Positions 1 to 64,000 of a DNA stretch of 64,000 nucleotides are shown here, piece after piece. Numbering within the stretch: the stretch's first letter is position 1; every line of letters starts with the position of its first letter. The notes beneath the pieces were generated by a model. It made no database searches, was not told the origin of the DNA, and was given only the letters and a program-made list of their open reading frames with translations. The translations under genes were made by a program, and so were the position numbers. Origin of the DNA: an uncultured Clostridia bacterium (lineage in GTDB: Bacteria; Bacillota; Clostridia; Lachnospirales; Lachnospiraceae); NCBI GenBank assembly GCA_947303805.1, contig CAMYZE010000006.1, positions 11,216 through 75,215 on the forward strand. Reading direction: 5' to 3'.

Positions 1-312
1 GAAGATTTTATGACGGTCGCTTATATAGGAGTGCTAATAGTCGAAATTATAAAGGCAAATATTGCGGTATTAACTATCATGCTTAGTAATAAGATAGAGA
101 TAGAACCATATTTTTGTCATTTTAAAACTGACTTAAAGAATCCAATACATAGAATATTACTTGCAAACTCTATAACTCTTACTCCTGGAACCATCACAGT
201 AGAGTTGTCAGAAAAAGGCGAGTATAAGGTTCATTGCCTTGATAAGAGTTTTGCTGATGGAATTGATGACTCCATATTTGTAAAAATGCTTAGAAAGATG
301 GAGGAATTATAG
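1..312 (+). CDS. mrpE: Mrp/Mnh-type antiporter complex subunit E (MbhA-like); 5' end cut by window edge
   Basis: ORF 10..312 stays open in frame back to base 1. It is a small protein with a hydrophobic N-part, separated by 1 nt from the F and G subunits that follow, matching the E-F-G order of Mrp/Mbh operons. Confidence 0.6.
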   Translation, partial: EDFMTVAYIGVLIVEIIKANIAVLTIMLSNKIEIEPYFCHFKTDLKNPIHRILLANSITLTPGTITVELSEKGEYKVHCLDKSFADGIDDSIFVKMLRKMEEL

Positions 313-313
313 T

Positions 314-655
314 ATGTCAGTAGTTAGTTTTCAAAATATAGTTTTTGTAGCATCGATGATTATACTTTCACTATCTATAATTGCAATTTTTTTAAGGGCA
401 ATTATAGGTCCAAGAGTTGCAGATAGAATCATTTGTATAAATATGATAGGTACTAAGATAATCATATTTATCTGTATGATAGCAGGATTCTTGAGAGAAG
501 ATTTCCTTATTGATGTGGCACTTGTATATGCACTTATAAACTTTATATCTATGGTTGTGCTCACTTATGCATATGGATATGCTTATGAGAAAAGAGAGTT
601 AGGGAAGGCAAAGAAAGTAGTAAAAAATGTATTAAAAAAAGGAGGCAAAAAATAG
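314..655 (+). CDS. mrpF: Mrp/Mnh antiporter subunit F (MbhB-like)
   Basis: 113 aa with about 3 TM helices. The GPRVADRI motif after the first helix is typical of the MnhF/PhaF family. Position fits between E and G. Confidence 0.7.
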   Translation: MSVVSFQNIVFVASMIILSLSIIAIFLRAIIGPRVADRIICINMIGTKIIIFICMIAGFLREDFLIDVALVYALINFISMVVLTYAYGYAYEKRELGKAKKVVKNVLKKGGKK

Positions 656-656
656 T

Positions 657-986
657 ATGGATATATTGACGATTTTAAGACTTGCTATAGGAACTATACT
701 TATATTCATTGGACTCCTTATAATTGTTCTTGCAATAATTGGAATCTATAGACTTAATTATGTGCTAAATAGAATGCATGTTGCTGCAACTTGTGATACC
801 CTTGGAATGCTATTCATACTTGTTGGGCTAGTATTTTTTGAGGGAATATCATTTACCACTTTGAAACTAGCATGTATAGTAGTGTTCTTTTGGATTTCAA
901 GCCCTATTTGTAGTCACTTGATCGCAAAGATAGAAAGCCAAACTAATAAAAATATAAATAAAGAGTGCGGGGAGATGAAAATATGA
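657..986 (+). CDS. mrpG: Mrp/Mnh antiporter subunit G (MbhC-like)
   Basis: 109 aa with 3 TM helices. It has the YRL..VLNRMH..A.CDTLG pattern of the PhaG/MnhG family. Its stop overlaps the next start (ATGA). Confidence 0.7.
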   Translation: MDILTILRLAIGTILIFIGLLIIVLAIIGIYRLNYVLNRMHVAATCDTLGMLFILVGLVFFEGISFTTLKLACIVVFFWISSPICSHLIAKIESQTNKNINKECGEMKI

Positions 987-1246
987 TTTATATTCAATAT
1001 CTATTAGTAGCATTTTTAGTTATATGTGCACTTTCAGTTTGTATAACAAATAATTTATTAGTTTCATTAATTATTTTTACTGCTTACAGTTTAGTTATGT
1101 CAGTTATATGGTTATTTCTTGAGTCACCTGACCTAGCTATAACTGAAGCTGCAGTTGGAGCTGGTATAACGAGTATATTATTTTTTATAACTCTCGTTAA
1201 GGTAAATAAAATGAATGAGGGGGATAATAGCAATGAGCAGTTTTAA
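983..1246 (+). CDS. DUF4040/MbhD-like small membrane subunit (equivalent to part of the MrpA C-terminus)
   Basis: An ATG at 983 overlaps the mrpG stop; the ORF track begins at an upstream GTG at 965. Product is about 87 aa with 3 TM helices and an ESPDLAITEAAVGAG motif typical of MbhD/DUF4040. Confidence 0.6.
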   Translation: MIYIQYLLVAFLVICALSVCITNNLLVSLIIFTAYSLVMSVIWLFLESPDLAITEAAVGAGITSILFFITLVKVNKMNEGDNSNEQF

Positions 1247-2135
1247 AGAAGTTATTAATTCATTTGTAGAAGGAACCCCTAATACTGATACAGTTATTAA
1301 TGTAAAAGAAAAGAGGACTTATAAGCACCATGAGAAAAGTCTGACTGAGAGACTCACTTCTATGATAGAGAAAGGCGAGAGTAAAGGCGCAAGAAATGCT
1401 TACACTGTCATCGCTGTTATCATGGCAATAGTTATCATAGGTTGTCTTATATATACAGTTTCATCACTTCCACCATTTGGCAATCCAAGTAACCCTGCAA
1501 ATAATGAGGTAGTTAGAAAGTACATAATGGATGGCATAGCCGATACTGGAGCTATCAACTTTGTAGCGGGGATGATCCTTGATTATAGAGCATTTGATAC
1601 TTTGGGTGAATCTACGGTTTTATTTATAGCAGCATCTGCAGTAATTATACTTTTATTTAGAAAGAAGACTAGCGCAGAAGAAAAAGCGGCTGACATTGAA
1701 GAAAAAATATACGAAGATAAGCATGATGTGATACTTAGACATGGAGCACTTATACTTGTTCCATTTACACTTATCTTTGGAATTTATGTAATATTAAATG
1801 GTCACCTATCACCTGGAGGAGGTTTTTCAGGTGGTACAATAATGGGAGCAGCTTTAATCCTTTATAATCTCGCATTTGGTGACAAGTCTACAAAAAAGTT
1901 CTTTAATTTTAAAGTTTATAAAGTTATCACAATAATAGCATTAAGTTTTTATGCGATATCAAAAACTTATTCATTCTATACAGGTGCAAATCATATACAT
2001 TCAATCATACCAAAGGGTATACCTGGAAATTTATTAAGTAGTGGACTCATACTTCCACTTAATATATGTGTAGGAATAGTTGTTGCCTGCACTATGTTTG
2101 GATTCTATTCTTTATTTGATAGGGAGGAAATCTAA
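1233..2135 (+). CDS. mrpB: MnhB-domain membrane subunit (MbhE/F-like, MrpB)
   Basis: The GAINFVAGMILDYRAFDTLGESTVL motif is characteristic of the MnhB domain. A GAGGGGG Shine-Dalgarno lies 8 nt before the ATG at 1233; the track start at 1215 overlaps the previous gene. Confidence 0.7.
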   Translation: MSSFKEVINSFVEGTPNTDTVINVKEKRTYKHHEKSLTERLTSMIEKGESKGARNAYTVIAVIMAIVIIGCLIYTVSSLPPFGNPSNPANNEVVRKYIMDGIADTGAINFVAGMILDYRAFDTLGESTVLFIAASAVIILLFRKKTSAEEKAADIEEKIYEDKHDVILRHGALILVPFTLIFGIYVILNGHLSPGGGFSGGTIMGAALILYNLAFGDKSTKKFFNFKVYKVITIIALSFYAISKTYSFYTGANHIHSIIPKGIPGNLLSSGLILPLNICVGIVVACTMFGFYSLFDREEI

Positions 2136-2518
2136 TGTTTAGTGGACTTATAAATAATTTCTATGAGACGGCAGCTATAATAGTTTTTGGAATTGGCTTC
2201 GTAACTTTACTTCTCAATAGAAATATAATAAAGAAAATTATTGGTTTCAACTTTATGGATACTGCCATTTACCTTTTCCTTGCATCAAAGGGTTATATCT
2301 CTGGTAGGATGGCACCAATCCTTTATAATGAGACAACACCAACACTTACAAAATATATAAATCCAGTTCCGGCAGGACTTGTACTTACTGGTATCGTTGT
2401 ATCTGTAAGTTTCACTGCTTTCTTTTTGGCTATAGCAGTTAGACTTTATAGAGAGTACAATACATTGGATTTACATGAGATAGTATCTATGATGAATAAA
2501 GAGGAGAATGAAGAGTAA
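2135..2518 (+). CDS. mrpC: Mrp subunit C / NuoK-like (MbhG-like)
   Basis: 127 aa with 3 TM helices and NuoK/MnhC-like size and layout. Start and stop are both coupled to neighbouring genes. Confidence 0.65.
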   Translation: MFSGLINNFYETAAIIVFGIGFVTLLLNRNIIKKIIGFNFMDTAIYLFLASKGYISGRMAPILYNETTPTLTKYINPVPAGLVLTGIVVSVSFTAFFLAIAVRLYREYNTLDLHEIVSMMNKEENEE

Positions 2519-4032
2519 TGGATAAATATTATGTAATAAATGATATAGTACAGAATTTTCCTTTTATTTCTATAATACTTTCACTTTTTACAGGAATTCT
2601 TTGTGCAGCAGTTAAACCTAAAAAAGCAATGGGGATCTGCTTCTTTAATCTTATAGTTTGCTTTGTGTTGTCGCTTATGACGCTTATCTATTGTATCAAT
2701 AATGGCGACTACTATGTGTATATGATGGGTCATTTCCCTGCACCTTTTGGAAATGAGATAAGAGTGGGCGTTCTTGAAGCACTTATGGCTACAGCATTTG
2801 CACTTGTAATGCTTTTATCATTACTTGGTGGTCTTAAGCACATTTTTCATGATGTATTACCTGAAAAGCAAAACTACTATTTCTTGATGATGGAGTTACT
2901 TTATACTTCACTTATAGCACTTATTTATACAAATGACTTGTTTACAGCATATGTATTTGTAGAGATAAATACACTTACTGCTTGTGCCATAGTTATGTTA
3001 AAGCATAGTAAAGAAACTTTGGTTGCTACAGCAAGATATCTCATGATGAGCTTACTCGGCTCTGGTCTCATAATGATAGGAATAAGTATTTTATATGACA
3101 TAACTGGACATTTACTTATGTCAAATATAAAAGAGTCAGTAGTAGCACTTGCAGGTGCAGGCCAGTATAGACTTCCTATAGAAGTTGTGATTTGTCTTTT
3201 TGCAATTGGTCTTGGCATAAAGTCAGCACTCTATCCATTCCATTCATGGCTACCTGATGCACATGGATCATCAACATCTGGTTCGTCAGCAGTTTTATCA
3301 GGACTTGTTCTTAAAGCATACATCATTTTACTTATAAAGATGGTATATAGAGTATTTAGTATAGAAGTTATAAGAGGCTCAAAAGTTTTAGATATATTAT
3401 TTGTGCTCGGTGTCCTTGCGATGACAATTGGTTCTATCAAGGCAATCAATTCAAGAGACTTAAAGAGAATGATTGCATATTCATCAGTAGCTCAAATTGG
3501 ATACATTTATCTTGGAATCGGTCTTGGAAATGATGCAGGTATGATAGCAGCTTGCTTTCAAATATTAGTTCATGCATTCACTAAGCCAATGCTATTTAAT
3601 ACTGCAGGTGCATTTATGGATGAAGCACACGGCAGTAGAAAGTTTAAAGATTTAGTGGGAGCAGCACGAAAGAACTTGTGGGCAGGAATAGGATTTGCAG
3701 TCGGAGCATTTTCTATGATAGGTATACCACTCTTTGGTGGATTCGTTGTAAAGTACAATCTTGCACTTGCAGCACTTCCTACAAATAGAGCGGTCCTTGC
3801 ACTAATTGCACTTGTTATAAGTACAGTCTTAAATGCAATATATTATGTGCCAGCACTTATGGTTTTATTTAAGAAAACGAGTACAAGTTCTAAGATAAAA
3901 GTTTTTGCTGATAAGAATGATGTGCCATTTATATTCTCAAACGGAGTATTCATAATTTGCAATTTTGTTTTAGGAATTATGTCACCATTTTTTATAACAC
4001 TTATAACTATGGGATTAAATAAATTTGCTTAA
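2518..4032 (+). CDS. mrpD: Antiporter-like subunit, NuoM/N-MrpD family (copy 1, MbhH-like)
   Basis: 504 aa polytopic protein. Proton_antipo_M hallmarks are present: HSWLPDAH, SGLVLK, MIAYSSVAQIGY. Confidence 0.8.
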   Translation: MDKYYVINDIVQNFPFISIILSLFTGILCAAVKPKKAMGICFFNLIVCFVLSLMTLIYCINNGDYYVYMMGHFPAPFGNEIRVGVLEALMATAFALVMLLSLLGGLKHIFHDVLPEKQNYYFLMMELLYTSLIALIYTNDLFTAYVFVEINTLTACAIVMLKHSKETLVATARYLMMSLLGSGLIMIGISILYDITGHLLMSNIKESVVALAGAGQYRLPIEVVICLFAIGLGIKSALYPFHSWLPDAHGSSTSGSSAVLSGLVLKAYIILLIKMVYRVFSIEVIRGSKVLDILFVLGVLAMTIGSIKAINSRDLKRMIAYSSVAQIGYIYLGIGLGNDAGMIAACFQILVHAFTKPMLFNTAGAFMDEAHGSRKFKDLVGAARKNLWAGIGFAVGAFSMIGIPLFGGFVVKYNLALAALPTNRAVLALIALVISTVLNAIYYVPALMVLFKKTSTSSKIKVFADKNDVPFIFSNGVFIICNFVLGIMSPFFITLITMGLNKFA

Positions 4033-4073
4033 TATATAAATATACGAATAATATAATTTTAGGAGTAACAAAT

Positions 4074-5546
4074 ATGAAGGATTATATGCTTTTATTACCA
4101 GTAGTATTTCCTGCTATCGCAGCACTTTTTACTTTGGTAATAAAGAAACAATTTTCAGACAGAGGTTTTAGAACAGTGTATGTAGGAGTAGTTCTCGCAC
4201 TTACACTTGTATTTAACTTCTATGCAATCTTGAATTACAAAGGACTCACATTGTTTTATCTTACTAAGACTCTACCTATTGAGTTTAGAGTAGATGGTAT
4301 GACTATCTTGTTCAATAGTATAGTAACTATAATGTGGTTCCTTGCAGGAGTATTTTCATTTGAATATATGAAGCATGAGGACAATAATGAAAGCTTCTAT
4401 TTATTCTATTTGCTCACTGAGTCAGTGCTTATAGCTTTAGGAATGGCATCAAACTTCATGACACTTTATTTATTCTATGAGTTCATGACATTCTTGTCAT
4501 TGCCACTTGCACTTCATACAAGAACAAAAGAAGCCATCAGTGGTGGTCTTAAATATTTGTTCTACTCAGTATTTGGTGCGTCACTTGCGCTTGTAGGATT
4601 TTTCTTCATGAATCAATATGGAGATATCACTTTTAGAGCTGGTGGAACTTTGATAGCAAGCAGAGTTTTAGGTAATGAAGCTCTTCTCAAAGTGATTTTC
4701 TTCTTAACAATATTAGGATTTAGTGCAAAAGCAGGTATGTTCCCACTTCACGGATGGCTTCCATCTGCTCACCCTGTAGCACCTGCACCTGCATCAGCAG
4801 TTTTGTCTGGTGTAATCACTAAGGCTGGTGTGCTTGCTATAATAAGAGTTATTTATTATCAAGTTGGTGTAAATTTCCTTCGCGGAACTTGGGTTCAATA
4901 TGCATTTATGACTTTGGCACTCATCACAGTGTTTATGGGTTCTATGATGGCTTATAAAGAAAAAGTTTTGAAGAAGAGACTTGCATATTCATCAGTCAGC
5001 CAAGTTTCTTATGTGCTCTTTGGTCTTTCTACTATGACCCCAATTGGATTTGTAGGAGCACTTCTTCAAGTAGTATTCCACTCAATTGCAAAGAACCTTC
5101 TCTTTATGGGAGCAGGTGCAATTATATATAAAGAGCATAAAACTATGGTTGCAGAACTCAAAGGAATAGGAAAGAATATGCCTATCACCATGTGGTGTTT
5201 CACTATTGGAGGACTTGCACTTGTAGGTATACCACCACTTACAGGTTTTGTAAGTAAATGGTATCTCGCTCAAGGTTCACTTGTATCAGGCGTTCCAACA
5301 TTAAATTATGTAGGACCAATAATTCTTCTTGCATCAGCACTTCTTACAGCAGGATATTTAGTTACTATATCAATTAGTGCATTTATACCTGGTGTAGATT
5401 TTGATTATAAGAAAGTAAAGAATACAGAACCAAATATGTATATGTTATTCCCACTTGTATTGCTTGCAGTAGCTTGTGTTGTATGTGGTACATTCTCAAC
5501 ACCGCTAATAAACTTCTTTACTAATATAGCAAGTACAATTATGTAA
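4074..5546 (+). CDS. mrpD: Antiporter-like subunit, NuoM/N-MrpD family (copy 2)
   Basis: 490 aa with the motifs HGWLPSAHPVAPAPASAVLSG and RLAYSSVSQVSY. Confidence 0.8.
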   Translation: MKDYMLLLPVVFPAIAALFTLVIKKQFSDRGFRTVYVGVVLALTLVFNFYAILNYKGLTLFYLTKTLPIEFRVDGMTILFNSIVTIMWFLAGVFSFEYMKHEDNNESFYLFYLLTESVLIALGMASNFMTLYLFYEFMTFLSLPLALHTRTKEAISGGLKYLFYSVFGASLALVGFFFMNQYGDITFRAGGTLIASRVLGNEALLKVIFFLTILGFSAKAGMFPLHGWLPSAHPVAPAPASAVLSGVITKAGVLAIIRVIYYQVGVNFLRGTWVQYAFMTLALITVFMGSMMAYKEKVLKKRLAYSSVSQVSYVLFGLSTMTPIGFVGALLQVVFHSIAKNLLFMGAGAIIYKEHKTMVAELKGIGKNMPITMWCFTIGGLALVGIPPLTGFVSKWYLAQGSLVSGVPTLNYVGPIILLASALLTAGYLVTISISAFIPGVDFDYKKVKNTEPNMYMLFPLVLLAVACVVCGTFSTPLINFFTNIASTIM

Positions 5547-5552
5547 TTAATG

Positions 5553-5575
5553 GGGCTCGCATAGCTCGCCCGTAC
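5553..5575 (-). repeat. REP-like repeat GTAsGGGCGAG-N5-CGAGCCC (reverse orientation)
   Basis: The + strand reads GGGCTCGCATAGCTCGCCCGTAC, between mrpD copies 2 and 3. It is followed by GAGCCCGGAGG, which supplies the RBS. Confidence 0.7.
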
Positions 5576-5592
5576 AGAGCCCGGAGGAATGA

Positions 5593-7059
5593 ATGATTGT
5601 TTTAGCAGGTATACTGCTTCCAATTGTAGCAGGATTATTAATACCAGTTTTAAAACTTAATAATCAAACAAGAAATGTATATGTTGTAGTTTCAGCATTC
5701 GCATCTAGTGTATTAGCATTTTACATAGCATTTGCAAGCAACTTTACAACATTTACATTACTACATCTTAATAAGATATTTTCAATCGGTTTTAAAATAG
5801 ATGGACTATCAAAAATATTTTTACTAATTATAGCGATACTCTGGCCTATAGCTACATTATATGCTACAGAGTACATGCAACACGAAGAAAACCAAGATTC
5901 ATTTTTTAGATATTATCTTATAGCGTTTGGCATAGCACTTGGACTTTCATTTAGTAAAAATGCTATTACCATGTATCTATTTTATGAGTTACTTACATTT
6001 TTGACACTACCACTTATAATGCATGACTTTTATGATAAAAGAGCACAATATGCTGGTAAAGTCTACTTGATTGTATCAGTATTGGGGGCGGCAACAGCAC
6101 TTATCGGTATTGTAATTTTTACAAGTATTGTTCCATCAGTTGAGTTTGTACAGGGTGGAGTGTTAGAAGCGGTTTCTTATAGAAATAATTATATTTTAAT
6201 AAATATTGCATACATACTTTGTTTTATAGGATTTGGTGTAAAAGCTGCAATTATACCATTTACTTATTGGCTCTCAGTCTGTGGTGTAGCACCAACTCCA
6301 GTGTCAGCACTATTACATGCAGTTGCTGTTGTAAAGGCTGGAACATTTGCAATAATGAGAGTTACTTTCTATCTTTTTGGCAACACGAATATGTATGACT
6401 CATTTGCGAAAAGGGTAGTAACAGTGATAGCTATTGTAACTATAATATACAGTTCTATAATGGCTGTAAGAGAGAAACAGATAAAGAGAAGACTTGCATA
6501 TAGTACGGCTAGCAATCTTTCATACATATTATTTGCTGTAGCACTAATGACAAAATCTGGATTTGCTGCAGGAATGACACATATGATATTTCATGCGATT
6601 ATAAAAATTAACTTATTTTTTATAGCAGGAGCAATAATTATATACTCGCATAGAGAATATGTAGATGATATGAAAGGTATAGCAAAGAAAATGCCAATAG
6701 CGATGTTTGCATTTTTAGTAGCTTCACTTGCCATGGTAGGCATACCACTCACATGTGGTTTCGTAAGTAAGTATGCTCTTATCACTTCGGCAATAGAAGC
6801 AAACACTTTTTTATCGCTTGTAGGAATAGTCGCTTTAGTTATCTCATCACTTTTAACTTTAATATATTTATTTAATATAGTTATAATTGCTTATATACCT
6901 GGTGAAAACTTTGACTACAACACTTTAAAGGATGTAAAAGCACCAGGCAAAGTTATGAGATTTGTGTTTATATTAATTACATTAATGATAATATATTTCG
7001 GCGTTAATTCCGATTCGTTACTAAACTTTATAGAATCAGTAGCGAATGGAATAGCTTAG
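5593..7059 (+). CDS. mrpD: Antiporter-like subunit, NuoM/N-MrpD family (copy 3, more divergent)
   Basis: 488 aa with the motifs APTPVSALLHAVAVVKAG and RLAYSTASNLSY. The usual H.WLP motif is replaced by TYWLSV. Confidence 0.75.
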   Translation: MIVLAGILLPIVAGLLIPVLKLNNQTRNVYVVVSAFASSVLAFYIAFASNFTTFTLLHLNKIFSIGFKIDGLSKIFLLIIAILWPIATLYATEYMQHEENQDSFFRYYLIAFGIALGLSFSKNAITMYLFYELLTFLTLPLIMHDFYDKRAQYAGKVYLIVSVLGAATALIGIVIFTSIVPSVEFVQGGVLEAVSYRNNYILINIAYILCFIGFGVKAAIIPFTYWLSVCGVAPTPVSALLHAVAVVKAGTFAIMRVTFYLFGNTNMYDSFAKRVVTVIAIVTIIYSSIMAVREKQIKRRLAYSTASNLSYILFAVALMTKSGFAAGMTHMIFHAIIKINLFFIAGAIIIYSHREYVDDMKGIAKKMPIAMFAFLVASLAMVGIPLTCGFVSKYALITSAIEANTFLSLVGIVALVISSLLTLIYLFNIVIIAYIPGENFDYNTLKDVKAPGKVMRFVFILITLMIIYFGVNSDSLLNFIESVANGIA

Positions 7060-7067
7060 GAGGCACT

Positions 7068-9185
7068 GTGAAAGGTTCAGTTTTATTATTTTTAGTTCTT
7101 TTTCCAATAGTGGGAGCATTTATATCTTACTTAATTGGTAGGAGAAACAAAACTTTGAGAGACTATTTTGCTGCACTTGTGTGTATCATTGATTTACTTG
7201 TGATGATATTCTTATTTACAGTAGCAGTAAAAGGTGAGGTTTTACATTATTATGTATATAATATCTGTGGTCAATATTTGCATCTAGAGTTAGATGGCTT
7301 TAGAGCAATATATGGAACTATTTGTGCATTTATGTGGTCTATGACTACATTATTTTCACATGAATATTTCCATCACTACAGAAATAGAAATAGATATTAT
7401 TTCTTCTTGCTTTTGACTTTTGCTGGAACGATGGGCGTATTTTTATCAGGTAATCTTTTCACTACATTTGTTTTCTTTGAACTTATGTCAATGGCATCAT
7501 ATGTAATGGTAGTACATGATGAAAAACCAGCTGCTATGAGAGCAGGAGATACTTATCTTATGATAGCAGTTCTCGGCGGTATGGTTATGCTCATGGGGTT
7601 ATTCCTTATGTCAAATGCAGTAGGAACTCTTGAAATAGACGAATTACATGAAGCTGTAACATCTTATCTTGCAGAGGGTGGAAGTGTGAAGACCATCTGG
7701 GCATCTGCAATGTGTATGCTATTTGGTTTTGGAGCAAAGGCAGGTATGTTCCCTGTTCACATTTGGCTCCCAAAGGCTCACCCTGTAGCACCAGCTCCAG
7801 CATCAGCACTTCTTTCTGGTATACTTACCAAATCTGGTGTATATGGAATCTTAATTATTACATCAAGAATATTCTTATATGACCCAACTTATGGAAAATT
7901 AATACTTGGAATTGGTACTATCACAATGTTCCTTGGTGCATTCCTTGCACTATTCTCAGTGGATTTGAAGAGAACACTCGCTTGTTCTTCTATGTCACAA
8001 ATAGGATTTATATTAGTTGCTTGTGGTATGCAAGCACTGCTTGGACATCATAATGCTTATGCAGTTCGTGGCGCACTTCTTCATATGGTAAACCACTCAG
8101 TATTTAAACTTATACTCTTCATGGTTGCCGGTGCTGTATACATGAATTTACATAAGTTAAACTTAAATGATATAAGAGGATTTGGAAGAGGAAAGTGGTT
8201 TTTAAATTTTGCTTATCTTATGGGTTACATAGGTATAGCAGGTGTACCACTTTGGAGTGGATATGTGTCAAAAACTTTAATTCACGATGCCATACTTCAT
8301 TATCTTCATGAACTTCATCATGAAGGTATACATGGTTTTTGGCAATATGATATCTATAGTATAGTAGAATGGATTTTCACTATTTCTGGTGGACTTACGT
8401 TTGCATATATGACAAAACTATATATCGCAGTTTTCTGGGAAAAGAATGTAGATGCATCTGTTCAAAAGAAATATGATGATATGAATAAGACTTATATAAG
8501 TCCGCTTTCAAAATTTGCTATTGGTCTATCAGCACTTATCCCACCACTCTTTGGATTTACTTCTACAATAATGGATAGAGTAAATAAATATAATCTTGGA
8601 CTTATGGATAAACTTGCTGATGTCGGCGAGACATTTATGACTGAAGGTGGACATGCATTTGAACATGCTGATAAGTTCCTTGATATATTTAGTGTGGATT
8701 GCCTTGTAGGCGCAGGCAAGTCACTTATAATTGGAGCATTAGTATACTTATTATTCATAAGAACACTTCTTATGAGAAGAGAAAATGGTAAGAGAGTATA
8801 TGTAAATGTATGGCCAGCTTGGCTTGACCTTGAGGACTCAGTTTATAGACCATTAGTTATGGTGGGACTTGTAAATCTTTGCGGATTTATTTGTTCTATA
8901 TTTGATAATTTTACAACTTTCGTCACACCTATAATCATATTTGTTTTATCATTCATATTTAGAATATGTGATAAATTAGTAGATGGAATAGTATCATTCT
9001 TAAGGTCTACACTTTTTGTCGCAATTAACACAATCAAATCTGGAGATGCATTTGCAGTATTAAATGTAGAATCAGATAGTTCTAAGGCAGTTAAAACTGT
9101 TACTGATAGTTTATCTGTTAGTTTGTTATTATTTTGCTTAGGCTTATGCATAGCACTTATCTATCTCGTAGTGCTTAATGGTTAG
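7068..9185 (+). CDS. mrpA: NuoL/MrpA-like antiporter subunit with long C-terminal extension
   Basis: GTG start. 705 aa with the motifs HIWLPKAHPVAPAPASALLSG and LACSSMSQIGF, plus about 250 extra C-terminal residues with further helices, as in NuoL/MrpA. Confidence 0.75.
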   Translation: MKGSVLLFLVLFPIVGAFISYLIGRRNKTLRDYFAALVCIIDLLVMIFLFTVAVKGEVLHYYVYNICGQYLHLELDGFRAIYGTICAFMWSMTTLFSHEYFHHYRNRNRYYFFLLLTFAGTMGVFLSGNLFTTFVFFELMSMASYVMVVHDEKPAAMRAGDTYLMIAVLGGMVMLMGLFLMSNAVGTLEIDELHEAVTSYLAEGGSVKTIWASAMCMLFGFGAKAGMFPVHIWLPKAHPVAPAPASALLSGILTKSGVYGILIITSRIFLYDPTYGKLILGIGTITMFLGAFLALFSVDLKRTLACSSMSQIGFILVACGMQALLGHHNAYAVRGALLHMVNHSVFKLILFMVAGAVYMNLHKLNLNDIRGFGRGKWFLNFAYLMGYIGIAGVPLWSGYVSKTLIHDAILHYLHELHHEGIHGFWQYDIYSIVEWIFTISGGLTFAYMTKLYIAVFWEKNVDASVQKKYDDMNKTYISPLSKFAIGLSALIPPLFGFTSTIMDRVNKYNLGLMDKLADVGETFMTEGGHAFEHADKFLDIFSVDCLVGAGKSLIIGALVYLLFIRTLLMRRENGKRVYVNVWPAWLDLEDSVYRPLVMVGLVNLCGFICSIFDNFTTFVTPIIIFVLSFIFRICDKLVDGIVSFLRSTLFVAINTIKSGDAFAVLNVESDSSKAVKTVTDSLSVSLLLFCLGLCIALIYLVVLNG

Positions 9186-9236
9186 TCTTGGCATTTAATA
9201 TAAAAAAAATTTAAAGTTTTAGGGAGGACTTTAAAA

Positions 9237-10625
9237 ATGGATCAAAAAGTTAAAAATGCTAGAATACTTTTTAAAGTATTAGCATTATTTACACTCATGT
9301 TTTTTGCTATGTCCGTAGCATATGGTGTCATGAACAACCAAGTAGCTGATATAATACCTGGTTGGATTAGAATTTTAAAGACACCAGCTCAATGTACACA
9401 AGACATGTATGGAGTAAGTGTAGTTGGAACTTATTTCAATATGGCTATGTGTTGCTTACTTATGCTTCTTTACATCGTAGTATGCGGTGGTATGGATGCA
9501 GTAAATAGTGGAACTGTTGCAGCATTCTTCTTGACAGTAGGTTTCTCTTCTTGGGGTATGAATGTCATGAATATGCTTCCACTTATGATTGGCATGCAAG
9601 TTTATGCAGCACTTAAGAAGAAGACTCCAGCTTCTATGATGAATCTTGGTATTTTCGCAACTGCAATTGCACCTATCATGTCAGAAGTAGTTCTTAGATG
9701 GCCTGGATATACAGCACCAGGAGTAGAGGGTTCTACAGGTGTTGCTGCTATGAGCAATTTACCAATTCACCCAGCTGGATTTGTAGTTGCATTTATCATT
9801 GCTATCTTATTCTGTTGTTTCTACCCAGCACTTTGTGCTAAGGCTCCAAATTTCCACTTTGGATGTGATTTATTTAACGCAGGACCTCCAGCAGGTTTCC
9901 TTTGCTTAATGACAATTGGATTCTTATTTAAGGTTACTAATGTTCCACTTCCATCAAATGGACCTGGACAATCTCAAGTAGAAATATTTGGATTTGTATT
10001 AGTTTCTTATTTAATAGTATTTGCAATTTGCTTCATCTTAGGTGTAATGCTTGACAAAGATGCACTTAAGAACTACGGGAAATTAATTAAAGATTCTGGA
10101 CACGGCGCAGATTTCGTAGAGAAGTATGGAATAGGTGCTACTCTTGTAAACTTTGCAGTTTATGGAGTATTCATTCTTGCATTCTATACTGTTATGAAGT
10201 TCTGCTTTGGAGCTAAGTTTAGCGGTCCTATCGCAGGTGTAGTATGGTGTGCCTATACTTGGGTTGCAGCTGGTGCTCATCCATGTAATGTATTACCAAT
10301 AGGTATCGGTTATGTTCTTATATCTTTAGTATCTACAAAACTTTGCCCAGCTTTAGGCATTGGTGCAGAGACAGGAAGACTTGGTATGTCAACAGTTGGT
10401 ATACTTATTGCATTCTCATATTCAACAGGTATGGCTCCTATTTCAGGAAAGTATGGAGTTATCTGGGGAATCATTGCTGGTATAATGCACTTTGCTATAG
10501 TTACTCTTATACCACTTCAATATGACTTCTTTAACTTCTATAATGGAGGATTTACTGCAGGTGTAGTAGCATTTGTATTAGTTCCATTTATAGAGCACTG
10601 GTGGCCAGAAAAGGCTCAAGCATAA
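9237..10625 (+). CDS. Polytopic membrane protein of unknown function (possibly DUF1576 family)
   Basis: 462 aa with about 12 hydrophobic segments and a strong RBS (GGGAGG). The family assignment is from memory only. Confidence 0.4.
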   Translation: MDQKVKNARILFKVLALFTLMFFAMSVAYGVMNNQVADIIPGWIRILKTPAQCTQDMYGVSVVGTYFNMAMCCLLMLLYIVVCGGMDAVNSGTVAAFFLTVGFSSWGMNVMNMLPLMIGMQVYAALKKKTPASMMNLGIFATAIAPIMSEVVLRWPGYTAPGVEGSTGVAAMSNLPIHPAGFVVAFIIAILFCCFYPALCAKAPNFHFGCDLFNAGPPAGFLCLMTIGFLFKVTNVPLPSNGPGQSQVEIFGFVLVSYLIVFAICFILGVMLDKDALKNYGKLIKDSGHGADFVEKYGIGATLVNFAVYGVFILAFYTVMKFCFGAKFSGPIAGVVWCAYTWVAAGAHPCNVLPIGIGYVLISLVSTKLCPALGIGAETGRLGMSTVGILIAFSYSTGMAPISGKYGVIWGIIAGIMHFAIVTLIPLQYDFFNFYNGGFTAGVVAFVLVPFIEHWWPEKAQA

Positions 10626-10664
10626 AATTAACATAGTGTAATATATATGTACAATAAATATGTC

Positions 10665-10760
10665 TTTCCGATATTGTTGATCTAAAAGCATAGCTCATGA
10701 TGACAATACGATAGGGGTGCATTGGAAACGAGGTACCCTCCCGCCTCCGAAAAGGAATGA
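10665..10760 (+). promoter_or_regulatory. Moco (molybdenum/tungsten cofactor) riboswitch candidate
   Basis: It lies in the 191-nt gap upstream of the FDH gene. It contains GGAAAC...CCCUCCCGCCUCCGAAAAGGA, which resembles the conserved CGCCUCC...GAAAGG 3' core of the Moco RNA motif, and a TATTGT/ACAATA stem upstream. Confidence 0.55.
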
Positions 10761-10816
10761 CATTAAATTAAAAAAAACAGGCACTTTCAAAAAGAAAGTC
10801 CCAAAGGAGGAAAAGA

Positions 10817-13729
10817 ATGAAATTAAAATTCAACGGCAGAGAATACGAAGTTGAAAAAGGCGTTAGAGTTTTTAAAGCTGCCAAAGATCTAGGAATTGAT
10901 ATTCCTAATTTTACCATTGATGAGAATTGTCATTTCAATGCTGCTTTTGATGAACCAGAAGATTATGAGTATTCATTAAAAGACATGAGCGTAGTTGAAA
11001 TTAATGGTAAGCTTGTTCGTTCTTATGAGGTAGAAGTAGAAGATGGAATGGACATCTGGACTGATAGTCCAAAATGTAAGGAAAGAAGAAAAGAAATTTT
11101 AGGAAAAGTAGTATCTTTCCATCCACTTGATTGTGTAAACTGTGTAAAGCTTGGAGAATGTAAGTTACAGAAATATTGTGAGATGTATGGTGTCAAAGAG
11201 GGAACTGATAAAGTTTCTTACATCAAGAGACCAAAAGACATGTCCAATAGATTTTATTTCCAAGAGTTTGACAAGTGTATCAGATGTGGTAGATGTGTAA
11301 AGGTATGTAAGGACAAAGTTGGGGTAGAAGCACTTGAGATGGTACAAGATGGTAAGATGAGATATGTTGTACCAAATTTAGATGCTAAACTTTGGAAAGA
11401 GAGAATTGGAAAAGATAGTCCATCTGGCAAAGAAAAAGTAATGGCCATAATAGATGGAAAGGTATCAATGGCAGACAGCACTCGTTGCGTATCTTGCGGT
11501 AACTGTGTATCTGTATGTCCAGTTGGTGCTATTATGCCAAAGGCACAAAATAACTTCAGAGAGTGGGAGACAAAGAAAGTTGTTACCACTTGTACATACT
11601 GTGGTGTTGGATGTCAAATCGAATACCTAGTAAGGGATGGAAAGATTGTTGACGCTAAGCCAGCAAATGGACCATCAAACGAAGCACTCCTTTGTGTTAA
11701 AGGAAAATTCGGTTATGACTTCATAAATCATAAGGATAGATTAAAACACCCTATGATTAGAAAGAATGGAAAACTTGTAGAATCTACTTGGGAAGAAGCT
11801 CTCGATCTTGCTGCAAGTAAGATTAAGGAAGCAAGAGATAACTTCGGACCAGATTCAGTTGCAGGTTTCTCATCAGCTAGAACAATAAATGAGGATAATT
11901 ATTTATTCCAAAAGATGCTTAGAGCAGCAGTTGGCACAAATAATGTTGACCACTGCGCCCGTCTCTGACATAGCTCAACAGTTGCAGGTTTAGCAACTAC
12001 ACTTGGTAGCGGTGCCATGACAAATACCGTAACAGGAATTAAGAAGGCAGATGTAATATTTGTAACAGGTTCAAATACTACAGAAGCTCACCCAGTAATG
12101 GGTATGTATGTGAGACAAGCTAAAAAAGCTGGAAAGAAACTCATAGTAGCTGACCCAGTAAGAATACCTCTTGCTGAGATAGCAGATATATATCTTCAAA
12201 TTACTCCAGGTACATCAGTAGCATTATCAAATGGTATGCTCAATGTTATCTTTGAAGAAGGACTTGAAGATAAAGAATACATTAAAGAACATACTGAGGG
12301 TATAGAAGAATTAAAAGCAATGGTTAAGAAATATACTCCAGAGTATGCAGGAAAAATATGTGGAGTAAATCCAGATGACATAAGAGCAGCTGCAAGAATG
12401 TATGCAAGCTCACACAAGTCATACATAGCATATGCTATGGGTATCACTCAACATATCAATGGTACTGATAACGTTATGAGTTTAAGTAACCTTGCTCTTT
12501 GCACAGGTAACTTTGGTCGTGAAGGTTGTGGTGTAAACCCTCTTCGTGGACAAAATAACGTTCAAGGCGCTTGTGATATGGGTGCTCTTCCTACAGATTA
12601 CCCAGCATATCAAAAAGTATTTAACCCAGAAGTTCAAGCTAAGTTTGAAGCAGCTTGGGGAGTAAAACTTAATCCAAATAAGGGACTTACAGTTACTAAG
12701 ACTATACCAGCTATACTTGAAGATAAGGTTAAAGTACTTTATGTAATGGGTGAGAATCCAGCTGTTTCAGATCCAGATTCTCATCACGTTGCACATGCTC
12801 TTGAGAAAGCATTCTTGATACAACAAGATATTTTCTTAAATGAAACTTCAGAATATGCAGATATAGTATTCCCAGTTAAAGCATTCGCTGAGAAAGATGG
12901 AACTTTCAGTAATACTGAGAGAAGAGTTCAAAGAGTAAGACAGTTGGCAGTTCCAAAAGGCGAGTCAAAAGATGACTGGTGGATCATAATGGAAATCATG
13001 AATAGACTTGGTTACAAGTGCCATTATGATAAAGCAGAAGATATATTCAATGAACTTAGAAAAGTTACACCATCTTATGCTGGTATGACTTATGCTAGAC
13101 TTGAAGGAAAAGGATTACACTGGCCATGTCCAACTGAGGATCATCCAGGAACTCCAATTCTTCATACAAATGGACCTATCAGAAATAAGGGTGTAGGACT
13201 TCTTAAAGCAATTGAGTGGATCGAATCTCCTGAGAGACAAGATAAGAAGTACCCATTCACACTCATTACAGCTCGTATCCTCTATCACTATCATACTAGA
13301 ACTATGACTGATAGAACTCGTGCCATCCACTTTACTGCTCCAAGAAACTGGGTAGAAGTAAATAAAGATGATGCTATGGAGTTAAAATTAAAAGATGGTG
13401 ATTGGTTGAAAGTTACATCTAAGAGAGGTTCAACTGAAGTTGAAGTAAGAGTTGTAGATACATTAGAACCAGGTGTTATGTGGATGCCATTCCACTATGC
13501 AGATGGTGCTAACAACTTATCTGATGCTGAGACACTTGATCCAGTATGTAGCATACCTGGATATAAGGTTATAGGTGTTAAGGTTGAGAAGGTAAGCGGA
13601 GGAGAATCTAAGAAGCTTACTGAAGAAGTTAACAACGAAGAAATTGCGTACTATGAAAATGAAGATCCATCAAGGATCCGTTATAAAGAAGCAGCTGCTG
13701 AGAAATTATTAGCAGGGAAAGGAGAATAA
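10817..13729 (+). CDS. fdhA: Selenocysteine-containing formate dehydrogenase alpha subunit with N-terminal Fe-S domains (970 aa, TGA at 11966..11968 read as Sec)
   Basis: Track ORFs 10817..11968 and 12017..13729 are in the same frame with no other stop between them. The junction reads [16 protein letters not shown], the FDH active-site Sec/Cys context. A molybdopterin-domain CTYCGVGC cluster motif and two CxxCxxCxxxCP motifs lie upstream. Confidence 0.9.
11977..12001 (+). promoter_or_regulatory. Bacterial SECIS hairpin
   Basis: The stem AGTTGC (11980-85) / GCAACT (11993-98) has an AGGTTTA loop containing GGUU. It begins 11 nt after the UGA. Confidence 0.7.
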
Positions 13730-13731
13730 CT

Positions 13732-15498
13732 ATGAGAGAAATTTATGGTGGTCAATTAGACGAGAATGTTAGAGTTGTCATTGATGGTCAAGTTGTTCTT
13801 TGCCCTGAGAACTCTACAATTTTAGAAGCAGCAAAGATGGCAAATATTGAAATTCCAACTCTTTGCTATTTAAAAGGTTTAACTCCAACTGGTGAGTGTG
13901 GTATGTGTGTAGTTGAAATCACATATCCAGATGGAAAGAAGAAGATAGGAAGATCTTGTCGTCTTAAAGCAAAAGACGGCATAGAGGTTGTAACTCATTC
14001 TGAAGAATTAACTAAGCTTCGTGAGAAAGCAATCAAAACTATACTTGATAAACACCCAAATGATTGTCTTACTTGCCAAAAGACAAATGGAAATTGTCAT
14101 TTGCAAGAGGTTACACACTTATTTGGTATCAATCCTGAAGAAAGAAAGGTGCCAAAGCGTACTCTTGATGAAACTAGTGTTGCATTTACTCGTGATATGA
14201 GTAAGTGTATCGCTTGTGGACGTTGTGTAACTGTATGTAATGATGTTCAAAAGATTAAGATCTATGAGATGTATACTGATCCAAAGACTGGAGACAGATA
14301 TCAAAGAGTAAAAGGCGGCAAGATGCTCAGTGATACGAATTGTATCAACTGCGGACAATGTGTAAAGGTATGTCCAGTTGCAGCTCTTACTGAGAAGGAT
14401 AGCATTAAGGAAGCAATTGATGCAATTGATGATCCAAATGTAACAATTGTATGGGAAATGGCACCAGCTATACAAAATACTTTAGGTGAAGAATTTGGAC
14501 TCCCTACAGGTTCTGATGTAACTAGAAAAATAGCTGCAGCCATGAAAGCTCTTGGAGGTTATGCTTATACAACTGATTTCTCAGCAGACTTAACCATCAT
14601 GGAAGAAGGAACAGAGTTTATAGATAGAGTTTCAAACGGCGGAGTCCTTCCTATGATGACATCATGCTGTCCTGGCTGGATAAGATACATGGAGTATAAC
14701 TATCCAGATCAACTTTCACATTTATCAACTTGTAAGTCACCACAACAGATGTTTGGAGCACTTGTTAAAAACTATCTTCCAAAGAAGATAGGCGTTGATG
14801 CTAAAAAGATTTGTCACATTTCTATCATGCCATGTACTGCTAAGAAATTTGAAAGAAGCAGAGAGGAGATGGGTGGTGATTATGGTAAGGATGTAGATAT
14901 AGTTCTTACTACAAGAGAGGCAGCAAAACTCTTTAAGTTTAAAGGAATTGATCTTGCTACTATTAAAGAAGAAGACTTTGACTCACTTATGGGTTGTGGA
15001 ACTGGTGCAGCAAGAATCTTCTCTACAACTGGAGGAGTTATGGAAGCAGCTCTTAGAACAGTTGTATGGAAACTTACAAATGGTAAGATAGATACAATTG
15101 ATTATGTAGCAGCTCGTGGATACAAGGGTGTTAAAGAAGCATCATTAAAGATTGGCGACTTAGAGGTTAAAGTAGCTGTAGTAAATGGTATAGGAAATGT
15201 TAAACCAGTTATGGATGATGTTCGTGCTGGAAAATCACCTTACCACTTCATAGAAGTTATGGCTTGCCCAGGCGGTTGCTTAAATGGAGGTGGTGCACCA
15301 CTTACATCTGAGCCATCACTTGTTGGTGTTAGAATGGATAAGACATATGAGTCTGATAAGAATAATAAGATTCGTAGATCTCATGAAAATCCAGAGATTC
15401 AAGCAATATATGCAGACTATTTGAAAGAGCCATGTGGACACATTTCACACCATATCTTACACACAACTTATACAGATAGAAGTAAAACAGTTAAATAG
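13732..15498 (+). CDS. hydA: [FeFe] hydrogenase, CpI-like multidomain (copy 1)
   Basis: The N-terminus carries [2Fe-2S] cysteines, followed by HPNDCLTCQ and two 4Fe-4S motifs. H-cluster motifs TSCCPGW, MPCTAKKFE and EVMACPGGCLNGGG are present, along with a small-subunit-like C-terminal tail. Confidence 0.9.
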   Translation: MREIYGGQLDENVRVVIDGQVVLCPENSTILEAAKMANIEIPTLCYLKGLTPTGECGMCVVEITYPDGKKKIGRSCRLKAKDGIEVVTHSEELTKLREKAIKTILDKHPNDCLTCQKTNGNCHLQEVTHLFGINPEERKVPKRTLDETSVAFTRDMSKCIACGRCVTVCNDVQKIKIYEMYTDPKTGDRYQRVKGGKMLSDTNCINCGQCVKVCPVAALTEKDSIKEAIDAIDDPNVTIVWEMAPAIQNTLGEEFGLPTGSDVTRKIAAAMKALGGYAYTTDFSADLTIMEEGTEFIDRVSNGGVLPMMTSCCPGWIRYMEYNYPDQLSHLSTCKSPQQMFGALVKNYLPKKIGVDAKKICHISIMPCTAKKFERSREEMGGDYGKDVDIVLTTREAAKLFKFKGIDLATIKEEDFDSLMGCGTGAARIFSTTGGVMEAALRTVVWKLTNGKIDTIDYVAARGYKGVKEASLKIGDLEVKVAVVNGIGNVKPVMDDVRAGKSPYHFIEVMACPGGCLNGGGAPLTSEPSLVGVRMDKTYESDKNNKIRRSHENPEIQAIYADYLKEPCGHISHHILHTTYTDRSKTVK

Positions 15499-15507
15499 TA
15501 AAAATAT

Positions 15508-15540
15508 TCTCGGCTTTTCAATTTTGAAGAGCCGAGGTTT
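15508..15540 (+). other. Intercistronic stem-loop between hydA copy 1 and its ferredoxin (weak terminator or stabiliser)
   Basis: CTCGGCT.../...AGCCGAG forms an 11-12 bp stem followed only by GTTTG. It is absent from the second copy of the duplication. Confidence 0.45.
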
Positions 15541-15584
15541 GAAAAAAACTTATAGTTTGAAACTAAAACTGAAAGGAGAATATC

Positions 15585-15752
15585 ATGTATAAGATAACTG
15601 ACAGATGTGTAAAATGCGGCGCTTGTGATAGCGAATGCCCAAATGGAGCTATCGTAGAAAAGGAAAAACAATTTGACATAGATTACTATAAATGTGTTGA
15701 GTGTGGAAATTGCTACGATGTTTGCCCAAATAGTGCAATAGATGAGGCATAA
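15585..15752 (+). CDS. Clostridial-type 2x[4Fe-4S] ferredoxin (55 aa, copy 1)
   Basis: My own translation is MYKITDRCVKCGACDSECPNGAIVEKEKQFDIDYYKCVECGNCYDVCPNSAIDEA. A GGAG RBS precedes it. It is below the ORF-track size cutoff. Confidence 0.85.
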   Translation: MYKITDRCVKCGACDSECPNGAIVEKEKQFDIDYYKCVECGNCYDVCPNSAIDEA

Positions 15753-15812
15753 TAATTTCGAAACCAAACTTAGTAATAATTTTGTAAAAATAATAAAAAA
15801 AGGAGAACAAAT

Positions 15813-17591
15813 ATGTACGAAGTTTATGGCGGACAACTAGATGAGAACATTAGAGTGATCATCGACGGACAAACTGTTTTTTGCCCACAAGGCAGCAGTA
15901 TCTTAGAGGCAGCAAAACTCGCAGGTATTGAAATCCCAACTCTTTGTTACTTAAAGGGATTAACTCCTACTGGAATGTGTGGAGTATGTGCAGTTGAAAT
16001 TGAAAATGAAGACGGCACAAGAAAAATTCGTAGAGCTTGTAGATATCGTGCTAAAGATGGCATGGTTATCTATACTAACTCTAAGAACATTGACAAGTAT
16101 CGTCAAGAGAGAATGGAGAAGCTCCTTGCTATCCACCCTCAAGATTGCTTAACTTGTCACAAATCAAATGGAAATTGTAAGTTCCAAAAAGTTGCAAATA
16201 ACTTTGCAGATCGTTACAATTTAACTGTTGAGTCAGTAAAAGTTCCAAAGAGAGGAACTGACGATTCAAGCCCAGCTTTCGTAAGAGAGATGGAGAAGTG
16301 TATTGCTTGTGGACGTTGTATCAATGTATGTAATGATGTACAAAAGATAAGAGTTTATGAGATGTACACAGATAAGTCAGGAGATAAGTACTGCAGAATT
16401 AAAGGCGGACACAAATTATCTGAGACTAGCTGTATTAATTGTGGACAATGTGTAAAAGTATGTCCAGTTGGAGCACTTACAGAGAAGAATGGTATCGTTG
16501 ATGCATTAAATGCTATAGATGATCCAAACTTAACAGTAGTATGGTCTATGGCACCAGCTATTCAAAATACTTTAGGTGAAGAGTTCGGTCTTCCTACAGG
16601 TACTGATGTAACTAGAAAGATAGCAGCTGCAATGAAGAGAGTTGGAGCTTATGCTTACACAACTGATTTCTCAGCAGACTTAACTATCATGGAAGAAGGG
16701 ACAGAGTTTATTGGTAGAGTAACAAATGGTGGAACATTACCAATGCTCACTTCATGCTGCCCAGGTTGGATAAGATACATGGAGTATAACTATCCAGATC
16801 AACTTGAGCACTTATCATCTTGCAAATCACCACAACAAATGTTTGGTGCACTTGTAAAGAATTATCTTCCAAAGAAGATAAATGTAGATGCTAAGAAGAT
16901 TTATCATATTTCTATCATGCCATGTACTGCAAAGAAATTTGAGTGTCAAAGACCAGAGATGGGCGGAGACTACGGAAAAGATGTTGATGTAGTTCTTACT
17001 ACAAGAGAAGTTGCTAAACTCTTTAAGATGAGAGGAATTGACCTTGCTACAATCGAGGAGCAAGACTTTGATTCACTTATGGGTTGTGGAACTGGTGCAG
17101 GAAGAATCTTCTCTACAACTGGTGGAGTTATGGAAGCAGCTCTTAGAACAGTTGTATGGAAACTTACAAATGGTAAGATTGATACTATTGATTATGAAGC
17201 AGCTCGTGGATATAAGGGTGTTAAAGAGGCAACTCTTAACATCAACGGTATGGACGTAAAAGTTGCTGTAGTAAATGGTATCGGAAATGTTAAACCAGTT
17301 ATGGATGATGTTCGTGCTGGAAAATCACCTTATCACTTCATAGAAGTTATGGCATGCCCAGGCGGATGCTTAAATGGTGGTGGTGCGCCACTTACATCTG
17401 AACCATCTATGATCGGTGTTCGTATGGACAAGACTTATGAGTCTGATAGAAATAATAAGATTAGAAGATCTCATGAGAACCCAGAGATAACTGCTATTTA
17501 TAAAGATTATCTTGAGGAGCCATGTGGACATATTTCACACCATATCTTACACACAACTTATACAGATAGAAGCAAGACTGTAAAACATTAA
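15813..17591 (+). CDS. hydA: [FeFe] hydrogenase, CpI-like multidomain (copy 2, paralog of 13732..15498)
   Basis: It has the same domain order and H-cluster motifs as copy 1, with long near-identical nucleotide stretches in the 3' two-thirds. Confidence 0.9.
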   Translation: MYEVYGGQLDENIRVIIDGQTVFCPQGSSILEAAKLAGIEIPTLCYLKGLTPTGMCGVCAVEIENEDGTRKIRRACRYRAKDGMVIYTNSKNIDKYRQERMEKLLAIHPQDCLTCHKSNGNCKFQKVANNFADRYNLTVESVKVPKRGTDDSSPAFVREMEKCIACGRCINVCNDVQKIRVYEMYTDKSGDKYCRIKGGHKLSETSCINCGQCVKVCPVGALTEKNGIVDALNAIDDPNLTVVWSMAPAIQNTLGEEFGLPTGTDVTRKIAAAMKRVGAYAYTTDFSADLTIMEEGTEFIGRVTNGGTLPMLTSCCPGWIRYMEYNYPDQLEHLSSCKSPQQMFGALVKNYLPKKINVDAKKIYHISIMPCTAKKFECQRPEMGGDYGKDVDVVLTTREVAKLFKMRGIDLATIEEQDFDSLMGCGTGAGRIFSTTGGVMEAALRTVVWKLTNGKIDTIDYEAARGYKGVKEATLNINGMDVKVAVVNGIGNVKPVMDDVRAGKSPYHFIEVMACPGGCLNGGGAPLTSEPSMIGVRMDKTYESDRNNKIRRSHENPEITAIYKDYLEEPCGHISHHILHTTYTDRSKTVKH

Positions 17592-17613
17592 TATTTGCTG
17601 AAAGGAGAATATT

Positions 17614-17781
17614 ATGTATAAGATAACAGATAGATGTGTAAAGTGTGGTGCTTGCGATAGCGAGTGCCCAAATGGTGCAATCGTAGAGAAGGAAAAGCAA
17701 TTCGACATAGATTACTATAAATGTGTTGAGTGTGGAAATTGCTACGATGTATGCCCAAATAGTGCAATAGATGAGCAATAG
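17614..17781 (+). CDS. Clostridial-type 2x[4Fe-4S] ferredoxin (55 aa, copy 2)
   Basis: The translation is identical to copy 1 except the last residue (Q for A). Many synonymous differences occur in the 5' half. Confidence 0.85.
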   Translation: MYKITDRCVKCGACDSECPNGAIVEKEKQFDIDYYKCVECGNCYDVCPNSAIDEQ

Positions 17782-17801
17782 TGCAATGACAAAATAGTAA
17801 A

Positions 17802-17822
17802 GTGAGAGCGATCTACACGAGC
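17802..17822 (+). repeat. Degenerate copy of the REP-like repeat
   Basis: GTGAGAGCGATCTACACGAGC compared with GTAGGGGCGAGTTACACGAGC gives about 5 mismatches. Confidence 0.35.
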
Positions 17823-17829
17823 TTTTGCA

Positions 17830-17854
17830 GGGGCGGATACCATCCGCCCCTTTT
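17830..17854 (+). terminator. Rho-independent terminator of the fdh-hyd operon
   Basis: GGGGCGGAT-acc-ATCCGCCCC followed by TTTT. Confidence 0.85.
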
Positions 17855-17910
17855 ATTGAAAAAATGCAAATATAAATATATGAAAAATATCTGGAGAGAG
17901 GAATAATTTA

Positions 17911-18282
17911 ATGAATGTTGAAACAGTGATTTATTTTTTGGAAAATACTTTTTTAATGGATGTAGTAGCTATATGTACCTTTTTCTTAGAAATGGCAGGA
18001 ATTATAGTTCTTGTTACTACATCTACTAAGTGTTTCATAAAATGGGTACAAAAGAAAAACCATGTCCAACTTGATTTGGCACATGGAACAGCACTTGCTC
18101 TTACATTTAAGATGGGCGGAGAGGTGCTTAGAACTGTAGTTGTTAGAGAATGGCAGGAGCTTGGTATTCTTGGAGCGATAATTGTTTTAAGAGCAGCACT
18201 TACTATAATGTTACACTGGGAAATAAAAAGCGAAGAAAAAGTTTTAGACAATGAAAAGTTAAAAGAAATGAAAAAGTATTAA
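17911..18282 (+). CDS. Small membrane protein (DUF1622-like)
   Basis: 123 aa with 2-3 TM helices. The family call is from memory of the LALTFK.GGEVLRT-type pattern. Confidence 0.4.
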   Translation: MNVETVIYFLENTFLMDVVAICTFFLEMAGIIVLVTTSTKCFIKWVQKKNHVQLDLAHGTALALTFKMGGEVLRTVVVREWQELGILGAIIVLRAALTIMLHWEIKSEEKVLDNEKLKEMKKY

Positions 18283-18316
18283 TACTAATTTAATGTAAGG
18301 AAATGTATAGTGTATT

Positions 18317-18342
18317 GGACGGGTTATACGCCCGTTCTTTTT
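18317..18342 (+). terminator. Rho-independent terminator
   Basis: GGACGGG-ttatacg-CCCGTTC followed by TTTTT. Confidence 0.7.
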
Positions 18343-18369
18343 ATAAAAATTTATAGAACTAATGTTTTC

Positions 18370-18398
18370 TTGATTTAATACAATAAACATGTTAAAAT
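18370..18398 (+). promoter_or_regulatory. Sigma-70-type promoter candidate
   Basis: TTGATT, a 17-nt spacer, then TAAAAT, located 45 nt upstream of the start at 18444. Confidence 0.5.
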
Positions 18399-18443
18399 AG
18401 CGTATATCTCACGAATGAATAACGGATAACAAAAAGGAGTGTT

Positions 18444-19460
18444 ATGAAAGTAATAGAAACAGAAAAAGCCATAGGAACAGTATTGTGTCACGATATAACA
18501 CAGATAATTCCAGGACAATTTAAAGGGGCTAAATTTAAAAAAGGCCATATTATAAAAGAGGAAGACATACCAATTCTTCTTTCAATGGGCAAAAAACACT
18601 TGTATGTGTATGAAACTGGAGAAAATATGCTTCATGAAAATGAAGCAGCTCTTTGCCTTCGTGATATGTGCATAAGTGAATATATGACAGAAAGTGAGAT
18701 AAGAGAAGGCAAAATTGAATTAATGAGCACGATTCGCGGATTTTTAAAAGTAGACCGAGACAGACTTATGCGGATTAATTCTCAAGATGAGTTAATGATT
18801 GCTACTCTTAAAGATGGAGATGTTGATGAGGGTAAAAAGATAGCAGGCATGAGAGTTATACCGCTTGTCATAGAGAAAGAAAAACTAGAGAATGCAAAAA
18901 AACTTATAGGTGATGGGCCACTTCTAAAAATTTATCCTTATAAAATAAAAAATTTTGGGATGGTTGTGACAGGATCTGAAGTGTACAACAAGATAATAGA
19001 CGATAAGTTTTCTCCAGTCGTTGAAAACAAACTACTAAAATATGGTGTGACACTAGTAGAAAAGATATACTGTGATGATGACAAGAAGATGATAGTAGAT
19101 GCTATAAATAAACTTAGAGATAAAAATGTTGATATGATAATTTGTACTGGAGGTATGTCGGTAGACCCCGATGATATGACACCATGGTCAATAATTGAAA
19201 GTGGTGCTGATGTAGTGAGTTATGGTTCTCCAATATTACCTGGCGCGATGATGCTTATAGGATATTTTGATAATGATGTACCAATACTTGGTCTCCCTGG
19301 ATGTGCTATGTATGCGGCAGCAACTGCATTTGATGTGATGCTTCCAAAAGTCCTTGCAAAAATTAAATGGACTAAAGAAGAAATTGCAGAGCTTGGATAT
19401 GGAGGACTTTGCCAAAATTGTAAAGTTTGCCATTTCCCAAATTGCAATTTTGGAAATTGA
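18444..19460 (+). CDS. Molybdopterin-binding (MoaB/Mog/MoeA-type MoCF_biosynth domain) protein with Cys-rich C-terminus
   Basis: 338 aa. It has the central pattern VVTGSEV...IICTGGMSVDPDDMT...PGAM typical of the MoCF-binding fold, and the tail CQNCKVCHFPNC. Confidence 0.6.
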   Translation: MKVIETEKAIGTVLCHDITQIIPGQFKGAKFKKGHIIKEEDIPILLSMGKKHLYVYETGENMLHENEAALCLRDMCISEYMTESEIREGKIELMSTIRGFLKVDRDRLMRINSQDELMIATLKDGDVDEGKKIAGMRVIPLVIEKEKLENAKKLIGDGPLLKIYPYKIKNFGMVVTGSEVYNKIIDDKFSPVVENKLLKYGVTLVEKIYCDDDKKMIVDAINKLRDKNVDMIICTGGMSVDPDDMTPWSIIESGADVVSYGSPILPGAMMLIGYFDNDVPILGLPGCAMYAAATAFDVMLPKVLAKIKWTKEEIAELGYGGLCQNCKVCHFPNCNFGN

Positions 19461-19462
19461 TA

Positions 19463-19490
19463 TTGACAATTTTGTTTAAAGTGATAAAAT
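19463..19490 (+). promoter_or_regulatory. Promoter candidate for the mop operon
   Basis: TTGACA, a 16-nt spacer, then TGaTAAAAT (extended -10). Confidence 0.6.
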
Positions 19491-19504
19491 ATATATAATT
19501 GATT

Positions 19505-19669
19505 TAATGTTGCGAGCTACTTAAGCCCAATGGGTTTAAATAGCCAATGAGTGTAGATAGTAATGTTTGCGCTTGCCTTTTGCGAAGTAGCATTAATTGT
19601 TTTTTACATATAATTTTGAATAAAGCAACATTAGATGATTTATATATATATTTCATTTAATGTTTTTTT
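19505..19669 (+). promoter_or_regulatory. Structured leader with terminator (unassigned riboswitch-like element, copy A)
   Basis: The core is GCGAG-N27-CCAATGAGTGTA-N16-CTTGCCTTTTGCGAAG. The terminator is AACATTAGATGA/TCATTTAATGTT plus T5 at 19627..19669. The 5' segment TAATGTTGC is complementary to the terminator 5' arm. A paralogous element lies at 34244..34392. Confidence 0.6.
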
Positions 19670-19703
19670 ATTACATATTATTTATTTATAGGAGGAAATA
19701 ACT

Positions 19704-19913
19704 ATGAAATTAAGCGCTAGAAATCAATTTAAAGGAAAGGTTGTAGAGATTAAGGAAGGAGCAGTAAATGGGACTGTAAAAATCGACATCGGTGGTGGCA
19801 ATGTGATTAGTTCTGTAATTACTATGGCTTCAATTAAGGAATTAGGACTTGCAGTTGGTAAGGAAGCATATGCAGTAATTAAAGCATCTTCAGTTATGGT
19901 TGGAGTAGATTAA
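19704..19913 (+). CDS. mop: Molbindin (Mop, TOBE-domain molybdate/tungstate-binding protein)
   Basis: 69 aa beginning MKLSARNQFKGKV..., with VKASSVMV near the end. This is the classic Mop/TOBE sequence. Confidence 0.85.
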   Translation: MKLSARNQFKGKVVEIKEGAVNGTVKIDIGGGNVISSVITMASIKELGLAVGKEAYAVIKASSVMVGVD

Positions 19914-19948
19914 GCAATAATTGTAAGAATGAAAGGAAGGTTGTAGTA

Positions 19949-21091
19949 ATGGCTCTAAAAGATATACATCAAAGCGTTGTATCAAACGATAATATAGATG
20001 TATATTTTGATGTGAATGTTTCTGAAAATGAAAAAGAGAAAGATTTAAACACTAGTAAATATTTAAAAGAAATCAAAGAAAACAATAGTAGAAGCATAGT
20101 GATAGGATTTTTTATCGTTATGCTTCTTTTTTTTGTAATTCTAATATCTTTTAATGTCGGTAGATATGCAGTAAGTATTGATCAAGTTGTAAAAATATTA
20201 TTTAAAGATATTTTCCATTTTGAAAAGACCTGGGAAGATGTATATGAAACTATAGTTTGGAATGTGCGAATGCCAAGAATAATTGCCGCATTGCTTGTAG
20301 GTGCATCTCTTTCTGTGGCAGGAGCCACATACCAGGGTCTATTTAGAAACCCCATGGTGTCACCTGATATTTTAGGTGCTTCAGCAGGAGCAAGTGTAGG
20401 AGCTTGCCTTATGATGCTACTTAAACAAAATGGGGTTACAATTCAAATAGCTGCATTTGCATTTGGCTTACTTGCTGTGTCACTCACTTATAGTTTGAGT
20501 AAAGCAATTAGCAAAAGTGCAGATATGGTATTAATGCTTGTGTTATGCGGTCTTATAGTATCAACATTATTTCAGGCATTCGTATCTATAATCAAGTATG
20601 TTGCTGATACTGATTTATTGCTTCCTGAAATTACATATTGGCTTATGGGAAGTATTGCAAAAGTCACCTATAAAGATCTAATGTTCTTTATGATACCATT
20701 TATTTTTGGAGTTGTGCCCATAATGATGATAAGGTGGCAGTTGAATGTCATGTCATTTGGAGAAGATGAAGCAAAAGCCATGGGTGTCAATGTAAGTTTG
20801 ATAAGACTTATTTGTATTATATGTTCAACTCTTTTAACTGCTGGAGTTGTGTCGATTGCAGGAACAGTGGGATGGGTTGGACTTATGATACCTCACTTGG
20901 TTAGATTTATGGTGGGACCTAATAATGGAAAACTTCTTCCAATATCATTTCTAACTGGATCGCTTTTTATGCTTATCGTAGATGATGTCTGTAGGTCAGC
21001 ACTTGCATATGAGATACCATTAGGTGTATTAACTTCACTTATTGGTGCACCATTTTTTATATTGATTTTGTATAAACATAAAGGTAATTAA
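19949..21091 (+). CDS. FecCD/BtuC-family ABC permease (system 1) with about 60-aa N-terminal extension
   Basis: It carries the motifs PRIIAALLVGASLSVAGATYQGLFRNPMVSPDILG and IPLGVLTSLIGAPFF. Confidence 0.8.
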   Translation: MALKDIHQSVVSNDNIDVYFDVNVSENEKEKDLNTSKYLKEIKENNSRSIVIGFFIVMLLFFVILISFNVGRYAVSIDQVVKILFKDIFHFEKTWEDVYETIVWNVRMPRIIAALLVGASLSVAGATYQGLFRNPMVSPDILGASAGASVGACLMMLLKQNGVTIQIAAFAFGLLAVSLTYSLSKAISKSADMVLMLVLCGLIVSTLFQAFVSIIKYVADTDLLLPEITYWLMGSIAKVTYKDLMFFMIPFIFGVVPIMMIRWQLNVMSFGEDEAKAMGVNVSLIRLICIICSTLLTAGVVSIAGTVGWVGLMIPHLVRFMVGPNNGKLLPISFLTGSLFMLIVDDVCRSALAYEIPLGVLTSLIGAPFFILILYKHKGN

Positions 21092-21871
21092 ATGGAATTA
21101 AGAATTGAAAATGGAATATGTGGTTATAAAAATGTTCCTATTATTAAAAATATAAGTATTGGATTTAAGCAAGGAGAAATAGTTGGTATTCTCGGGCCAA
21201 ATGGTGTTGGTAAAACGACAATGTTTAGATCTATACTCGGATTTCTGCCACTTATAAAAGGCAACATAACACTTGACAATGTAAATAAGAGTGACATTAG
21301 TGTAAAAGAGTTTTCAAAAAACGTTGCTTATGTCCCACAAAGTAATAATCCGCCATTTCCATTTGCAGTGCCTGATGTAGTGGTGATGGGTAGGATAAGT
21401 AGATTGAAAAGATTTGAAAGACCTGGAATAAAAGACTATTTAGTTGCCTATAAAGCTCTTGAAGTATTATCTGTATCTTACTTAAGAGATAAGATATTTA
21501 CAGAAATATCTGGTGGTGAAAGGCAAATGGTTTTAATTGCAAGAGCATTGGCACAAAGTCCAAAACTTTTAGTTATGGATGAACCGACAGCAAATCTCGA
21601 TTTGGGAAATCAAATTAGAGTATTGTCCACAATCAGGCATTTGTCGAGTATGGGATTGGGTGTACTTATGACAACGCATAGTCCAGATCATGCTTTTCTA
21701 TGTTGCGACAGAGTGATTCTCATAACTAAAAACAAAGAAGTGGTAACTGGAACAGTAGATGAAATAGTTACTGAAGAAAATTTAAAGAGAGCATATAATG
21801 TTGATGTAAAAATTACAGAGATTAAAGGTAGCGACGGAAAAGCAATTAAAACATGTGTACCATTAATTTAA
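21092..21871 (+). CDS. ABC transporter ATPase (FecE/BtuD-like, system 1)
   Basis: Walker A GPNGVGKTT, signature SGGERQ and Walker B LLVMDEPT are all present. Confidence 0.85.
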   Translation: MELRIENGICGYKNVPIIKNISIGFKQGEIVGILGPNGVGKTTMFRSILGFLPLIKGNITLDNVNKSDISVKEFSKNVAYVPQSNNPPFPFAVPDVVVMGRISRLKRFERPGIKDYLVAYKALEVLSVSYLRDKIFTEISGGERQMVLIARALAQSPKLLVMDEPTANLDLGNQIRVLSTIRHLSSMGLGVLMTTHSPDHAFLCCDRVILITKNKEVVTGTVDEIVTEENLKRAYNVDVKITEIKGSDGKAIKTCVPLI

Positions 21872-21918
21872 AATAATCGAAATATAATTAAAGGAGGCTG
21901 TGGAAACACAGAATAATA

Positions 21919-23013
21919 ATGAGTAATAAAGTTTTAAATAAGATCAAAATGCTAATTTTTTCAGTGCTTACAGTTATTATAATATTGGTGACAGCTTGTA
22001 GTTCAAATAAATCTGTTGATAGTTCGAGTGCGAGCAAGGATGCTGTCACAGTTAATGAAAAGAAAACAAGAAAGATAGTAGACATGAAAGGGGTAGAAGT
22101 TGAGATACCTGAAAAAGTAAATACATTTGTAGAAAGTTGGTTTGCTCACAATGCTGTAGATGTGATGTTGAGAAATGCAGAGGGAATGCTTGTGACTTGT
22201 TGCGATGAACCATCATATCAATGGATGTATAAGGTGTGTGATAATTTAAGTAAGGCTCAGTTTGCAAAATTTTCAGATTCTATGAATCTAGAAGAGATTA
22301 TTTCTTTAAACCCAGATGTTGTATTTGGTTCAAATGAAAAATATAGAGATATGTTTACAAATGTAGGTATACCTTTTGTAAATTGTACGTTTACAAATTA
22401 TGATGAGATGAAGAGGTCTATAAAACTTACTGCAGAAGTTTTTGGCGGTGATGCAGTCGATAAAGCGAATAGATATATTTCTTATCTTGATACAAAGCTA
22501 AGTGAAGTCAAAAAGGTAACTGATACTGTGCCTGAAGATAAAAAAACTACAATTGTGCATGGTAGTTCAGTCTACAAGATGGGTGTTGATGGCAGAAACA
22601 CTATTATAAATGATTGGATAGGATATAGCGGAGGCATCAATGCAGCTGCTAATGATATAGATGGTAATTTACAGACTATGACTATGGAACAATTACTTCT
22701 TTGGGATCCAGATGTAATTATTACAGGTGATACGGAGGAAGAAGTCGATAAAATTATGTCAGATGCTTCATGGCAAAACTTAAAGGCCGTGAAAGAAGGC
22801 AGAGTATATGCCAACCCGAAAGGTATATTTGCATGGGATAGGTATGGAGTAGAGGAGGCACTACAATTTCAATGGTGTTCACAAAAATTATACCCAGAAC
22901 TATTTAAAGATTTTGACATAAAAGCTGAGCTTAAAAAATTCTATAAGGACTTCCTAGATTATGAATTAAGTGATGAAGATGCTGAAAAAATCCTAAGGCA
23001 CCAAAATCCATAA
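21919..23013 (+). CDS. Periplasmic-binding-protein (class 8, FecB/BtuF-like) lipoprotein (system 1)
   Basis: It has a signal peptide with lipobox LVTAC, the LNPDVVFG motif, and LLWDPDVIITGD typical of the siderophore/cobalamin-type SBP fold. Confidence 0.7.
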   Translation: MSNKVLNKIKMLIFSVLTVIIILVTACSSNKSVDSSSASKDAVTVNEKKTRKIVDMKGVEVEIPEKVNTFVESWFAHNAVDVMLRNAEGMLVTCCDEPSYQWMYKVCDNLSKAQFAKFSDSMNLEEIISLNPDVVFGSNEKYRDMFTNVGIPFVNCTFTNYDEMKRSIKLTAEVFGGDAVDKANRYISYLDTKLSEVKKVTDTVPEDKKTTIVHGSSVYKMGVDGRNTIINDWIGYSGGINAAANDIDGNLQTMTMEQLLLWDPDVIITGDTEEEVDKIMSDASWQNLKAVKEGRVYANPKGIFAWDRYGVEEALQFQWCSQKLYPELFKDFDIKAELKKFYKDFLDYELSDEDAEKILRHQNP

Positions 23014-23058
23014 GCTGCAAGACCCTGATTTTCGCATAATTTTGTTAAATTATTTTAC

Positions 23059-23086
23059 TTGTAAAATCATTTAAAAGTGATATAAT
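23059..23086 (+). promoter_or_regulatory. Promoter candidate upstream of the fdhD leader
   Basis: TTGTAA, a 16-nt spacer, then TGaTATAAT (extended -10). Confidence 0.55.
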
Positions 23087-23094
23087 TAATGTAA

Positions 23095-23203
23095 TTAAAT
23101 ATAAGAAATATCCCCCCCCTGACGCTTAAGAAGTATCTGAGGCGAAAGATATGGTAGAGAATTTTTAGGAGCAATGACCATATCTTGTGATATGGTCTTT
23201 TTT
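23095..23203 (+). promoter_or_regulatory. Leader with C8 tract, alternative pairings and an intrinsic terminator (attenuator/riboswitch-like)
   Basis: The terminator is GACCATATC-ttgt-GATATGGTC plus T6 (23176..23203). AAGATATGGT (23146-55) can pair with the terminator 5' arm as an antiterminator. ATATC (23108-12) can sequester GATAT. Confidence 0.5.
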
Positions 23204-23209
23204 ATAATT

Positions 23210-24004
23210 ATGAAAATTACAAATCTTTACAAAGAAAAAGAAAATACAGAAGTTAGGGATTCTATAATCCATAAGGAAAATGGAGAGAAAGAAAACTTAC
23301 CATATGAGCTTTTAAATGAGCACTTAATTAAAGTGTATATCAATGAGAGAGAGGCTATGAGTTTAGTTTGTACCGGAACTAATCTTGTTGAATTAGTTGT
23401 TGGAAGAATAGTAAGTGAAGGTATCGTAAAAAATATTGACGATATTGAGAGCATATATATTTGTGAATATGGCCTTAGAGCAAAACTGATGATTAAAAAT
23501 TATGTACACGATGCGTGTAAACTTAAGGCATCAGATGATGTTGCAAGTTGCTGCCAAGATAATAGGACATATCTGAAGAGTGAAACAAAACTTGAGAAAG
23601 TAAATAAAATTATGGAAGTAAGTGATAAAGATGTGTTTAATCTTGCAGAGGCATTTAATGAAGATTCAAAGATTCACAAGATGACTTCTGGCACACATGC
23701 TGCATATCTATATTATGATGGCAAGGTAGTAAAATCATTTGAAGATATAGGAAGACATAATGCTCTTGATAAGATCATAGGATTTATATATATGAATAAT
23801 TATGTGCCTGAGAAATGCATAGTCTTTACTACAGGCAGAGTTCCGGTTGATATGGCAAGAAAGGCAATCTATTCAAAACTAGGATGTCTTGTATCAAAAG
23901 CAGTGCCAACTTCAGATGCAGTTGATTTAGCAAAGGAATATAATTTAAATCTTATTTGCAGAGCATGGAGAGATTCTTATCAAGTTTTTAACGAAGCACA
24001 TTAA
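23210..24004 (+). CDS. fdhD: Formate dehydrogenase accessory sulfurtransferase FdhD
   Basis: SGTHAAYLY and GRHNALDKIIG motifs are present. The start is placed at the ATG after the terminator hairpin. The alternative in-frame start at 23174 lies inside that hairpin, with an AGGAG only 2 nt upstream. Confidence 0.8.
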   Translation: MKITNLYKEKENTEVRDSIIHKENGEKENLPYELLNEHLIKVYINEREAMSLVCTGTNLVELVVGRIVSEGIVKNIDDIESIYICEYGLRAKLMIKNYVHDACKLKASDDVASCCQDNRTYLKSETKLEKVNKIMEVSDKDVFNLAEAFNEDSKIHKMTSGTHAAYLYYDGKVVKSFEDIGRHNALDKIIGFIYMNNYVPEKCIVFTTGRVPVDMARKAIYSKLGCLVSKAVPTSDAVDLAKEYNLNLICRAWRDSYQVFNEAH

Positions 24005-24006
24005 TT

Positions 24007-25017
24007 ATGAGAAAAGTGAAAACAGTTAATAAAAAAATAAATATATTGGTGGCGATATTGTTGGTTGTTTTGCCAATAATAATATCTATTATTTGTCTTG
24101 GATTTGGAAGGCTTAGCATACCTACACGTGAAATTATTGATTACTTTAAAGGTCATGAAATATCAAAACAAAATGTATTAATATTATCTAATGTCCGCAT
24201 ACCAAGAATAATTTCAGCTATTCTAGTAGGAGCTTCTCTTCCTCTTGCTGGTCTCATATTTCAATCTTATTTTTCAAATCCACTGGCAACGCCTGACACT
24301 TTGGGAGTTGCAAGTGGATCTAGTTTTGGAGCGGCACTTGCAATTCTATTTGGATTTAATATTTTTGGAATTGAAATTTCTGCATTTGTATTTGGGCTTT
24401 TAACTATTGTTATAACTGGAATTACAGGTATAAAGAGAGATGAGTCAAAGCAGACAATCATCCTTGCGGGCATAATAGTTGGTTCGCTTTTCCAAAGCCT
24501 TGTATCACTTGTTAAGTTTGTGGCTGATACTGACACGGTCCTTCCATCTATAACATTTTTTCTTATGGGAAGTTTTCAATCTATAGGCAAGGAGACATTA
24601 TTTGTAAGTGGACCTATAATCATAATTTGCATATTGATAATATTTTTACTTAGGTGGAGAATCAATCTTCTCACAGTTGATGAAGAAGTTGTAAAAACTA
24701 TGGGAGTAAATATTACTTTACTTAGAATGATAGTAATAGTTGCAGCGACTGTAATAACTGCTATTTCTATAGCTATGGCAGGTCAAGTGGGATGGGTTGG
24801 ACTTATAGTGCCACATTTTTGCAGGATGCTTGTGGGTGAAAACCATACTAAGCTTGTGCCATTCACTATAAGCATTGGCATTTGCTTTATGGTTATAATT
24901 GACACTTTGGCGAGGTCTATGTTTGCTGCTGAGATACCAATATCAGTTTTGACTTCATTAATAGGTGCACCATTTTTCATATATATGATTAGAAGTAGAG
25001 AAGGAGTTAAATTATGA
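24007..25017 (+). CDS. FecCD/BtuC-family ABC permease (system 2)
   Basis: It carries the motifs PRIISAILVGASLPLAGLIFQSYFSNPLATPDTLG and IPISVLTSLIGAPFF. Confidence 0.8.
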   Translation: MRKVKTVNKKINILVAILLVVLPIIISIICLGFGRLSIPTREIIDYFKGHEISKQNVLILSNVRIPRIISAILVGASLPLAGLIFQSYFSNPLATPDTLGVASGSSFGAALAILFGFNIFGIEISAFVFGLLTIVITGITGIKRDESKQTIILAGIIVGSLFQSLVSLVKFVADTDTVLPSITFFLMGSFQSIGKETLFVSGPIIIICILIIFLLRWRINLLTVDEEVVKTMGVNITLLRMIVIVAATVITAISIAMAGQVGWVGLIVPHFCRMLVGENHTKLVPFTISIGICFMVIIDTLARSMFAAEIPISVLTSLIGAPFFIYMIRSREGVKL

Positions 25018-25796
25018 TTTTAGAAATTAAAAATTTAACTTTTTCTTATGATAAGCATATAGTTTTTAAGGATTTAAATTTCAAACTAGAAAGCCCCGAT
25101 GTCTTATCAATACTTGGCCCAAATGGCATAGGAAAAACTACTTTAATTAAATGTCTCCTTGGTGTAAAGAAAAAAACTAGTGGAGAAATATTGGTTGATG
25201 GTAAGGAGATAGATGGCTTTAATAAAAAAGATTTTTATTCTTTTGTTGCCTATCTTAAGCAAGGCGGAAAAGAGACATCTATATATACAGTACTTGATAC
25301 AGTCTTACTTGGGCTTGCAAGTCAGATAAATCCGCTTTTAAAGCCAAAAGACAGTGATATATTAAAAGTTAATAATATATTAAATGAACTTGGTATATAT
25401 CATTTGAAAGATAAATATGTTTCAAGACTAAGTGGTGGTGAGGCACAGATGGTATTTATGGCAAGAGCACTTGTGAGAGAACCAGAGATTCTTATACTTG
25501 ATGAACCTGAGTCAAATCTTGATTACAGAAATCAATTACTTATGCTTGACACAATTGATAGATTAAAAACACACGGCAAACTAATTATTTTCAACACTCA
25601 CTATCCAGAACATGCCTTAAGATATTCAAATAAAGTTTTATTACTCAATGACTCTTATAAATATAAATTTGGCAACACAGGCGACATTATCACAAAAGAA
25701 AATATAGAAGCTACCTATAAAATTAAAGCTGCAGTGGGAGAACTAAAAGACGGCGATACAACATATAAAGATATTATCCCATTATCAATCGTATAA
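25014..25796 (+). CDS. ABC transporter ATPase (system 2)
   Basis: Walker [10 protein letters not shown], signature SGGEAQ and Walker B ILILDEPE are present. Its start overlaps the permease stop. Confidence 0.85.
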
Positions 25797-25798
25797 AA

Positions 25799-25820
25799 GT
25801 TGGGCGAGTTGCACGAGCCC
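25799..25820 (+). repeat. REP-like repeat copy
   Basis: GTTGGGCGAGTTGCACGAGCCC is followed directly by GAGGAGG and the nifH-like start. Confidence 0.7.
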
Positions 25821-25831
25821 GAGGAGGACAT

Positions 25832-26578
25832 ATGAAAAAATTTGCAATTTATGGAAAAGGCGGCATTGGTAAATCTACCACCGTATCAAATCTATCAGCC
25901 GCATTTGCTGACATGGGAAAGAGTGTAATGCAAATTGGCTGCGATCCAAAAGCTGACTCTACAGGACTTATTACTCATGGCAAAAAAGTAAATACAACTT
26001 TAGAACTTATAAGAGATAAAAAAGACAATTTCGAGCTTGATGATATGATTAGACTTGGATATAAAGATATAGTTTGTGCTGAGGCAGGAGGTCCAACTCC
26101 GGGACTTGGATGTGCAGGTCGTGGAATTATTTGTGCACTCGAAAAACTTGAAGAGAAGGGTGCATATAAGAAATATAAACCAGACATAGTCTTTTATGAT
26201 GTACTTGGTGATGTAGTCTGTGGCGGTTTCTCTATGCCTATGAGAAGTGGATATGCAGATAAAGTATTTGTTATTACATCTGGTGAAAATATGTCTATAT
26301 ATGCTGCAGCCAATATTTGTATGGCTATAGAAAATTTTAAAGGCAGAGGTTATGCAAAGCTTGGTGGTATTATATTAAATAAAAAGAATGTGAAAGATGA
26401 AGAGAAGAAAGTAAAAGAACTTTGTAAAGAGTTCAAAACTAAGATTGTAGGAGTTTTGCCATTTGATGAGATAGTTCATAAGGCTGAAGATTTGAAAAAA
26501 ACCGTCATTGAAGCATTTCCAAATAGTGATATGGCTAAGGCTTATAAGAAACTTGCGAAGGAGGTACTTGATGCTTAG
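25832..26578 (+). CDS. NifH/BchL/CfbC-family ATP-dependent reductase component (nitrogenase iron protein-like, 248 aa)
   Basis: It has the P-loop [10 protein letters not shown], switch CDPKADS, and the cluster cysteines in GCAGRG and VCGGF. Confidence 0.85.
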
Positions 26579-27899
26579 GTCTGTTAGTGAAGAACATGGA
26601 AACATTGCAATAGGTAAATCATTAAAAGAAATTAATGCTGATGCACCATTTGACACAGGACTCGAATATGGTTGCCCAGCAAGAGGTACATGGAATATAG
26701 TTCATACTGGATTTTTAGTTCCAGAATGTCATGAAGTATTCGTATGTGCAGCTAATTGTCTTAGAGGAGTAGTACTTACAGCTGCTGAGATGGGGACTAT
26801 TGGTCAATTTTCAACAGTCACTATCAAAGAAAATAATGTACTTGATGGAAATATGGAAGAACTTCTTATAGATGGAGTCACTTCCATAATTAAAAAGTTA
26901 AAAAAGAAACCAAGAGCGATTCTAGTTTATACAAGTTGTATACATCATTTTATGGCGCTTGATTTAGACCTATGTTATAAAACACTTCGTAAGAGGTTTC
27001 CAAAGATAAAGTTCACTGATTGCTATATGAATCCAATTATGAGAAAGAGTGGAATGACGCCAGATGAACTTATGAGAAGACAGCTTTATTCACTTATAGA
27101 TAAGACTGACAAAAAAGATAATGGAATAAATATATTTGGAAATAACTACGCAACCGATGAGAGCAGTGATCTTGTGAGACTTATAAGGTCTAGTAAATAT
27201 AAATTAAGAGATATTACATATTGTAGGACATTTGACGAATATGAAGAGATGGGGAAGAGTAGATTTAATATTGCCTATCTCGGTGTTGCAAAGAAGGGAT
27301 TGTACGATATAAGCAACAAACTTGATCAAGAAGCGATATTCATCCCAATTAGTTATGACCCAAATACAATAAAAAGTTATTTGAAAACACTTGCTGATAC
27401 TATAAATGTAGACATCAACAAATTTGACTTTAAGGAAGATGAAGCACTTACTAAACTTAAAGAAGCCAAAAAAGTCATTGGGAACACAGCAATCGCTATT
27501 GATTACACATTTACTCCAGCAACATTAAGTCTCGCAAAACTTTTACTCGACTATGATTTCAATGTTAAAAAAATATATATTGATTCAATCGGAGAGAAAG
27601 ATATACTTGATGAGATCAAAAAGAAATATAGTGATAGAGACATAATGTTTTACCCTACAGTAAATGTTGCGATGAGGAAGAATGATAGAGAACAAAGTGA
27701 AAAGTACTTGGCACTCGGCCAAAAAGCTGCATACTTCACAGATACAAATTATTTTGTAAATGAAGTGGAGTGCGGTGGTCACTATGGATTTGACGGCATC
27801 AAAAGACTTGCAGAGAATATGATAGAAGCAAATTCGAAAGAAAAAGATGCGTCAATATTAATTCAAAAGAAAGGATTGGGGTGTAACTGTTTATTATGA
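26571..27899 (+). CDS. Nitrogenase component-1-type oxidoreductase, NifD/NifE-like subunit (442 aa)
   Basis: The ATG at 26571 overlaps the nifH-like stop by 8 nt; the track start at 26508 would run through the nifH-like 3' end. Cysteines sit in YGCPARG and TSCIHH contexts analogous to the NifD/E cluster-ligand positions. Confidence 0.65.
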
Positions 27900-29062
27900 G
27901 ACAAATACAAACATTCACAAGTACATATACAGCAGATGTATCAGGAGTGCCATCAGCACTCTATGAGCTGGGTGGCATGAGTATAATGCACGATGCTTCG
28001 GGTTGCAACTCAACTTACAATACACATGATGAACCTAGATATTATGATAGTAAAAGCATGGTATTTATCACAGGACTTTCAGAGATGGAAGCCATAATGG
28101 GTGATGATCAAAAGTTAGTAAATGATATTATAAAGGCAGCTAAAGAATTAAAACCAAGATTTATTGCTATCGCAGGTACACCAATACCTATGATTACAGG
28201 TTGCGACATAGAAGCAAATGCGAGAGTAATTGAATCGGAAACAAAAATTCCAACTTTTGGTATAAATACAAATGGTATGCATTCTTATGTAGAAGGAGCA
28301 GGAGAGGCACTTCTTCACTATGCCAAAGCATTTGTAAAAAAGAATATAAAGAAGAAAAGTAATTCTGTTAATATATTAGGTGCAACACCTATTGATTTTT
28401 CAGTCAATGGTCAAATAGAAAGCATAAAGAAGTTTTTGGAGTCTAACGGCATAAAAGTCATTTCTAATTTCGCACTCGGATGTGATATAGATGAGATGGC
28501 AAATGCAGGCGAAGCTTCAGTAAACCTCGTTGTGTCATCAGTTGGCATAAAGATTGCAGAATATTTGCAAAATGAATTTAATACTCCATATATAGTCGGA
28601 GTCCCATATGGCAACCAAATGAAGCAAGATTTAATTAAAGCAATCGTAGGGGCGAGTTTTGCGACCCCAAGTTTTATTAGTGATATAGGTAATAAATTTA
28701 AGAACGAAAAAATCTATATAATTGGCGAATCAGTAACTTCAAAATCCCTTGCCAGATACATTTACAATAAATATGGCCATACGGCAAAAGTTATCTCTGC
28801 AGTAGAACTTGGAAACACTTATCACGGCGACATTGTTAAGAATCTAAATGTAAGAGATAATGTAGCACTTGAAAAGTTTGATTTACATATAGAGGATGAG
28901 GACAATATTGCAGAAGCAATAAAAGATGCAAAAATGGTTATTGCAGACCCACTCTATAGACCAATTGTGCCAAGTAAAGCTATATTCGTAAATCATCCAC
29001 ACGAAGGGTTCTCGGGTAGACTGTTTCGTAAAAATATTTTAAATTTAATTGATATATTATAG
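27896..29062 (+). CDS. Nitrogenase component-1-type oxidoreductase, NifK/NifN-like subunit (388 aa)
   Basis: It is translationally coupled to the preceding gene. DASGCNSTY and ITGCDIE cysteine contexts and a Rossmann-like repeat layout are present. Confidence 0.65.
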   Translation: MRQIQTFTSTYTADVSGVPSALYELGGMSIMHDASGCNSTYNTHDEPRYYDSKSMVFITGLSEMEAIMGDDQKLVNDIIKAAKELKPRFIAIAGTPIPMITGCDIEANARVIESETKIPTFGINTNGMHSYVEGAGEALLHYAKAFVKKNIKKKSNSVNILGATPIDFSVNGQIESIKKFLESNGIKVISNFALGCDIDEMANAGEASVNLVVSSVGIKIAEYLQNEFNTPYIVGVPYGNQMKQDLIKAIVGASFATPSFISDIGNKFKNEKIYIIGESVTSKSLARYIYNKYGHTAKVISAVELGNTYHGDIVKNLNVRDNVALEKFDLHIEDEDNIAEAIKDAKMVIADPLYRPIVPSKAIFVNHPHEGFSGRLFRKNILNLIDIL

Positions 29063-29072
29063 GAGGAAAAAA

Positions 29073-30215
29073 ATGAAGAAATTTTTATCAGTTATTTTAG
29101 TTTTAACAATTTGCGCATCGCTTTTATCTTGCGCAAACAATGCTCAGGCACCAGAGGATCCATCTGGCACCACTCATATTGTGATTGATCATGGTGGCAA
29201 CCAAGTTGAAGTGCCAAATAAAATTGAGAGAATTGTAGTATCAGACATTTTCCCAATTCCAGCAGTTCTGTCTGTATTTTTCAATAGTGCTGATAAAATT
29301 GTTGGCATAGCACCAACAAGTTACAGCGCAGCTAAAAATAGTTTGCTTTCTCAGATTTATCCAGAAATTTTGAATGCAAAAACTGATTTTATGAACGGAA
29401 ATGTTATCAATGTAGAAGAACTCATGAAATTAAACCCTGATGTAGTATTTTACAGTGAGAACAACAACGAGCAAAAAGAGGTTTTAACCAAGGCTGGATT
29501 TTGTGCCATAGGTATTTCTGCAAATGGCTGGCATTATGATTGCATAGAAACACTTAACCAGTGGCTTAAAACTTTGACAGAAGTATTTAAGTATTCAGAT
29601 GATATAAAGATTTTAACTGAGAGAAGTAATAAGGCGCAAAAGAAGTCAGTTGAAATTTATGATATGATTAAGAGCAGAGTTTCTAAACTCACTAATGAAG
29701 AGAAAAAGAGGGTTTTCTTCTTATTCCAATACAATGACAGTACTATGATGACATCTGGTAAGAATTTCTTTGGACAGTGGTGGGCAGATGCATCAGGTTG
29801 TCTAAATGTAGCTGAGGAACTTGAAAAAGACAATTCAGTAGCAACTAATCTCGAACAAGTTTACGCTTGGAACCCAGACATGATATTTATTACAAATTTC
29901 ACAACTGCACTGCCAAATGATTTATATGAAAACACAGTTGGTACATATGACTGGAGTGAAGTGAAAGCTGTAAAGGATAAAGAAGTTTATAAACTTCCAC
30001 TTGGCATGTATAGAACATACACACCTGGAATAGATACACCTATTACACTTCTTTGGTTTGCAAAAACTGCTTATCCAGATATGTTTAATGATGTTGATTT
30101 AGTTAAGGAGACAAGAGCATATTATCAAGATATATTTGGTATTCAACTTAATGATGACCAAATAAAGAGTATATATAATCCAGATGCGAATGCTGGAAGA
30201 ACTTATTTTAACTAG
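29073..30215 (+). CDS. Periplasmic-binding-protein (FecB/BtuF-like) lipoprotein (system 2)
   Basis: AGGAGG RBS precedes the ATG at 29073. It has lipobox LLSCAN, and the LNPDVVFY and WNPDMIFITN motifs. Confidence 0.7.
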   Translation: MKKFLSVILVLTICASLLSCANNAQAPEDPSGTTHIVIDHGGNQVEVPNKIERIVVSDIFPIPAVLSVFFNSADKIVGIAPTSYSAAKNSLLSQIYPEILNAKTDFMNGNVINVEELMKLNPDVVFYSENNNEQKEVLTKAGFCAIGISANGWHYDCIETLNQWLKTLTEVFKYSDDIKILTERSNKAQKKSVEIYDMIKSRVSKLTNEEKKRVFFLFQYNDSTMMTSGKNFFGQWWADASGCLNVAEELEKDNSVATNLEQVYAWNPDMIFITNFTTALPNDLYENTVGTYDWSEVKAVKDKEVYKLPLGMYRTYTPGIDTPITLLWFAKTAYPDMFNDVDLVKETRAYYQDIFGIQLNDDQIKSIYNPDANAGRTYFN

Positions 30216-30216
30216 C

Positions 30217-30239
30217 GTAGGGGCGAGCTCTGCGAGCCC
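30217..30239 (+). repeat. REP-like repeat copy
   Basis: GTAGGGGCGAGCTCTGCGAGCCC. Confidence 0.75.
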
Positions 30240-30246
30240 GCAAATT

Positions 30247-30269
30247 GTATGGGCGAGTTTTACGAGCCC
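30247..30269 (+). repeat. REP-like repeat copy
   Basis: GTATGGGCGAGTTTTACGAGCCC, in tandem with the previous copy. Confidence 0.75.
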
Positions 30270-30283
30270 GAGTAGGTTTAGTT

Positions 30284-30538
30284 ATGAATAGAATAGCAAC
30301 AATTAGTATTATTGTAGAACAAAATAATAAAGAGACAGTACAAAAAGTCAATGACTTATTGCATGAGTTTCAAGATGTGATTTTAGGTAGGATGGGAATA
30401 CCTGACAAGACTCACAATGTAAACATAATAAGCGTTGCAATGTGTGCTGATGAAGATAAAATCAATGCGCTTACAGGTAAGCTTGGCAGAATAGATGGTA
30501 TAAGTGCAAAAACACTTTATTCTAAAAATTCATATTAA
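30284..30538 (+). CDS. TM1266-family small ACT/NikR-C-like protein (iron-only hydrogenase system regulator family)
   Basis: 84 aa, MNRIATISIIVE...GRMGIP...ISV..C...INALTGKLGRI. The track start (TTG at 30245) reads through a repeat element, so the ATG at 30284 is preferred. Confidence 0.6.
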   Translation: MNRIATISIIVEQNNKETVQKVNDLLHEFQDVILGRMGIPDKTHNVNIISVAMCADEDKINALTGKLGRIDGISAKTLYSKNSY

Positions 30539-30662
30539 TTTAAAATATGTCGTGGTATAAGGAATAGGTGCAGCATTAAAAGCAGCAACAATTTTAGCAA
30601 ATCGCAGTTGAAATAAAAATAAAAGTTGAACTTTAAAATTTGCAAGTATATAGAGGTGACTT

Positions 30663-31703
30663 ATGAACAAGGTAGTTAGTAAATTTATTGACACTCATAG
30701 TTTGTCCGTTGAAGAATATGAATCACTGCTAAACAATATAACAAGCGATGAAAAGGAAGTTTTAAAACAAGAGGCAGTAAAACTAGCCACATCGGTATAT
30801 GGCAATAAAATTTATGCAAGAGGGCTTATTGAGTTTTCGAATTATTGTAAAAACAATTGTTATTATTGTGGAATCCGAAACGGAAATAAAAACTGTGATA
30901 GATATAGACTTACAAAAGAACAAATTTATGATTGTTGTGATTTAGGATATGAACTTGGTTTTAGAACATTTGTATTACAAAGTGGAGAAGATTTGTTTTT
31001 TAATGATGATTTGATGGTCGAAATAATTTCTCACATAAGAAGCAAGTTTCCTGACTGTGCTATAACTATATCTATAGGTGAAAAAGAAAAATCAACTTAT
31101 CAAAAATATTTTAATGCTGGAGCAAATAGATATTTACTTAGACATGAAACTGCAAACAAAAAACTTTATGAAACAATTCATCCAAAAGAAATGTCGTTTG
31201 ATAACAGAATGAGATGTTTGCAAGATTTAAGAGATATAGGCTTTCAGGTGGGTGCTGGATATATGGTTGAGTGTCCACATCAGACAAACTATGATTTAGC
31301 ACTTGATTTAAAATTTGTAGAAGAATTTAAACCAGAGATGTGTGGTATAGGACCATTTATTCCACATAAAGATACTGATTATAAAAATGAAAAAGCAGGA
31401 ACTTTAGAAAAAACTCTTTTGCTTCTTTCTATTACACGAATTATTTTGCCAAGAGTCCTACTTCCAGCAACCACAGCCCTTGGTACTATTAATCCGCTTG
31501 GCAGAGAAATGGGAGTTGAACATGGCGCGAATGTTGTTATGCCAAATCTTTCACCAACAGAAGTTAGAAGCAAATATTTATTATATGACAATAAGATTTG
31601 CACTGGAGATGAAGCTGCTGAATGTAAAAACTGCATGAGTGCAAGGATGAAGCGAATTGGTTATGAATTAGTTATCGATAGAGGAGACTTTAAAAAAGAG
31701 TAA
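30663..31703 (+). CDS. hydE: [FeFe] hydrogenase H-cluster radical SAM maturase HydE
   Basis: It has the CKNNCYYCGIR radical-SAM motif, BioB-like size (346 aa), and a position between the TM1266-like gene and hydF. Confidence 0.8.
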   Translation: MNKVVSKFIDTHSLSVEEYESLLNNITSDEKEVLKQEAVKLATSVYGNKIYARGLIEFSNYCKNNCYYCGIRNGNKNCDRYRLTKEQIYDCCDLGYELGFRTFVLQSGEDLFFNDDLMVEIISHIRSKFPDCAITISIGEKEKSTYQKYFNAGANRYLLRHETANKKLYETIHPKEMSFDNRMRCLQDLRDIGFQVGAGYMVECPHQTNYDLALDLKFVEEFKPEMCGIGPFIPHKDTDYKNEKAGTLEKTLLLLSITRIILPRVLLPATTALGTINPLGREMGVEHGANVVMPNLSPTEVRSKYLLYDNKICTGDEAAECKNCMSARMKRIGYELVIDRGDFKKE

Positions 31704-31714
31704 AGGAGGGCTAT

Positions 31715-32932
31715 ATGGGAAGTTTAAATGAGACAGCAAATTCCGATAGAATTCATATAGGTTTTTTCGGCTGTAGGAATGCAGGAAAGTCAAGTGTAGT
31801 TAATGCAGTTACAAATCAAGAGATTGCTGTTGTCTCTGATGTGAAAGGAACTACAACTGACCCAGTTCAAAAGGCTATGGAAATTTTGCCACTTGGGCCA
31901 GTAGTTATCATTGATACTCCTGGTTTTGATGATGACGATAAACTTCTAGGTGCAAAGAGAGTAGATAGAGCAAAGAAGATTTTAAATAAATCTGACATTG
32001 CTGTGCTTGTTGTATCTGCAACTGAAGGCATTAATAATTATGACGAAGAACTTTTGAAAATTTTTAAAACAAAAGATATTCCTTATATAGTAGTATTTAA
32101 TAAGACAGATTTGATTGATGATGTAAAAAAGAAGGACTTGGAGTCAAAACTTGATGAGACATCTAAAAAGAATTATCTATTTGTGAGTGCTACTACAAAA
32201 GAAGGTATAGAGAACTTAAAAAATATAATAGGAAGGCTTAGGCCAGATGAGGCAAATAAATCTCTTGTAGGAGATATAGTAAAGAAAAATGATTTTATAG
32301 TCTTAGTAACACCAATAGATGAATCAGCACCTAAAGGAAGAATGATTTTACCTCAAGTACAGATGATTAGAGATATATTAAATCATGATGCTTATTGCAT
32401 AGTTACTAAAGAGACCGAGCTAAAAAATGTACTTGACACTATGGGTAGAAAACCTGACTTTGTTATTACTGATAGCCAAGTTTTCAAATTTGTTGATAGT
32501 TTAGTGCCAAAAGATGTACCACTCACATCATTTTCTATACTTCTCGCTAGATATAAAGGTTTCTTAAATACAGCTGTTAAAGGTGTAGAGGCTGTTAAGA
32601 CTCTTAAAGAAGGTGACACTGTACTTATTGCAGAGGGGTGTACTCATCATAGACAGTGCTATGACATTGGTACATATAAGATACCAAAGTGGCTAAAAGA
32701 ATTCACTGGTGCCAATATAAATATTGAGACATCATCTGGCACAGAGTTTCCGGAAGATTTGTCTAAATATAAAATGGTAATACACTGCGGAGGTTGTATG
32801 ACACCTGATAGAGAGATGTTGTATCGAATGAAATGCGCAGTGGATGCCGGGAAACCATTTACTAATTATGGAATATTTATTGCATATGTGAATGGTATAT
32901 TAGCAAGAAGTATTGAAAAAATTCCAATGTAG
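31715..32932 (+). CDS. hydF: [FeFe] hydrogenase maturation GTPase HydF
   Basis: The GTPase motifs GCRNAGKSS and DTPGFDD plus NKTD are present, with C-terminal cluster cysteines in EGCTHH and HCGGC. Confidence 0.85.
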   Translation: MGSLNETANSDRIHIGFFGCRNAGKSSVVNAVTNQEIAVVSDVKGTTTDPVQKAMEILPLGPVVIIDTPGFDDDDKLLGAKRVDRAKKILNKSDIAVLVVSATEGINNYDEELLKIFKTKDIPYIVVFNKTDLIDDVKKKDLESKLDETSKKNYLFVSATTKEGIENLKNIIGRLRPDEANKSLVGDIVKKNDFIVLVTPIDESAPKGRMILPQVQMIRDILNHDAYCIVTKETELKNVLDTMGRKPDFVITDSQVFKFVDSLVPKDVPLTSFSILLARYKGFLNTAVKGVEAVKTLKEGDTVLIAEGCTHHRQCYDIGTYKIPKWLKEFTGANINIETSSGTEFPEDLSKYKMVIHCGGCMTPDREMLYRMKCAVDAGKPFTNYGIFIAYVNGILARSIEKIPM

Positions 32933-32945
32933 TAAAATAATAAGA

Positions 32946-32968
32946 GGGCTCGTAAAACTTGCCCATAC
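32946..32968 (-). repeat. REP-like repeat copy (reverse orientation)
   Basis: The + strand reads GGGCTCGTAAAACTTGCCCATAC. Confidence 0.7.
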
Positions 32969-32972
32969 AAAT

Positions 32973-32996
32973 GTAGGGGCGAACGCTTGCGGAGCC
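32973..32996 (+). repeat. REP-like repeat, variant B
   Basis: GTAGGGGCGAACGCTTGCGGAGCC. Confidence 0.65.
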
Positions 32997-33011
32997 AGAA
33001 AGGAGAATAAA

Positions 33012-33359
33012 ATGGAAAACAGAATTTTTAAAGTAGCAGATTATTTAAAGGAGAGTACTGAGGCAGCAGTAAAAACTGTTGTAAAAGACACTGACAAATC
33101 TTGTACTGTTGTATGGGTTGTAAAACCTGGCCAGTCAGTAAAGTGTCACAGACATCCAAATGCTGATGATGTGTGGTATGTTCTTGAGGGAGAGGGCATG
33201 TTTCACTGTGAAGTTGGTAAAGATACCCTTGTAAAGGCTGGTGATGTCATTATCAATAAGGTTGGAGACTGCCACGGTGTCACTAATCATAGTGATAAAG
33301 ACTTCAAGTTTTTAGGAGTTTTAACTCCTATACCTGCTCAATATGAAGCCTTAGAATAG
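33012..33359 (+). CDS. Cupin-domain protein
   Basis: 115 aa from the ATG at 33012, with a GGAG RBS. It has an H.H....D...G......H cupin-like pattern (CHRHPNADDVWYVLEGEG...CHGV). The track start at 32913 reads through repeat elements. Confidence 0.6.
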   Translation: MENRIFKVADYLKESTEAAVKTVVKDTDKSCTVVWVVKPGQSVKCHRHPNADDVWYVLEGEGMFHCEVGKDTLVKAGDVIINKVGDCHGVTNHSDKDFKFLGVLTPIPAQYEALE

Positions 33360-33374
33360 TATATTATATAAAAA

Positions 33375-33398
33375 ATGCCACAAAATGTGGTATTTTTT
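33375..33398 (+). terminator. Rho-independent terminator
   Basis: ATGCCACA-aaa-TGTGGTAT followed by TTTTT. Confidence 0.7.
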
Positions 33399-33439
33399 GT
33401 TAAAAAAACACTTTTTTTAAGGTAAAATCGATATATTAT

Positions 33440-33468
33440 TTGATAAATATTTAATAATATACTATAAT
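33440..33468 (+). promoter_or_regulatory. Promoter candidate for rubrerythrin
   Basis: TTGATA, a 17-nt spacer, then TATAAT. Confidence 0.6.
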
Positions 33469-33518
33469 ATATGACAGTAAACAAAATTGAAATTAACAAA
33501 ATAAAAAGGAGAGTTAAT

Positions 33519-34058
33519 ATGTCAAAATACGCAGGAACAAAAACTGAGAAAAACTTAATGGAAGCATTTGCTGGTGAGTCTCAAGCTAGAAATAAGTATA
33601 CTTACTTTGCAAGTGTTGCTAGAAAAGAAGGTTATGAGCAGATTGCTGCAATCTTTGAAGAGGCAGCTGCAAATGAAAAAGAGCATGCTAAACTTTGGTT
33701 CAAAGAGTTAGGCGGCATTGGCGATACTGCTACAAACCTTACTCATGCTGCAGAAGGTGAGCATGAAGAACACACTGCTATGTATCCAAGAATGGCTAAG
33801 GAAGCAGAAGAAGAGGGCTTCAAGGAAGTTGCAGCTATGTTTACAATGGTTGGCAAGATTGAAGAGAAACACGAAGAGAGATATTTAAAAGTTTTAAAGA
33901 ACTTAAAAGAAGATTTAGTATTTAAAGCAAGCGATGGACAAATGATGTGGATTTGTAGAAATTGTGGTCACATCCATGTTGGTGCAAATGCTCCTGAACT
34001 TTGTCCAGTATGCAAACATCCAAAGAGCTTCTTTGAGAGAAGAGCAATGAATTACTAA
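33519..34058 (+). CDS. rbr: Rubrerythrin
   Basis: It begins MSKYAGTKTEKNLMEAFAGESQARNKY and has a C-terminal rubredoxin-like CRNCGH...CPVCKHP. The start is taken at the internal ATG preceded by AAGGAG. Confidence 0.85.
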   Translation: MSKYAGTKTEKNLMEAFAGESQARNKYTYFASVARKEGYEQIAAIFEEAAANEKEHAKLWFKELGGIGDTATNLTHAAEGEHEEHTAMYPRMAKEAEEEGFKEVAAMFTMVGKIEEKHEERYLKVLKNLKEDLVFKASDGQMMWICRNCGHIHVGANAPELCPVCKHPKSFFERRAMNY

Positions 34059-34079
34059 TTAATTATTAGGAGGACGATT

Positions 34080-34214
34080 ATGGTTTATAAGTGTAAGATT
34101 TGCGGACACAAGTATGATGAAGCAGCAGAAGGTGTAAAGTTTGCTGATTTACCAGATGATTGGAAGTGCCCAATCTGTGGTGTTGGCAAAGATATGTTTG
34201 AGCCAGCTGAGTAA
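34080..34214 (+). CDS. Rubredoxin (44 aa)
   Basis: My own translation is [44 protein letters not shown]. An AGGAGG RBS precedes it. It is below the ORF-track cutoff. Confidence 0.85.
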
Positions 34215-34243
34215 TTAATCACAATAAGTAAAAAAAAATCATT

Positions 34244-34392
34244 AGTGTTAGCGAGTTATTATTGACCAAGTGCCAATTTTAACCAATGAGTGTAAGTGGC
34301 GACATTTATACTTGCCTTTTGCGAAGCTACATTGATAACTTTGTAAATTAAGCATTAGATGATTTATATTGATAAATTATTTAATGCTTTTT
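34244..34392 (+). promoter_or_regulatory. Structured leader with terminator (unassigned riboswitch-like element, copy B)
   Basis: It has the same core and the same spacings as 19505..19669: GCGAG 34251-55, CCAATGAGTGTA 34283-94 and CTTGCCTTTTGCGAAG 34311-26. The terminator is AAGCATTAGATGA/TTATTTAATGCTT at 34350..34392. Confidence 0.6.
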
Positions 34393-34418
34393 AAATTATA
34401 AAAAAATTTGGAGGAAAT

Positions 34419-35441
34419 ATGTTTAAAAAGAAAGTATTAGCATTAATAGCAGTACTTGCAATGGTACTCGGATTAGTAGCTTGTGGAAACAAGACTACAA
34501 CAACAGCTGCAGTAGAAACAACAGCAGTTGAGACTACAGCAGCAAAGGAAGAAGAGAAGAAAAGTGTAAATCTTGAAATCTTACTTGAGAGAGATGATTC
34601 AATGATTAACACATATTCACTTCTCGCAGTAAATGATGCAGCTCCATTTGTAGATGCAAATGACAAAGCTGTAACTGATGTAAAGTTAAATACAGCAGGT
34701 GCAGATGCACTCATCAATTGGATGCTTGGTGAAGGTGAAGATCTTGCCAAGAATTATGGCTATGACAAATACGGTGAGTATTTATTCTATTTACTTGACA
34801 ATGCACCAAAGTCATCTGCAGAGATTCCTGCAGCAACTGAAGAGACAAAGACAATCAGAATGTCAACCACTACTTCAGTAAATGACTCAGGACTTCTTGG
34901 GTATTTACTTCCACAATTTGAGAGTAAGTATGGTTATAAGGTTGAAGTATTTTCAGCTGGTACAGGAAAATCAATTGCAAATGCAAAAGCAGGAAATGCT
35001 GATGTAATTTTAGTTCATGCTAAGGCTCAAGAAGAAAAGTTTATTGAAGATGGTTTTGCTAGAAAAGTTGATGGATTTGATAAAGAGAGATTATCTTATA
35101 TGTATAATTTCTTTGTACTCTGCGGACCAAAAGAGGATCCAGCAAATGTTAAGGGTGCTGCTTCAGTTCTTGATGCATTTAAAGCAATAGCTGATGGCAA
35201 GTTCTTATTTGTATCTCGTGGAGATAAATCAGGAACTCACACTAAAGAGTTATCTCTTTGGCCAAAGGACCTCGGAATCACTGATGATCCAACAACATTT
35301 GAGAAGTATCAAGATTGGTATATCTCTTCAAATGCAGGTATGGGTGTATGCTTAACTCAAGCTGCAGAAAGAGGAGCATATATTTTATCTGACAAAGCTA
35401 CTTTCCTTACATTTAAGGCAAATGGCGGAGTTATAAAATAG
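34419..35441 (+). CDS. tupA: Tungstate/molybdate ABC transporter substrate-binding lipoprotein (TupA-like, apparently circularly permuted)
   Basis: It has lipobox LVACGN, the anion-binding motif MSTTTSVNDSGLL, and SRGDKSGTHTKE. The segment LEILLERDDSMINTYSLLAVND that is normally C-terminal in TupA sits near the N-terminus here. Confidence 0.7.
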   Translation: MFKKKVLALIAVLAMVLGLVACGNKTTTTAAVETTAVETTAAKEEEKKSVNLEILLERDDSMINTYSLLAVNDAAPFVDANDKAVTDVKLNTAGADALINWMLGEGEDLAKNYGYDKYGEYLFYLLDNAPKSSAEIPAATEETKTIRMSTTTSVNDSGLLGYLLPQFESKYGYKVEVFSAGTGKSIANAKAGNADVILVHAKAQEEKFIEDGFARKVDGFDKERLSYMYNFFVLCGPKEDPANVKGAASVLDAFKAIADGKFLFVSRGDKSGTHTKELSLWPKDLGITDDPTTFEKYQDWYISSNAGMGVCLTQAAERGAYILSDKATFLTFKANGGVIK

Positions 35442-35463
35442 GATAATTGCTTTTGGTACTCTG

Positions 35464-36141
35464 ATGAAAATATTTAATGAAGCTATAAATTTAATAATTA
35501 ATCATGATAAAACTCTCCTAGACATATTAGTTGTGACATTTAAAATGTCAATATCAAGTTCTATAATTTCATTATTAATTGGAGTACCAATAGGCATTAT
35601 TTATGGTTATAAAAAATATACCATGAATAAGTTTTTAATAATTATTAACCGCACGCTCATGGGTATGCCACCTGTGGTGTGCGGTCTTTTATGTTATTTA
35701 TTATTTTCCGGAGTTGGGCCTTTAAGACATCTAAAACTTTTATATACTATAAGAGGAATGATAATTGCCCAAGTTTTGCTTATAACACCGATAGTTATAG
35801 GAACTATGGAGCCATTTATAAAAAAGCTTTATCCTGAGATGAAAGATACAATGGATGGTATAAAGATTAGTGAGACTAAAAAATTATTTTTACTTATAAA
35901 TGAGAGTAAGTACGAGATAATTTCAGTATATCTAATTGCATTTTCAAGAGCAATAGCTGAAGTCGGTGCAGTCTCTATGGTTGGTGGCGCTATAATATTT
36001 AAGACCAATGTAATGACTACGGCAATTATGAATTATACTAACATGGGGGATTTTAATATGGCTATGGCACTGGGAATTGTATTGCTGCTTATATCGCTTA
36101 TAGTAAATGTCATAGCAAGTATTATGCAGTACGAGAGATGA
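35464..36141 (+). CDS. tupB: Tungstate ABC transporter permease (TupB-like)
   Basis: 225 aa with 5-6 TM helices and an ABC type-I permease EAA-like loop (AFSRAIAEVGAVSMVGG). Confidence 0.7.
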   Translation: MKIFNEAINLIINHDKTLLDILVVTFKMSISSSIISLLIGVPIGIIYGYKKYTMNKFLIIINRTLMGMPPVVCGLLCYLLFSGVGPLRHLKLLYTIRGMIIAQVLLITPIVIGTMEPFIKKLYPEMKDTMDGIKISETKKLFLLINESKYEIISVYLIAFSRAIAEVGAVSMVGGAIIFKTNVMTTAIMNYTNMGDFNMAMALGIVLLLISLIVNVIASIMQYER

Positions 36142-36710
36142 TTCAATTTGGGAAAATAAAAAAATCATATAATGGACAAGTAGTTTTAGATATAGATGAC
36201 TTTTCTATTGAAAACGGAAAAATCTATGCCATTACAGGAACAAATGGATCTGGAAAAAGCACTTTAGCTAAAATTATTGCTGGAATTATTAAAGATGATA
36301 GTAATCGCACTATTGACACAGGCTTAAACGTCGGGTATGTGCCACAGAAACCATATGTATTTGACTTGACTTTAGAAAAGAACATAATGATCAGCGGCAA
36401 TGACAAAAAGAAATGTGAAAAATTAATTAATGATTTTGGAATAGGATATTTAAAAGGTAAAAGATCCAAAGGTTTTTCTGGAGGAGAACAACAAAAACTA
36501 GCACTAGCAAGATTTATGATGATGGATTATGATCTTGCAATTCTTGATGAACCAACCTCTGCTATGGATGAAAAGTCACAAGAGATAGCTGAAGAGATAA
36601 TTTTAAATTACGCAAAAGGGAAGACAATGATTGTAATTACTCATGACAAGAGTCAAATTAATAAAATAGCCGATAAAATTATAAATATGAATGGTGGGAA
36701 GATAATTTAA
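36138..36710 (+). CDS. tupC: Short ABC transporter ATPase (TupC-like, 190 aa)
   Basis: Walker A GTNGSGKST, signature FSGGEQQK and Walker B ILDEPTS are present. It has overlapping start and stop codons with neighbours. Confidence 0.75.
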   Translation: MIQFGKIKKSYNGQVVLDIDDFSIENGKIYAITGTNGSGKSTLAKIIAGIIKDDSNRTIDTGLNVGYVPQKPYVFDLTLEKNIMISGNDKKKCEKLINDFGIGYLKGKRSKGFSGGEQQKLALARFMMMDYDLAILDEPTSAMDEKSQEIAEEIILNYAKGKTMIVITHDKSQINKIADKIINMNGGKII

Positions 36711-37939
36711 TGGAACTTCTTAAAGTTGATAGTCTTGATGAGGCTAAATTAAAACTATATAACGAATATATTGCAAGTGGCAAAGGACTTGAGATAGAAG
36801 AAAAGCATGTGCTTGATGCACTTGATTATATTTTGGCAGAAAAAATTGTAAGCAGTGTGGCAGTACCAGAGTTTGATAGGTCAGTAGTCGATGGATATGC
36901 TGTTATAGCTAGTGATACGCAGGGAGCAAATGATTCTATACCAACATTTTTAAAAGTGGTTGGTGAGAGCAAGATGGGCGAAGTCTGCGGCATTGAGCTA
37001 AAAAGTGGTGAATGTGTATATGTACCAACAGGCAGCATGATACCTAAAAATAGTAATGCCTGCGTGATGGTAGAACATACAGAAAGTATAACTGATGATA
37101 AAGTTGCTATATATGAAGCGGTTGCAGATGGAAAGAGTGTGGTAAAAAAAGGGGATGATATAAAAGAAGGCTCTGAAATATTTACTGAAGGAAGAAAACT
37201 TTCTGCCGCAGACGTTGGATTTTTATCATCTATAGGAATATATAAAGTTAAAGTATATAAAAAGTGGAGTATAACAATTATATCTACTGGAGATGAACTG
37301 GTAGATGAAAAATCAGAATATAAATTTGGAAAGATAAGAGATATAAATACTAATTTGTTGTCGGCACTTTCAATAAAATACGGATTTAAAATTATAAATA
37401 AGTATTTAGTGAAAGACAATGCTGATATTTTAGAAAAAACTCTTCAAGAATCAATGTCTAATAGCGATGTAGTAGTAATATCAGGCGGAAGCTCTAAAGG
37501 CAAGAAGGATGCTAGTAGTTTAGTGATAGATAAAGTGACTTCTTCAGGAGTTTTGACTCATGGTATAGCTGTAAAACCAGGGAAGCCGACAATCACTGGA
37601 TATGATAAAAATACTAATACTGTAGTAGTGGGACTTCCGGGGCATCCAGTTGCATCAGCTGTATTATTTAAACTTATAGTATGTGGTTTATATGATATGA
37701 TAACTAATTCGCAAAATAGAGATTTGGTTTGTGAAGGCATAATGAGTGAAAATATGCCTGCTTCACCAGGTAGAATGACATTTCAACTTGTAAAAATTGA
37801 TAAAGATTTTAATGTTACACCAATATTTGGAAGATCAGGGCTTATTCGTACACTTTCGGAAGCCGATGGCTATATCATTTTAGAAACTGATCAGGAAGGC
37901 ATCCGAAAGGGCGACAAAATCAAAGTCTATTACTTGTAG
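36710..37939 (+). CDS. moeA: Molybdopterin molybdenum/tungsten transferase MoeA
   Basis: 409 aa with FDRSVVDGYAV, STGDEL, ISGGSSKG and GLPGHPVAS motifs. Confidence 0.85.
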   Translation: MELLKVDSLDEAKLKLYNEYIASGKGLEIEEKHVLDALDYILAEKIVSSVAVPEFDRSVVDGYAVIASDTQGANDSIPTFLKVVGESKMGEVCGIELKSGECVYVPTGSMIPKNSNACVMVEHTESITDDKVAIYEAVADGKSVVKKGDDIKEGSEIFTEGRKLSAADVGFLSSIGIYKVKVYKKWSITIISTGDELVDEKSEYKFGKIRDINTNLLSALSIKYGFKIINKYLVKDNADILEKTLQESMSNSDVVVISGGSSKGKKDASSLVIDKVTSSGVLTHGIAVKPGKPTITGYDKNTNTVVVGLPGHPVASAVLFKLIVCGLYDMITNSQNRDLVCEGIMSENMPASPGRMTFQLVKIDKDFNVTPIFGRSGLIRTLSEADGYIILETDQEGIRKGDKIKVYYL

Positions 37940-37943
37940 GGTT

Positions 37944-37967
37944 GTAGGGGCGAATGCTTGCAGAGCC
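37944..37967 (+). repeat. REP-like repeat, variant B
   Basis: GTAGGGGCGAATGCTTGCAGAGCC. Confidence 0.65.
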
Positions 37968-37970
37968 AGC

Positions 37971-37993
37971 GTAGGGGCGAGTTTTACGAGCCC
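37971..37993 (+). repeat. REP-like repeat copy
   Basis: GTAGGGGCGAGTTTTACGAGCCC followed by GAAGGAAAAAT-ATG. Confidence 0.75.
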
Positions 37994-38004
37994 GAAGGAA
38001 AAAT

Positions 38005-39906
38005 ATGGGAAAACGAAATTTATATTTAAAAACAATATCAGTAGAGGAAGCATACGACAAGTATTACTCTGCATTAAATGAAAAAGGAATACTTGCTAAA
38101 TTTGTTGAAGAAGTACCAACAAGCGAGGCATTAGGTAGAGTTACATCTGAAGCAATATTCGCGAAGTGCAACTCGCCACTTTTTAATGCTGCTGCCATGG
38201 ATGGAATTTGTGTTGAGAGTATAAAGACCAAAAATGCTAGTGAAGAGAGTCCTGTTATTTTAAAGTCAGGAGTTGATTATAAAATAGTTGACACAGGCGA
38301 CTCTATAAAACCACCATTTGATGCTGTAGTGATGGCTGAAGATGTAATAGAGATTGATGATGAGACAATAAAAATTATTGCTCCAGTTTCTGGTTGGGAA
38401 AACATAAGACCTATAGGAGAAGACATAGTTGCTGGTGAGATGATACTTGAAAGCAATCACAAAATCAAACCTATAGATATAGGTGCTTTAATAGCAGGAG
38501 GCATTTTAAAAATCAAGTGCCATAAAAAACTTTCAGTTGGGATAACACCTACAGGCGATGAAATTATAAATCCTAAAGATAACCCAAAAGAAGGAGATAT
38601 AATTGATTCAAATTCTTATATGATTAAAGCTTTGGTCGATGACAACGGGGGTATTGGCAAGAGATATGATATTGTAAAAGACGACTATGACAAGATTAAG
38701 GCTCAACTACAAAAATCTATTGCAGAAAATGATATTACTATTATTAATGCAGGATCTTCTGCAGGCACAGAAGATTATTCTGTTCATATACTAAAAGAAC
38801 TCGGTGAAGTAATAGTGCATGGTGTTTCTATGAAGCCAGGTAAACCTGTTATACTCGCTATAGTAGACGGTAAGCCTGTTGTTGGACTTCCAGGCTATCC
38901 ACTAAGTGCATATCTTGCATTTGATTTATATATAAAACCACTATTATCGCATGAGAAAGTAAGTCAGGATGAAATTGATGCAGTTGTATCAAAAAGACTT
39001 GTATCTTCATTAAAATACAGAGAGTATGTGAGAGTTAAAGTTGGAAAGGTTGATAATAAATATATAGCGTCGCCACTCAATCGTGGAGCTGCATCACAGA
39101 TGAGTATGGTTAGAGCTGACGGCATACTTATAATTCCACAAAATAGTGAAGGAATTGAAGCAGGAGAAGTTGCAAAAGTTAAACTTATAAAAAATAAAAA
39201 GACTCTTGACACTACGCTTGTGTCGATTGGTTCACATGATGTGCTTATGGATATAGTTGCAGATATCATGGCAAACGATTATAATGATGTAACTTTGTCA
39301 TCTACTCATGTAGGCTCTATGGGTGGACTTATGGCACTAAAGAGAGGAGAGACTATAATAGCACCTACACATTTACTTGATGAAAATAATGGTAAGTACA
39401 ATGTGGATATTATTAAAGAGATATTTGGAGAAGGTAAAGTTTCTCTAATTAAAGGATTTGATAGGATACAAGGTATAATGGTTAAAAAAGGAAATCCTTT
39501 AAGTATTAAAGGCATAGAAGATTTACCAAAGTATAAATTTGTAAATAGGCAGAGAGGTGCTGGGACAAGAGTTTTACTTGACTATAAGTTAAAGACACTG
39601 GGGATTGACCCAAAATCTATAGATGGTTATGATAAAGAGGTTGCAACTCATATGGCTGTGGCTGCAAGTGTAGCAAGTCCTTACATAGATTGTGGGCTTG
39701 GAGTTAAATCGGCTGCTGATAGTATGGGCCTTGACTTTATAGAGGTAGGCATAGAAGAGTATGATTTTGCGATTCTCACAAAGAATCTAGAAGATGAAAA
39801 AGTAAAGAAGTTTATTGAAGTGATTAAATGTGATAAACTACATAAAAAACTTGATGATCTTGGTGGTTATGGATACAGTAACCTTGGTAAAATAGTAAAT
39901 ATTTAA
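38005..39906 (+). CDS. moeA: MoeA fused to a C-terminal periplasmic-binding-protein-like (molybdate/tungstate-binding-type) domain
   Basis: The N-terminal 400 aa carry MoeA motifs (AAMDGICV, PTGDEI, NAGSSAGTEDY, GLPGYPLSA). The C-terminal about 230 aa (SIGSHD...GTRVLLD...) resemble a PBP/LysR-substrate fold. Confidence 0.75.
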   Translation: MGKRNLYLKTISVEEAYDKYYSALNEKGILAKFVEEVPTSEALGRVTSEAIFAKCNSPLFNAAAMDGICVESIKTKNASEESPVILKSGVDYKIVDTGDSIKPPFDAVVMAEDVIEIDDETIKIIAPVSGWENIRPIGEDIVAGEMILESNHKIKPIDIGALIAGGILKIKCHKKLSVGITPTGDEIINPKDNPKEGDIIDSNSYMIKALVDDNGGIGKRYDIVKDDYDKIKAQLQKSIAENDITIINAGSSAGTEDYSVHILKELGEVIVHGVSMKPGKPVILAIVDGKPVVGLPGYPLSAYLAFDLYIKPLLSHEKVSQDEIDAVVSKRLVSSLKYREYVRVKVGKVDNKYIASPLNRGAASQMSMVRADGILIIPQNSEGIEAGEVAKVKLIKNKKTLDTTLVSIGSHDVLMDIVADIMANDYNDVTLSSTHVGSMGGLMALKRGETIIAPTHLLDENNGKYNVDIIKEIFGEGKVSLIKGFDRIQGIMVKKGNPLSIKGIEDLPKYKFVNRQRGAGTRVLLDYKLKTLGIDPKSIDGYDKEVATHMAVAASVASPYIDCGLGVKSAADSMGLDFIEVGIEEYDFAILTKNLEDEKVKKFIEVIKCDKLHKKLDDLGGYGYSNLGKIVNI

Positions 39907-39953
39907 ACGAGAATGTATGGCGCATTTAAAATCGTAGGAGTGCAGTTATAATC

Positions 39954-39976
39954 GTAGGGGCGAGTTTTACGAGCCC
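39954..39976 (+). repeat. REP-like repeat copy
   Basis: GTAGGGGCGAGTTTTACGAGCCC, identical to the copy at 37971. Confidence 0.75.
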
Positions 39977-40003
39977 TTATTTTTTTGCGAAAATCCCCCT
40001 ATC

Positions 40004-40032
40004 ATAGGGGGTTTTGACCCCCTATCTTTTTT
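40004..40032 (+). terminator. Rho-independent terminator of the tup-moeA operon
   Basis: ATAGGGGG-ttttga-CCCCCTAT followed by C and T6. A third arm, CCCCCTAT at 39995-40002, offers an alternative hairpin. Confidence 0.7.
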
Positions 40033-40059
40033 ATTTTGTAGGGTGTGGTACTGGGGAGA

Positions 40060-40078
40060 CCCCCTAAACTATAGGGGG
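40060..40078. repeat. Palindrome CCCCCTA-aacta-TAGGGGG
   Basis: It uses the same CCCCCTA/TAGGGGG arms as the 39995-40025 cluster. Confidence 0.6.
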
Positions 40079-40110
40079 ACATAGTAGGGTTGTAGGGACG
40101 ATACAAATCA

Positions 40111-40131
40111 TAGGGGCGAGTTACACGAGCC
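40111..40131 (+). repeat. REP-like repeat copy
   Basis: TAGGGGCGAGTTACACGAGCC. Confidence 0.65.
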
Positions 40132-40150
40132 TAGGTCGTAGATAAATAAA

Positions 40151-41794
40151 ATGAGTAAAGTGAGAAGATTGATAAAGAGAATGACATCACTATTTTTAGT
40201 GCTTCTTTTAAGTATAGAAAGTTTTGCTGCAGTTGTAAGTGATAACGATGGCTCGGCTTTTATCACAAAGGCTGAATTTGACTCGCTAAAAAATGATTTC
40301 CAAGCACAAATTGATAATTATAATACAAGCATTGACTCTAAAATTGATGGTGCCATCGCAGCATACTTATCTGGAATTAAGATAAGCATAGAGGACAACT
40401 CTCGTTTGCTGGCTTGGCCTGGCAAAACCGTAGGACTAGTAGAAGATCACAGAAGTCATCCGTATAAAGAGGGAAAGGTAGGAGGCACATTTACTTTAAC
40501 TAGCTGGGTTTGTAGGGATGGTGGTTATATGAATGGAACTACAGCAATCGAAGGGAGCGGGTCTGCTGGAATAGACTATATTGCATATTGTTTTCACCAA
40601 ATGACTAATAAAGGTGAACCTTTTAAATATTTAGTTGCAACATATGGGAAAATAGGCACCACAATGATGTGGGATTTAAATGGTTATGGAGATAAAATAG
40701 ATGAAAACTTTAATTGTGTTAACATATTTAGATCACAAGCAGATTACACCAATAGTGGGACTTATTCAATCGGACTGTGTGGTGGATGGAGAAATAAAAT
40801 TGGTGAAATGGGTAAGAAAATAAATGCCCAAACTGCTTATACTATCTTAAGTTGTTGTGAGTATTCAATCAATAGTGATTCTTATGGCCGAGATGGAGAT
40901 GCCAACTCTGTGCATAATAAATTCTCTATTAGCAGCAATGACTGTGAATTTTCGAGTACTATTAGATATGATGATGATTTAAGATATCTTACAAATGTAG
41001 CAGCAAACACTGTTTACAAAACAGTATGGCCTAAGGAATGGTATGGCGTAAATGAATCTGAATTGGTAGAAACTCATGATGTGAATATTAGAGATTTTTA
41101 TGATTCTGGTTGGAGACTTCCAAGTAATCTAACAAAAAATTTCCATATAAAGACATATTCAAATCATACAGGACTTTATCCATGTAACAACAAAGCATTT
41201 ATGCGTAGATGGAAATCTTCTGCACCAAGCGCTTCAGAAAAAGCCCAAGGGTATCGACAAATAGCGAGTGGTACAAGTCACCATTCTTATAGGACTAAAG
41301 ATCAAAAATCAACATTAAATCTTTTTAAATCTTCTACAGGAACTAATTGTACATCTTCAAATCTTTATAGTTCAGAATTAGGGGAAATTTTAAAAGTTTT
41401 AGGTTCTGATAAGGTTAAAACAGCAACGATTGATGAACAAAGTAAAACAGTTGCACCACTATATGTAGGAGTGCCTATTGCAAATGTTAAGGATTTGGAC
41501 AAGGTAAGTATTGAATTAGAATTCCTTGATAATACAGATTATACAGCAGCATTTAAAATTGGCGAATTCCCAGAGGGCACAATAGAAGAGGCAAGCGCAG
41601 ACACAGCTGGTTGTTCAATTTCAGGTCAAGACAAGAGTAATAAAATAGATGTAAAAGGCGCTAGCACAAGTACAAAAAAGACAATAGTAATTGATATATC
41701 AAAAAATGGAGTTTTGTTTTTTAAATTTGCTGTAAATGGAGAGAACATGGGGCGGATTAAATTGCCAGTAAATGTAAAAATATTACATGGCTAA
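40151..41794 (+). CDS. Secreted protein of unknown function (547 aa)
   Basis: It has an N-terminal signal peptide (LFLVLLLSIESFAAV) followed by a short helical segment (KAEFDSLKNDFQAQIDNYNTSIDSKIDGAIAAYL). I recognise no other motif. Confidence 0.6.
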   Translation: MSKVRRLIKRMTSLFLVLLLSIESFAAVVSDNDGSAFITKAEFDSLKNDFQAQIDNYNTSIDSKIDGAIAAYLSGIKISIEDNSRLLAWPGKTVGLVEDHRSHPYKEGKVGGTFTLTSWVCRDGGYMNGTTAIEGSGSAGIDYIAYCFHQMTNKGEPFKYLVATYGKIGTTMMWDLNGYGDKIDENFNCVNIFRSQADYTNSGTYSIGLCGGWRNKIGEMGKKINAQTAYTILSCCEYSINSDSYGRDGDANSVHNKFSISSNDCEFSSTIRYDDDLRYLTNVAANTVYKTVWPKEWYGVNESELVETHDVNIRDFYDSGWRLPSNLTKNFHIKTYSNHTGLYPCNNKAFMRRWKSSAPSASEKAQGYRQIASGTSHHSYRTKDQKSTLNLFKSSTGTNCTSSNLYSSELGEILKVLGSDKVKTATIDEQSKTVAPLYVGVPIANVKDLDKVSIELEFLDNTDYTAAFKIGEFPEGTIEEASADTAGCSISGQDKSNKIDVKGASTSTKKTIVIDISKNGVLFFKFAVNGENMGRIKLPVNVKILHG

Positions 41795-41819
41795 TGGACA
41801 GAGTTTTCGCTTAACAGTA

Positions 41820-41848
41820 AAATCGGGCACAAGTTGCCCGATTTTTTA
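41820..41848 (+). terminator. Rho-independent terminator
   Basis: ATCGGGCA-caagt-TGCCCGAT followed by T6. Confidence 0.85.
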
Positions 41849-41893
41849 TTGCTTTTGTTATTAAAATGATAATGTGATATAATATTATAAATT

Positions 41894-42844
41894 ATGGATT
41901 TTAAATCAATAAATAAAAATATTGATAGGATAGATTGGGAGTCTGGCATTACAGAGATTCCTGATTATGCGTTTTCATCATTTTACAATTTAAAGGAAGT
42001 AGAGATACCAGATACTGTGACTAAGATAGGAAGGGGTGCTTTTCAAAATTGTACTTCACTCGAGAAAGTAGTACTGCCAAAAAACCTTACGGAGCTTTCG
42101 AATAATCTTTTTTTGCAATGTAAGAAATTGGAGCAGGTAGCTATCCCCGAAACTGTTTTAAAGATAGGTGACCAAGCCTTTTTTGCTACAAGTATAAAAA
42201 ATATTATTATACCAAAAAGTGTTGTGACTATTGGAAACTCGGCATTTACTGGAGTGTCTGAGTTTACTATATATGATGGGTTTAACTATACTGTTAATAA
42301 ATATAATATTTTCACTTGGCTAAGCGAACCTATATACGATAGAGAGGCTGATGGCCAGATACCTGATACCTATAGTTTTATAAAAAATGTGGTAGTTACA
42401 ATTTTAGATGATAACACTGAGGAAGTTAAATTTAAGTTTTATATTCCATTTAGGGATAAGTTTGATATTTTTTCAATATCACATGCTGTTTTTAAAAATA
42501 ATAGACTAGACCTTGGACTTCTTGATAGTCAGTTTCAGAGAATTAGGGACTTCGAGAGCAAAACCAGTTATGTTTATTATCGTATACAGTATCCATATAA
42601 ACTTACGGATGAAAATAAAGATTTATTTTCAAGGTTTATTGAAGCAAATGCAGTAAAGATAGCAGAGCGATTTATAGATGATAATACGGTGACACCGCTT
42701 ATAAAACTTGATTCTTTAAAACTTATAAATGATAAAAATATTGATACACTTATAGAATATGCAAATGTCAATAGAAGATTTAATTCTTTATCTTATCTTA
42801 TGAATTATAAAAATGAGAATTATAAAGACAGATATAGTATATAG
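41894..42844 (+). CDS. BspA-type leucine-rich-repeat protein (no signal peptide) with unknown C-terminal domain
   Basis: The N-terminal about 130 aa show repeated I/V-P..V..IG..AF..C..L units. The remainder is unassigned. Confidence 0.6.
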   Translation: MDFKSINKNIDRIDWESGITEIPDYAFSSFYNLKEVEIPDTVTKIGRGAFQNCTSLEKVVLPKNLTELSNNLFLQCKKLEQVAIPETVLKIGDQAFFATSIKNIIIPKSVVTIGNSAFTGVSEFTIYDGFNYTVNKYNIFTWLSEPIYDREADGQIPDTYSFIKNVVVTILDDNTEEVKFKFYIPFRDKFDIFSISHAVFKNNRLDLGLLDSQFQRIRDFESKTSYVYYRIQYPYKLTDENKDLFSRFIEANAVKIAERFIDDNTVTPLIKLDSLKLINDKNIDTLIEYANVNRRFNSLSYLMNYKNENYKDRYSI

Positions 42845-42847
42845 CAT

Positions 42848-44671
42848 ATGGTTGATAAAAATTATGAAAAAGTAATTGCTCTAGCAGATGAGCTGCTCTC
42901 GCAAGTGCGAGCTGAGGCTTTGGTGTCGCTCAGATTTTTAGATGTAGCACTATATAAACTTAAGTTTAAATATGATTTTAATACAACACTTTTTACTGAT
43001 GGTGAATTCCTATACATGAATCCCCACTACATTTTTTCACTATATAAAGCTGAATACAATATGCTCCTTAGGAACTATCTACATGTTATATTACACTGCA
43101 TCTTCTTTCATTTGTTTATAAATAAATCATTAGATGAAGATAGATGGAACCTTGCCTGCGATATATCAGTTGAAAATATTATTAATGAACTTGATTTGCC
43201 TACGCTTGTACCAACTATGCAGAATCCTCAGATTCCTGAGATAAATATATTAAAACTTAGAGTAGGTGAACTTACCGCTGAAAAACTCTATAGTTTTTTT
43301 ATGACCAATGGTATAACTGATGATGAGATAAAGAGACTTAGACAACTATTTGAAAGAGATGATCATTCTTTTTGGTTTATTTCTACTGGAAATGTAGGAA
43401 GTACTGAAGGTGGGAAGAAAAAGGAAAGGGAAGATGACTATAAAGAACAAAAGAAGCACGAGCAAAATGATGATGAGGTTGAGAGGGCAGAACACGATTT
43501 AAAGGATGAAGATAAAGAACAAGAAGCTAATAATGAAGATGACTATAATAATATACCTTTTGATCCTGATGAGATGAAAGAAGAAGATGATAGTGGGGAT
43601 GAGGGATCAAACCTTGAAGGTGATAAAAATAAGGCAGATACAGGTGAGGATGAAAATCCAAATGCTGACTCAACCAATAAGAGCGACATAAACGAGGACA
43701 GCAAAAATGAAGAAGCTAGAGTAGGCGGTGAAGTAGTAGATAGACCTGTTGATGCAAAAAACCAGGATCGTAGCCTTGATGAAGATGAAGCTATTGCCAT
43801 ACAAGAAAAGATAAATGAGAAAATTGGCGATGGAGAAAATGAAAGGTTTGAGGACAATACAGATAATATGACTGATAAGAAGTCAGACAAAAATTATGAT
43901 TCGAAAAATCGAATTGCAGCACAGATTGAAAATGCCGCATATAATGATTGGAAGCAGATAAGTGAGCGAACTAAAGAAGATTTACTTATGTTTGCAAGTG
44001 ACTTTGGGCAAAAGACAAATACTTTAAAGCAGTACATTAGAGAGGTTAATCGTGAACGATATAATTATGAAACTTTTCTTGAAAAATTTGCTGTAATGGG
44101 TGAGAATGTTGAATTAAATGATGATGAATTTGACAATATCTATTATACTTACGGACTAAGTATGTATAACAATGTGCCTCTCGTAGAGCCTCTTGAATAT
44201 AAAGAAGTGAACAAAATTAAGGAATTTGCTATAGCAATAGATGTAAGTGGCTCAGTAAAAGGTGATTTAGTTCAAAAGTTTATTGAAAAGACTTACAACA
44301 TATTATCTAAGAGAGAAAACTTCTTTAATAAAGTCAACATACATATTATACTATGTGATACAGATATAAAAAATGACTTCAAAATAACAAATATTGAAGA
44401 ATTGAAGAATGTTATAGATAAAATGGTACTTGAAGGGTTTGGTGGTACAGATTTTAGGCCAGTATTTGACTATATTGAAAAACTTAAAAATAAGGGTGAA
44501 TATAAAAATCTTAAAGGTCTTATATATTTTACTGATGGTCTTGGTGCATACCCTACAAAAATACCTGACTATGCTACGGCATTTTGCTTTATAAAAAAAG
44601 ATTATGAAAAAAACGAAAAGAAAATAAGTGTACCTTCTTGGGCAATTAAAATAGTTTTGGAGGACATATAG
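42848..44671 (+). CDS. VWA-domain protein with DUF2201-type N-terminal metallopeptidase-like domain and long acidic linker
   Basis: The C-terminus has the MIDAS motif AIAIDVSGS and GGTDF. The N-terminus has HVILH where HExxH is expected. Residues about 185-350 are rich in D, E, K and N. Confidence 0.7.
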   Translation: MVDKNYEKVIALADELLSQVRAEALVSLRFLDVALYKLKFKYDFNTTLFTDGEFLYMNPHYIFSLYKAEYNMLLRNYLHVILHCIFFHLFINKSLDEDRWNLACDISVENIINELDLPTLVPTMQNPQIPEINILKLRVGELTAEKLYSFFMTNGITDDEIKRLRQLFERDDHSFWFISTGNVGSTEGGKKKEREDDYKEQKKHEQNDDEVERAEHDLKDEDKEQEANNEDDYNNIPFDPDEMKEEDDSGDEGSNLEGDKNKADTGEDENPNADSTNKSDINEDSKNEEARVGGEVVDRPVDAKNQDRSLDEDEAIAIQEKINEKIGDGENERFEDNTDNMTDKKSDKNYDSKNRIAAQIENAAYNDWKQISERTKEDLLMFASDFGQKTNTLKQYIREVNRERYNYETFLEKFAVMGENVELNDDEFDNIYYTYGLSMYNNVPLVEPLEYKEVNKIKEFAIAIDVSGSVKGDLVQKFIEKTYNILSKRENFFNKVNIHIILCDTDIKNDFKITNIEELKNVIDKMVLEGFGGTDFRPVFDYIEKLKNKGEYKNLKGLIYFTDGLGAYPTKIPDYATAFCFIKKDYEKNEKKISVPSWAIKIVLEDI

Positions 44672-46342
44672 ATGAACATTAAAGAAGCTAAAAACCAAAT
44701 TAAGAACTCTATGATTGCTTATTTTAGTAAGGATGAATTTGGTAATTATATAATTCCTATAGAGAAGCAGAGACCAATATTTATGATAGGTGCCCCTGGA
44801 ATCGGAAAGACTGCTATTATGAAGCAGATTGCAGAAGAACTTGGAGTGGGCCTAGTGTCTTATTCGATGACACACCACACGAGACAGAGTGCACTCGGAC
44901 TTCCTATCATCAAGAAAAAAACTTATGATGGAGTAGAATATGATATATCAAGATATTCCATGAGCGAGATAATAGCATCTACCTATGATATGATGGAGGA
45001 TACTGGCATAAGAGAGGGGATACTTTTCCTCGATGAGATAAATTGTGTGTCAGAGACTTTAGCTCCTTCTATGCTACAGTTTTTGCAATATAAGGTATTT
45101 GGGCAACATAAATTACCGGATGGATGGATAGTAGTTACTGCAGGAAATCCGCCCGAATACAATAAGTCAGTAAGAGAGTATGACATAGTTACTCTTGACA
45201 GACTAAAAGTCATAAATGTAGAACCAAATTTTGATGTGTGGAAAGAATATGCTCTAAATTACAATGTTCATGGAAGCATACTTAGTTTTCTTGAGATAAA
45301 AAAAGAGTTTTTCTACATTGTTGAGACAACTGCCGAAGGAAAAAACTATGTGACTGCTCGTGGATGGGAAGACCTTTCTAAGATGATTTATCTCTATGAA
45401 AAAAATAATATAAAAGTAGATGAGACCTTAATAAGCCAATATATACACCATAAGTCAGTTGCCAAAGAATTTGCTGTGTATTATGATCTTTATAATAAAT
45501 ATAAATCAGACTATCAAATAGCAAATATTGTAAATGGCAATGCTACTGAAGACATAAAAAATAGAGCACGACTTGCTAAATTTGATGAGAGAATATCATT
45601 GCTTGGGCTTTTGATAGATAATATTAGTAGCAATATGTCTACCTTAGTTGATGACGAGGCATGTATTTTAGAATATCTTGATGTTCTAAAGTATATAAAG
45701 GCTGAGATAACAGGTGACTTTACTAAAATTAAGGAAGAAGAAAAGAAAGAACAAAAAATTGAAAATAGTGTAGCTGATGAGAAGGACTTACTGGCATCAG
45801 GCATAGAAGTTGGCAAGAACAATTCACAGTTAAAAATAAGAGTAAAAAAAGATCCAAAACTTAAAGAAGATAAGTATAAAAAACTCCACTATATGGATTC
45901 TTTAAACAAACATATACTTGAAGAAAAACAGAAACTGAATATTTATCTTACTAGTGGTACTCTCACACCAACTGATTCTAAAAAGTTTAATTATGTTATT
46001 AAAACGCTTATGTATTTACTTGAAGAGTTCAAAGTAGAAGGAATAGAAAATAGTGATACCTCATTTGAACTTATAAGAAGAGATTATGAGCAAAGGATTG
46101 CTGCCCACACTAAAAAAGTAGAGATCACTAAGAATAATGTTGAAAATGTGTTTAAATTTGTGGAAGAAGTATTTGGAGATGGACAGGAGATGGTCATACT
46201 TGTAGCAGAACTCACTACAAGATACGCGACTGCTAAATTCATAAGTACTTTTGGATCAGATGCATATTTTAAACATAATAAAGAAGTGCTATTTTATGAG
46301 AGAAAGCAAGAATTACTTGCTAAAATTGATGAGTTGAGCTGA
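44672..46342 (+). CDS. MoxR/AAA_5-like AAA+ ATPase with about 300-aa helical C-terminal extension
   Basis: Walker A GAPGIGKT, Walker B ILFLDEIN and sensor VVTAGNPPEY are present. Its start abuts the VWA gene stop. Confidence 0.75.
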   Translation: MNIKEAKNQIKNSMIAYFSKDEFGNYIIPIEKQRPIFMIGAPGIGKTAIMKQIAEELGVGLVSYSMTHHTRQSALGLPIIKKKTYDGVEYDISRYSMSEIIASTYDMMEDTGIREGILFLDEINCVSETLAPSMLQFLQYKVFGQHKLPDGWIVVTAGNPPEYNKSVREYDIVTLDRLKVINVEPNFDVWKEYALNYNVHGSILSFLEIKKEFFYIVETTAEGKNYVTARGWEDLSKMIYLYEKNNIKVDETLISQYIHHKSVAKEFAVYYDLYNKYKSDYQIANIVNGNATEDIKNRARLAKFDERISLLGLLIDNISSNMSTLVDDEACILEYLDVLKYIKAEITGDFTKIKEEEKKEQKIENSVADEKDLLASGIEVGKNNSQLKIRVKKDPKLKEDKYKKLHYMDSLNKHILEEKQKLNIYLTSGTLTPTDSKKFNYVIKTLMYLLEEFKVEGIENSDTSFELIRRDYEQRIAAHTKKVEITKNNVENVFKFVEEVFGDGQEMVILVAELTTRYATAKFISTFGSDAYFKHNKEVLFYERKQELLAKIDELS

Positions 46343-46438
46343 GATATTTAATGCTTAAAACAGCTATATGCAAGAATAATATTTTTTATGCATTGCAACT
46401 TGAAAAAAGATAAAATATGTTGTATTATTTATTGAATT

Positions 46439-47170
46439 ATGAAAATTGAGAAAATAGATGAAAATTCAATCGCTCTCATAATTAATAATGAGGAGCTTAA
46501 AAATAGAAACCTAAAAATGAGCGACTTATCATATGGCTCAGATAAGGCTAAGGACTTACTTATAGAGATGATGAATCTTGCAAAGATTGAAGTGGGTTTT
46601 ACTCCTGATGCACCTCTTGCCGTTGAAGCCGTACCGCTTAAAGATGGCGATATAAAACTTATAGTTACGAAGGTTTATAACCCTGATGAACTTGATGCAA
46701 GATATTCAAGGTTTACGCCTATGAAAAATGAGAAGTTGCCATTTTCTATCATGCAGATGCTTGAGAGCACTATAGATAAGTTTGAAGAGGCACTAAAGCA
46801 GGGCAACACAAAGGGAATCAATGAAGTTAATAATGTTGAAACTCTTGAGATAAGAAAAGAGACTGATCAAATAGCTATCTTTGAGTTTGACGAGATAGAT
46901 AAGGCTAGTGATGCTTGTAGAAATGTAAATAGTTTTGATTATGTGAGTGTATTGTATAAAGATGAAAAGAATAAAAAGTTTTATCTTGTGTTAAGCATTT
47001 CTGGAAATGTTTCAAAAAATATAATTGATGATTTCAATAAGGTTTGTAATTCTCTTGCTGAATATGGCATAAGAATAAGAGGCAAAGTTGGAATGAATCA
47101 GGCGTATTACGAGGAACATTATAAGATAATTATAAAAGAAGATGCTGTAAGCAAATTGAGTAGACTATAA
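46439..47170 (+). CDS. mecA: Adaptor protein MecA
   Basis: It begins MKIEKIDENSIALIINNEELKNRNL...; the MecA-like N- and C-domains and the 243-aa size fit. Confidence 0.7.
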   Translation: MKIEKIDENSIALIINNEELKNRNLKMSDLSYGSDKAKDLLIEMMNLAKIEVGFTPDAPLAVEAVPLKDGDIKLIVTKVYNPDELDARYSRFTPMKNEKLPFSIMQMLESTIDKFEEALKQGNTKGINEVNNVETLEIRKETDQIAIFEFDEIDKASDACRNVNSFDYVSVLYKDEKNKKFYLVLSISGNVSKNIIDDFNKVCNSLAEYGIRIRGKVGMNQAYYEEHYKIIIKEDAVSKLSRL

Positions 47171-47183
47171 AGGAGGTCATGAC

Positions 47184-47384
47184 ATGGTAGTAACAAAAGA
47201 TATGTTGATGGGAGATATTTTACAAACTGAAAAAGCAGAGACTATTGCAGATATACTTCAAGCAGAAGGAATGCATTGTGTAGGATGTCCATCTTCACTT
47301 ATGGAGTCACTTGAAGACGCATGTATGGTTCATGGGATTGATGTTGAACCAATTTTGGCGAAGATTAATGCCGCTATAGCATAG
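47184..47384 (+). CDS. DUF1858-type small redox-disulfide protein (hybrid-cluster-protein-associated family)
   Basis: 66 aa with GMHCVGCPSS and a TLE-like acidic segment typical of DUF1858. Confidence 0.6.
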   Translation: MVVTKDMLMGDILQTEKAETIADILQAEGMHCVGCPSSLMESLEDACMVHGIDVEPILAKINAAIA

Positions 47385-47431
47385 TTTTACTAATTTATTT
47401 ATTAATAATTCTATTTAAGGAGGATAATGAC

Positions 47432-47602
47432 ATGGCACACAAAGTATCAGATGAATGTATCAAGTGTGGAGCTTGTGCAAGTGCATGCCCAACTGGTTGC
47501 ATAAAAGAGGGAGAGACTAAGTATGAAGTTAATGCTAGTGAATGTGTAGACTGTGGAGCATGTGAGGGAGCTTGCCCTACAGGAGCAATTAAAGCAGAAT
47601 AA
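47432..47602 (+). CDS. 2x[4Fe-4S] ferredoxin (56 aa)
   Basis: My own translation is MAHKVSDECIKCGACASACPTGCIKEGETKYEVNASECVDCGACEGACPTGAIKAE. A GGAGG RBS precedes it. The track only shows an antisense shadow ORF here. Confidence 0.85.
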   Translation: MAHKVSDECIKCGACASACPTGCIKEGETKYEVNASECVDCGACEGACPTGAIKAE

Positions 47603-47609
47603 TTCTTAG

Positions 47610-47634
47610 AAGCCTTGAAATTCAAGGCTTTTTT
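47610..47634 (+). terminator. Rho-independent terminator
   Basis: AAGCCTTG-aaatt-CAAGGCTT followed by TTTT. Confidence 0.8.
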
Positions 47635-47694
47635 GTTATAAAATAGCGCTAATTTCTTTACATAGCGCTATTTTTTTGATAAAATAATAAGGTT

Positions 47695-48378
47695 ATGAAG
47701 AAATCATTGCGTAACGAAATTTTTGAATGGATCGGCATAATAGCCGTTGCTTTTGTCGTGGCATTTTTTATTAACAATGTCATTATTACTAATTCATTTA
47801 TACCTACACCATCAATGGAGTCCAATCTTCCAGTTGGAAGTAGACTTTTTGGATTTAGATTAAATTATTTATTTACCAGTCCTAAGAGAGGCGATGTAGT
47901 GATATTTGACTATGGTTTTGATTGTAAGAAATGTCACAAGATGTATCAAAAGAATGATGATAATAAATGTCCATTCTGCAATACTGAATCTAAAGGCTCA
48001 AAAAAAGTACATTTTATTAAACGAGTTATAGGGTTGCCAGGTGAACATATTGAGATAAAGGCAGATTACACAGCTGAGCAGGAATTATTTAGAACAACTA
48101 AGTTTTCGAATCCTAATACTAAAGCTACATGCGGACATGTATATATAGATGGCGAAAAATTTGAAGAAGATTATCTCAATGAACCTATGATAGTTAATAG
48201 CTTTTTTAGGTCAGTAGATGTAGTTGTGCCAGAAGATTGTTATTTTTTACTTGGAGACAACAGAAATAATTCTGAAGATGCAAGATTTTGGCCAAATAAG
48301 TTTATAAATAAAAAAGATATAGAGGCTAAAGCATATATAATTTATTGGCCGCTTAATCGTATAGGACTGATAAAGTAG
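47695..48378 (+). CDS. lepB: Signal peptidase I with a Cys4 insertion
   Basis: It has an N-terminal TM helix, the catalytic PTPSMES, GDVVIF, IKRVIGLPGE and GDNRNNSED boxes. A CKKC...CPFC insert sits between boxes C and D. Confidence 0.8.
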   Translation: MKKSLRNEIFEWIGIIAVAFVVAFFINNVIITNSFIPTPSMESNLPVGSRLFGFRLNYLFTSPKRGDVVIFDYGFDCKKCHKMYQKNDDNKCPFCNTESKGSKKVHFIKRVIGLPGEHIEIKADYTAEQELFRTTKFSNPNTKATCGHVYIDGEKFEEDYLNEPMIVNSFFRSVDVVVPEDCYFLLGDNRNNSEDARFWPNKFINKKDIEAKAYIIYWPLNRIGLIK

Positions 48379-48387
48379 GAGGAAAAC

Positions 48388-49776
48388 ATGGCGAGAAAGA
48401 GTGAGTATGCAAATGAATATGTACATATTTTGAAGACTGATAAAAATTGCTTTAAAGCTGCTCTTAATTTTTGTGAGGGATATAAAGATTTTATGGATTC
48501 ATCAAAAACTGAGAGAGAATGTGTTAAAACCATTATAGAGTTGGTAGAGAGTAAAGGCTATAAGGCATTTAATAAAAATGCTAAATCTCTTAAAGCTGGG
48601 ACGAAACTTTATGTTAATAATAGAGGTAAGTCCATTGTTCTTATCACTATAGGAAAAGAGAGTTTAGACAAGGGAGTTAATTTTGTTATCTCTCACATAG
48701 ATTCACCAAGACTAGATTTAAAGCCAAACCCAGTTTATGAAAGTGATGAGATTGCTTACTTTAAAACTCACTACTATGGGGGCATAAAGAAATATCAATG
48801 GCCTACAGTTCCACTTTCTATGCATGGACGAATATTCAGAGAAGACGGAAGTTTTGTGGATATATCAATAGGAGAGAAAGACGATGAGCCTAAGTTTATA
48901 ATTACCGACTTGCTTCCTCATCTTGCAGCAGAACAAGAGAAAAGGACTCTTAGAGAGGGCGTAAAGGGAGAAGAATTAAATATAGTTATCGGAAGTATTC
49001 CTATGATTGATCTTGATGAAGAGATAAAAGATGCAGTGAAGGAGAATACTTTAAAGATACTTTATGATTCGTTTAAGATTAAAGAAAAAGATTTTGCGAG
49101 AGCCGAGATAGAGTTTGTGCCAGCCAACAAAGCTACTGACATAGGATTCGACAAATCTATGATAGCAGCTTATGGTCAAGATGACAAAGTTTGCGCTTAT
49201 CCAGCATTAATTGCAGAGTTGGAAAATGAAAATCCAAATAAGACAAGTGTAGCAGTATTTACAGATAAAGAAGAAATAGGTAGCGAAGGAAACACTGGCA
49301 TGGTATCGGATTATCTATTTTCTATTATGGAAGACTTAGCAGATATCGTTGGCATCAAGGTTAGAGATTGTTATAGAAACTCTCTATGTTTATCAAGTGA
49401 TGTGAATTCAGCTTATGATCCTACATTTGCAGATGTCTTTGAAAAGAAAAATGCATCTTATATCAATCGAGGTGTGGTGCTTACAAAATACACTGGACAT
49501 GCAGGCAAGTCAGGTTCAAACGACGCATCAGCTGAAACAATGGCAAAGGTTATAAAATTAATGGATGACAGAAATGTAGTCTGGCAGATAGGGGAACTAG
49601 GCAAGGTTGACATAGGTGGTGGTGGGACTATCGCAAAATATGTAAGTCAGAGAAATATAGATACTATAGATGTAGGTGTTGCAGTTTTATCCATGCATTC
49701 ACCTTATGAACTAACATCAAAACTTGATATATATCATACATATCTTGCATATAAAGCATTTTTATTAAACGATTAG
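48388..49776 (+). CDS. M18-family aminopeptidase
   Basis: It carries the motifs SHIDSPRLDLKP, DDKVCAY, DKEEIGSEG and LSMHSPYE. Confidence 0.8.
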   Translation: MARKSEYANEYVHILKTDKNCFKAALNFCEGYKDFMDSSKTERECVKTIIELVESKGYKAFNKNAKSLKAGTKLYVNNRGKSIVLITIGKESLDKGVNFVISHIDSPRLDLKPNPVYESDEIAYFKTHYYGGIKKYQWPTVPLSMHGRIFREDGSFVDISIGEKDDEPKFIITDLLPHLAAEQEKRTLREGVKGEELNIVIGSIPMIDLDEEIKDAVKENTLKILYDSFKIKEKDFARAEIEFVPANKATDIGFDKSMIAAYGQDDKVCAYPALIAELENENPNKTSVAVFTDKEEIGSEGNTGMVSDYLFSIMEDLADIVGIKVRDCYRNSLCLSSDVNSAYDPTFADVFEKKNASYINRGVVLTKYTGHAGKSGSNDASAETMAKVIKLMDDRNVVWQIGELGKVDIGGGGTIAKYVSQRNIDTIDVGVAVLSMHSPYELTSKLDIYHTYLAYKAFLLND

Positions 49777-49787
49777 GAGATAAAACT

Positions 49788-50990
49788 ATGAATAAAAAAT
49801 TATTAGCAAAACTTTGTGTCATTTTAAATATTGCATTACTTGCATGTCAGGCACAAAAATCAAATGGTACTATGCAACTAAATGGAGTTGACTATCCGGA
49901 AATTTTTGTTAAGTCTGGATATTATTTTGACAAAGCATCAATGTCAGATGTACAACTTGCAAGCATGCTTGACAAAGTAACCACTGTCGAAAAACCAAGT
50001 AACCTTGGTACAGTTGTTTTACCAAATTGGTCAGAGATTACATTGACAAATAATAAAAAAGAAGAAATAGATAGCGCCATGATAGAAGCTGAACTTGAGA
50101 AGGAGAGAGATACCGAGACTACATATACTCCAGTCAAAGTAAGACGTGAAGCCAAAATGAGCGACAAAGTTATTATTGATTTTGATGGCTACGTAAATGG
50201 TGAAAAATTAGAAGGTGGTTCAGGCGAAGATTTTGAACTTGTTTTAGGTTCTGGCCAATTTATTCCTGGTTTTGAAGAAAAGGTATCAGGACACACAGCT
50301 GGTAGAAAATTTAGTTTTGATATTACTTTTCCAGAAAATTATGATCCATCGCTTGCTGGAAAAGATGCGAAGTTTGAAGTTACAATTAAGTCTATAGAAG
50401 AAGCAGTAACTCCCGAGATTGATGAAGAGTTTGTAAAAAAGCATACTAAAGAAAATGCTACTACAGTTGAAGAGTATAGAGAAGAAGTTAAGAGAAGAAT
50501 TGAGGCAAGAAATGAGTTTTTGAATAATCAGAATCTTATTTACCAATTGACTGATTATTTATTTGAGGATTCTAAGTTTGATCCAACTGAAGAAGCACTT
50601 GCATGGCAGTTTTCTGTAATGATGGATGAGTATAATAGGCAAGCTGAACAATCTGGCACTACATTTTCTAGTACCGTTTCGTCAAATGGAATGACAATAA
50701 AGGATGCTTATGAAGAAATAAAGAGCGCTGTTCCCCAAGCAGTGCAATCATCAATGCTTATGGATGAATTGTTGAAACAATTTCCAAGTGATGTATCAAA
50801 AGACGATGTTAAGAATTGGTTTAATAATTTAGCAAACTCTATGGGTTATGGTAATGAAATAAGCTATGAAGATTATGAAAAGTTTATGGGATATGATAAT
50901 TTAAAAGTAGCTGTTCAACAAGATAGAGCATTACTTAAGGCAGTTGGGAAATGTAATATTGTTGAATATGAGGAAGAAGTAGATAAATAG
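49788..50990 (+). CDS. Trigger-factor-like FKBP-type PPIase lipoprotein (lacks the ribosome-binding N-domain)
   Basis: It has a signal peptide with ALLAC, a trigger-factor PPIase core (IDFDGYVNGEKLEGGSGEDFELVLGSGQFIPGFEEKVSGH...FPENY...LAGKDAKFEV) and a trigger-factor C-domain-like tail. Confidence 0.65.
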   Translation: MNKKLLAKLCVILNIALLACQAQKSNGTMQLNGVDYPEIFVKSGYYFDKASMSDVQLASMLDKVTTVEKPSNLGTVVLPNWSEITLTNNKKEEIDSAMIEAELEKERDTETTYTPVKVRREAKMSDKVIIDFDGYVNGEKLEGGSGEDFELVLGSGQFIPGFEEKVSGHTAGRKFSFDITFPENYDPSLAGKDAKFEVTIKSIEEAVTPEIDEEFVKKHTKENATTVEEYREEVKRRIEARNEFLNNQNLIYQLTDYLFEDSKFDPTEEALAWQFSVMMDEYNRQAEQSGTTFSSTVSSNGMTIKDAYEEIKSAVPQAVQSSMLMDELLKQFPSDVSKDDVKNWFNNLANSMGYGNEISYEDYEKFMGYDNLKVAVQQDRALLKAVGKCNIVEYEEEVDK

Positions 50991-50991
50991 T

Positions 50992-52290
50992 ATGAAAGCT
51001 TTAATAAAGAATGGAATGGTGATAGATCCAGTTAATTCCATCAAAGAAAAGTGCGACATCTTAATAGAGAATAATATAGTTAAGTCAGTAAAGAAAAAAA
51101 TTGATGAGGACGCAAACTATGTTATAGATGCAAAAGGTATGATAGTTTCTCCGGGATTTGTTGACTTGCATGCGAATTTTTGTGACCCAGGAGCGACTGA
51201 CAGAGAGGACTTAAAAACTGGTTCACTTAGTGCTGTTAAAGGTGGCTACACACATGTTATACTAGGTGTAGACAATAAACCAGCGCCATCAGAATGTAAT
51301 GTGATTGATTATATAATTAGATATGCAAGTATCATGCCTACAAATATATATGCTTCTGCGGCAATTTCAGAAGATAGATTAGGATTTGAGGCTGCTGACA
51401 TAAATTTCTTGTATAGCCACGGTGCATTTGCATTTTATGATGGGTTAAGAGCTATAGAGGATAAAAATCTTCTTGCTAAAGTAATGGGGCTAGTGAAAGC
51501 TAAAGGAAAGGTGCTTTCTCTATTTAGTGGAACTTCGGATGATAAATATACTAGAGGAATAATAGATGGAGCAGTTGCAAAAAAGCTTAAGATCAAAAAT
51601 CCTACTCCGCTTGATGCAGAAGCAAATGATTTAAAAGACAATCTTGCACTCGCAAAGCTTACAGGAGTTAAACTTGATTTGGCATATATAACATCTGCTG
51701 AGTCTATAGAATTAGTTGAAGAAGCAAAGAAAGATAAACAAGAAGTATATGCAGAGGTACCAGCTTTAAACTTAATTCTCACTGATAAGGCACTCGATAA
51801 ATATGGCACAAATGCTAAAGTAGTACCAGCGCTTAGATCTGAATCTGATAGAGTGAGTTTGTGTAAAGCACTAAAAAAAGGTACATTAGATGTAATATCA
51901 AGTAACCATGTGCCGATAGAGAAGAAAGATAAAAACGAAAAAATGAAAGACGCACCATCTGGTGCTATAGGTCTTGAGACAGTACTTGGTATCTGTGGGT
52001 TAAGACTTGTAGATGATGGTTATCTTAATTGGAAAGAAGTTATTGAAAAGATAAGTGCAAATCCAGCAAAGATATTTGGACTTGATAAAGAAGGTGCTGG
52101 AAGTATTACAGAGGGAAAGAAAGCAAATATCACTATCTTTAACCCAAATGAAAAATGGAAATTAGAGGAAGAATCAATAGTTTCTAAATCTCATAATTCA
52201 CCACTTATTGGTGTAGAACTCATTGGAAAAGTTAAATATACTATTTGCAATGGAAGATTAGTATATAGAGAAGTTGAACTTAAAAAGTAA
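50992..52290 (+). CDS. Dihydroorotase-like amidohydrolase with degenerate metal-binding motifs
   Basis: The overall pattern is DHOase-like (SPGFVDLH..., PALR, GLET), but it has DLHAN in place of DxHxH and SSNHVP in place of TDHAPH. Confidence 0.65.
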   Translation: MKALIKNGMVIDPVNSIKEKCDILIENNIVKSVKKKIDEDANYVIDAKGMIVSPGFVDLHANFCDPGATDREDLKTGSLSAVKGGYTHVILGVDNKPAPSECNVIDYIIRYASIMPTNIYASAAISEDRLGFEAADINFLYSHGAFAFYDGLRAIEDKNLLAKVMGLVKAKGKVLSLFSGTSDDKYTRGIIDGAVAKKLKIKNPTPLDAEANDLKDNLALAKLTGVKLDLAYITSAESIELVEEAKKDKQEVYAEVPALNLILTDKALDKYGTNAKVVPALRSESDRVSLCKALKKGTLDVISSNHVPIEKKDKNEKMKDAPSGAIGLETVLGICGLRLVDDGYLNWKEVIEKISANPAKIFGLDKEGAGSITEGKKANITIFNPNEKWKLEEESIVSKSHNSPLIGVELIGKVKYTICNGRLVYREVELKK

Positions 52291-53975
52291 TGAATAAAAA
52301 ATCATTTATAACAAAAATAGTTTGGTTATTTGTAATTCTGTTCATTGTTTTTGCAAGCTTTAAAGCATATCAAAGGTATTCATTTACTAAAGAAAGAGCA
52401 GATTTATCTACATATCTCGGTGTGACAGGAGATGATGTCGCAGTATATTTGAATGATACATTGCAAAATCACTTTGACACCGATATTAAGCATAAAGGTA
52501 TCAAAAGTAATGGGACAGTATATCTTCCATTATCATTCGTGAAGGCATTTATCAACAATAGATTTTATTTCGCAAAGGATATAAATAAGATACTCTATTG
52601 TTTGCCAGATGAGATAAAAGTTTCTGGCGATACGGATATACACCAGATTGGAAATGCACCACATGTAATATTTAAGGATGAACCATATTTACTTATAGAT
52701 TATGTGAAAGATTATACCAATATGAGGTATGACGCATATCTTGATGAGGAAAATAAAAGAGTATATATTTACACTGATTGGGATAAGGAAACTATAGCTT
52801 ATCTAAAAGGAAGAGAATCGGCAAGGCTCCAAGGTGGTAATAAGAGTCCAATAATTACGGATTTAAAAAAAGGTGAAGAGGTCAAGATTCTTGATAAAAT
52901 GACAAAATGGATAAAGGTCAAGACTGCGAATGGATATATTGGATATATTAGAAAAAACAAAGTCAACAAAGAAACTGAAAAAATACCGGTAAGTAGTTAT
53001 GTTGAAATAGTTAGAAAAGGGAAGAAGATGGCACAGAAACCATGTATTGGTTTCCACCAAGTTCTTTCAAATTATTCTTCAAGCAAGCTACCAGAACTTT
53101 TAAAAAATGCAAAAGATATGAACGTTATAGCACCTACTTGGTTTGTCATAAAAAATAATGAGGGTGATATTAGGTCAGTTGCTAATGATGCTTATTCACA
53201 GTACTGCCACGCAAAAAAATTGTCCGTATGGGCGACAGTTAATAATTTTGACTTAGATGATGTGGATGAAAAGGCATTGTTTTCAAATACTTTGACTAGA
53301 AGGAAAATGATAGACAAGATTTTAAGAGAAGTAGCAGTTAACAATCTTGATGGGATAAATCTTGATATAGAACAAGTTTCGCCAGATGCTGGAGAAGACT
53401 ACACGGAGTTTGTAAGAGAATTATCTATAGAGCTTACTAAAATTGGCTGTATCTTAAGCATTGACACCTATGTGCCATATAATTTTAATAGGCAGTATAA
53501 TTTAAAAGAATATAATGATTTCTGTGATTATGTAATTATTATGTGCTATGATGAACATTATTCAGGAAGCAAAGAAGCTGGTTCAGTCTCTTCAATAAAT
53601 TATGTAAGGGATGGAATTAATCTTTCACTTGTCAATGTAGATAAAGATAAACTAATAATTGCATTACCATTTTATACAAGAATATGGACTACGACAACTG
53701 ATGGCAAAGTTTCATCTATTGCAGGTGCATCTCAAGCTCTAGAGAATGCAGCAATTGCTCAAGGATTAAAGTTTACTTTTGATGAGGCTACTTGTCAAAA
53801 CTACGGAACAAAGACAACACAAGAGGGAAGTCTTGTAGAGTGCTGGATGGAAGATGATTTAAGTCTAGCATATAAGGTTCACGAGATTAAAAAGATGGAT
53901 TTGGCAGGCACAGCTGCTTGGAAACTTACTCAAGAAAGAGAAAACTTTTTCAAAATTATAAATATAAACGATTAA
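52290..53975 (+). CDS. Membrane-anchored GH18 (chitinase/YdhD-like peptidoglycan hydrolase) with SH3-like domain
   Basis: It has an N-terminal TM helix, an SH3b-like segment (GEEVKILDKMTKWIKVKTANGYIGYI) and the GH18 catalytic motif LDGINLDIE. Confidence 0.7.
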   Translation: MNKKSFITKIVWLFVILFIVFASFKAYQRYSFTKERADLSTYLGVTGDDVAVYLNDTLQNHFDTDIKHKGIKSNGTVYLPLSFVKAFINNRFYFAKDINKILYCLPDEIKVSGDTDIHQIGNAPHVIFKDEPYLLIDYVKDYTNMRYDAYLDEENKRVYIYTDWDKETIAYLKGRESARLQGGNKSPIITDLKKGEEVKILDKMTKWIKVKTANGYIGYIRKNKVNKETEKIPVSSYVEIVRKGKKMAQKPCIGFHQVLSNYSSSKLPELLKNAKDMNVIAPTWFVIKNNEGDIRSVANDAYSQYCHAKKLSVWATVNNFDLDDVDEKALFSNTLTRRKMIDKILREVAVNNLDGINLDIEQVSPDAGEDYTEFVRELSIELTKIGCILSIDTYVPYNFNRQYNLKEYNDFCDYVIIMCYDEHYSGSKEAGSVSSINYVRDGINLSLVNVDKDKLIIALPFYTRIWTTTTDGKVSSIAGASQALENAAIAQGLKFTFDEATCQNYGTKTTQEGSLVECWMEDDLSLAYKVHEIKKMDLAGTAAWKLTQERENFFKIININD

Positions 53976-53979
53976 TATT

Positions 53980-54561
53980 ATGAATTTAGATTTAGTAATT
54001 AATACCTTAAATGAAGAGGGAAAGGTGCTTGCAATTAAAACTGACACAGTCTATGGTTTGATTTGCAATGCATTTGATAAAAAAGCTACCAACAAGATTT
54101 ATGAGATTAAAAGGAGAGAAAGCAAAAAGGCACTTTCAATCTTTGTTAAAAGCATAGACGATGTCAAAAAATATGTGCATCCGGATAATTTGACAAGCCA
54201 AGTAAAACGAATAATGCAAAAATATTGGCCAGGTGCACTTACACTTGTTTTTAAGAAAAAAGACGACATGCTTAATCACATCACGGAAAATACTAACAGT
54301 ATAGGTATAAGAATACCTGATGATAAAGATTTACTTAATATATTAGATAATATTAATTTCCCTTTGGCAGAAACTTCTTGTAATATATCTGGCGAAAAAG
54401 AATATAATAATGCTAAAGAGATTAGCGATAAAATGGGTGACATGATAGACTTAATAGTGGATGGCGGAGAAGTTATAAATAATACACCATCAACTGTATT
54501 ATCCGTAGAATGTAATGAACCAATAATTTTGAGAGTTGGAGCACTTAAGATAGATGTCTAA
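53980..54561 (+). CDS. tsaC: L-threonylcarbamoyladenylate synthase (YrdC/TsaC-like)
   Basis: It has the KTDTVYGL, IYEIKRR and PGALTLV motifs of the Sua5/YciO/YrdC domain. Confidence 0.75.
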   Translation: MNLDLVINTLNEEGKVLAIKTDTVYGLICNAFDKKATNKIYEIKRRESKKALSIFVKSIDDVKKYVHPDNLTSQVKRIMQKYWPGALTLVFKKKDDMLNHITENTNSIGIRIPDDKDLLNILDNINFPLAETSCNISGEKEYNNAKEISDKMGDMIDLIVDGGEVINNTPSTVLSVECNEPIILRVGALKIDV

Positions 54562-55732
54562 GACTAAGAATAAAAGAAATATCAAAATTGAAATTATAAG
54601 GCTTATAGCCTGCATGGCAGTTATATGGTATCACATAAGAGAGTTGCCTTGGAAAACCAATGGTGAACTTAGTGAGACCGCAGTTTTTTTTGAATGTGTG
54701 TGCACAATATGCGTTATGACTTTCTTCCTTATCACGGGATTTTTTATTTACAATAGGAATGGCACTATACTTGAAAACTGGGGCTATTTGATAAAAAAGT
54801 TTTTTAGCCAAGTATTTATTTTTTTTATTTTGGTTTGCATTTTCACTATAGTATTTCATGAATTCCTTATATCAAGAGAGAGTTTTCTATATTGTATACA
54901 AAATGCTTCTTTAAGCAAGATAGCCACTACGCTTTTTGATAGTTTTAGGTACTTCTCGGCAAATTATTTGCCTGGTACAGCAGCGCATCTCTGGTATATT
55001 TTTTCTTATGCTATTATAATCATAGCTTATCCTATAACTAAGTTTATAATAGAAAAGTTTCCCAAATATATAACTTATATCATTTTAGTGATTTTGACAA
55101 TATTCATGATTATAAATGACTACTATTTGTTTTATGGAAATCCGTCATATAATCTAATATTTAAAATAATACATAAGCCAATATACTATAGTGTATGGGG
55201 ATATGTTCTCTATAATGATATAATAAAAAAAAATGTCGATGAGAGACTAAAGAAGACAAGAAATAAAAAAAAGATATTGATTATTAATAAACCTTTATGT
55301 TTTATATCAGTACTAATGTATGCAATTACCTTTATTCTACTTTTTAAAACTCAGGTCGCATATGATCTTGGAACTAATGGTGAGTATGTTTATACTTCTT
55401 GGCTTAGTACTTATTCATTATTTTTAACCACAGGGTTTATATTATTCATATATAATTTAAATATTGATAGATTTTTAAATGAAAAAATTAATAATATTAT
55501 ATATTATTTATCTAGCAAGACCTTAGGAATATATATGATACATTATTTGGTTATTACTAAGTTTTTGTCTATAGGATTCCAAAGTATGTTCACAAATAAT
55601 AGACCTAATTTTTTATACCACTTGATATATTATATATTTTATAGTTTGTTTATATTTATTGTGTCATTTGTTATTTTGTTGATTATAGAGTTTATAGTTA
55701 ATAGTATAAAGTCTTTAATAATGAAGAGGTGA
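54554..55732 (+). CDS. Acyltransferase family 3 integral membrane protein
   Basis: 392 aa with about 10 TM helices. The N-terminal IEIIRLIACMAVIWYH pattern is typical of acyltransferase_3. Confidence 0.65.
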   Translation: MSKTKNKRNIKIEIIRLIACMAVIWYHIRELPWKTNGELSETAVFFECVCTICVMTFFLITGFFIYNRNGTILENWGYLIKKFFSQVFIFFILVCIFTIVFHEFLISRESFLYCIQNASLSKIATTLFDSFRYFSANYLPGTAAHLWYIFSYAIIIIAYPITKFIIEKFPKYITYIILVILTIFMIINDYYLFYGNPSYNLIFKIIHKPIYYSVWGYVLYNDIIKKNVDERLKKTRNKKKILIINKPLCFISVLMYAITFILLFKTQVAYDLGTNGEYVYTSWLSTYSLFLTTGFILFIYNLNIDRFLNEKINNIIYYLSSKTLGIYMIHYLVITKFLSIGFQSMFTNNRPNFLYHLIYYIFYSLFIFIVSFVILLIIEFIVNSIKSLIMKR

Positions 55733-55736
55733 TGGT

Positions 55737-56222
55737 ATGACTAAAAGAAAAGATTATTTAAAATGGGATGAGTACTTTATGGGCCTTGCAGTCCTCGCTA
55801 GTCTTAGGAGTAAAGATCCAAATACTCAAGTCGGTTGTTGTCTAGTTGATTCGGATAACCGTGTTTTATCTCTTGGATATAATGGTTTCCCTATAGGATG
55901 TAGTGATGATGAGTTTCCATGGGACAGAGAGGGCAAAACTTCTTATGATACGAAGTATAATTATGTTTGTCATGCAGAGTTAAATGCTATATTAAATTAT
56001 AAAGGCAATTCATTAAAGGGTGCCAAGGCTTATGTCAATCAATTTCCTTGCAATGAATGTGCAAAAGCTATAATACAGTCAGGAATAAAGACAATTATTT
56101 TTTTAGATGATAAATATGCAAATAGTGATGGCGTAAAGTCTTCAAAGAGAATGTTTGATGCCGCGGGTGTAAAATATAAAAAGTTTAAAGCCTTAAATAA
56201 AGAAATTAAAATCAATTTATGA
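55737..56222 (+). CDS. comEB: dCMP deaminase (ComEB-like)
   Basis: It has the CHAELNAI and PCNECAKAI zinc motifs and begins WDEYFM. Confidence 0.85.
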   Translation: MTKRKDYLKWDEYFMGLAVLASLRSKDPNTQVGCCLVDSDNRVLSLGYNGFPIGCSDDEFPWDREGKTSYDTKYNYVCHAELNAILNYKGNSLKGAKAYVNQFPCNECAKAIIQSGIKTIIFLDDKYANSDGVKSSKRMFDAAGVKYKKFKALNKEIKINL

Positions 56223-56977
56223 TTATAAATGACTATAATATCAATTATATAGATAGTGGAAGTGGACAGGCAGTCCTTTTGCTTCATGGATGGGGTTCAA
56301 ATTTAAAGAGTTTCACAAGTTTAATTAATTTACTTAAAACAAAATATAGAGTACTGGCCTTAGACTATCCAGGATTTGGAGAAAGCGACATTTTAAAAAA
56401 AAGTTTTACCGTTGATGACTATTGTGATATTGTTGTAGAGTTTTTAAAAAATCTAGAAGTTAAAAGTGTTATACTTGTTGGACACTCATATGGTGGAAGA
56501 ATCATTCTTAAACTTAATAATAGAAAAAATCTGCCATTTGCAATAGAAAAAAATGTGCTCATTGATGCCGCTGGGTTAAAAGATAAAAAAGATTTAAGAA
56601 TTAAATTTAAAGTCGCTACATTTAAGTCATTAAAATATATATTTAATTTACTGCCAATTAGTAAAGTGAAAAAAGACGAGATGATTAAAGCGCTAAGAAA
56701 GAAGTTTGGTTCAAGTGACTATGCTAATGCACCTAAAGTTTTACAAGATACACTGGTAAAGTCAGTTAATGAAGACTTAACTTGGTGCCTAGATAATATG
56801 AAGGAAAGTCTAATTATATGGGGCGACAAAGATACAGTGACACCTCTATGGATGGCAAAACTAATGGAAACTAGGATAAGAAATTCAGGAATTGTATTAT
56901 TAAATGGAGGACATTTTTCTTATTTGGATGACCCTGTTACGTTCTCGAAAGTTATAATTTCATATTTTAATTTATAA
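56219..56977 (+). CDS. Alpha/beta hydrolase
   Basis: It has HGWGS, the nucleophile elbow GHSYGG, and a C-terminal GGH. Confidence 0.7.
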   Translation: MIINDYNINYIDSGSGQAVLLLHGWGSNLKSFTSLINLLKTKYRVLALDYPGFGESDILKKSFTVDDYCDIVVEFLKNLEVKSVILVGHSYGGRIILKLNNRKNLPFAIEKNVLIDAAGLKDKKDLRIKFKVATFKSLKYIFNLLPISKVKKDEMIKALRKKFGSSDYANAPKVLQDTLVKSVNEDLTWCLDNMKESLIIWGDKDTVTPLWMAKLMETRIRNSGIVLLNGGHFSYLDDPVTFSKVIISYFNL

Positions 56978-58746
56978 TGAATAGTATAATATCAAAAATT
57001 AATATTGAGCTAAAAAGAGTATTTAAAGAGCATGGGTATGATGATACCTATGCATTTATTTCTATATCAAATAGGCCAGAACTTGCAGATTATCAGATTA
57101 ATTCTTGTTTCAATATAGCTAAACTAATTAAAAAGAATCCTATCGAAGTTGCGAACGATGTTGCTGAATTAGTTAAAGATTTAAAAGTCGACAATATAAA
57201 TGCATTTGTCAAATGCGAGGCTTGTCCACCTGGATTTGTAAATCTCATACTTAATGATAAACTTTTGATTTTAAGTGTGGAAGATATGTTAAGTGACATT
57301 GCACTTGGTATAGCTGGTAAAGATATACTTCCAGTGGATGCACCTAAATGTATTTTACTTGACTATGGCGGCGCTAATGTTGCTAAACCTTTGCACGTTG
57401 GGCACTTAAGAGTTGCAGTTATAGGCGAAGCGTTAAAAAGATTATATAATCGCCTTGGCATAAAGACTATATCAGATGTTCACCTTGGTGATTTTGGACT
57501 TCAAATGGGACTTGTCATAGAAGAACTTAAAGACGAAAATATGGTAGATTCATTTTCAATAACTGACCTTGAAACTATTTATCCGAAAGCTTCTTTAAGG
57601 GCAAAGGGCGATAAGAATAAAAATATAGAACCTGATTTGGAGTTTAATGATAGGGCACATGAAGCCACTAAAAAACTTCAAAACAATATAGAGCCAGAGA
57701 CTACAATTTGGAAAAAAATATTAAAGGTAAGTATTGATGATTTAAAGATAAGATATGGCGAGTTAAATGTATTCTTTGATTATTATTATGGCGAATCAAC
57801 TGTCAAGGACATTATGGGTCCTATGGTTGATACTATGATAAAGAAAGGCATTGCATATGAGTCGGAGGGAGCATACGTAATAGATGTAAAAGAGGATACT
57901 GATAAAAAAGAAATGCCCCCATGTATAGTTAGGAAAAGTGATGGGGCAGTCCTATATGCCACATCGGATCTTGCAACTATAATGTTTAGAGAAGAAAATT
58001 TTGACGTAGATGAATATGTATATGTTGTTGACAAAAGACAAAACTTACATTTGACTCAATGTTTCAGAGCTTCTAAAAAAGCAGGTCTCTTAAAGAAAGA
58101 TAAAGTTTTTCATCATGTAGAAGTTGGGACTATGAATGGAAAAGATGGCAAGGCTTTAAAGTCAAGAGATGGAGGCGTTTTTAAATTAGAGACTCTCATC
58201 AAAGATGCAAAGGACAAGGCATTAAATCAATTAAAAGATAATAATAGAGATTTAAATGGTTTAGATGAAAACGACATTGCCAAAAAAATAGGCATCGCTG
58301 CACTTAAGTATGGTGATTTGTCAAATAGTCCTACAAGAGATTATATTTTTGATTTGGAAAAGTTTTTATCATTCCAAGGTAATACCGGTCCATATATTCT
58401 ATATACATTGGTTAGAATAAAGTCGATATTTGAAAAAATAGGTATTAGTAAGATTGATAAAGTAAATGATGTAAAATGTGATGCAATTGTTCATAACATA
58501 TTTTTGAAAGCTATTAAATACGGAGACATTTTACTGGATGCATATAAGAATTACGACACAAGTATCATCTGTAAGTATATATATGAGTTATCGGATGATT
58601 TTAATTCATTCTATCATGAACATAGTATAATTAATGAAACTGATGAACATAAAAAGTTATTATATATAGTGGTATGTAGTATAGTTGATAGGATAGTGAG
58701 AGATGCTCTCTCTATACTCGCTATTGAAATACCAGACAAAATGTAA
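56977..58746 (+). CDS. argS: Arginine--tRNA ligase
   Basis: It has the class I HIGH-type motif ANVAKPLHVGHLR. The 589-aa size and anticodon-binding tail fit. Confidence 0.85.
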   Translation: MNSIISKINIELKRVFKEHGYDDTYAFISISNRPELADYQINSCFNIAKLIKKNPIEVANDVAELVKDLKVDNINAFVKCEACPPGFVNLILNDKLLILSVEDMLSDIALGIAGKDILPVDAPKCILLDYGGANVAKPLHVGHLRVAVIGEALKRLYNRLGIKTISDVHLGDFGLQMGLVIEELKDENMVDSFSITDLETIYPKASLRAKGDKNKNIEPDLEFNDRAHEATKKLQNNIEPETTIWKKILKVSIDDLKIRYGELNVFFDYYYGESTVKDIMGPMVDTMIKKGIAYESEGAYVIDVKEDTDKKEMPPCIVRKSDGAVLYATSDLATIMFREENFDVDEYVYVVDKRQNLHLTQCFRASKKAGLLKKDKVFHHVEVGTMNGKDGKALKSRDGGVFKLETLIKDAKDKALNQLKDNNRDLNGLDENDIAKKIGIAALKYGDLSNSPTRDYIFDLEKFLSFQGNTGPYILYTLVRIKSIFEKIGISKIDKVNDVKCDAIVHNIFLKAIKYGDILLDAYKNYDTSIICKYIYELSDDFNSFYHEHSIINETDEHKKLLYIVVCSIVDRIVRDALSILAIEIPDKM

Positions 58747-58753
58747 TATTTGT

Positions 58754-58782
58754 TTGACATCTATTTTATTATTTGATATAAT
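58754..58782 (+). promoter_or_regulatory. Promoter candidate for hppA
   Basis: TTGACA, a 17-nt spacer, then TATAAT. Confidence 0.65.
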
Positions 58783-58843
58783 AGAAAGGTTGAGCAAGAC
58801 AGCAAATGTTTTGCTTTTTGTTTTTATTTGAATTGGAGGAATT

Positions 58844-60922
58844 ATGAACATTCTAAAATTTGAGTCAGGAACATTAACTTTTGAGGCTATTAGGGGACCT
58901 CTTATGGTAGCAATAGTAATTGCTATACTTGCACTTGTATTTGCATTTGTCCTGACAACACTTGTGTCAAAAGAAGATGAGGGCACAGATAAAATGAAAG
59001 AAATATCAGCAAGCATTAGGGAGGGTGCTAAAGCATTCTTGTTTGCTGAATATAGAATATTGTTGATTGTTATTGTAGTTTTATTTATTGCAATAATGAT
59101 GTTTACAGGTACAAGTACTGCACCTGGTTTACTATCAGCAATAAGTTTTCTTGTGGGAGCATGTTTTTCAATTCTTGCTGGTTACTTTGGTATGAATATA
59201 GCTACTAAAGCAAATGTAAGAACTGCAAATGGTGCTAAGACAGGAGGTATGAATAAGGCATTACTTATCGCCTTCCGTGGTGGTTCAGTAATGGGTATGT
59301 CAGTTGTTGGATTTGGACTTTTGGGTTGTGCTGCTATTTATTTTATAACTGGCAATTCAGAAATCCTTACAGGGTATTCTTTGGGTGCATCAACTATTGC
59401 GCTCTTTGCGAGAGTTGGTGGTGGCATATATACTAAGGCTGCAGATGTAGGAGCAGATATCGCAGGTAAAACTATAGAAGATTTACCAGAAGATGATCCA
59501 AGAAACCCTGCTGTTATAGCAGATAATGTAGGAGATAATGTTGGAGATGTAGCTGGTATGGGAGCAGATTTATTTGAGTCATATGTAGGCGCAATTATTT
59601 CTGCAATCACACTTTCTGTAGCATCACCAGCAATTGGAAATAGAGGAGTTATATTTACATTTGTGCTCGCTGCATCAGGAATAGTCGCTGCAATCATCAG
59701 TGCACAATTTGTAAGAGGAAATGGAAATCCACAAAAGGCACTTAACACTGGCACATATGTGTCATCTGTACTCGTGGTTATTGCTGCAATAGTATTTTCT
59801 AATTCAATTTTAGGAAATGTAAAGTATGGTGTATCTATAATTGCGGGACTCTTGGTTGGAGTAATCATAGGAAAGATAACAGAGGTTTACACTTCTGCAG
59901 ATTATAAATCAGTTAAACATATTGCAGAACAGTCAAATAAGGGTGGAGCAGCCACAACTATAATTTCAGGAATTGCAGTAGGTATGAAATCTACTTGGAT
60001 AACTATTGTCCTTATATGTTTAGCTACTATCATAGCTTATAATTTTGGAAGTCAAGTTGGTGGTATGGCAGGAGGACTTTATGGTATAGCGCTTGCTGCG
60101 GTTGGCATGCTCTCTACTACAGGAATAACTGTAGCAGTTGATGCTTATGGTCCAATTGCTGATAATGCCGGTGGTATTGCAGAAATGGCAGGACTTGACG
60201 AATCAGTGAGAGAGGTTACAGATACTCTTGACTCAGTTGGAAATACAACAGCAGCTATGGGAAAAGGTTTTGCTATAGGTTCAGCTGCACTTACAGCACT
60301 TGCATTATTTGTATCTTATGCAAATGCAGTTAGATTATTTGATGAAGGTATTAATATATTGGAACCAAATACTGTTGTAGGACTTTTAATTGGTGCTATG
60401 CTTCCATTCTTATTCTCAGCATTCACTATGGAGTCTGTATCTAAGGCAGCAGGAGATATGGTTACTGAAGTAGTAAGACAGATGGAACAAATCCCAGGAC
60501 TTAAAGAGGGAAATGCAAAAGCAGATTATAGAAGATGTGTTGAGATATCTACACATGCTTCTCTTAGAGAAATGGTACTTCCAGGACTTCTTGCAGTACT
60601 TGTACCAATTTTAGTTGGATGTATTCCATTCCTTGGCACTAAGGCACTCGGAGGCGTGCTTGCAGGTAGTCTTGCCTCAGGTGTATGTATGGCAATATTT
60701 ATGAGTAATGCTGGTGGCGCTTGGGACAATGCTAAAAAGTACATTGAACAAGGAGCATATGGAGGAAAAGGATCTGATACTCATAAAGCTGCAGTAGTTG
60801 GAGATACTGTAGGTGATCCATTTAAAGATACTTCTGGACCTTCAATAAATATTTTGATAAAACTCATGACCATTGTGTCACTTGTATTCGCGCCACTTTT
60901 CTTAAAGTTTGCAGGTATGTAG
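58844..60922 (+). CDS. hppA: Membrane-bound ion-translocating pyrophosphatase
   Basis: It has the motifs [27 protein letters not shown] and [15 protein letters not shown], with about 16 TM helices. Confidence 0.9.
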
Positions 60923-60929
60923 TTTATAA

Positions 60930-60960
60930 GGGCAGGTTGAAAAATCTGCCCTATTTATTT
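60930..60960 (+). terminator. Rho-independent terminator candidate
   Basis: GGGCAG, a 10-nt loop, then CTGCCC, followed by TATTTATTTT. Confidence 0.55.
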
Positions 60961-60970
60961 TATAAGTTTT

Positions 60971-61603
60971 ATGATAAAAAAGATTTTTATAAAAGTTAAT
61001 AGTGCATTATTTTTTATATTGCTATTCACTTTTCTTTTTACAAAAACAAACTATAGTTATTTTTTCTCGTTTTATCCAGCAGAAAATGCTGAGAGCAAGG
61101 TAATTGTTATTACTGGAGATTCTTATGCGGGATATTTAGCTGGATTTGAATGTTACAAGGACTATAACTTTTTAATTTATGCAGATGCTGGGAAAAGTAC
61201 CAAAGAGAACTTTGATATGATGAAGGAAGCAGTAAATGCATATCCTGACACAGTTATAATATCACTAGGTGTAAATGACCATAATAAGCATGAGAAACCA
61301 GAAGATTTTTCAAATAGAATAGAAGAACTTATACTTATGTGCAAGGAAAATCAGAAAAGAGTAATATTGCACACTTATATGATTTATGATGACGATGAAT
61401 TTGATGGTGCGAAGAGCATATATACAGTTGTGGATTATGATAATGAACTTAAGAGACTTGGAAAAAAATATAGTAATACATTTTATATAGATATGTCTGA
61501 CTATAATAATGAGATATTTTGGCAGGAAGATAGGATTCATTACAACAAAATATTCTATGATGAGTTATATAGTCGAATATCAACTGCGCTTATGCTATTT
61601 TAA
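60971..61603 (+). CDS. SGNH/GDSL-like hydrolase with N-terminal membrane anchor
   Basis: It has VIVITGDSYAG (GDS block), SLGVNDH and DRIHYN (the DxxH-like block). Confidence 0.5.
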   Translation: MIKKIFIKVNSALFFILLFTFLFTKTNYSYFFSFYPAENAESKVIVITGDSYAGYLAGFECYKDYNFLIYADAGKSTKENFDMMKEAVNAYPDTVIISLGVNDHNKHEKPEDFSNRIEELILMCKENQKRVILHTYMIYDDDEFDGAKSIYTVVDYDNELKRLGKKYSNTFYIDMSDYNNEIFWQEDRIHYNKIFYDELYSRISTALMLF

Positions 61604-61606
61604 TAA

Positions 61607-62368
61607 ATGAAAACTAAAATTATTAAAATATTTATATTACTATTTGTTCTAATCTATGTGCCAAACATAGGTATGGCTGAAGTTATTCATCAAGAGAAAA
61701 TGATAGAAAAGGCCATTGCTGACAATAAGAATGATATGGCTGAAGAACTTAAAGATAAGTATCGGTTATTTAAAGATCTTATTGCTTCAAATGGTTCTTA
61801 TGAGGATGTGACATCAGGTTGGTTATATTTTGATAATAATAATGATAAATTGATGATAGGCAGTTCTGGCGCTGTATTTTGTGGCTATACAATGAAAAAA
61901 GAATTATTACATAAATATGGTTATGATTTAATTGGTTTTGGTGGAATTTTTGACGAAGACTTGGTTGACTTACTGACAATGATAAAACATAAAAAATATA
62001 GAAAAATAGTATTTTTTGGTGGAGTCAATGACTTAAATATTCGTGCTCTATATAAGTGTGATAATATAGATTTAAAGTACTGTATAGTTCTTCATATGAT
62101 GCTTGATGAAGCTCAAAATCATTTGATGGATAATCAATCACAAGTATACTATATTAAAATTAAGCCTATGACTTATAATAGAGACTTTGACGATGAAAGT
62201 TTTGTAAAAAGATACAATAATATGGCTAAGCAGATAAATGATAATGTAGAATTATTTGGATTTAAATCATATGACATACCTTTTGATACTGTACATAAGT
62301 ATACAGATCACTATATTCATTACAATAACAAGATGGTGTATGAGACAATGTTTAAAGATATAGGGTAG
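61607..62368 (+). CDS. Secreted or anchored protein, distantly SGNH-like
   Basis: It has a signal-like N-terminus. FFGGVNDL and HYIHYN blocks resemble SGNH blocks III and V, but no clear GDS block is present. Confidence 0.35.
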   Translation: MKTKIIKIFILLFVLIYVPNIGMAEVIHQEKMIEKAIADNKNDMAEELKDKYRLFKDLIASNGSYEDVTSGWLYFDNNNDKLMIGSSGAVFCGYTMKKELLHKYGYDLIGFGGIFDEDLVDLLTMIKHKKYRKIVFFGGVNDLNIRALYKCDNIDLKYCIVLHMMLDEAQNHLMDNQSQVYYIKIKPMTYNRDFDDESFVKRYNNMAKQINDNVELFGFKSYDIPFDTVHKYTDHYIHYNNKMVYETMFKDIG

Positions 62369-62417
62369 CGTTTCTTCAAAAAAATGGAAAAATGTGTTAT
62401 AATTATAAAGGAGAAAT

Positions 62418-63038
62418 ATGGAAGGGAAGCTTTTAGTAATATCAGGTTTGTCAGCTGCTGGCAAAGGCACAATAGCTAAAGAACTTGTTGATAGATTTGA
62501 TAATTTTGTGCTTTCAGTATCGGCAACAACCAGGGAAAAAAGAGGCAATGAGGTTGACGGAAAAGACTATTTTTTCATTTCTAAGGAAAAATTTGATGAG
62601 ATGATATCAAACGACGAGTTTCTAGAATATGCAAAATATGTGAATAACTATTACGGTACTCCCAAGAAGTATGTTGAAGATATGATAAAAAATGGCAAGA
62701 ATGTGATACTTGAGATTGAAATGCAGGGTGCTCTGCAGGTTAAAAAGATTTACGATAAGGCAGTCCTAGTATTTTTTCTACCAAAGGATGCAAAAACTCA
62801 GCGGGAGCGACTAATAAGTAGAAAGAGAGAAACGCTAGAGCAAATAGAGGAAAGAATAAGGCAAGCAATTGTAGATGCCGAATATGCAATTCATTATGAT
62901 TATGTGCTTGTAAATGAAAATATTGATGACTCTATAAAAGATATGCAAGAAATAGTTGACGGTAAGTATGATAAATATAAAAATAAAAAAAGTTTATTAA
63001 TTTTAGAACAAATTGTAAAGGATATAAAGGGGGAATAA
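62418..63038 (+). CDS. gmk: Guanylate kinase
   Basis: It has the P-loop GLSAAGKGT, TTR.KR..E.DG.DYFF, and YYGT. Confidence 0.85.
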   Translation: MEGKLLVISGLSAAGKGTIAKELVDRFDNFVLSVSATTREKRGNEVDGKDYFFISKEKFDEMISNDEFLEYAKYVNNYYGTPKKYVEDMIKNGKNVILEIEMQGALQVKKIYDKAVLVFFLPKDAKTQRERLISRKRETLEQIEERIRQAIVDAEYAIHYDYVLVNENIDDSIKDMQEIVDGKYDKYKNKKSLLILEQIVKDIKGE

Positions 63039-63039
63039 T

Positions 63040-63264
63040 ATGTTTGAACCATCAGGACAAGAATTAATTAACATCGCAAATGAAAGTATATTGAATGAAA
63101 ATGAGAAAATTAAAAGTAAATATACTGTAATTATTGCTGCGGCTAAGAGAGCAAGACAATTAGTAGATGATAAGGATGAGAGAGTTGAAGAAGGTGCTAA
63201 CCCACTTACTGTTGCTATTGATGAAATAAAAAACAAAGAAGTGAAGATAGAACCGGAAGCATAG
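63040..63264 (+). CDS. rpoZ: DNA-directed RNA polymerase subunit omega
   Basis: 74 aa with KYTVIIAAAKRARQL, in the conserved position after gmk. Confidence 0.8.
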   Translation: MFEPSGQELINIANESILNENEKIKSKYTVIIAAAKRARQLVDDKDERVEEGANPLTVAIDEIKNKEVKIEPEA

Positions 63265-63269
63265 TAACT

Positions 63270-64000
63270 ATGAAGTGCTGTTTCATAACTTTAGGATGTG
63301 ATAAAAATACAGTTGATTCTGAAAAGATTTTTAAGTTATTTATTGATAAGTATAAATGTGAAATAGTTTTAAATCCTGAAGATGCGGACATAGTTATATT
63401 GAATACTTGTGCTTTTATAAAAGATGCCAAAAAAGAGAGCATTGACTATATTAATTACTTAGTTTCACTTAAGAAAAAGAATAAAATTAAGAAGATACTT
63501 GTGACTGGATGTCTTGTCTCAGAAAATAATAAGACTGGTGAATATAGTGAGCTTTTTAAGGATGTAGATGTATCCTTGAAACTTTCGGAATATGTATCTA
63601 ATTTAGATAATGTAAATGATAGGGTGAGTGACATCCTATCATTTTCTTCGTTTTTAAAGATATGTGATGGTTGTAATAAGTATTGCTCATATTGTATAAT
63701 TCCTTATCTCAGAGGCAATTTAAAAAGCAACACCATAGAAAACTTGTTAAAAGAAACCAAGAAACTAGCCAAAAATGGAACAAAAGAATTAAATATTGTT
63801 GGTCAAGACGTTCTTGCCTATGGAATGGACTTGAAGCATAGCAAGAGTTTAGATTTAGATAAAGAAAAGCCAATAGTTACATTGATTAATGAAATATCTA
63901 AGATTGATGGTATTGAGTGGATTAGGCTTTTATATTGTTATCCGGAAGAGATAGATGATTCGGTTATTACTCTAATAAAAAATAATGATAAGGTTTTGCC
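63270..64000 (+). CDS. rimO: MiaB/RimO-family radical SAM methylthiotransferase, 3' end cut by window edge
   Basis: My own translation from the ATG at 63270 gives MKCCFITLGCDKNTVDSEKI...ADIVILNTCAF, then the radical SAM motif CDGCNKYCSYC. The frame is open to the window end. Confidence 0.7.
   Translation, partial: MKCCFITLGCDKNTVDSEKIFKLFIDKYKCEIVLNPEDADIVILNTCAFIKDAKKESIDYINYLVSLKKKNKIKKILVTGCLVSENNKTGEYSELFKDVDVSLKLSEYVSNLDNVNDRVSDILSFSSFLKICDGCNKYCSYCIIPYLRGNLKSNTIENLLKETKKLAKNGTKELNIVGQDVLAYGMDLKHSKSLDLDKEKPIVTLINEISKIDGIEWIRLLYCYPEEIDDSVITLIKNNDKVL

Follow-up and report, generated by a model that had tools for sequence, protein, structure and literature searches.

Gene layout of the locus

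The window, meaning the whole 64-kb stretch of DNA that was analyzed, opens with ten co-oriented and closely packed membrane ORFs on the + strand (bases 1–9185), all present at the coordinates listed here.

1..312, + strand: mrpE/mbhA-like gene (PF01899 MNHE, 5e-23, profile positions 46–131 of 145)
314..655, + strand: mrpF/mbhB-like gene, 113 aa (PF04066 MrpF_PhaF, 3e-12)
657..986, + strand: mrpG/mbhC-like gene, 109 aa (PF03334 PhaG_MnhG, 2e-20)
983..1246, + strand: MbhD/DUF4040 gene, equivalent of MrpA TM17–19 (PF13244, 3e-18)
1233..2135, + strand: MbhE–MnhB/MrpB fusion, 300 aa (PF20501 MbhE, 3e-10; PF04039 MnhB, 3e-24)
2135..2518, + strand: mrpC/NuoK-like gene, 127 aa (PF00420 Oxidored_q2, 1e-19)
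2518..4032, + strand: antiporter-like subunit D1, 504 aa, MrpD/NuoN/MbhH type (PF00361 Proton_antipo_M, 6e-50)
4074..5546, + strand: antiporter-like subunit D2, 490 aa (PF00361, 1e-54, and PF00662)
5593..7059, + strand: antiporter-like subunit D3, 488 aa (PF00361, 3e-54, and PF00662)
7068..9185, + strand: terminal antiporter-like subunit, 705 aa (PF00361, 5e-53)

All seven Mrp subunit families were recovered by Pfam within this one tight cluster. The Mbh-like gene order proposed in the preliminary description was borne out as that of Mbh/Mbs, with Pfam matches as predicted on all ten ORFs, and so was its count of four antiporter-like subunits, which are Proton_antipo_M proteins of 504, 490, 488, and 705 aa (E-values from 6e-50 to 1e-55). 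The 5' end of mrpE lies beyond the window start, with 103 aa present against 154 aa in relatives and approximately 51 codons missing. The ORF of the MbhE–MnhB fusion opens at 1215, and the ATG at 1233 gives 300 aa, the same length as in relatives (300 aa); its MbhE part is the equivalent of MrpA TM20–21. The tight coupling formerly ascribed to all ten genes applies to the six junctions from mrpE to D1, which are overlaps or 1-nt spacers: E/F and F/G are 1 nt apart each, the mrpG stop and the MbhD ATG overlap as ATGA at 983–986 (read from the sequence), the MbhD and MbhE–B genes overlap provided that the latter starts at 1233, and B/C and C/D1 have one base in common each. The other three junctions (D1/D2, D2/D3, and D3/705-aa gene) have spacers of 41, 46, and 8 nt, respectively.

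Further features lie downstream on the same strand.

9237..10625, + strand: DUF1576 polytopic membrane protein, 462 aa (PF07613, 3e-50)
10654..10773, + strand: Moco (molybdenum/tungsten cofactor) riboswitch (Rfam RF01055, score 54.2 bits, gathering score 36, E-value 3e-10)
10817..13729, + strand: selenocysteine formate dehydrogenase (FDH; Pfam matches on both halves, in-frame UGA at 11966–11968)
13732..17591, + strand: [FeFe] hydrogenases of monomeric type, a tandem pair of 588 and 592 aa (Fe_hyd_lg_C, 4e-89 and 9e-94; Fe_hyd_SSU)

The 51 nt that separate the DUF1576 gene from the 705-aa gene upstream of it hold no terminator-like site, and DUF1576 is probably co-transcribed with the Mrp genes. 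Its AF2 model (pLDDT 88) had no significant match in the PDB. A promoter-like site (10628–10655) lies ahead of the FDH gene, and the riboswitch before this gene is read as marking a separately regulated downstream unit. In the FDH, the 2Fe-2S, NuoG-like 4Fe-4S, and ferredoxin domains come before Mo/W-bisPGD, and its read-through translation across the UGA is VDHCARL*HSSTVAG. Judging by their domains, the [FeFe] hydrogenases are assumed to be soluble. From the Mrp genes through the second hydrogenase gene, no terminator-like site was found on the + strand before 17829, where the first strong terminator begins (17829–17851; 10-pair stem with 7 G-C pairs).

Antiporter-like subunits

All four large subunits retain TM5 Glu, TM7 Lys, TM8 Lys, TM11 His/Lys, and TM12 Lys, with 96%–100% conservation across 72–81 species, and MbhH is the best solved relative for each. 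D1 is without the Proton_antipo_N domain; its closest solved structures are MbhH (2e-41), then MbsH and MrpD, and its TM5 Glu, TM7 Lys, TM8 Lys, and TM12 Lys are conserved at 100% (72 sequences). D2 is likewise nearest to MbhH (3e-57), with its key residues 100% conserved (75 sequences), and shares 38% identity with D3.

D3 has both His and Lys in TM8 (PTPVSALLHAVAVVK), a NuoL/MrpA-like signature in which the His aligns with the TM8 His of NdhF, and the stretch LLHAVAVVK is 96%–100% conserved (79 sequences). It also carries the NuoL/MrpA-type motif PTPVSALLH, is without a lateral helix, and matches MbhH, NdhF, NuoL, and MrpA with nearly equal scores. The loss of the H.WLP motif noted earlier for this third paralog is real, as FTYWLSV stands in its place, yet every canonical charged residue is retained, and D3 is a conserved differentiated type (TM8 His and Lys) rather than a decaying copy. 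Across the family, the position of the HxWLP His is variable; what sets the lineage of the window apart is the P-to-S change alone.

In the 705-aa subunit, prediction places one more TM helix after a core of 14 TMs, then a long lateral helix, and a TM anchor at the C terminus. Its AF2 model (pLDDT 75.6) has a helix at 588–649 (62 residues, maybe longer) and a TM at 684–704, the lateral helix being of moderate confidence (pLDDT about 55–65, and below 50 in residues 642–690); the best full-length Foldseek matches are MrpA 6z16_A (5e-19), NuoL, and NdhF. The lateral helix is amphipathic, with a hydrophobic moment of 1.31 compared with 0.65 ± 0.15 for shuffles. The C-terminal extension ranges from 263 to 369 aa in 81 orthologues, and the length of the lateral helix differs among orthologues having an equal subunit count. 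NuoL carries a longer lateral helix in those complex I variants that have four antiporter-like subunits.

Small subunits and putative sodium path

The small subunits are nearest to archaeal MbsD/MbhD and MbsE/MbhF. The best solved relatives of MbhD are MbsD (6u8y_D, 7e-12) and MbhD (6cfw_D), in both of which the same motif aligns with its PDLAITEAAVG, while the MbhE–MnhB fusion is closest to MbsE (6u8y_E, 1.4e-24) and has the conserved motifs DYRAFDTLGE and GHLSPGGGF. The sodium-path residues of Bacillus pseudofirmus Mrp are MrpA E687 and E780, MrpB H34/F41, and MrpF D38 (PMC9568556). Read by eye, PDLAITEAAVG (E687), DTLGE (E780), GHLSPGGGF (H34/F41), and ADR (D38) are taken as putative sodium-path motifs; the motif alignment covered MbhD/MbsD, MbsE/MbhE, and MrpB, and it was by eye that MrpA E687/E780 and MrpF D38 were equated, the latter with the Asp of the MrpF motif GPRVADR.

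Distribution of the ten-gene layout

The sample consists of at least 80 species loci among the matches listed, so the frequencies are approximate. All of the ten genes, colinear and with exactly four PF00361 subunits, are present in 70 of 80 species loci (among the matches listed), and the remaining 10 are interrupted by contig ends. The complete loci come from Lachnospiraceae, Oscillospiraceae, and Erysipelotrichaceae, including cultured Hungatella hathewayi and Coprococcus catus. The layout is no local peculiarity: many Clostridia of gut and rumen share it as their usual arrangement, at least 70 further species among them, and its flanks are variable and non-redox. This is the second of the two outcomes that the preliminary description had named as counting against its reading. 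The commonest flanking gene family occurs in at most 14 of the 80 loci (among the matches listed), and the most frequent neighbors are housekeeping genes.

Redox genes and the link to formate metabolism

No NuoB/C/D/H/I or NiFe hydrogenase was found among the sizeable ORFs of the 64-kb window or in the flanks of relatives, nor were NuoH/MbhM-like or NuoB/NuoD-like connecting subunits found in the window or flanks. The earlier statement that no redox module lies in cis is right for NuoBCDHI and NiFe subunits in the window, but it missed both the FDH and [FeFe] hydrogenase genes, which lie 1.6 kb further on, and the Mrp–DUF1576–FDH synteny that the subclade of the window conserves. As for redox-module genes upstream of base 1, which had been named as a possibility, the matching region of relatives holds Moco and selenocysteine genes (mobA, moaA, selA, and selB) instead.

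DUF1576 lies 3' of the Mrp genes in eight related loci. FDH or Moco genes come after Mrp–DUF1576 in the window, in GCA_016648615, and in loci L003, L006, L087, L088, L089, and L093, whereas L007 has mobA–Mrp–DUF1576 and then a contig end. This linkage with FDH is conserved in the subclade of the window, yet it was seen in only two of 80 species loci, and the other 78 have no FDH, hydrogenase, or DUF1576 nearby (both among the matches listed). The Mrp–DUF1576 pair is retained in loci whose MbhE–B is about 60%–94% identical to that of the window, with rearranged flanks. The downstream enzymes vary by relative: a long FDH with two [FeFe] hydrogenases of ~590 aa, a short FdhF, an HDCR type, or none. 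In L093, where DUF1576 is only 37% identical to that of the window, FdhF, two HycB-like genes, and HydA follow as an HDCR-type set, while GCA_016648615 and L088 have Mrp–DUF1576 without an adjoining FDH. A Moco riboswitch also precedes the FDH gene in L003, L006, L087, L089, and L093. In L003 and L087, moreover, mobA and mrpE are translationally coupled; the former locus has a Moco riboswitch ahead of mobA, whose stop overlaps the mrpE start.

In L079, a DUF1576 gene of a different subfamily sits beside the Mrp genes on the opposite strand within a C1 locus, and its close relative L092 has no Mrp genes at that C1 locus; going by these sequences, the pairing in L079 arose independently, for a second time. 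Distant DUF1576 homologues are found directly 3' of fhs or fhs–fchA–folD, or beside fhs or folD, which suggests that DUF1576 is a candidate formate transporter or channel.

Comparison with known systems

Bacterial Mrp of groups 1 and 2 (B. pseudofirmus 7QRU, Anoxybacillus flavithermus 6Z16, and Dietzia 7D3U) shares with the locus the subunit families A–G, Lys/Glu proton-pathway residues, putative sodium-path motifs, a predicted lateral helix and anchor on the distal pump subunit, and the lack of a redox module. It has two antiporter-like subunits, whereas the window has four, with MrpA in three genes and the order EFG-(A^C)-B-C-D-D-D-A^N. Compared with Bacillus Mrp, the sequences are nearer to archaeal Mbh/Mbs subunits, and every NCBIfam equivalog match for Mrp scores under its curated cut-off, indicating a divergent lineage.

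The membrane arm of Pyrococcus furiosus MBH (6CFW) and MBS (6U8Y) resembles the locus in its MbhA–H order and separate MbhD and MbhE-like pieces, and MbsE of MBS is a comparable MbhE–MrpB-type fusion, but the hydrogenase or sulfane-reductase module (MbhI–N or NuoB, C, D, H, and I-like) is absent from the window. In MBH, the redox module occupies the place of the MrpA-like subunit (PMC7419157), whereas that side of the window complex would, from gene order, bear three further pump subunits.

Group 3 Mrp (cyanobacterial mrpCD1D2EFGAB and Microbacterium mrpFGBCDDAE) is similar in its irregular order, extra MrpD copies, and stand-alone antiporter, and the Aphanothece cluster of this group is a demonstrated Na+/H+ antiporter (PMC5703873). 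However, it has three pump subunits (two MrpD and MrpA) against four of differentiated types in the window, where the C-terminal extension of the terminal subunit is much longer. Some variants of complex I likewise have a pump arm extended to four antiporter-like subunits (Chadwick et al., 2018, as cited in PMC7419157), but these variants are redox-driven NADH:quinone oxidoreductases, and the window complex is without a redox module. In the Fdh–Mbh–Mrp formate hydrogenlyase cluster of Thermococcus onnurineus, which interconverts formate with H2 and CO2, an Mrp-type module is likewise encoded beside FDH and hydrogenase (PMC9097184); the archaeal hydrogenase is membrane-bound [NiFe] with NuoBCDHI-like subunits, whereas those of the window are [FeFe] and taken as soluble, and the Mrp–FDH linkage of the window is confined to one subclade.

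Proposed function and alternatives

On balance, the locus is best explained, with somewhat more confidence than doubt, as encoding a stand-alone monovalent cation/proton antiporter of the Mrp type (CPA3), which follows the gene plan of archaeal Mbh/Mbs and has its proton arm enlarged to four antiporter-like subunits. MrpA would be split three ways into the distal pump subunit with its lateral helix (705 aa), MbhD, and MbhE (fused to MrpB). Gene order suggests the physical order MrpC, D1, D2, D3, and 705-aa subunit; from this last one, the long lateral helix would run back along D3–D1 to a C-terminal anchor. Having no redox module, the complex would be driven by an existing ion gradient, and Na+ (or K+) passing through the conserved small-subunit site would be exchanged for H+ through up to four Lys/Glu channels, possibly at a higher ratio of H+ per cation than the ~2 proposed for canonical Mrp. 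In the lineage of the window, the operon appears to have gained the DUF1576 gene and sits in a selenocysteine/Moco/FDH/[FeFe] hydrogenase locus, where its role is probably pH and Na+ balance while formate interconverts with H2 and CO2.

A purely housekeeping Na+/H+ antiporter, whose adjacency to DUF1576, FDH, and Moco genes is a historical accident without functional meaning, is the less likely reading, at perhaps one chance in several. It fits the variable, mainly housekeeping flanks in 78 of the 80 species (among the matches listed), the separate regulatory signals of the FDH unit, and the two relatives without an adjoining FDH. However, Mrp–DUF1576 persists across divergent MbhE–B sequences and in L093 despite rearranged flanks, the pairing apparently formed a second time in L079 and not in L092, and mobA is coupled to mrpE in two loci.

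It is improbable that the Mrp–DUF1576 unit serves as membrane arm or anchor in a new energy-converting complex for formate and hydrogen, with soluble FDH–[FeFe] hydrogenase or HDCR filaments docked on the unit. Such a complex would couple formate/H2/CO2 interconversion directly to ion translocation as a bacterial [FeFe] analogue of the Thermococcus Fdh–Mbh–Mrp system. The T. onnurineus complex is a precedent (PMC9097184), and the HDCR of T. kivui reportedly assembles into nanowires with a membrane anchor (Dietrich et al., 2022, as cited in PMC12905484). The reading also agrees with the subclade synteny, the HDCR-type set of L093, the riboswitch–mobA–mrpE arrangement of L003, and the terminator-free run through the second hydrogenase gene. 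Against it stand the absent connectors, the 78 of 80 loci (among the matches listed) without these partners, the inconstant downstream enzymes, and the riboswitch and promoter-like site of the FDH gene itself.

An inorganic-carbon pump of the DAB or cyanobacterial NDH-1/Cup-like kind is very improbable. In such a pump, DUF1576 would be a partner of the antiporter-like subunits, which would power the vectorial conversion of CO2/bicarbonate to feed or drain a CO2-reducing FDH. PF00361 subunits do serve so in DAB2 (according to PMC13144422) and the genes adjoin a CO2/formate enzyme, but neither a DabA/CupA-like nor a carbonic-anhydrase-like protein turned up in the window, the complete set of Mrp small subunits and the putative sodium-path motifs indicate cation exchange, and DUF1576 also accompanies fhs/folD, whose products use formate, not CO2.

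Architecture and classification of the ten-gene unit

Ten ORFs are encoded on the + strand within bases 1-9185 of the window, and the profile matches of their products (Pfam, all + strand) are as follows:

Gene 1, +: MNHE, 5e-23
Gene 2, +: MrpF_PhaF, 3e-12
Gene 3, +: PhaG_MnhG, 2e-20
Gene 4, +: MbhD/DUF4040, 3e-18
Gene 5, +: a single protein with MbhE (3e-10) and MnhB (3e-24)
Gene 6, +: Oxidored_q2 (NuoK/MrpC), 1e-19
Genes 7-10, +: Proton_antipo_M, proteins of 504, 490, 488 and 705 aa, 6e-50 to 1e-55

The window edge truncates gene 1, whose match begins at profile position 46 and whose relatives are 154 aa long. The order E, F, G, MbhD, MbhE/B, C, D is of the Mbh type, as the preliminary description had proposed, and the closest solved relatives of the products are Mbh and Mbs subunits; the proposed count of four antiporter-like subunits is likewise borne out by four PF00361 proteins, designated here D1 (504 aa), D2 (490 aa), D3 (488 aa) and the 705-aa subunit. 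Translational coupling, which had been assumed for all ten genes, applies to the six junctions up to D1, where the genes either overlap (as with ATGA at 983-986) or lie 1 nt apart, but not equally to the remaining large-subunit junctions, where the spacers are 41, 46 and 8 nt.

[quoted passage not shown] Mrp groups 1 and 2 have two antiporter-like subunits and a one-polypeptide MrpA, whereas the unit encodes four PF00361 proteins and distributes the MrpA equivalents over the 705-aa protein, MbhD and the MbhE-MnhB fusion (MbhE-B). Written as EFG-(A^C)-B-C-D-D-D-A^N, the order includes additional D-like genes and falls in group 3 (irregular) Mrp, whose clusters contain every subunit type in a non-canonical order with duplicated mrpD/mrpB-like genes (PMC5703873), although the described group 3 examples have at most two MrpD and the present unit has more D-like genes. 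Known relatives with extra MrpD copies reach three pump subunits (PMC5703873), and four are otherwise known only from some complex I variants, according to work cited in PMC7419157. No description of a stand-alone Mrp with four pump subunits was found in the literature, and the Natranaerobius paper does not give the cluster architecture. All ten proteins are nearest to Mrp/Mnh models in NCBIfam, each below the curated equivalog cut-off (for instance, 309 bits against a cut-off of 663 for NF006236), and the unit therefore represents a divergent lineage. The evidence best supports a self-contained Mrp-type antiporter whose proton arm is enlarged and whose H+/cation ratio is probably above the value of roughly 2 proposed for canonical Mrp (PMC7419157; PMC9568556).

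Pump subunits and ion path

The four are old paralogs: identity is 38% between D2 and D3, 30-32% between the 705-aa protein and either of these, and 26-28% between D1 and the other three. P. furiosus MbhH is the closest solved relative of each, with D3 scoring almost equally against NdhF, NuoL and MrpA. The TM5 Glu, TM7 Lys, TM8 Lys, TM11 His/Lys and TM12 Lys are kept in all four, and these key residues are 96-100% conserved across 72-81 species. The motif PTPVSALLHAVAVVK is found in D3 alone of the four, and its His falls at the position of the NdhF TM8 His in the alignment. According to the eLife Mrp paper (PMC7419157), the signature of MrpA is a TM8 His in addition to the Lys, whereas NuoL has kept only the His. 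Because of this signature and the conserved key residues, D3 is regarded as a conserved MrpA/NuoL-like type and not as a decaying copy. Loss of the H.WLP motif had been noted for this third paralog, and D3 indeed lacks that His; the position is, however, variable across the whole D3 family, and only the P-to-S change in the "HxWLP" motif is specific to the lineage. Degeneration of the third paralog is rejected, as all its key residues are conserved.

The AlphaFold model of the terminal 705-aa subunit (pLDDT 75.6) comprises a 14-helix core, a further TM helix, a 62-residue helix (588-649) predicted with moderate model confidence, and a C-terminal TM helix (684-704). The predicted long helix has an amphipathic character (hydrophobic moment 1.31; 0.65 +/- 0.15 in shuffles), and the extension past the TM12 Lys measures 263-369 aa in 81 orthologues. 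The top full-length structural matches of the model are MrpA, NuoL and NdhF, the subunits that bear a lateral helix. NuoL clamps NuoM and NuoN, and by analogy we infer that the long helix of the 705-aa subunit would clamp D3, D2 and D1.

Among the small subunits, MbhD is closest to MbsD/MbhD, and the MbhE-B fusion to MbsE/MbhF. The motifs TEAAVG, DTLGE and GHLSPGGGF, plus ADR in MrpF, are present and match by eye the sodium-path residues named for B. pseudofirmus Mrp (PMC9568556), a comparison in which alignments over the motifs covered MbhD/MbsD, MbsE/MbhE and MrpB, and the correspondence to MrpA and MrpF residues was read from the motifs. These motifs support cation/proton exchange as the predicted activity of the complex.

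Distribution of the layout and absence of a redox partner

The 705-aa subunit has full-length relatives in numerous Firmicutes of gut and rumen. Scanning one genome per species confirmed at least 521 relatives among 600 stretches examined, and ORFs were called in the best 80 loci, which include Hungatella hathewayi, Coprococcus catus and Schaedlerella arabinosiphila, and compared with the proteins of the window. Seventy of the 80 loci are complete, the other ten being truncated by contig ends, and in all 70 the ten genes lie colinear on one strand, in the order of the window, with exactly four antiporter-like ORFs each. When the 651 flanking ORFs were clustered, no family was present in more than 14 of the 80 loci, so that a family-wide redox neighbour is rejected; the ten commonest neighbour families are all non-redox, the commonest neighbours being housekeeping genes, among them those for D-Ala carboxypeptidase, TrmB, thioredoxin, MatE, HtrA and similar proteins. 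A directed search placed formate dehydrogenase, hydrogenase, HycB, molybdenum cofactor (Moco), selenocysteine, fhs/folD or DUF1576 genes near the unit in two of the 80 loci (L007 and L079). Since the complete loci are alike and have no common redox neighbour, the four-pump layout is the standard, generally stand-alone Mrp of this clade, an outcome that the preliminary description had itself named as refuting its view.

Within the 64 kb window, no NuoB/NuoD-like pair, NuoI-like ferredoxin, NuoH-like connector, NuoC or NiFe-kind module was found among the sizeable ORFs. The statement that no redox module lies in cis therefore holds for NuoB/C/D/H/I and NiFe subunits, but a formate dehydrogenase and [FeFe] hydrogenases follow further along the same strand. 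Redox genes upstream of base 1, which would have indicated a normal Mbh/Mbx-type complex, had been named as another refuting finding; their presence is rejected, as the relatives examined carry selA, selB, moaA and mobA (mobA abutting or overlapping mrpE), or YedE/TusA, or unrelated genes at that place.

Human-gut and rumen Clostridia, cultured species included, commonly carry the complex, which is thus open to direct study; it probably influences Na+/H+ energetics in fermenters with both sodium and proton circuits. Mrp is considered ancestral to the complex I pump arm, and there is still debate on the number of ions moved per antiporter-like subunit. With its four conserved pump subunits and without a redox head, a stand-alone antiporter of this kind would be a natural experiment, in which the H+/Na+ ratio would test whether one proton is moved per subunit and cycle.

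Formate and hydrogen genes beside the unit

The following features accompany the unit in the window:

9237-10625, +: DUF1576 membrane-protein gene
10654-10773, +: Moco (molybdenum/tungsten cofactor) riboswitch (RF01055, 54 bits), directly upstream of the formate dehydrogenase (FDH) gene
13732-17591, +: tandem pair of paralogous [FeFe] hydrogenases, each ~590 aa with Fe-S domains at the N-terminus

The FDH at 10817-13729 is one gene although called as two ORFs, with an in-frame selenocysteine UGA at 11966-11968 in the motif VDHCARL-U-HSSTVAG. A promoter-like site (TTAACA-16-TACAAT, 10628-10655) lies beside the riboswitch, and a strong terminator at 17829-17851 is the first after the hydrogenase genes; only these two of the promoter and terminator predictions were relied on, as the overall counts are not above shuffle expectation. 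Metal ABC transporters, MoeA genes, a radical-SAM gene, HydF and FdhD lie downstream of this terminator.

An HDCR-type set was defined as FdhF, HycB-type ferredoxin subunits and a HydA2-type hydrogenase encoded together. By this comparison, the window has an FDH with fused Fe-S domains, then the two ~590 aa [FeFe] hydrogenases, and no HycB genes. The related locus L093, located via its DUF1576 (37% identical to that of the window) and arranged like the close relatives, carries an HDCR-type set directly after Mrp-DUF1576-MOSC (12076-20455), consisting of Sec-FdhF, two HycB-like polyferredoxins, a 462-aa [FeFe] hydrogenase, selA, selB and a tRNA-Sec gene. Where MbhE-B is ~60-94% identical to that of the window, DUF1576 always follows the ten genes, and is itself followed by [MOSC]-Sec-FDH in four relatives (L003, L006, L087 and L089) or by Moco and ModA-like genes in two (GCA_016648615 and L088). 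The upstream genes of these relatives vary, being mobA with or without moaA/selAB, a divergent Moco operon, or YedE/TusA/selenium-carrier genes. A Moco riboswitch precedes the FDH gene in five relatives; L003 only has a second one ahead of mobA-mrpE (7763-7885), and none was found before the mobA/moaA-Mrp operon at E <= 1 in L087 and L088.

The locus L079, from a Faecousia genome, has the ten genes between fchA-folD and an opposite-strand DUF1576, near FDH (760-20304), while L092, whose FchA is 93% identical to that of L079, has fhs-fchA-folD-DUF1576 without Mrp genes (6294-11365). The Mrp-DUF1576 pairing was therefore formed at least twice, and the ten-gene unit behaves like a movable cassette.

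Docking of FDH or HDCR on the Mrp complex is conceivable because HDCR has been reported to be membrane-anchored, as cited in PMC12905484; however, no connecting subunits were found in the 64 kb window, and the linkage to FDH is not general (2 of 80 loci). The best-supported reading is that recruitment in one lineage has put the Mrp unit next to formate/H2 enzymes and a candidate formate channel. The literature yielded no account of a bacterial Mrp with a link to FDH or HDCR.

In L006 (8457-8618), L089 (8495-8629) and L093 (650-781) only, a conserved peptide of 43-53 aa is translationally coupled to mrpE; a membrane helix at its N-terminus and a tail rich in His accompany the motif YVSADVNxGHGPGYVAEE.

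DUF1576 as a candidate formate channel

DUF1576 is a small family (625 clusters at 50% identity among 1.84 billion representatives), for which no NCBIfam model and no mention in the literature were found. Its AF2 model is confident (pLDDT 88, pTM 0.89) and has no significant structural homologue in the PDB (best E-value 0.06); the urea-transporter hits reach TM-scores of only 0.33-0.43. Homologues of 33-41% identity lie directly after fhs-fchA-folD or fhs, an association with formate genes counted from a handful of loci. Distant members are:

L090, 10001-11302
L092, 10001-11365
L094, 10001-11368, behind a THF riboswitch at 8040-8135

Since FDH and formate-THF ligase have formate in common, the simplest inference is that DUF1576 is a candidate formate transporter or channel. 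By tracking formate-using genes in two independent contexts, it offers such a candidate for organisms without an assigned one.

Proposed energy coupling and other genes of the window

An Mrp with four working proton channels, exchanging three to four H+ per Na+, could act together with DUF1576 as a new formate channel in a single cycle, a joint reading that we consider improbable. Formate uptake would be electrogenic, and a cytoplasmic FDH/[FeFe] hydrogenase (an HDCR-like hydrogenlyase) would consume an internal proton, giving a membrane potential, which the high-ratio Mrp would turn into a Na+ gradient while re-acidifying the cytoplasm. If true, near-equilibrium formate <-> H2 + CO2 would conserve energy in gut Clostridia without a membrane-bound hydrogenase.

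A TM1266-like hydrogenase regulator, the radical-SAM gene and HydF occupy 30245-32932 and, together with the [FeFe] hydrogenase pair (13732-17591), make up a hydrogenase maturation neighbourhood. FdhD is found at 23174-24004, and 34419-39906 holds a probable molybdate or tungstate transporter (PBP_like_2/permease/ABC) with MoeA and a MoeA-PBP fusion behind it. At 25832-29062, FecCD-type ABC transporters and periplasmic binding proteins flank one NifH-like gene and two that are nitrogenase-component-1-like (NifD/K-type). Another primary ion pump, a membrane-bound H+/Na+-translocating pyrophosphatase (PF03030, 2.5e-262), is encoded at 58844-60922. Nearly all sizeable ORFs of the window (1-64000) are on the + strand and GC skew is positive throughout, the cumulative skew climbing steadily, consistent with a leading-strand segment.

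Follow-up and report, generated by a model that had tools for sequence, protein, structure and literature searches.

A probable compact relative of the Moco/Tuco riboswitch, so far without annotation, in leaders of molybdenum- and tungsten-handling genes

Two leaders in the window (the whole stretch of 64,000 nucleotides that was analysed), here called A and B, are structured RNA switches. They do not make up a wholly new class; they are a compact relative of the Moco/Tuco riboswitch (RF01055) that had escaped annotation. With a probability of about 0.72, each is a cis-acting transcription-termination riboswitch whose aptamer is a compact, divergent Moco/Tuco relative; we infer the ligand, the direction of control, and the kinetics. 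When cofactor is plentiful, the leaders most likely shut off genes for tungstate uptake and cofactor handling. The original prediction of riboswitch-like leaders, with a structured aptamer, a terminator, and an antiterminator formed from the leader 5' end, located 5' of genes that handle molybdenum (Mo) or tungsten (W), is supported. The downstream genes are also those it named, namely mop with an ABC importer for leader A, and tupABC with two moeA genes for leader B, as judged from Pfam and NCBIfam matches. What is new is the predicted compact variant of the P3-less Moco/Tuco riboswitch; the architecture and the gene context were already known from RF01055.

Leaders A and B carry the common pattern GCGAG-N27-CCAATGAGTGTA-N16-CTTGCCTTTTGCGAAG (Table 1). 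The gap-free architecture that had been claimed for them is borne out, since both copies match exactly where the chance expectation is 0. The 44-nucleotide core of the pattern has exactly two matches in the window and none in 100 shuffles, even with three mismatches allowed. Folding compared with dinucleotide shuffles gives z = -5.6 for leader A and -4.8 for leader B, and no shuffle out of 200 folds as well. In the predicted fold, P1 closes a three-way junction, and a long AT-rich hairpin and a U-tract come after it. In both leaders the 27-nucleotide spacer contains a hairpin. It is followed by an 11-bp hairpin whose GNRA loop is GUAA in leader A and GCGA in leader B, and a conserved single-stranded stretch, GCCUUUUGCGAA, lies 5' of the AT-rich hairpin.

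The spacer hairpin, which had been proposed from compensatory changes, is real. It pairs UUAAGCCC with GGGUUUAA in leader A and AUUGAC with GCCAAU in leader B, a difference of three double substitutions and one change from G.U to G-C; copy B also has an A.C mismatch that had been overlooked, at a position that the family conserves as A.C or G.U. A second helix proposed at that time, between GCGAG and CUUGC, is not supported. It shows no covariation, 30 of 36 relatives have C.C as its fifth pair, and it clashes with P1 and P4, both of which covary, so it was set aside. The leaders share the terminator arm CAUUAGAUGAUUUAU as well as the aptamer, and have the look of a single module, aptamer plus terminator, that was duplicated.

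The near-consensus promoter of leader A places its predicted transcription start near 19497, that is, at the start of the leader. A promoter search gave no convincing site for leader B, whose aptamer starts 27 nucleotides past the stop codon of a rubredoxin gene, and this leader is probably read through from the rubrerythrin and rubredoxin genes. The gene order rubredoxin-aptamer-tupA is kept at loci L001 and L081, and the mop-importer cluster of leader A is conserved in L085-L091. A weak promoter-like site (9/12 matches) inside terminator B was counted against the explanation as a switch. The sole Rfam 15 RNA in the window is a canonical P3-less Moco/Tuco riboswitch located 5' of a selenocysteine formate dehydrogenase gene.

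Table 1. Coordinates of features in the window. R1 is a covariance model built from the variant; its E-values are rough.
Feature	Coordinates	Strand	Description and basis
Canonical P3-less Moco/Tuco riboswitch (RF01055)	10654..10773	+	Rfam 54.2 bits
fdhA in-frame TGA	11966-11968		Selenocysteine formate dehydrogenase
Promoter, leader A	19463..19490	+	TTGACA, 16 nt, TG-n-TAAAAT; 11/12 consensus matches, extended -10 TG
Leader A	19504-19671
Aptamer A	19504..19596	+	MFE fold; R1 77.8 bits, E = 9e-19 (rough); family covariation
Aptamer A, P1 5' strand	19504-19513
Aptamer A, J1/2	19514-19516		GAG
Aptamer A, P2	19517-19543
Aptamer A, J2/4	19544-19548		CCAAU
Aptamer A, P4	19549-19574		GUAA loop
Aptamer A, P5 and GAA	19575-19586
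Aptamer A, P1 3' strand	19587-19596
Common pattern, leader A	19512-19587
44-nt core, leader A	19544-19587
Intrinsic terminator, leader A	19622..19671	+	AT-rich hairpin then U7; hairpin -12.6 kcal/mol
Genes behind leader A	19704..23013	+	mop, then importer; Pfam and NCBIfam
mop	19704-19913		TOBE molbindin
Importer behind leader A	19949-23013	+	FecCD-type permease, ABC ATPase, Peripla_BP_2 binding protein
fdhD	23174-24004		Next after the leader A gene set
Leader B	34241-34394
Aptamer B	34241..34336	+	MFE fold; R1 68.1 bits
Aptamer B, P1 5' strand	34241-34252
Aptamer B, J1/2	34253-34255		GAG
Aptamer B, P2	34256-34282
Aptamer B, J2/4	34283-34287		CCAAU
Aptamer B, P4	34288-34313		GCGA loop
Aptamer B, P5 and GAA	34314-34325
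Aptamer B, P1 3' strand	34326-34336
Common pattern, leader B	34251-34326
44-nt core, leader B	34283-34326
Intrinsic terminator, leader B	34350..34394	+	18-bp AT-rich hairpin and U-tract; -16.9 kcal/mol
Genes behind leader B	34419..39906	+	tupA, tupB, tupC (tungstate ABC importer), moeA, moeA-PBP_like fusion

A scan of a genome collection with the pattern CCAWTGAG-N16-24-CTTGCC-N2-6-TGCGAAG returned 66 loci, about 40 of which are true relatives, in MAGs of rumen and gut Clostridia. About 24 of the 66 lie in non-Firmicutes and have no P4 hairpin; this is approximately the number expected from the information content of the pattern, and they were discarded as chance matches. The commonest true form, gCUCCGAG-N27/28-CCAWUGAG-N20(GNRA)-CUUGCC-UUU-UGCGAAG-GAGc, has the gap-free geometry of the window copies with a canonical CUCC/GGAG P1. 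The window-type P1 (GCGAG...GAAGCU) occurs in L001, L021, L047, L070, L079, L081, and L088, and a metagenome scan with a GCGAG-specific pattern found one locus only. The core of L088 departs from positions that otherwise seem invariant (CCGAUGAG, and UGUGAAG, which changes a P5 G-C pair to G.U), so exact-pattern scans undercount the family.

To assess covariation, 36 distinct sequences were aligned with MAFFT, without fitting to the structure. The proposed pairs are formed in 89.1% of cells, compared with 33-42% when the partners are slid, and double changes occur in 22 of the 30 pairs. The covariation score is 0.498 versus ~0.1, a value reached by none of 500 shuffles. Covariation supports P1, P2, and P4, and both P5 pairs are invariant in this alignment. 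P4 loops are GNRA across the family, of the GYRA type. P2 consists of an outer and an inner helix, and one of its positions is usually A.C and sometimes G.U, A-U, or U-A. Compared by eye, the type of tetraloop shows no association with this A.C/G.U position.

As anticipated, a search of both leaders against Rfam at E<=10 yielded no family match; the only matches there were to snoRNA, miRNA, and sRNA models at 12-16 bits, and were rejected as noise. Even with the cutoff relaxed to E<=10, RF01055 itself matches neither window leader, nor L078, the best member of the family (all three searched in short sequence), nor any of 28 further short-P2 instances (31 tested in all), and leaders A and B do not reach its gathering threshold of 36 bits. 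The family membership of the variant therefore rests on its architecture and on bridging sequences.

The link to RF01055 came through L007, the locus of a TupA homologue. Its core, CUCCGAG...ACCAAUGAG-CACAUUUG-GAAA-CAGUUGUG-CUUGCC-AUUUU-UGCGAAGGAG, has CCAAUGAG / CUUGCC / UGCGAAG in common with the window leaders. Three such bridging RNAs have the same core as the variant (CCAAUGAG / CUUGCC / UGCGAAGG) on a long P2, and RF01055 detects all three, at 53.5 bits (L007), 48.2 bits (L016), and 37.6 bits (L062). The cmscan alignment of L007 with RF01055 places CCAAUGAG / GNRA / CUUGCC / UGCGAAGGAG onto AGGG / GAAA / CCUCCC / UUGGAAAGGAG. In this alignment, the base of P4 changes from GGG/CCU in the canonical RNA to GAG/CUU in the variant (G-C to A-U), P5 changes from CC-N7-GG to GC-N5/7-GC (C-G to G-C), and J5/1 changes from AAA to GAA, while GAG in J1/2 is retained. 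The changes in P4 and P5 are compensated base pairs. These element correspondences indicate that leaders A and B have the Moco architecture. The variant is laid out as P1, GAG, P2, no P3, an 11-bp P4 with a GNRA loop, a 2-bp P5, RAA, and P1, with GAG in J1/2, CCAAU in J2/4, a GYRA tetraloop on P4, GC-N5-GC in P5, and GAA in J5/1.

Model R1, whose E-values are rough because its calibration was shortened, scores short-P2 variants, on which RF01055 has no match, at 67-103 bits; the window leaders belong to this group (Table 1). RNAs that combine a long P2 with the variant core receive 59.3 bits (L007), 53 bits (L062), 46.8 bits (L024), and 41.5 bits (L016) from R1, and among these L024 falls below gathering with RF01055. 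R1 also finds a canonical Moco RNA at L055:1680-1799, at 26 bits with a rough E = 2.7e-4, where RF01055 scores 69 bits. With filters off, it recovers the canonical copy in the window at 10660-10764 (16 bits, E = 1.8e-4, likewise rough), at full length and in register. All told, we read the variant as a sibling form of the Moco motif, beyond the reach of the Rfam model.

The element order P1-GAG-P2-P4(11 bp, GNRA)-P5(2 bp)-RAA-P1 3' is the same in the P3-lacking type of Moco/Tuco RNA (PMC2408646), and both forms occur 5' of genes for Mo/W transport, cofactor synthesis, and cofactor-dependent enzymes, with termination-type platforms. The variant agrees with RF01055 in the architecture and order of its helices and in its Mo/W gene context, and departs from it in Rfam score, core motifs, and the GAAA-receptor pair. 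In canonical Moco RNAs, the GAAA tetraloop of P4 docks to a receptor in a bulge of P2 (Regulski et al. 2008, PMC2408646). Unlike these, the variant has a P2 that is a hairpin of 27-28 nucleotides without the 11-nucleotide tetraloop receptor, and its tetraloops are GCAA, GCGA, GUAA, and GUGA in place of GAAA. Four Moco RNAs with a GCAA loop and no receptor have been described (Regulski et al. 2008, PMC2408646). The core of the variant reads UGAG / CUUGCC / UUGCGAAG against AGGG / CCUCCC / UUGGAAAGG in canonical RNAs; written with P1, the RF01055 segments CuCCGAG, AGGG, CCUCCC, and UUGGAAAGGaG become (G/C)CGAG, UGAG, CUUGCC, and UUGCGAAG(G/C), with GAG retained. P1 of the window copies is (U/A)GC...G(C/U)(A/U), in contrast to CUCC...GGAG in RF01055. 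Our search of full-text literature found no description of this variant.

Within the family, the genes that follow the RNA differ with its form. In 29 cases a CUCC-type copy precedes a three-gene core, Fer4(YdhY)-AOR(YdhV)-YdhW. Its products are a YdhY-like protein with 4Fe-4S (PRK09898, 242 bits), an AOR-family enzyme resembling YdhV, ~732 amino acids long with AFOR_N and AFOR_C (PRK09849, 851 bits), and a YdhW-family protein. This ydhYVW-like core is followed by an NTPase_1 gene in L055 and by an FdhD-like gene in L055, L072, and L074. Seven distinct GCGAG-type copies precede tupABC-moeA-moeA/PBP, and two (window A and L088) precede mop and a FecCD-type ABC importer. Where the variant core sits on a long P2, the genes behind it are AOR operons (L007 and L024), a FecCD-type importer (L016), or Fe-ADH (L062). 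Variant and canonical RNAs occur in one genome, even in one locus, as in the window, L055, and L023. The canonical copy in L055 precedes a protein with a weak Oxidored_molyb match.

The window-type terminator is separate from the aptamer, and its 5' arm (GCAACAUUAGAUGA in leader A) is complementary to the 5' strand of P1 and a few bases upstream of it. Complementarity of the terminator to the leader 5' end had been proposed earlier, and it is well above chance: the 5' arm of the terminator and the 5' strand of P1 are predicted to form a duplex of -14.1 kcal/mol in leader A (none of 300 shuffles as good) and -10.4 kcal/mol in leader B (1 of 300), against a shuffle mean of about -3.5. The corresponding values are -10.4 kcal/mol in L001, -12.0 in L021, and -16.1 in L088; over these five leaders the shuffle means range from -3.2 to -5.6, and no more than one shuffle in 300 does as well. 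P1 helices, at -5.2 to -9.1 kcal/mol (-9.1 in leader A), are weaker than these antiterminator duplexes. The terminator hairpin of L088 is at -15.0 kcal/mol; those of the window are in Table 1. A terminator opposed by an alternative pairing linked to P1, as is generic to termination riboswitches, is thus found in A, B, L001, L021, and L088.

Without ligand, the 5' strand of P1 would capture the emerging 5' arm of the terminator, and with this antiterminator formed, RNA polymerase would read into mop and the ABC importer (A) or tupABC-moeA (B). Ligand bound in the junction would close P1 and release the terminator arm; the terminator hairpin with its U-tract could then form and stop transcription (OFF). 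With the 3' strand of P1 blocked, the antiterminator is not the thermodynamic minimum, and the terminator forms with or without P1. Since equilibrium folds keep the terminator either way, the antiterminator would have to act kinetically. The OFF platform is not uniform, because complementarity of the P1 5' strand to the terminator is absent in the window-like leaders L047, L079, and L081. The 3' strand of P4 was considered as another partner for the antiterminator. It is complementary in L001, L047, L079, and L081 and not in window B, and we judged this complementarity to be a by-product of shared ancestry.

Leaders of the AOR type, which precede ydhYVW-like operons, are built differently. In these, GGAG in the 3' strand of P1, together with an extension, makes up the 5' arm of the terminator, and the 3' arm ends at the U-tract. 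The duplex formed by GGAG and its extension is at or below -10 kcal/mol in 23 of 31 AOR-type leaders, and in about 14 the pairing begins at the first G of GGAG and reaches the U-tract. This terminator also shows compensatory changes, such as GGAGUCCG/CGGGCUCU, GGAGUUCAU/AUGAGCUCU, and GGAGCUCGUCUGU/ACGGACGGGUUCU. Closure of P1 would take away the base of the terminator, and ligand would then turn on expression of ydhYVW-like genes. AOR-type leaders therefore appear to be wired ON and window-type leaders OFF. One aptamer core might thereby turn a tungstoenzyme operon on and turn genes for tungstate uptake, metal insertion, and molbindin off, a pattern that fits a signal of cofactor sufficiency.

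The original prediction could not assign these leaders to a known class and judged them unlike the Moco motif. That part is overturned by the helix-by-helix match to P3-less Moco/Tuco RNA. An entirely new riboswitch class, with a resemblance to Moco in helix order that is convergent, would agree with the lack of an Rfam match at E<=10, for either leader as for the best family member, and with a P1 sequence, P2 length, and core motifs that are all unlike the RF01055 consensus. We nonetheless find it very improbable, given helices and junctions that follow one another in the same order (among them GAG after P1, a 20-nucleotide P4 spacing with GNRA, a 2-bp P5, and RAA before the 3' strand of P1), three bridging sequences scored by both RF01055 and R1, full-length alignment of canonical Moco RNAs by R1 at a rough E of ~2e-4, and gene neighbourhoods that are the same as those of Moco/Tuco RNAs. 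The idea that the leader is a processing element, or the binding site of a regulatory protein (Mop/ModE-like or another RNA-binding factor), is still harder to credit. Leader A is followed first by the gene of a molbindin (Mop), a protein that might in principle exert feedback. No direct ligand binding has been reported for any RNA of the Moco type, and the cofactor is too unstable for standard binding assays (PMC2408646). However, a three-way junction of ~95 nucleotides whose junction nucleotides are invariant, whose helices covary, and which carries a GNRA loop is what metabolite aptamers typically look like, P1 couples the same core to both ON and OFF platforms, and no candidate gene for an RNA-binding protein is common to the three kinds of operon.

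If the leaders are relatives of Moco/Tuco riboswitches, as we prefer, their ligand is most likely the pterin cofactor with tungsten (or molybdenum), or else the metal-loaded precursor directly before it. The finished W/Mo pterin cofactor is favoured by the mixed ON and OFF wiring and by homology to Moco RNAs. Tungstate itself would fit the ON/OFF pattern almost as well; a metal-loaded pterin is favoured over it because of that homology and because moeA is among the repressed genes, repression that would be less logical for an oxyanion ligand. It is also conceivable, but in our view unlikely, that the variant core keeps the scaffold and senses something other than the co-resident canonical RNA does, such as a W form (W-MPT or an AOR-type bis-pterin) as opposed to Mo/MGD, metal-free molybdopterin, cPMP, or tungstate or molybdate. 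Near-invariant positions of RF01055 are altered consistently in ~40 species, variant and canonical RNAs coexist in the genomes named above, and their targets differ: AOR-family tungstoenzymes, tupABC, and mop follow the variant, and formate dehydrogenase (window) and the weak Oxidored_molyb match (L055) follow canonical copies. Moreover, the variant core strings GCGAAG, CAAUGAG, and CAUUGAG are absent from the machine-read text of the supplementary alignment of Regulski 2008, in which gaps could split such strings. Against a change in specificity, the core changes are largely compensated pairs (G-C to A-U and C-G to G-C) that can be neutral, RF01055 still scores the bridging RNAs that have the variant core, several copies of one riboswitch class per genome are common, and the gene types are those of published Tuco riboswitches (WOR, tupABC, and Fe-type importers; PMC11725836). 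A more particular proposal, that the compact aptamer is a dedicated sensor of W cofactor (an AOR-type W-pterin, possibly tungstate) and the canonical RNA senses Mo or a dinucleotide form, is possible but doubtful. If it were true, the cell could distinguish the metals or cofactor forms at the level of RNA, turning tungstoenzyme operons ON and the uptake of tungstate OFF.

In Eubacterium limosum, Tuco riboswitches control WOR1, tupABC, two Fe-type ABC importers, and focA (PMC11725836). They have the same targets as the variant (an AOR/WOR tungstoenzyme, tupABC, and FecCD-type 'iron' importers), and both kinds of RNA lack P3 and mix regulatory logics. The E. limosum RNAs are ordinary RF01055 matches, whereas the variant, with its short P2 and altered core, is undetected by this model. 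Some known riboswitch subclasses retain a scaffold and change its core, as do the ykkC subtypes, or the 2'-deoxyguanosine and xanthine variants of guanine riboswitches. Like these, the variant has consistent changes of junction nucleotides and a parent class in the same genomes; unlike them, its core changes are mostly compensated base pairs. Control of molybdate and tungstate uptake genes by metal sufficiency is also a feature of ModE/Mop, a protein that binds DNA at the promoter, in contrast to the window leaders, in which an RNA structure in the transcript would act.

Moco/Tuco is, to our knowledge, one of the few widespread riboswitch classes without direct proof of ligand binding. A minimal relative of ~95 nucleotides, with no P3 and no tetraloop receptor, offers a smaller target for structural work, and its defined core substitutions, alongside the canonical form in the same genomes, provide a natural comparison for specificity. 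The apparent opposite wiring of one aptamer, with enzyme operons ON and uptake and biosynthesis OFF, would constitute a clean and testable regulatory design. Rfam 15 annotation misses this set of leaders, presumably responsive to Mo/W, in Clostridia of the rumen and gut, and too few regulons are therefore called for tungsten enzymes, for the uptake of tungstate, and for FecCD-type "iron" importers.

The distribution of the aptamer is uneven among related loci. TupA homologues at 65-78% identity (L004, L009, L012, and L082-84) have no motif upstream. L080, whose TupA is 97% identical, lacks the aptamer and has a 76-nucleotide spacer that keeps a terminator-like hairpin, and L085-87, with a permease 95% identical, also lack it. 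Since these closest relatives, for tupA and mop respectively, are without the aptamer, it is either dispensable or recently gained. L085-87 keep the promoter of leader A, TTGACAATTTGGTGTGAAGTGATAAAAT, followed by an unrelated AT-rich leader of ~105 nucleotides.

Both window aptamers, compact short-P2 relatives of the Moco/Tuco riboswitch (RF01055), are missing from the corresponding loci of the closest relatives. In one of these (L080), where TupA is 97% identical, the gap between the rubredoxin gene and tupA retains only a perfect terminator-like hairpin. In others (L085-87), where the permease is 95% identical, the promoter is identical to that of leader A, the copy preceding mop, and the 5' UTR ahead of mop is ~105 nt of AT-rich sequence unrelated to that leader. 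Whole riboswitch modules are a presence/absence polymorphism between the window and its closest relatives. Elsewhere, canonical RF01055 and variant aptamers lie 2-6 kb apart within single loci.

ABC importers of the FecCD/Peripla_BP_2 ("iron-siderophore/B12-type") kind are recurrently found downstream of Moco-type RNAs, adjoining mop and fdhD. Because of this recurrent position, we suggest that they take up molybdate, tungstate or related species, not iron; in E. limosum, the same importer-riboswitch association was interpreted as iron uptake (PMC11725836).

Features in the window and in loci from other genomes (L handles)
Feature	Location	Strand	Remark
Aptamer missing	L080:190-300		vs window 34215-34420
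Aptamer missing	L085:3600-3765		vs window 19463-19705
FecCD/Peripla_BP_2 importer	window 19949-23013
FecCD/Peripla_BP_2 importer	window 24007-26578
FecCD/Peripla_BP_2 importer	L016:3011-6227
FecCD/Peripla_BP_2 importers	L088-L091
Canonical RF01055	L055:1671-1805	-	upstream of 186-aa protein of unknown function and 165-aa protein (weak Oxidored_molyb match)
Variant aptamer	L055:7740-7834	-
Canonical RF01055	L023:1-119	-
Variant aptamer	L023:1652-1745	+
Formate dehydrogenase	window 10817-13729		in-frame TGA, 11966-11968 (HCARL*HSS)
[FeFe]-hydrogenase-like gene	window 13732-15498		after formate dehydrogenase
[FeFe]-hydrogenase-like gene	window 15813-17591		after formate dehydrogenase
SECIS_4	L021:5297-5334	-	57.6 bits
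Promoter-like site	window 34369-34397		TTGATA-17-TAAATT, 9/12 matches

One P2 position (columns 24/34 of A2, a MAFFT alignment of 36 distinct variant-aptamer sequences; window 19526/19535 region) is A.C in most sequences and G.U, A-U or U-A in others, an isosteric wobble pattern that adjoins the conserved CCC/GGG tip. It might serve as a helical receptor for the GYRA tetraloop, in the role that the GAAA loop and its 11-nt receptor play in canonical Moco RNAs.

Whereas the window copies have a predicted antiterminator formed by the P1 5' strand, three window-like tupA leaders (L047, L079 and L081) carry a putative "anti-aptamer" hairpin in its place. Their conserved linker, AUCGU(G/A)AAAG, follows the P1 3' strand and is able to pair with CUUUUGCGA of the aptamer (P5 and J5/1), a predicted alternative fold. 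Terminator B, in the window's tupA leader, contains a weak promoter-like site that is probably a chance match in AT-rich sequence; were it functional, tupA transcripts starting there would escape riboswitch control.

Downstream of the window's canonical riboswitch, the ORF of a formate dehydrogenase catalytic subunit is interrupted by an in-frame TGA, and the product is very likely a selenocysteine enzyme. Together with two [FeFe]-hydrogenase-like genes, it resembles a hydrogen-dependent CO2 reductase cluster. A SECIS_4 element shares a locus with a window-like tupA leader (L021), consistent with selenoprotein genes adjoining tungsten loci that have such leaders, and Se_S_carrier genes are present in L081, L082 and L085.

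Follow-up and report, generated by a model that had tools for sequence, protein, structure and literature searches.

Nitrogenase-like proteins encoded beside ABC transporters and hydrogenase maturases are an already reported kind of system, described by cysteine pattern and gene associations in Dos Santos et al. (2012). These authors noted in one sentence that NifHEN-like proteins adjoin ABC transporters and hydrogenase maturases, and proposed that metal transport is coupled to cofactor assembly and that such clusters help to build the metallocluster of the hydrogenase active site. The members of their ‘red clade’ (Coprococcus catus GD/7, Dorea longicatena, Mlab_1039/1040 and Dhaf_1539/1540) share several features with a gene trio found in a 64,000-nt stretch of an uncultured Clostridia bacterium, hereafter the window: equivalents of the alpha-C88 and alpha-C154 cysteines in the D/E-like subunit and one cysteine in the K/N-like subunit (the same in kind), Lachnospiraceae hosts, and neighboring ABC transporter and hydrogenase maturation genes. 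The trio is likened to this clade by cysteine pattern, hosts and neighbors, not by position in its tree. The 2012 paper offers a phylogeny and one speculative sentence, without importer type, TM1266, gene order, leader RNA or the hypFCDE variant discussed below.

Other described systems resemble the trio in part. Like NifH with NifEN, it is predicted to combine an ATPase reductase with a heterotetrameric scaffold holding an interfacial [4Fe-4S] cluster, and to act downstream of a radical SAM enzyme, a metallocluster being passed to a carrier. NifE is also the best solved match of the D-subunit family profile (E 5e-14), but the NifE/NifN HMM scores of the trio are 19–86 bits against cut-offs of 327–505, NifB and an equivalent of NifE Cys250 are missing, and the partners are instead HydE, HydF and an importer. 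DPOR/COR (BchLNB, BchXYZ), CfbCD, MarHDK, IsrHDK and NfaHDK likewise have three components, NifH-like cluster cysteines and fewer cluster ligands, although, unlike the trio, none of them is merged with a type II importer or placed within a hyd operon. A 2026 review makes no mention of HydE or HydF. As for the HydE/HydF/HydG and TM1266 system, HydE, HydF and TM1266 are orthologous to the Thermotoga proteins, but the importer and trio are interleaved with the maturases and hydG was not found among the scanned ORFs of the window, 80 genome loci or 80 metagenome loci.

Six tightly packed genes occupy positions 24007–30215 of the window on the + strand. They encode a MolB-like FecCD permease of a type II ABC importer (24007–25017; PF01032, 271 bits), the importer ATPase (25014–25796; PF00005, 104 bits), a NifH-like ATPase and [4Fe-4S] reductase subunit, NflH, of 248 aa (25832–26578; PF00142, 304 bits), a NifE/D-like component-1 subunit of 442 aa (26571–27899; PF00148, 52.9 bits), a NifN/K-like component-1 subunit of 388 aa (27896–29062; PF00148, 119.9 bits) and a class-8 substrate-binding lipoprotein (SBP) of the Peripla_BP_2 family and the MolA/CeuE-like branch (29073–30215; PF01497, 55 bits; lipobox LLSC). 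The permease and ATPase genes overlap by 4 nt, the NifH-like and D-like genes by 8 nt, and the D-like and K-like genes by 4 nt. The identities, positions and closely packed starts agree with the original prediction, and the PF00142 and PF00148 searches that it proposed gave the matches above.

Directly upstream of the permease lies fdhD, encoding the formate dehydrogenase sulfurtransferase (23210–24004, +; PF02634, 180.6 bits; TIGR00129, 142.2 bits against a cut-off of 140.9); its start is probably at 23210, since the listed ATG at 23174 falls within a terminator hairpin. On the other side follow a small ACT/NikR_C-like protein of the TM1266 family, a putative regulator (30284–30538, +, the start probably at 30284; TIGR03959, 100.7 bits against 60.8), the radical SAM H-cluster maturase HydE (30663–31703, +; TIGR03956, 556 bits against 254.6) and the H-cluster scaffold GTPase HydF (31715–32932, +; TIGR03918, 548 bits against 325.55). 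The genes from a leader RNA through hydF probably form one long operon. The wider window carries genes for a formate dehydrogenase with selenocysteine, for two [FeFe] hydrogenases (HydA) and for their maturation, along with Mo/W-cofactor genes. TM1266 membership, the leader RNA, the formate dehydrogenase/HydA/Mo-W setting and the 2012 precedent had gone unmentioned in the original prediction.

The NifH-like protein carries a P-loop (GKGGIGKS) and both predicted cluster cysteines, C94 and C130, invariant across 71 homologues. It scores 336 bits with the NCBIfam nifH model (cut-off 394) and 321 with CfbC (cut-off 402), and the HMM search placed the whole trio under all curated cut-offs for NifH/D/K/E/N, CfbC/D and BchL/N/B. 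A close solved relative of the trio was sought and none was found. Within the D subunit, C59, C63, C123, C151, H45, H54, H125 and H126 are invariant or nearly so, while C218 is kept in 92% and C438 in 89% of homologues; the K subunit has one invariant cysteine (C37) together with H32 and H44. The AlphaFold model of the D subunit (pLDDT 84.5) is roughly equidistant from all component-1 folds, and Foldseek comparison with characterized nitrogenase-like (NFL) reductases gave TM scores of 0.54–0.67 at 9–14% identity. Fusion proteins within the family, H-D (P0163) and D-K, support a physical H:DK complex. CX3CX2C motifs in the window are confined to HydE and a partial ORF at 63225, and nifB, nifE, nifN and nifV were not found in the part of the window’s ORFs that was scanned. 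On these sequence features the trio is assigned, as had been proposed, to the NFL systems rather than to nitrogenase, and outside every characterized clade.

To assess the conservation of the gene neighborhood, 80 genome loci were compared, with per-gene counts over 50 or 54 of them, along with 80 metagenome loci. Species genomes with relatives of the cluster number at least 596, the hosts including hundreds of gut and rumen bacteria. The permease and ATPase accompany the trio in 46 of 50 loci and the lipoprotein in 49 of 54, and this linkage, whose conservation the original prediction had made decisive, still holds, although the genes are reordered, in relatives just 27–28% identical. TM1266 is present in 40/50 loci, hydE within the cluster in 34/50 and hydF in 28/54. 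The modal order TM1266-perm-ATPase-hydE-H-D-K-SBP-hydF was seen 17 times, and permuted orders occur as well, metagenome contigs among them. The cluster thus includes hydE, hydF and TM1266, which are conserved and interleaved with its other genes; fdhD, absent from the other loci, does not count among its conserved genes. The genes fdhD, hydE and hydF do flank the six-gene block as initially described, but the latter two are more than mere neighbors. HydE matches T. maritima HydE at 284 bits, HydF matches T. neapolitana HydF at 347 bits and retains the CxH...HCxxC motif, and TM1266 is homologous to PDB 2nzc; HydE and HydF are, judging by these matches, true orthologues. In three Clostridium-type genomes, the named acetogens C. 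muellerianum and C. ragsdalei and one Clostridiaceae MAG, hypF-hypC-hypD-hypE takes the place of the hyd genes and is flanked by two homologous trios. This variant is a second, independent tie to hydrogenase active-site assembly.

The original prediction had taken the importer for one of the metal chelate, cobalamin or heme kind, which the comparison with solved structures does not support. The best solved relative of the permease is H. influenzae HI1471/MolB (2nq2; 252.8 bits), part of the low-affinity molybdate/tungstate type II importer MolBC-A (HI1470/71/72), against 173 bits for FhuB, 149 for HmuU and 122 for BtuC. The lipoprotein is closer to 4ovk (138 bits) than to MolA (3psa/3psh; 63 bits), a distant member of the same class-8 branch, or to CeuE (4ino; 50 bits); its named relatives are thus binders of molybdate/tungstate (MolA) and nickel (CeuE). 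The importer is closest to the MolBC-A small-oxyanion type, and heme, B12 and siderophore pumps are much more distant.

The operon is preceded by a covarying leader (23113–23203), which is also found upstream of about 40 other loci. It comprises a conserved hairpin, P0-P1-P2, with two GA/GA internal loops (23113–23160, +; covariance model R1, 40.9 bits, E 3e-7; consensus yCUGACryCGAAA...UUGAGryGrAAGAyAC), and an intrinsic terminator (23176–23203, +) located by a terminator scan. In alignment A3 (33 sequences) 93% of cells are paired, against 26–50% in slid controls, and 39 double-change cells were counted against 14.8 in shuffles, 0 of 500 shuffles reaching 39. No matching Rfam family was found for the leader. 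Of 42 instances of the motif, 41 are followed by a terminator. In the window a 10-nt complementarity links the terminator 5′ arm (ACCATATCTT) to the hairpin 3′ tail (AAGATATGGT), so hairpin and terminator are alternative structures. The first gene downstream of the leader is fdhD in the window and TM1266 in 71 of 80 metagenome matches. Leader and TM1266 also stand upstream of SsuABC-like importers in 50 of 73 informative metagenome matches (not dereplicated), and of lone MolBCA-like importers in 7 of those matches; NFL and hyd genes are absent from both sets, so the hyd link could be one of co-regulation rather than of shared chemistry.

We hypothesize, tentatively and with a probability of roughly 0.4, that the proteins of the cluster act as an ATP-driven Fe-S reductase or scaffold, by which a small solute is processed after import for use in assembling the hydrogenase cofactor. 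The lipoprotein would capture an oxyanion or small metal complex, rather than a tetrapyrrole or large chelate, for import via the MolBC-like pump. The NifH-like dimer would then deliver low-potential electrons, at the expense of ATP, to a NifEN-like D2K2 core, with an interfacial [4Fe-4S] cluster probably bound by C59, C63 and C123 of D and C37 of K, and possibly a second Cys/His site. The core may reduce or remodel the imported species or, as in NifEN, hold a cluster intermediate, and its product would be used by HydE/HydF in building the H-cluster or related Fe-S centers. The leader would serve as an attenuator: a hairpin stabilized by a ligand or by TM1266 would withhold its 3′ tail from the terminator 5′ arm, the terminator would form and the operon would be switched off.

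This reading is supported by the conserved synteny, the importer link in distant branches, the HydE/HydF orthology and the hypFCDE link, and by the coherent formate dehydrogenase/HydA island of the window. The affinities of the permease to MolB and of the lipoprotein to 4ovk/MolA/CeuE indicate a small-solute importer, the D profile is nearest to the maturase subunit NifE, and the fusion proteins and the covariation, specificity and terminators of the leader RNA also favor it, as does the 2012 proposal for such clusters. Against it, distant branches keep the importer without hyd genes, hydE/hydF lie outside the cluster in about one third to one half of loci, and the cluster is present in Loigolactobacillus rennini, one of the lactobacilli, a group not known to possess [FeFe] hydrogenases. 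HydEFG alone suffice for active HydA in E. coli, and the in vitro defined H-cluster pathway (HydG, HydE, HydF and glycine-cleavage proteins) requires, to our knowledge, no such enzyme. An operon shared with two assembly proteins of the hydrogenase iron center suggests an unstudied additional step in making that center.

It is rather unlikely, though worth serious consideration, that the cluster instead assimilates small sulfur or selenium anions (sulfonate, thiosulfate, thiocyanate), with the NFL proteins as an ATP-driven C-S/S-O reductase like MarHDK/IsrHDK and hydE/hydF merely co-regulated by TM1266 and the leader. The characterized Group IV systems, Mar and Isr, serve sulfur assimilation by breaking C-S bonds, Isr adjoins ssu-type transporters, many gut contigs have the leader and TM1266 ahead of SsuABC-like (NitT/TauT) importers, and small anions are known cargo of both importer types; however, cysteine/methionine synthesis or NifB-like genes do not recur near the cluster, the P-cluster cysteine set of Mar is missing from D and K, and the interleaved hydE/hydF and Clostridium hypFCDE link would go unexplained.

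We consider it improbable that molybdate or tungstate is taken up by the MolBC-A-like pump and reduced, sulfurated or inserted into an Fe-S carrier, as by NifH/NifEN for FeMo-co. The MolB-like permease and MolA-related lipoprotein are consistent with this, as are the Mo/W island of the window (Moco riboswitch, Mop gene, fdhD, tungstate-type ABC system and two MoeA genes) and a ModE-type HTH gene within the L. rennini cluster. Yet Mop or MoeA genes occur in 0 of 80 related loci, where the recurring partners are hyd genes; a MoCF_biosynth gene occurs in only one (close relative L002), tupC matches are weak and not linked to the cluster, no Moco riboswitch was found upstream of the clusters, and the MolA similarity is modest.

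The original prediction favored an ATP-driven reductase whose substrate, brought in by the importer, is either a tetrapyrrole (heme, corrinoid or F430-like) or a large metal chelate/siderophore. Its link between an NFL system and an importer holds and its observation is confirmed, so that its overall reading is partly supported, but no sign of a tetrapyrrole emerged. Tetrapyrrole reduction is known among NFLs, in DPOR, COR and CfbCD, and importers of heme, B12 and siderophores belong to the FecCD/Peripla_BP_2 families; the IsdE (48 bits) and BtuF (26 bits) HMMs gave weak matches. The idea is weakened and very improbable: the permease is much nearer to MolB than to HmuU, BhuU, BtuC or FhuB, the nearest named relatives of the lipoprotein bind molybdate or nickel, no cobalamin riboswitch was found upstream of the operon, tetrapyrrole genes do not recur near the cluster, and the CfbD and BchN/B scores are far under cut-offs. 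A cryptic true nitrogenase, suggested solely by superfamily membership, is rejected as having next to no chance, given 2–3 cysteines in D and one in K against six P-cluster ligands, the absence of alpha-Cys275 and alpha-His442 equivalents, and Nif HMM scores far under cut-offs, besides the lack of nifB/E/N/V among the scanned ORFs.

The second importer of the same type that had been noted at 19949–23013 (+) was found by domain assignments to comprise a permease, ATPase and lipoprotein. It lies directly downstream of the Mop/TOBE gene, has no R1 leader match upstream and is context, outside the conserved cluster. Its lipoprotein matches 4ovk (116 bits) and MolA (69 bits), and the two importers share 41% identity in the permease, 33% in the ATPase and 24% in the lipoprotein.

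Gene calls, translations and profile searches against Pfam and NCBIfam bore out the original prediction of six genes in which a nitrogenase-like (NFL) trio is nested inside a FecCD-type importer. All six lie on the + strand: a FecCD permease (24007-25017; PF01032, 271 bits), an ABC ATPase (25014-25796; PF00005), a NifH-like protein (H) of 248 aa (25832-26578; PF00142, 304 bits), a D-like Oxidored_nitro subunit (D) of 442 aa (26571-27899; PF00148, 52.9 bits), a K-like Oxidored_nitro subunit (K) of 388 aa (27896-29062; PF00148, 119.9 bits) and a Peripla_BP_2 binding lipoprotein (SBP) with the lipobox LLSC (29073-30215; PF01497). From the permease to the SBP the junctions measure -4, +35, -8, -4 and +10 nt. 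PF00142 and PF00148, the families proposed for checking the trio, matched as anticipated, and the NifH-like protein has its P-loop and both switch regions, along with two cluster cysteines (C94 and C130) that are invariant in 71 homologues. The predicted surroundings were also recovered, with a second, paralogous importer at 19949-23013 and fdhD upstream, and hydE and hydF downstream; TM1266 lies downstream as well.

The trio combines an ATPase of the NifH family, carrying both cluster cysteines, with two adjacent PF00148 subunits, and so belongs to the NFL superfamily. Placement inside an already characterised clade, which would have undercut the prediction, was not observed, as all curated models scored far below their cut-offs. 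The H protein scored 336 on the nifH model (cut-off 394), 321 on CfbC (402), 193 on BchL (345) and 177 on BchX (331). The nifE model (cut-off 505) was the best match of both K (86) and D (19); no nifD/K/E/N model exceeded 86 bits (cut-offs 327-654), and those of BchN and BchB gave 18-67 against 420-490. CfbD (TIGR03282) scored 37 with K (cut-off 268) and did not match D. In a single-sequence search the nearest solved relative of D was not significant (E 0.12), while the D family profile, run against solved structures, ranked NifE first (E 5e-14), followed by VnfD and then MarD (9d9u, 9fmg), which was reached at E 1e-8 only. An AlphaFold single-chain model of D (pLDDT 84.5, pTM 0.84) was roughly equidistant from AnfK, VnfK, NifK, NifN, NifE, MarD and BchN/B (TM 0.54-0.67, 9-14% identity).

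Within its close clade, D keeps the cysteines C59, C63, C123 and C151 and the histidines H45, H54, H125 and H126, with C218 (92%) and C438 (89%) well conserved; family-wide, only C63 and C123 are invariant. The lone conserved cysteine of K is C37, accompanied by H32 and H44. This pattern suggests that a [4Fe-4S] cluster sits where D and K meet, held by three D ligands and one K ligand; the predicted D/K core may also have another Cys/His site. A true nitrogenase (Nif, Vnf or Anf) was ruled out: the six P-cluster cysteines, three in alpha and three in beta, are not matched, the profile alignment to NifE places no cysteine of D at the FeMo-co-ligand position (NifE Cys250/alpha-275), and every nif HMM score stays well under its cut-off. 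No NifB-type radical SAM gene was found in the window, where radical SAM domains occur only in HydE and a partial ORF at 63225, and no NifB-like gene recurs in the flanks of 80 genome loci with D relatives.

Other characterised systems were excluded as well: CfbCD by the CfbC and CfbD scores and by two distinct subunits here versus a single homodimeric D, and DPOR and COR (BchLNB, BchXYZ) by BchL/N/B and BchX scores far under the cut-offs. MarHDK and IsrHDK, the C-S reductases of Groups IV-C and IV-F, are marked by cysteines of the P-cluster type, by L-like ligands for the cluster (Cys270 and His429 in MarD) and by a NifB homologue among the associated genes; they were ruled out by the trio's reduced cysteine set, by the lack of a NifB-like gene in the window or recurring in the flanks of the 80 loci, and by the match to MarD at E 1e-8 only. 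D-K and H-D fusion proteins exist within the family. The representative search also returned P0266, a distant D-like protein of 552 aa with Oxidored_nitro joined to the C-terminal half of an SBP_bac_6 domain, which could be a genuine reductase/binding-protein-fold fusion or a gene-calling chimera.

The trio matches the 'red clade' of Dos Santos et al. (2012) in cysteine pattern and synteny, going by the published description; that clade has two conserved cysteines in the D/E-like and one in the K/N-like protein and lies near ABC transporter and/or hydrogenase maturation genes. The same paper reports this cysteine pattern for NifHEN-like proteins from Coprococcus catus and Dorea longicatena. 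Several clades are listed as uncharacterised in a 2026 Chem Rev review of NFL systems, which considers gene context to have been of little help so far in finding NFL functions and does not mention HydE, HydF or the maturation of hydrogenases; the functions of most NFL clades are an acknowledged open problem. Group VI of Elusimicrobia has a different, radical-SAM-rich context. Our searches found no literature linking HydE/HydF with NifH-like proteins and ABC transporters, and nothing useful on TM1266, PDB 4OVK or the hydrogenase of Loigolactobacillus rennini.

Among the candidates scored, the D family comprised 3292 proteins at E <= 1e-5, and 762 clusters at 50% identity reached E <= 1e-3. Relatives of D occur in at least 596 species-representative genomes, with hosts that include Lachnospiraceae, Oscillospiraceae, Clostridium, Intestinibacter, Mogibacterium, Synergistaceae and one Loigolactobacillus. 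To describe synteny, ORFs were called in the 80 genome loci and classed by phmmer with the window proteins, counting only loci with enough flank. The permease and ATPase were present in 46 of 50 loci, the SBP in 49 of 54, TM1266 in 40 of 50, hydE in 34 of 50 and hydF in 28 of 54; no other gene family recurred in the flanks. The modal order was TM1266-perm-atp-hydE-H-D-K-sbp-hydF (n=17), and several permutations were found, the window's own order among them. D relatives of 27-28% identity still adjoin SBP, FecCD and ABC genes, in the orders H-D-K-SBP-perm-atp and SBP-perm-atp-D-K-H, with no hyd genes there. The predicted linkage to the ABC importer is thus conserved well beyond close relatives, and the six-gene unit must be old, since the importer adjoins D proteins so divergent; union with the hyd genes, judging by these gene neighbourhoods, characterises a large clostridial clade. 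The Loigolactobacillus rennini DSM 20253 locus (L042:1-9793) is a lactobacillus example with H-D-K-SBP-hydF, in which the HydF motif HCGGC is replaced by QCGGC and hydF is followed by NTPase_1, a ModE-type HTH gene, a permease, an ATPase and a DUF364/DUF4213 'heavy-metal chelation' gene.

The window HydE scored 556 bits on TIGR03956 (cut-off 254.6) and 284 bits against T. maritima HydE, and the window HydF 548 bits on TIGR03918 (cut-off 325.55) and 347 bits against T. neapolitana HydF. With the CX3CX2C motif of HydE and the CxH...HCxxC motif of HydF conserved, both are, by score and motif, genuine H-cluster maturases. The TM1266 protein is homologous to PDB 2nzc. A hydG gene was found neither in the window ORFs scanned nor in 160 loci (80 genome and 80 metagenome, loci only), where there were no HydE-like weak matches and no recurrent unassigned family in the flanks. 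On the current view, HydE, HydF and HydG, together with housekeeping proteins, are enough to mature [FeFe] hydrogenases. In Clostridium muellerianum (L015:317-10477), C. ragsdalei (L028:2-10459) and a Clostridiaceae MAG (L052:1-10471), two homologous trios flank the [NiFe]-hydrogenase maturation genes hypF-hypC-hypD-hypE, with hypF (772 bits), hypD (392) and hypE (422) all above cut-offs; no ABC importer or leader RNA was found at these trios in the three genomes.

Ahead of the first cluster gene, many loci have the motif yCUGACryCGAAA...UUGAGryGrAAGAyAC in common. In the window it corresponds to a predicted hairpin (P0-P1-P2, interrupted by two GA/GA internal loops) at 23113-23160 on the + strand, scoring 40.9 bits on R1, the covariance model built for it; a terminator whose 5' arm shows 10 nt of complementarity with the 3' tail of the hairpin extends the leader to 23113-23203. 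The longest-ORF ATG of fdhD, at 23174, falls within the terminator hairpin, and the true start is probably the ATG at 23210 (MKITNLYK...). In a 33-sequence alignment 93% of cells were paired, against 26-50% with slid partners, and 39 double-change cells were counted versus 14.8 in shuffles, a number reached by 0 of 500. Over 1.17 Mb the model gave 45 matches at E ~0.01 or better, all on the + strand just upstream of TM1266 or the permease (e.g., L032:3687-3735 and L041:3719-3767), and an intrinsic terminator lay 3' of the hairpin in 41 of 42 cases. A known riboswitch ahead of the operon or its homologues was rejected: Rfam 15 at gathering threshold gave no relevant family for the leader or the upstream regions of homologues, and permissive searches of the leader gave only chance-level matches (E ~1-7). 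The leader may represent a novel riboswitch or else an attenuator that depends on a protein.

An exact-pattern metagenome scan returned more than 120 leader matches, and in 71 of the 80 loci fetched the next gene was TM1266. Downstream contexts, not dereplicated, comprised 50 SsuABC-like (NitT/TauT) importers, 9 with NFL and/or hydE/F genes and 7 MolBCA-like importers alone. L119 and some 50 other human-gut loci (within L089-L168) carry the leader and TM1266 followed by a three-gene SsuABC-like importer, with no NFL or hyd genes. A SaoP identity for the SsuABC-like permease was dropped (82 bits against a cut-off of 295); Haft's SAO paper mentions neither hydrogenase nor nitrogenase. Leader and TM1266 would seem to form a module that regulates importers of small solutes, and their position ahead of SsuABC-like and MolBCA-like importers without NFL genes suggests regulation of small-solute uptake more generally.

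We tentatively favour, at a probability of about 0.4, a NifH/NifEN-like reductase or scaffold, driven by ATP, that would act on a small solute brought in by the importer and serve hydrogenase metallocofactor assembly under control of an attenuator leader. One main rival is the assimilation of a small sulfur or selenium anion with the hyd genes merely co-regulated; it sits well with the leader loci that contain an importer alone, and less well with the frequent embedding of hydE and hydF in the cluster. Handling of molybdenum or tungsten is the other main rival. Against solved structures the permease was nearest to H. influenzae MolB (253 bits, versus 173 for FhuB, 149 for HmuU, 136 for BhuU and 122 for BtuC), and MolBC-A is a type II importer for the small oxyanions molybdate and tungstate. 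This closeness is clear for the permease (253 vs <=173 bits) and weak for the SBP, which matched 4ovk at 138 bits, MolA at 63 and CeuE, which binds nickel, at 50; the second importer's SBP gave a similar pattern. Mo/W genes as conserved partners were rejected when phmmer searches with the window Mop, MoCF, MoeA and tungstate-ABC proteins against the 80 loci found only one close relative, carrying MoCF; the Mo/W flavour is local, not conserved elsewhere, and the putative formate-hydrogen module around the operon would explain it. The original prediction was correct in proposing an NFL reductase other than nitrogenase linked to an ABC importer, but its tetrapyrrole or large-chelate substrate is the least supported alternative, as the permease lies far nearer to MolB than to FhuB, HmuU, BhuU or BtuC and MolBC-A carries small oxyanions.

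A bolder form of the cofactor-assembly reading, which we regard as a long shot, is that trio and importer constitute a leader-controlled route, not recognised before, that supplies hydrogenases with their organometallic iron centres. In one form it would be HydG-independent or HydG-supplementing, with an imported small anion cleaved reductively by the NifH/NifEN-like enzyme (a thiocyanate-like species yielding CN- and sulfide is one example) and the products passed to HydE and HydF and, in acetogens, to HypCDEF. Control would lie with a new attenuator class, a GA-rich hairpin read by the TM1266 protein or directly by a ligand. Compatible with such a supply line are the 160 loci in which hydG was not seen although hydE/hydF are embedded in the cluster, the association of two different hydrogenase maturation systems with one NFL family, and the fact that both importer types beneath the leader carry small anions.

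The clade was noted earlier but not characterised, and earlier work describes neither the conserved architecture of the whole system nor its leader RNA. Here the genomic neighbourhood is unusually telling: it ties these uncharacterised NFL proteins to an importer of small solutes, HydE, HydF, TM1266 and a specific leader RNA in an operon that is widespread and conserved in gut, rumen and acetogenic Firmicutes. If functional, the link would provide a new step or input for hydrogenase cofactor assembly in dominant intestinal H2-metabolising organisms, a first function for this NFL clade, and a ligand-reporting RNA or protein switch usable for finding the substrate.

The island surrounding the operon includes a Moco/tungsten riboswitch (10654-10773; RF01055, 54 bits), which belongs to the formate dehydrogenase. 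The alpha subunit gene has a TGA in frame at 11969-11971 (CARL-U-HSS) that probably encodes selenocysteine, and is followed by two [FeFe] hydrogenase genes, so that 10654-17591 looks like a formate-hydrogen lyase or CO2-reductase-like module. A strong promoter-like site (19463-19490) and a leader of ~200 nt, with neither an Rfam match nor an R1 leader in 19463-23013, precede a Mop/TOBE molbindin gene of 69 aa (19704-19913) and the second MolBC-A-like importer (19949-23013), which may be a FecCD-type molybdate/tungstate importer. With fdhD, a tungstate-type ABC system and two MoeA genes, the gene content fits a formate-hydrogen module encoded with maturation genes for both its enzymes. Downstream of hydF (32913-39906) lie genes for a cupin, a rubrerythrin, a tungstate/molybdate-type PBP_like_2 ABC system, MoeA and a MoeA-PBP_like fusion. 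Upstream of the formate dehydrogenase, 1-10625 holds a run of Mrp/Nuo-like antiporter subunit genes (e.g., 2518-9185) and a DUF1576 membrane protein gene at 9237-10625.

Follow-up and report, generated by a model that had tools for sequence, protein, structure and literature searches.

Which signal controls the tungstate-uptake genes at this locus, and from which transcripts does the structured leader in front of them work? In the window (the whole 64,000-nucleotide stretch of DNA analyzed), the first-pass annotation had placed one copy of a leader, here leader B, between a rubredoxin gene and tupA, in front of a tightly packed five-gene operon, tupABC-moeA-moeA, ending at a terminator. The same leader was said to precede a second, separate Mo/W operon, while the FDH operon carried a Moco-type element and fdhD yet another leader. 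These were read as three different cis-regulatory solutions which sense different signals, for example free oxyanion versus finished cofactor. The layout of genes and leaders was reproduced in every one of these points by folding, gene calls and model searches, as described below. The reading as three solutions held only in part.

Leaders A and B and the operons they precede

Leader B was found at 34241-34392, between the stop codon of rubredoxin at 34214 and the start of tupA at 34419. Folding gave a 96-nt aptamer (34241-34336), followed by an intrinsic terminator (34350-34392) with an 18-bp AT-rich stem, an AUUG loop and a U run at 34388-34392. The aptamer is closed by P1, which pairs 34241-34252 with 34326-34336. 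Within it, a J1/2 of GA leads to P2 (34255-34283), a J2/4 of CAAU leads to P4 (34288-34313) with its GCGA loop, and P5, formed by GC at 34314-34315 with GC at 34321-34322, is followed by a J5/1 of GAA (34323-34325). Leaders A and B, their operons, the rubrerythrin-rubredoxin unit and the FDH element all lie on the + strand.

The gene calls agreed with the five-gene operon behind leader B. It starts with a TupA-like tungstate-binding lipoprotein (34419-35441; Pfam PBP_like_2) behind the RBS GGAGG at 34410-34414, continues with a TupB-like ABC permease (35464-36141), a TupC-like ABC ATPase (36138-36710) and MoeA (36710-37939), and ends with a MoeA-PBP_like fusion (38005-39906; NF011068 at 720 bits) and the closing terminator at 40004-40032. 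An identical gene order, tupABC-moeA-moeA(PBP fusion), was observed in genome G011. The best NCBIfam match of the TupA-like protein is tung_bind_TupA at 132.6 bits, which is below the 400-bit cut-off. The match covers only residues 142-335 (profile positions 13-192 of 266); about 140 extra residues are present at the N-terminus, and the C-terminal part of the profile is absent.

Leader A is located at 19504-19672, with the aptamer at 19504-19596 and the terminator at 19619-19672. It has its own promoter at 19463-19490 (TTGACA-16-TGnTAAAAT, an extended -10 with 11 of 12 matches). The operon under it (19704-23013) encodes mop (TOBE, 19704-19913), a FecCD permease, an ABC ATPase and a Peripla_BP_2 binding protein. 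In a blastn comparison within the window, leader B was 68% identical to leader A over 128 nt (19541-19668, E=3e-9), and the alignment contains three long identical blocks, CCAAUGAGUGUA, CUUGCCUUUUGCGAAG and CAUUAGAUGAUUUAUAU. Both leaders also have the same shape, a P1-closed three-way junction with two hairpins and a 2-bp mini-hairpin, then an AT-rich terminator. The fold energies of the two leaders were well below those of shuffled sequences, with z-scores of -4.2 and -5.4.

Two covariance models were used for searches, R1 built from the leader pair A and B, and R2 built from 38 relatives, all of them variants with the changed core described below. Leader B scored 114.6 bits with R1 and 76.7 bits with R2, and leader A scored 78.6 bits with R2. 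Each model matched exactly two sites in the whole 1.9-Mb genome, namely leaders A and B, which makes a regulon of two operons in this genome by both searches.

An Rfam search of the window returned RF01055, the Moco/Tuco riboswitch, at 10654-10773 (54.2 bits) as the sole family; leaders A and B and the fdhD leader matched nothing at E<=10. This canonical, P3-lacking element has a GAAA loop and its receptor, and is located upstream of the FDH genes. The FDH catalytic subunit (10817-13729) is split by an in-frame TGA at 11966-11968 into ORFs 10817-11968 and 12017-13729 of the same frame, with the Pfam Molybdopterin domain running on over the TGA gap. The split gene very probably encodes a selenocysteine FDH, and behind it lie two [FeFe]-hydrogenase genes (13732-15498 and 15813-17591) in an HDCR-like layout. 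The fdhD leader consists of a promoter at 23059-23086 (TTGTAA-16-TGaTATAAT) and a terminator at 23176-23203, and between 23059 and 23211 a C8 run and alternative AUAUC/GAUAU pairings were observed. The fdhD start is probably the ATG at 23211 rather than the listed 23174, since the latter would put the terminator inside the ORF.

Relation to the Moco/Tuco riboswitch class

Neither leader A nor leader B matched RF01055 at E<=10, in a 300-nt search or genome-wide, and both thus fall short of its curated gathering threshold of 36 bits. The same was true of the GC-rich variants in other genomes: 0 of the 20 tested reached the gathering score, and six further ones were unlisted at E<=10. The architecture, nevertheless, is that of the family. 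Position by position, leader B and RF01055 without P3 are alike in P1, J1/2 GA, P2, J2/4 C-R-W-U, an 11-bp P4 with a GNRA loop, a 2-bp P5 and a three-nucleotide J5/1. A closing P1 followed by P2, an optional P3, P4 and a short P5 was obtained from the folds, from RNAalifold and pair counts over 38 sequences, and from the correspondence of columns with the RF01055 alignments.

Among the conserved nucleotides, GA and C-R-W-U are kept, whereas J5/1 is GAA instead of AAA and P4 has GAG:CUU instead of GGG:CCU, a compensatory change by which the second P4 pair becomes A-U, not G-C. Both changed positions (pair 2 of P4 and nucleotide 1 of J5/1) are among the most conserved of the family, and their change could alter the binding pocket. 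In the variants of this genus, one P1 pair is also flipped, and P1 is UAGC/GCUA rather than CUCC/GGAG. The P4 loops are GCGA in leader B, GUAA in leader A and GCAA or GCGA in the relatives, all of the GNRA type and all without the receptor. This agrees with the description by Regulski et al. (2008; PMC2408646), in which a GAAA loop on P4 goes with an 11-nt receptor in P2 and other loops occur without it. Two candidate differences were dropped: J2/4 (CCAAU), because alignment with canonical members shows the same C-R-W-U junction, and P5 GC:GC, because canonical members carry CC:GG, GC:GC or UC:GA.

The models linked the two groups from the side of the variant. R2, which contains variants only, was run on 400 Clostridia genomes sampled across the class. 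Each of the 14 sites that it matched is also matched by RF01055 (39-77 bits), and no true variant was found in this sample outside the window's own genome. Within the genus, R1 gave nine strong matches and two weak ones (L007 and L008), and the weak pair are RF01055 matches at 53.5 and 61.6 bits. L007 combines a canonical P1 (CUCCGAG...GGAG) with the variant core, CCAAUGAG[P4]CUUGCC...UUGCGAAGG.

Intermediate forms were collected by a metagenome pattern scan in which three core positions were left free, giving at least 82 distinct validated elements. At least 54 had GGG:CCU with A as the first nucleotide of J5/1, at least 13 had GGG:CCU with G, at least 14 had GAG:CUU with G, and at least one had GGG:CUU with A, while GAG:CUU with A was not seen among the matches listed. 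RF01055 scores drop along this series, from 30-52 bits for the receptor-less forms with A to 33-46 bits for the intermediates with G, and the full variant is unlisted; five of the six tested intermediates with GGG:CCU and GAA still reach the gathering score. The variant is thus one end of a continuous series and not sharply set apart, which looks more like compensated drift than the rise of a discrete new class.

Along the series, the A-U pair in P4 was found only together with the G in J5/1 (14 of 14 among the matches listed). This one-way coupling suggests, from the sequences, a tertiary contact between J5/1 and P4, which is thereby a prediction for a structure; a literature search found no solved structure of the Moco/Tuco class. 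A GAAA loop accompanied J5/1 A in 26 of 54 elements and J5/1 G in none of 27 (L155-L274, among the matches listed). In the receptor-less forms, P2 carries a conserved GACCCnCGnGGCC hairpin that could serve for docking instead.

Among 185,579 species genomes, a pattern scan yielded at least 118 loci, at least 38 of them scoring with R1, and among the matches listed nearly all came from MAGs of rumen or gut Clostridia. A MAFFT alignment of 38 distinct relatives had 93.9% of its cells paired, compared with 72.4% in shuffles. The covariation score was 0.629 against 0.211 in shuffles, a value that none of 500 shuffles reached, and slid registers gave 0.09-0.15. Compensatory double changes occurred in 18 of the 26 pairs. 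Part of the invariance of the GAG/CUU, GC/GC and GAAG columns (alignment A5) stems from the collection pattern; the covariation seen in P1, in P2 and in the remainder of P4 is independent of that pattern.

The gene contexts were also those of the family, with the variant upstream of genes for Mo/W transport, cofactor biosynthesis or cofactor-dependent enzymes. Within the genus, five species have it before tupABC(-moeA-moeA), in each case directly behind rubredoxin, and it is found as well before mop-FecCD and before a 338-aa MoCF-domain gene with mop. Canonical RF01055 elements of the genus precede FDH in four species and moeA in one. In GC-rich relatives from rumen Clostridia, the variant stands before a TAT-signal ferredoxin and a 732-aa AOR-family tungsten enzyme, and in other GC-rich relatives before a DMSOR-family oxidoreductase with a Fer4_11 partner. 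No variant contains P3, and the TupA-like and AOR contexts are those of the P3-lacking ('Tuco') subtype.

Locus L058 has both forms, a variant at 3355-3438 (-) before the ferredoxin-AOR pair and a P3-containing RF01055 element at 4992-5130 (+) before modA. This arrangement fits the split of P3 and no-P3 elements between Mo and W described in PMC2408646. The two elements of L058 are divergent and lie within 1.6 kb of each other, with a MobB-like gene between them. At L012 (G010:C79), the genus leader upstream of tupA has no terminator and the aptamer nearly abuts the RBS, and control there would be translational or absent.

The closest known form is the receptor-less, GCAA-loop subtype of the P3-lacking 'Tuco/WCo' type of RF01055 (PMC2408646), which is similar to leader B in its association with tungstate transport, moeA and tungsten enzymes and in its terminator-type platforms. 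In E. limosum, Tuco riboswitches are found upstream of tupABC, fetABC1/2, wor1 and focA (PMC11725836). As here, tupABC and FecCD-type ABC importers are under a P3-lacking cofactor riboswitch in that organism, and transcriptional and translational control are mixed by operon. The E. limosum elements are ordinary RF01055 matches, whereas leaders A and B have the variant core; also unlike in E. limosum, tupABC is joined here in one operon with two moeA genes, behind rubredoxin and without an evident promoter. Importers with FecCD and Peripla_BP_2 components recur under this riboswitch class in Clostridia that are not related to each other, at 19949-23013 of the window (with mop), in L023 and as E. 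limosum fetABC (PMC11725836). They are called iron transporters elsewhere and may import W/Mo oxyanions or a pterin compound.

No Rfam family besides RF01055 was found near any examined locus, and a literature search for a described Moco variant with this core returned none. A second candidate RNA tied to Mo-cofactor genes, the Moco-II RNA motif, is a small deltaproteobacterial candidate near Moco-related genes, from a different phylum and with a structure that is not known to be related. Leader B is placed in the RF01055 lineage by the shared architecture, the intermediates and the matches of R1 and R2, a direct RF01055 score being absent. The two leaders represent a variant within a known riboswitch class that is unannotated and that Rfam does not see.

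Predicted switching and ligand

The features above, together with the alternative pairings of the transcript, make it quite probable that leaders A and B are a diverged Moco/Tuco subtype acting as a transcription-termination OFF switch. Finished cofactor, if plentiful, would bind the three-way-junction aptamer and lock P1. Given the tungsten-related genes under control, the tungsten form would be the most likely ligand. A locked P1 would let the 18-bp terminator form, and transcription would stop before tupA. When the cofactor is scarce, the 5' strand of P1 would instead pair with the 5' arm of the terminator as an antiterminator, and RNA polymerase would read on into tupABC-moeA-moeA. We infer from sequence and folding what the ligand is, which way switching runs in vivo and where the transcripts come from.

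In leader B, the P1 5' strand and the bases at 34236-34240 together complement the 5' arm of the terminator (34350-34367). When the transcript was folded up to the terminator loop, the P1 5' strand paired with the terminator 5' arm over 14 pairs. The same alternative pairing, of 9-18 pairs, was observed in six of eight leaders of the genus, whose terminator sequences differ. In the full-length minimum-energy fold, P1 plus terminator wins even without ligand, and switching would therefore depend on co-transcriptional kinetics.

Some relatives have a different platform, in which the terminator 5' arm is J5/1 plus the P1 3' strand (GCGAAGGAAC...GUUCCUUCGC-UUUUU). It was found in the L041 group, L018, L052 and L047, all before DMSOR-family operons, and also in L089 and L054; every example with identified downstream genes stands before DMSOR-family enzymes. 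A locked P1 would prevent termination in these relatives, and the platform thus reads as ON. Both the OFF and the ON readings come from minimum-energy folds only. By them, the aptamer lineage would act as an OFF switch on genes of uptake and maturation, and as an ON switch on at least some operons of cofactor-dependent enzymes. Such opposite polarity at uptake genes and at genes of cofactor-dependent enzymes fits a finished-cofactor signal, and the ligand is likely the finished W/Mo cofactor. For the canonical FDH element, the minimum-energy fold of 10654-10825 pairs the P1 5' strand UCUUUCC with the RBS AAAGGAGG, which suggests a translational ON switch, opposite to leaders A and B.

Of the three cis-regulatory solutions proposed earlier, leaders A and B and the FDH element belong to one aptamer lineage, and the separate standing of the fdhD leader is retained, as that leader is unrelated. 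Nothing here requires a different ligand such as free oxyanion; the output logic differs instead. Leaders A and B and the FDH element appear to share ancestry and probably also the class of ligand.

A shared fold could still carry a changed ligand. The substitutions in the core (P4 G-C to A-U, J5/1 A to G and loss of the GAAA loop and receptor) would then re-tune the pocket and leave two separate sensors in one cell, a reading we consider unlikely. What the variant would sense might then be one metal form of the cofactor (W as opposed to Mo), one pterin form and not another (bis-pyranopterin versus MGD precursors), or some tungstate-dependent chemistry. Canonical and variant elements do coexist in genomes G000, G005 and G006, and lie within a few kb of each other in L058 and L039. 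The division of labour in the genus is clean, canonical elements at FDH and variants at uptake and handling genes, and the conserved position of the changed nucleotides and the strict pairing of P4 A-U with J5/1 G would suit a re-tuned pocket as well. On the other hand, the intermediates run without a break and most still score as RF01055, and in E. limosum tupABC, the FecCD-type importer, AOR and moeA are also under canonical P3-lacking elements (PMC11725836). Moreover, the ON/OFF polarity by gene class is already explained by a finished cofactor. It is accordingly improbable that the variant core is a separate specificity class within the Moco/Tuco fold, with the FDH element and the uptake-operon variant reading different cofactor forms (W versus Mo, or states of pterin maturation); if true, small rumen Clostridia would have built two cofactor sensors from one scaffold. 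The failure of RF01055 to match leaders A and B would also suit a protein-dependent or ligand-independent attenuator, or the remnant of a decaying riboswitch. This is very improbable given the strong covariation across about 40 sequences, the conserved junction nucleotides and alternative pairings, and the consistent placement at Mo/W genes in many species.

Source of the transcripts

Upstream of leader B, rubredoxin (44 aa, 34080-34214) ends 26 nt before P1 and follows rubrerythrin (33519-34058), whose start codon ATG at 33519 lies behind the RBS AAGGAGAG. The listed ORF start at 33471 was rejected, because it lies inside the transcribed leader of the promoter and the RBS-backed start is at 33519. 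A sigma-70-like promoter of this unit was located at 33440-33468 (TTGATA-17-TATAAT, 11 of 12 matches). By this consensus match only, transcripts reaching leader B probably start there.

That there is no convincing promoter between rubredoxin and leader B, and that the leader may act on read-through transcripts, had been stated in the first-pass annotation, and both statements gained support. Between the rubredoxin stop at 34214 and P1 at 34241, a promoter scan gave none above chance; the scan as a whole counted 35 promoter-like sites against 30.7 expected. The adjacency of rubredoxin, leader and tupA is kept in five species with spacers of only 12-35 nt between stop codon and P1, and this favours action on read-through transcripts. 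Leader B could alternatively be an independent unit with its own promoter within the rubredoxin coding sequence, which we regard as possible and rather doubtful. Such an element can stand at a 5' end, as the strong promoter of leader A demonstrates, and at the rubredoxin 3' end weak -35/-10-like pairs such as TTTGAG-17-CACAAT can be drawn by eye. A conserved promoter in that 3' end was looked for across the five species and none was found, however, and the short spacers leave no intergenic room. The scan remained at the chance level, and the antiterminator uses nucleotides 34236-34240, which lie upstream of P1. Co-transcription from the upstream unit is the simpler reading, because no promoter rises above chance, no promoter pair is conserved and the antiterminator needs bases upstream of P1. 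Most likely, then, leader B works on transcripts begun at the rubrerythrin-rubredoxin promoter, and its terminator would in that case also end the upstream unit.

Placed directly after rubredoxin, the riboswitch is a neat case of an internal attenuator, which would end one transcription unit and gate the next. The picture of the locus is corrected in that the FDH, tungstate-uptake and mop/ABC operons carry one aptamer lineage, predicted to work with opposite output logic. Beyond this locus, a whole branch of the family in rumen and gut Clostridia escapes the Rfam Moco model, and cofactor riboswitches upstream of tungsten enzymes and transporters are under-counted in annotations of these bacteria.
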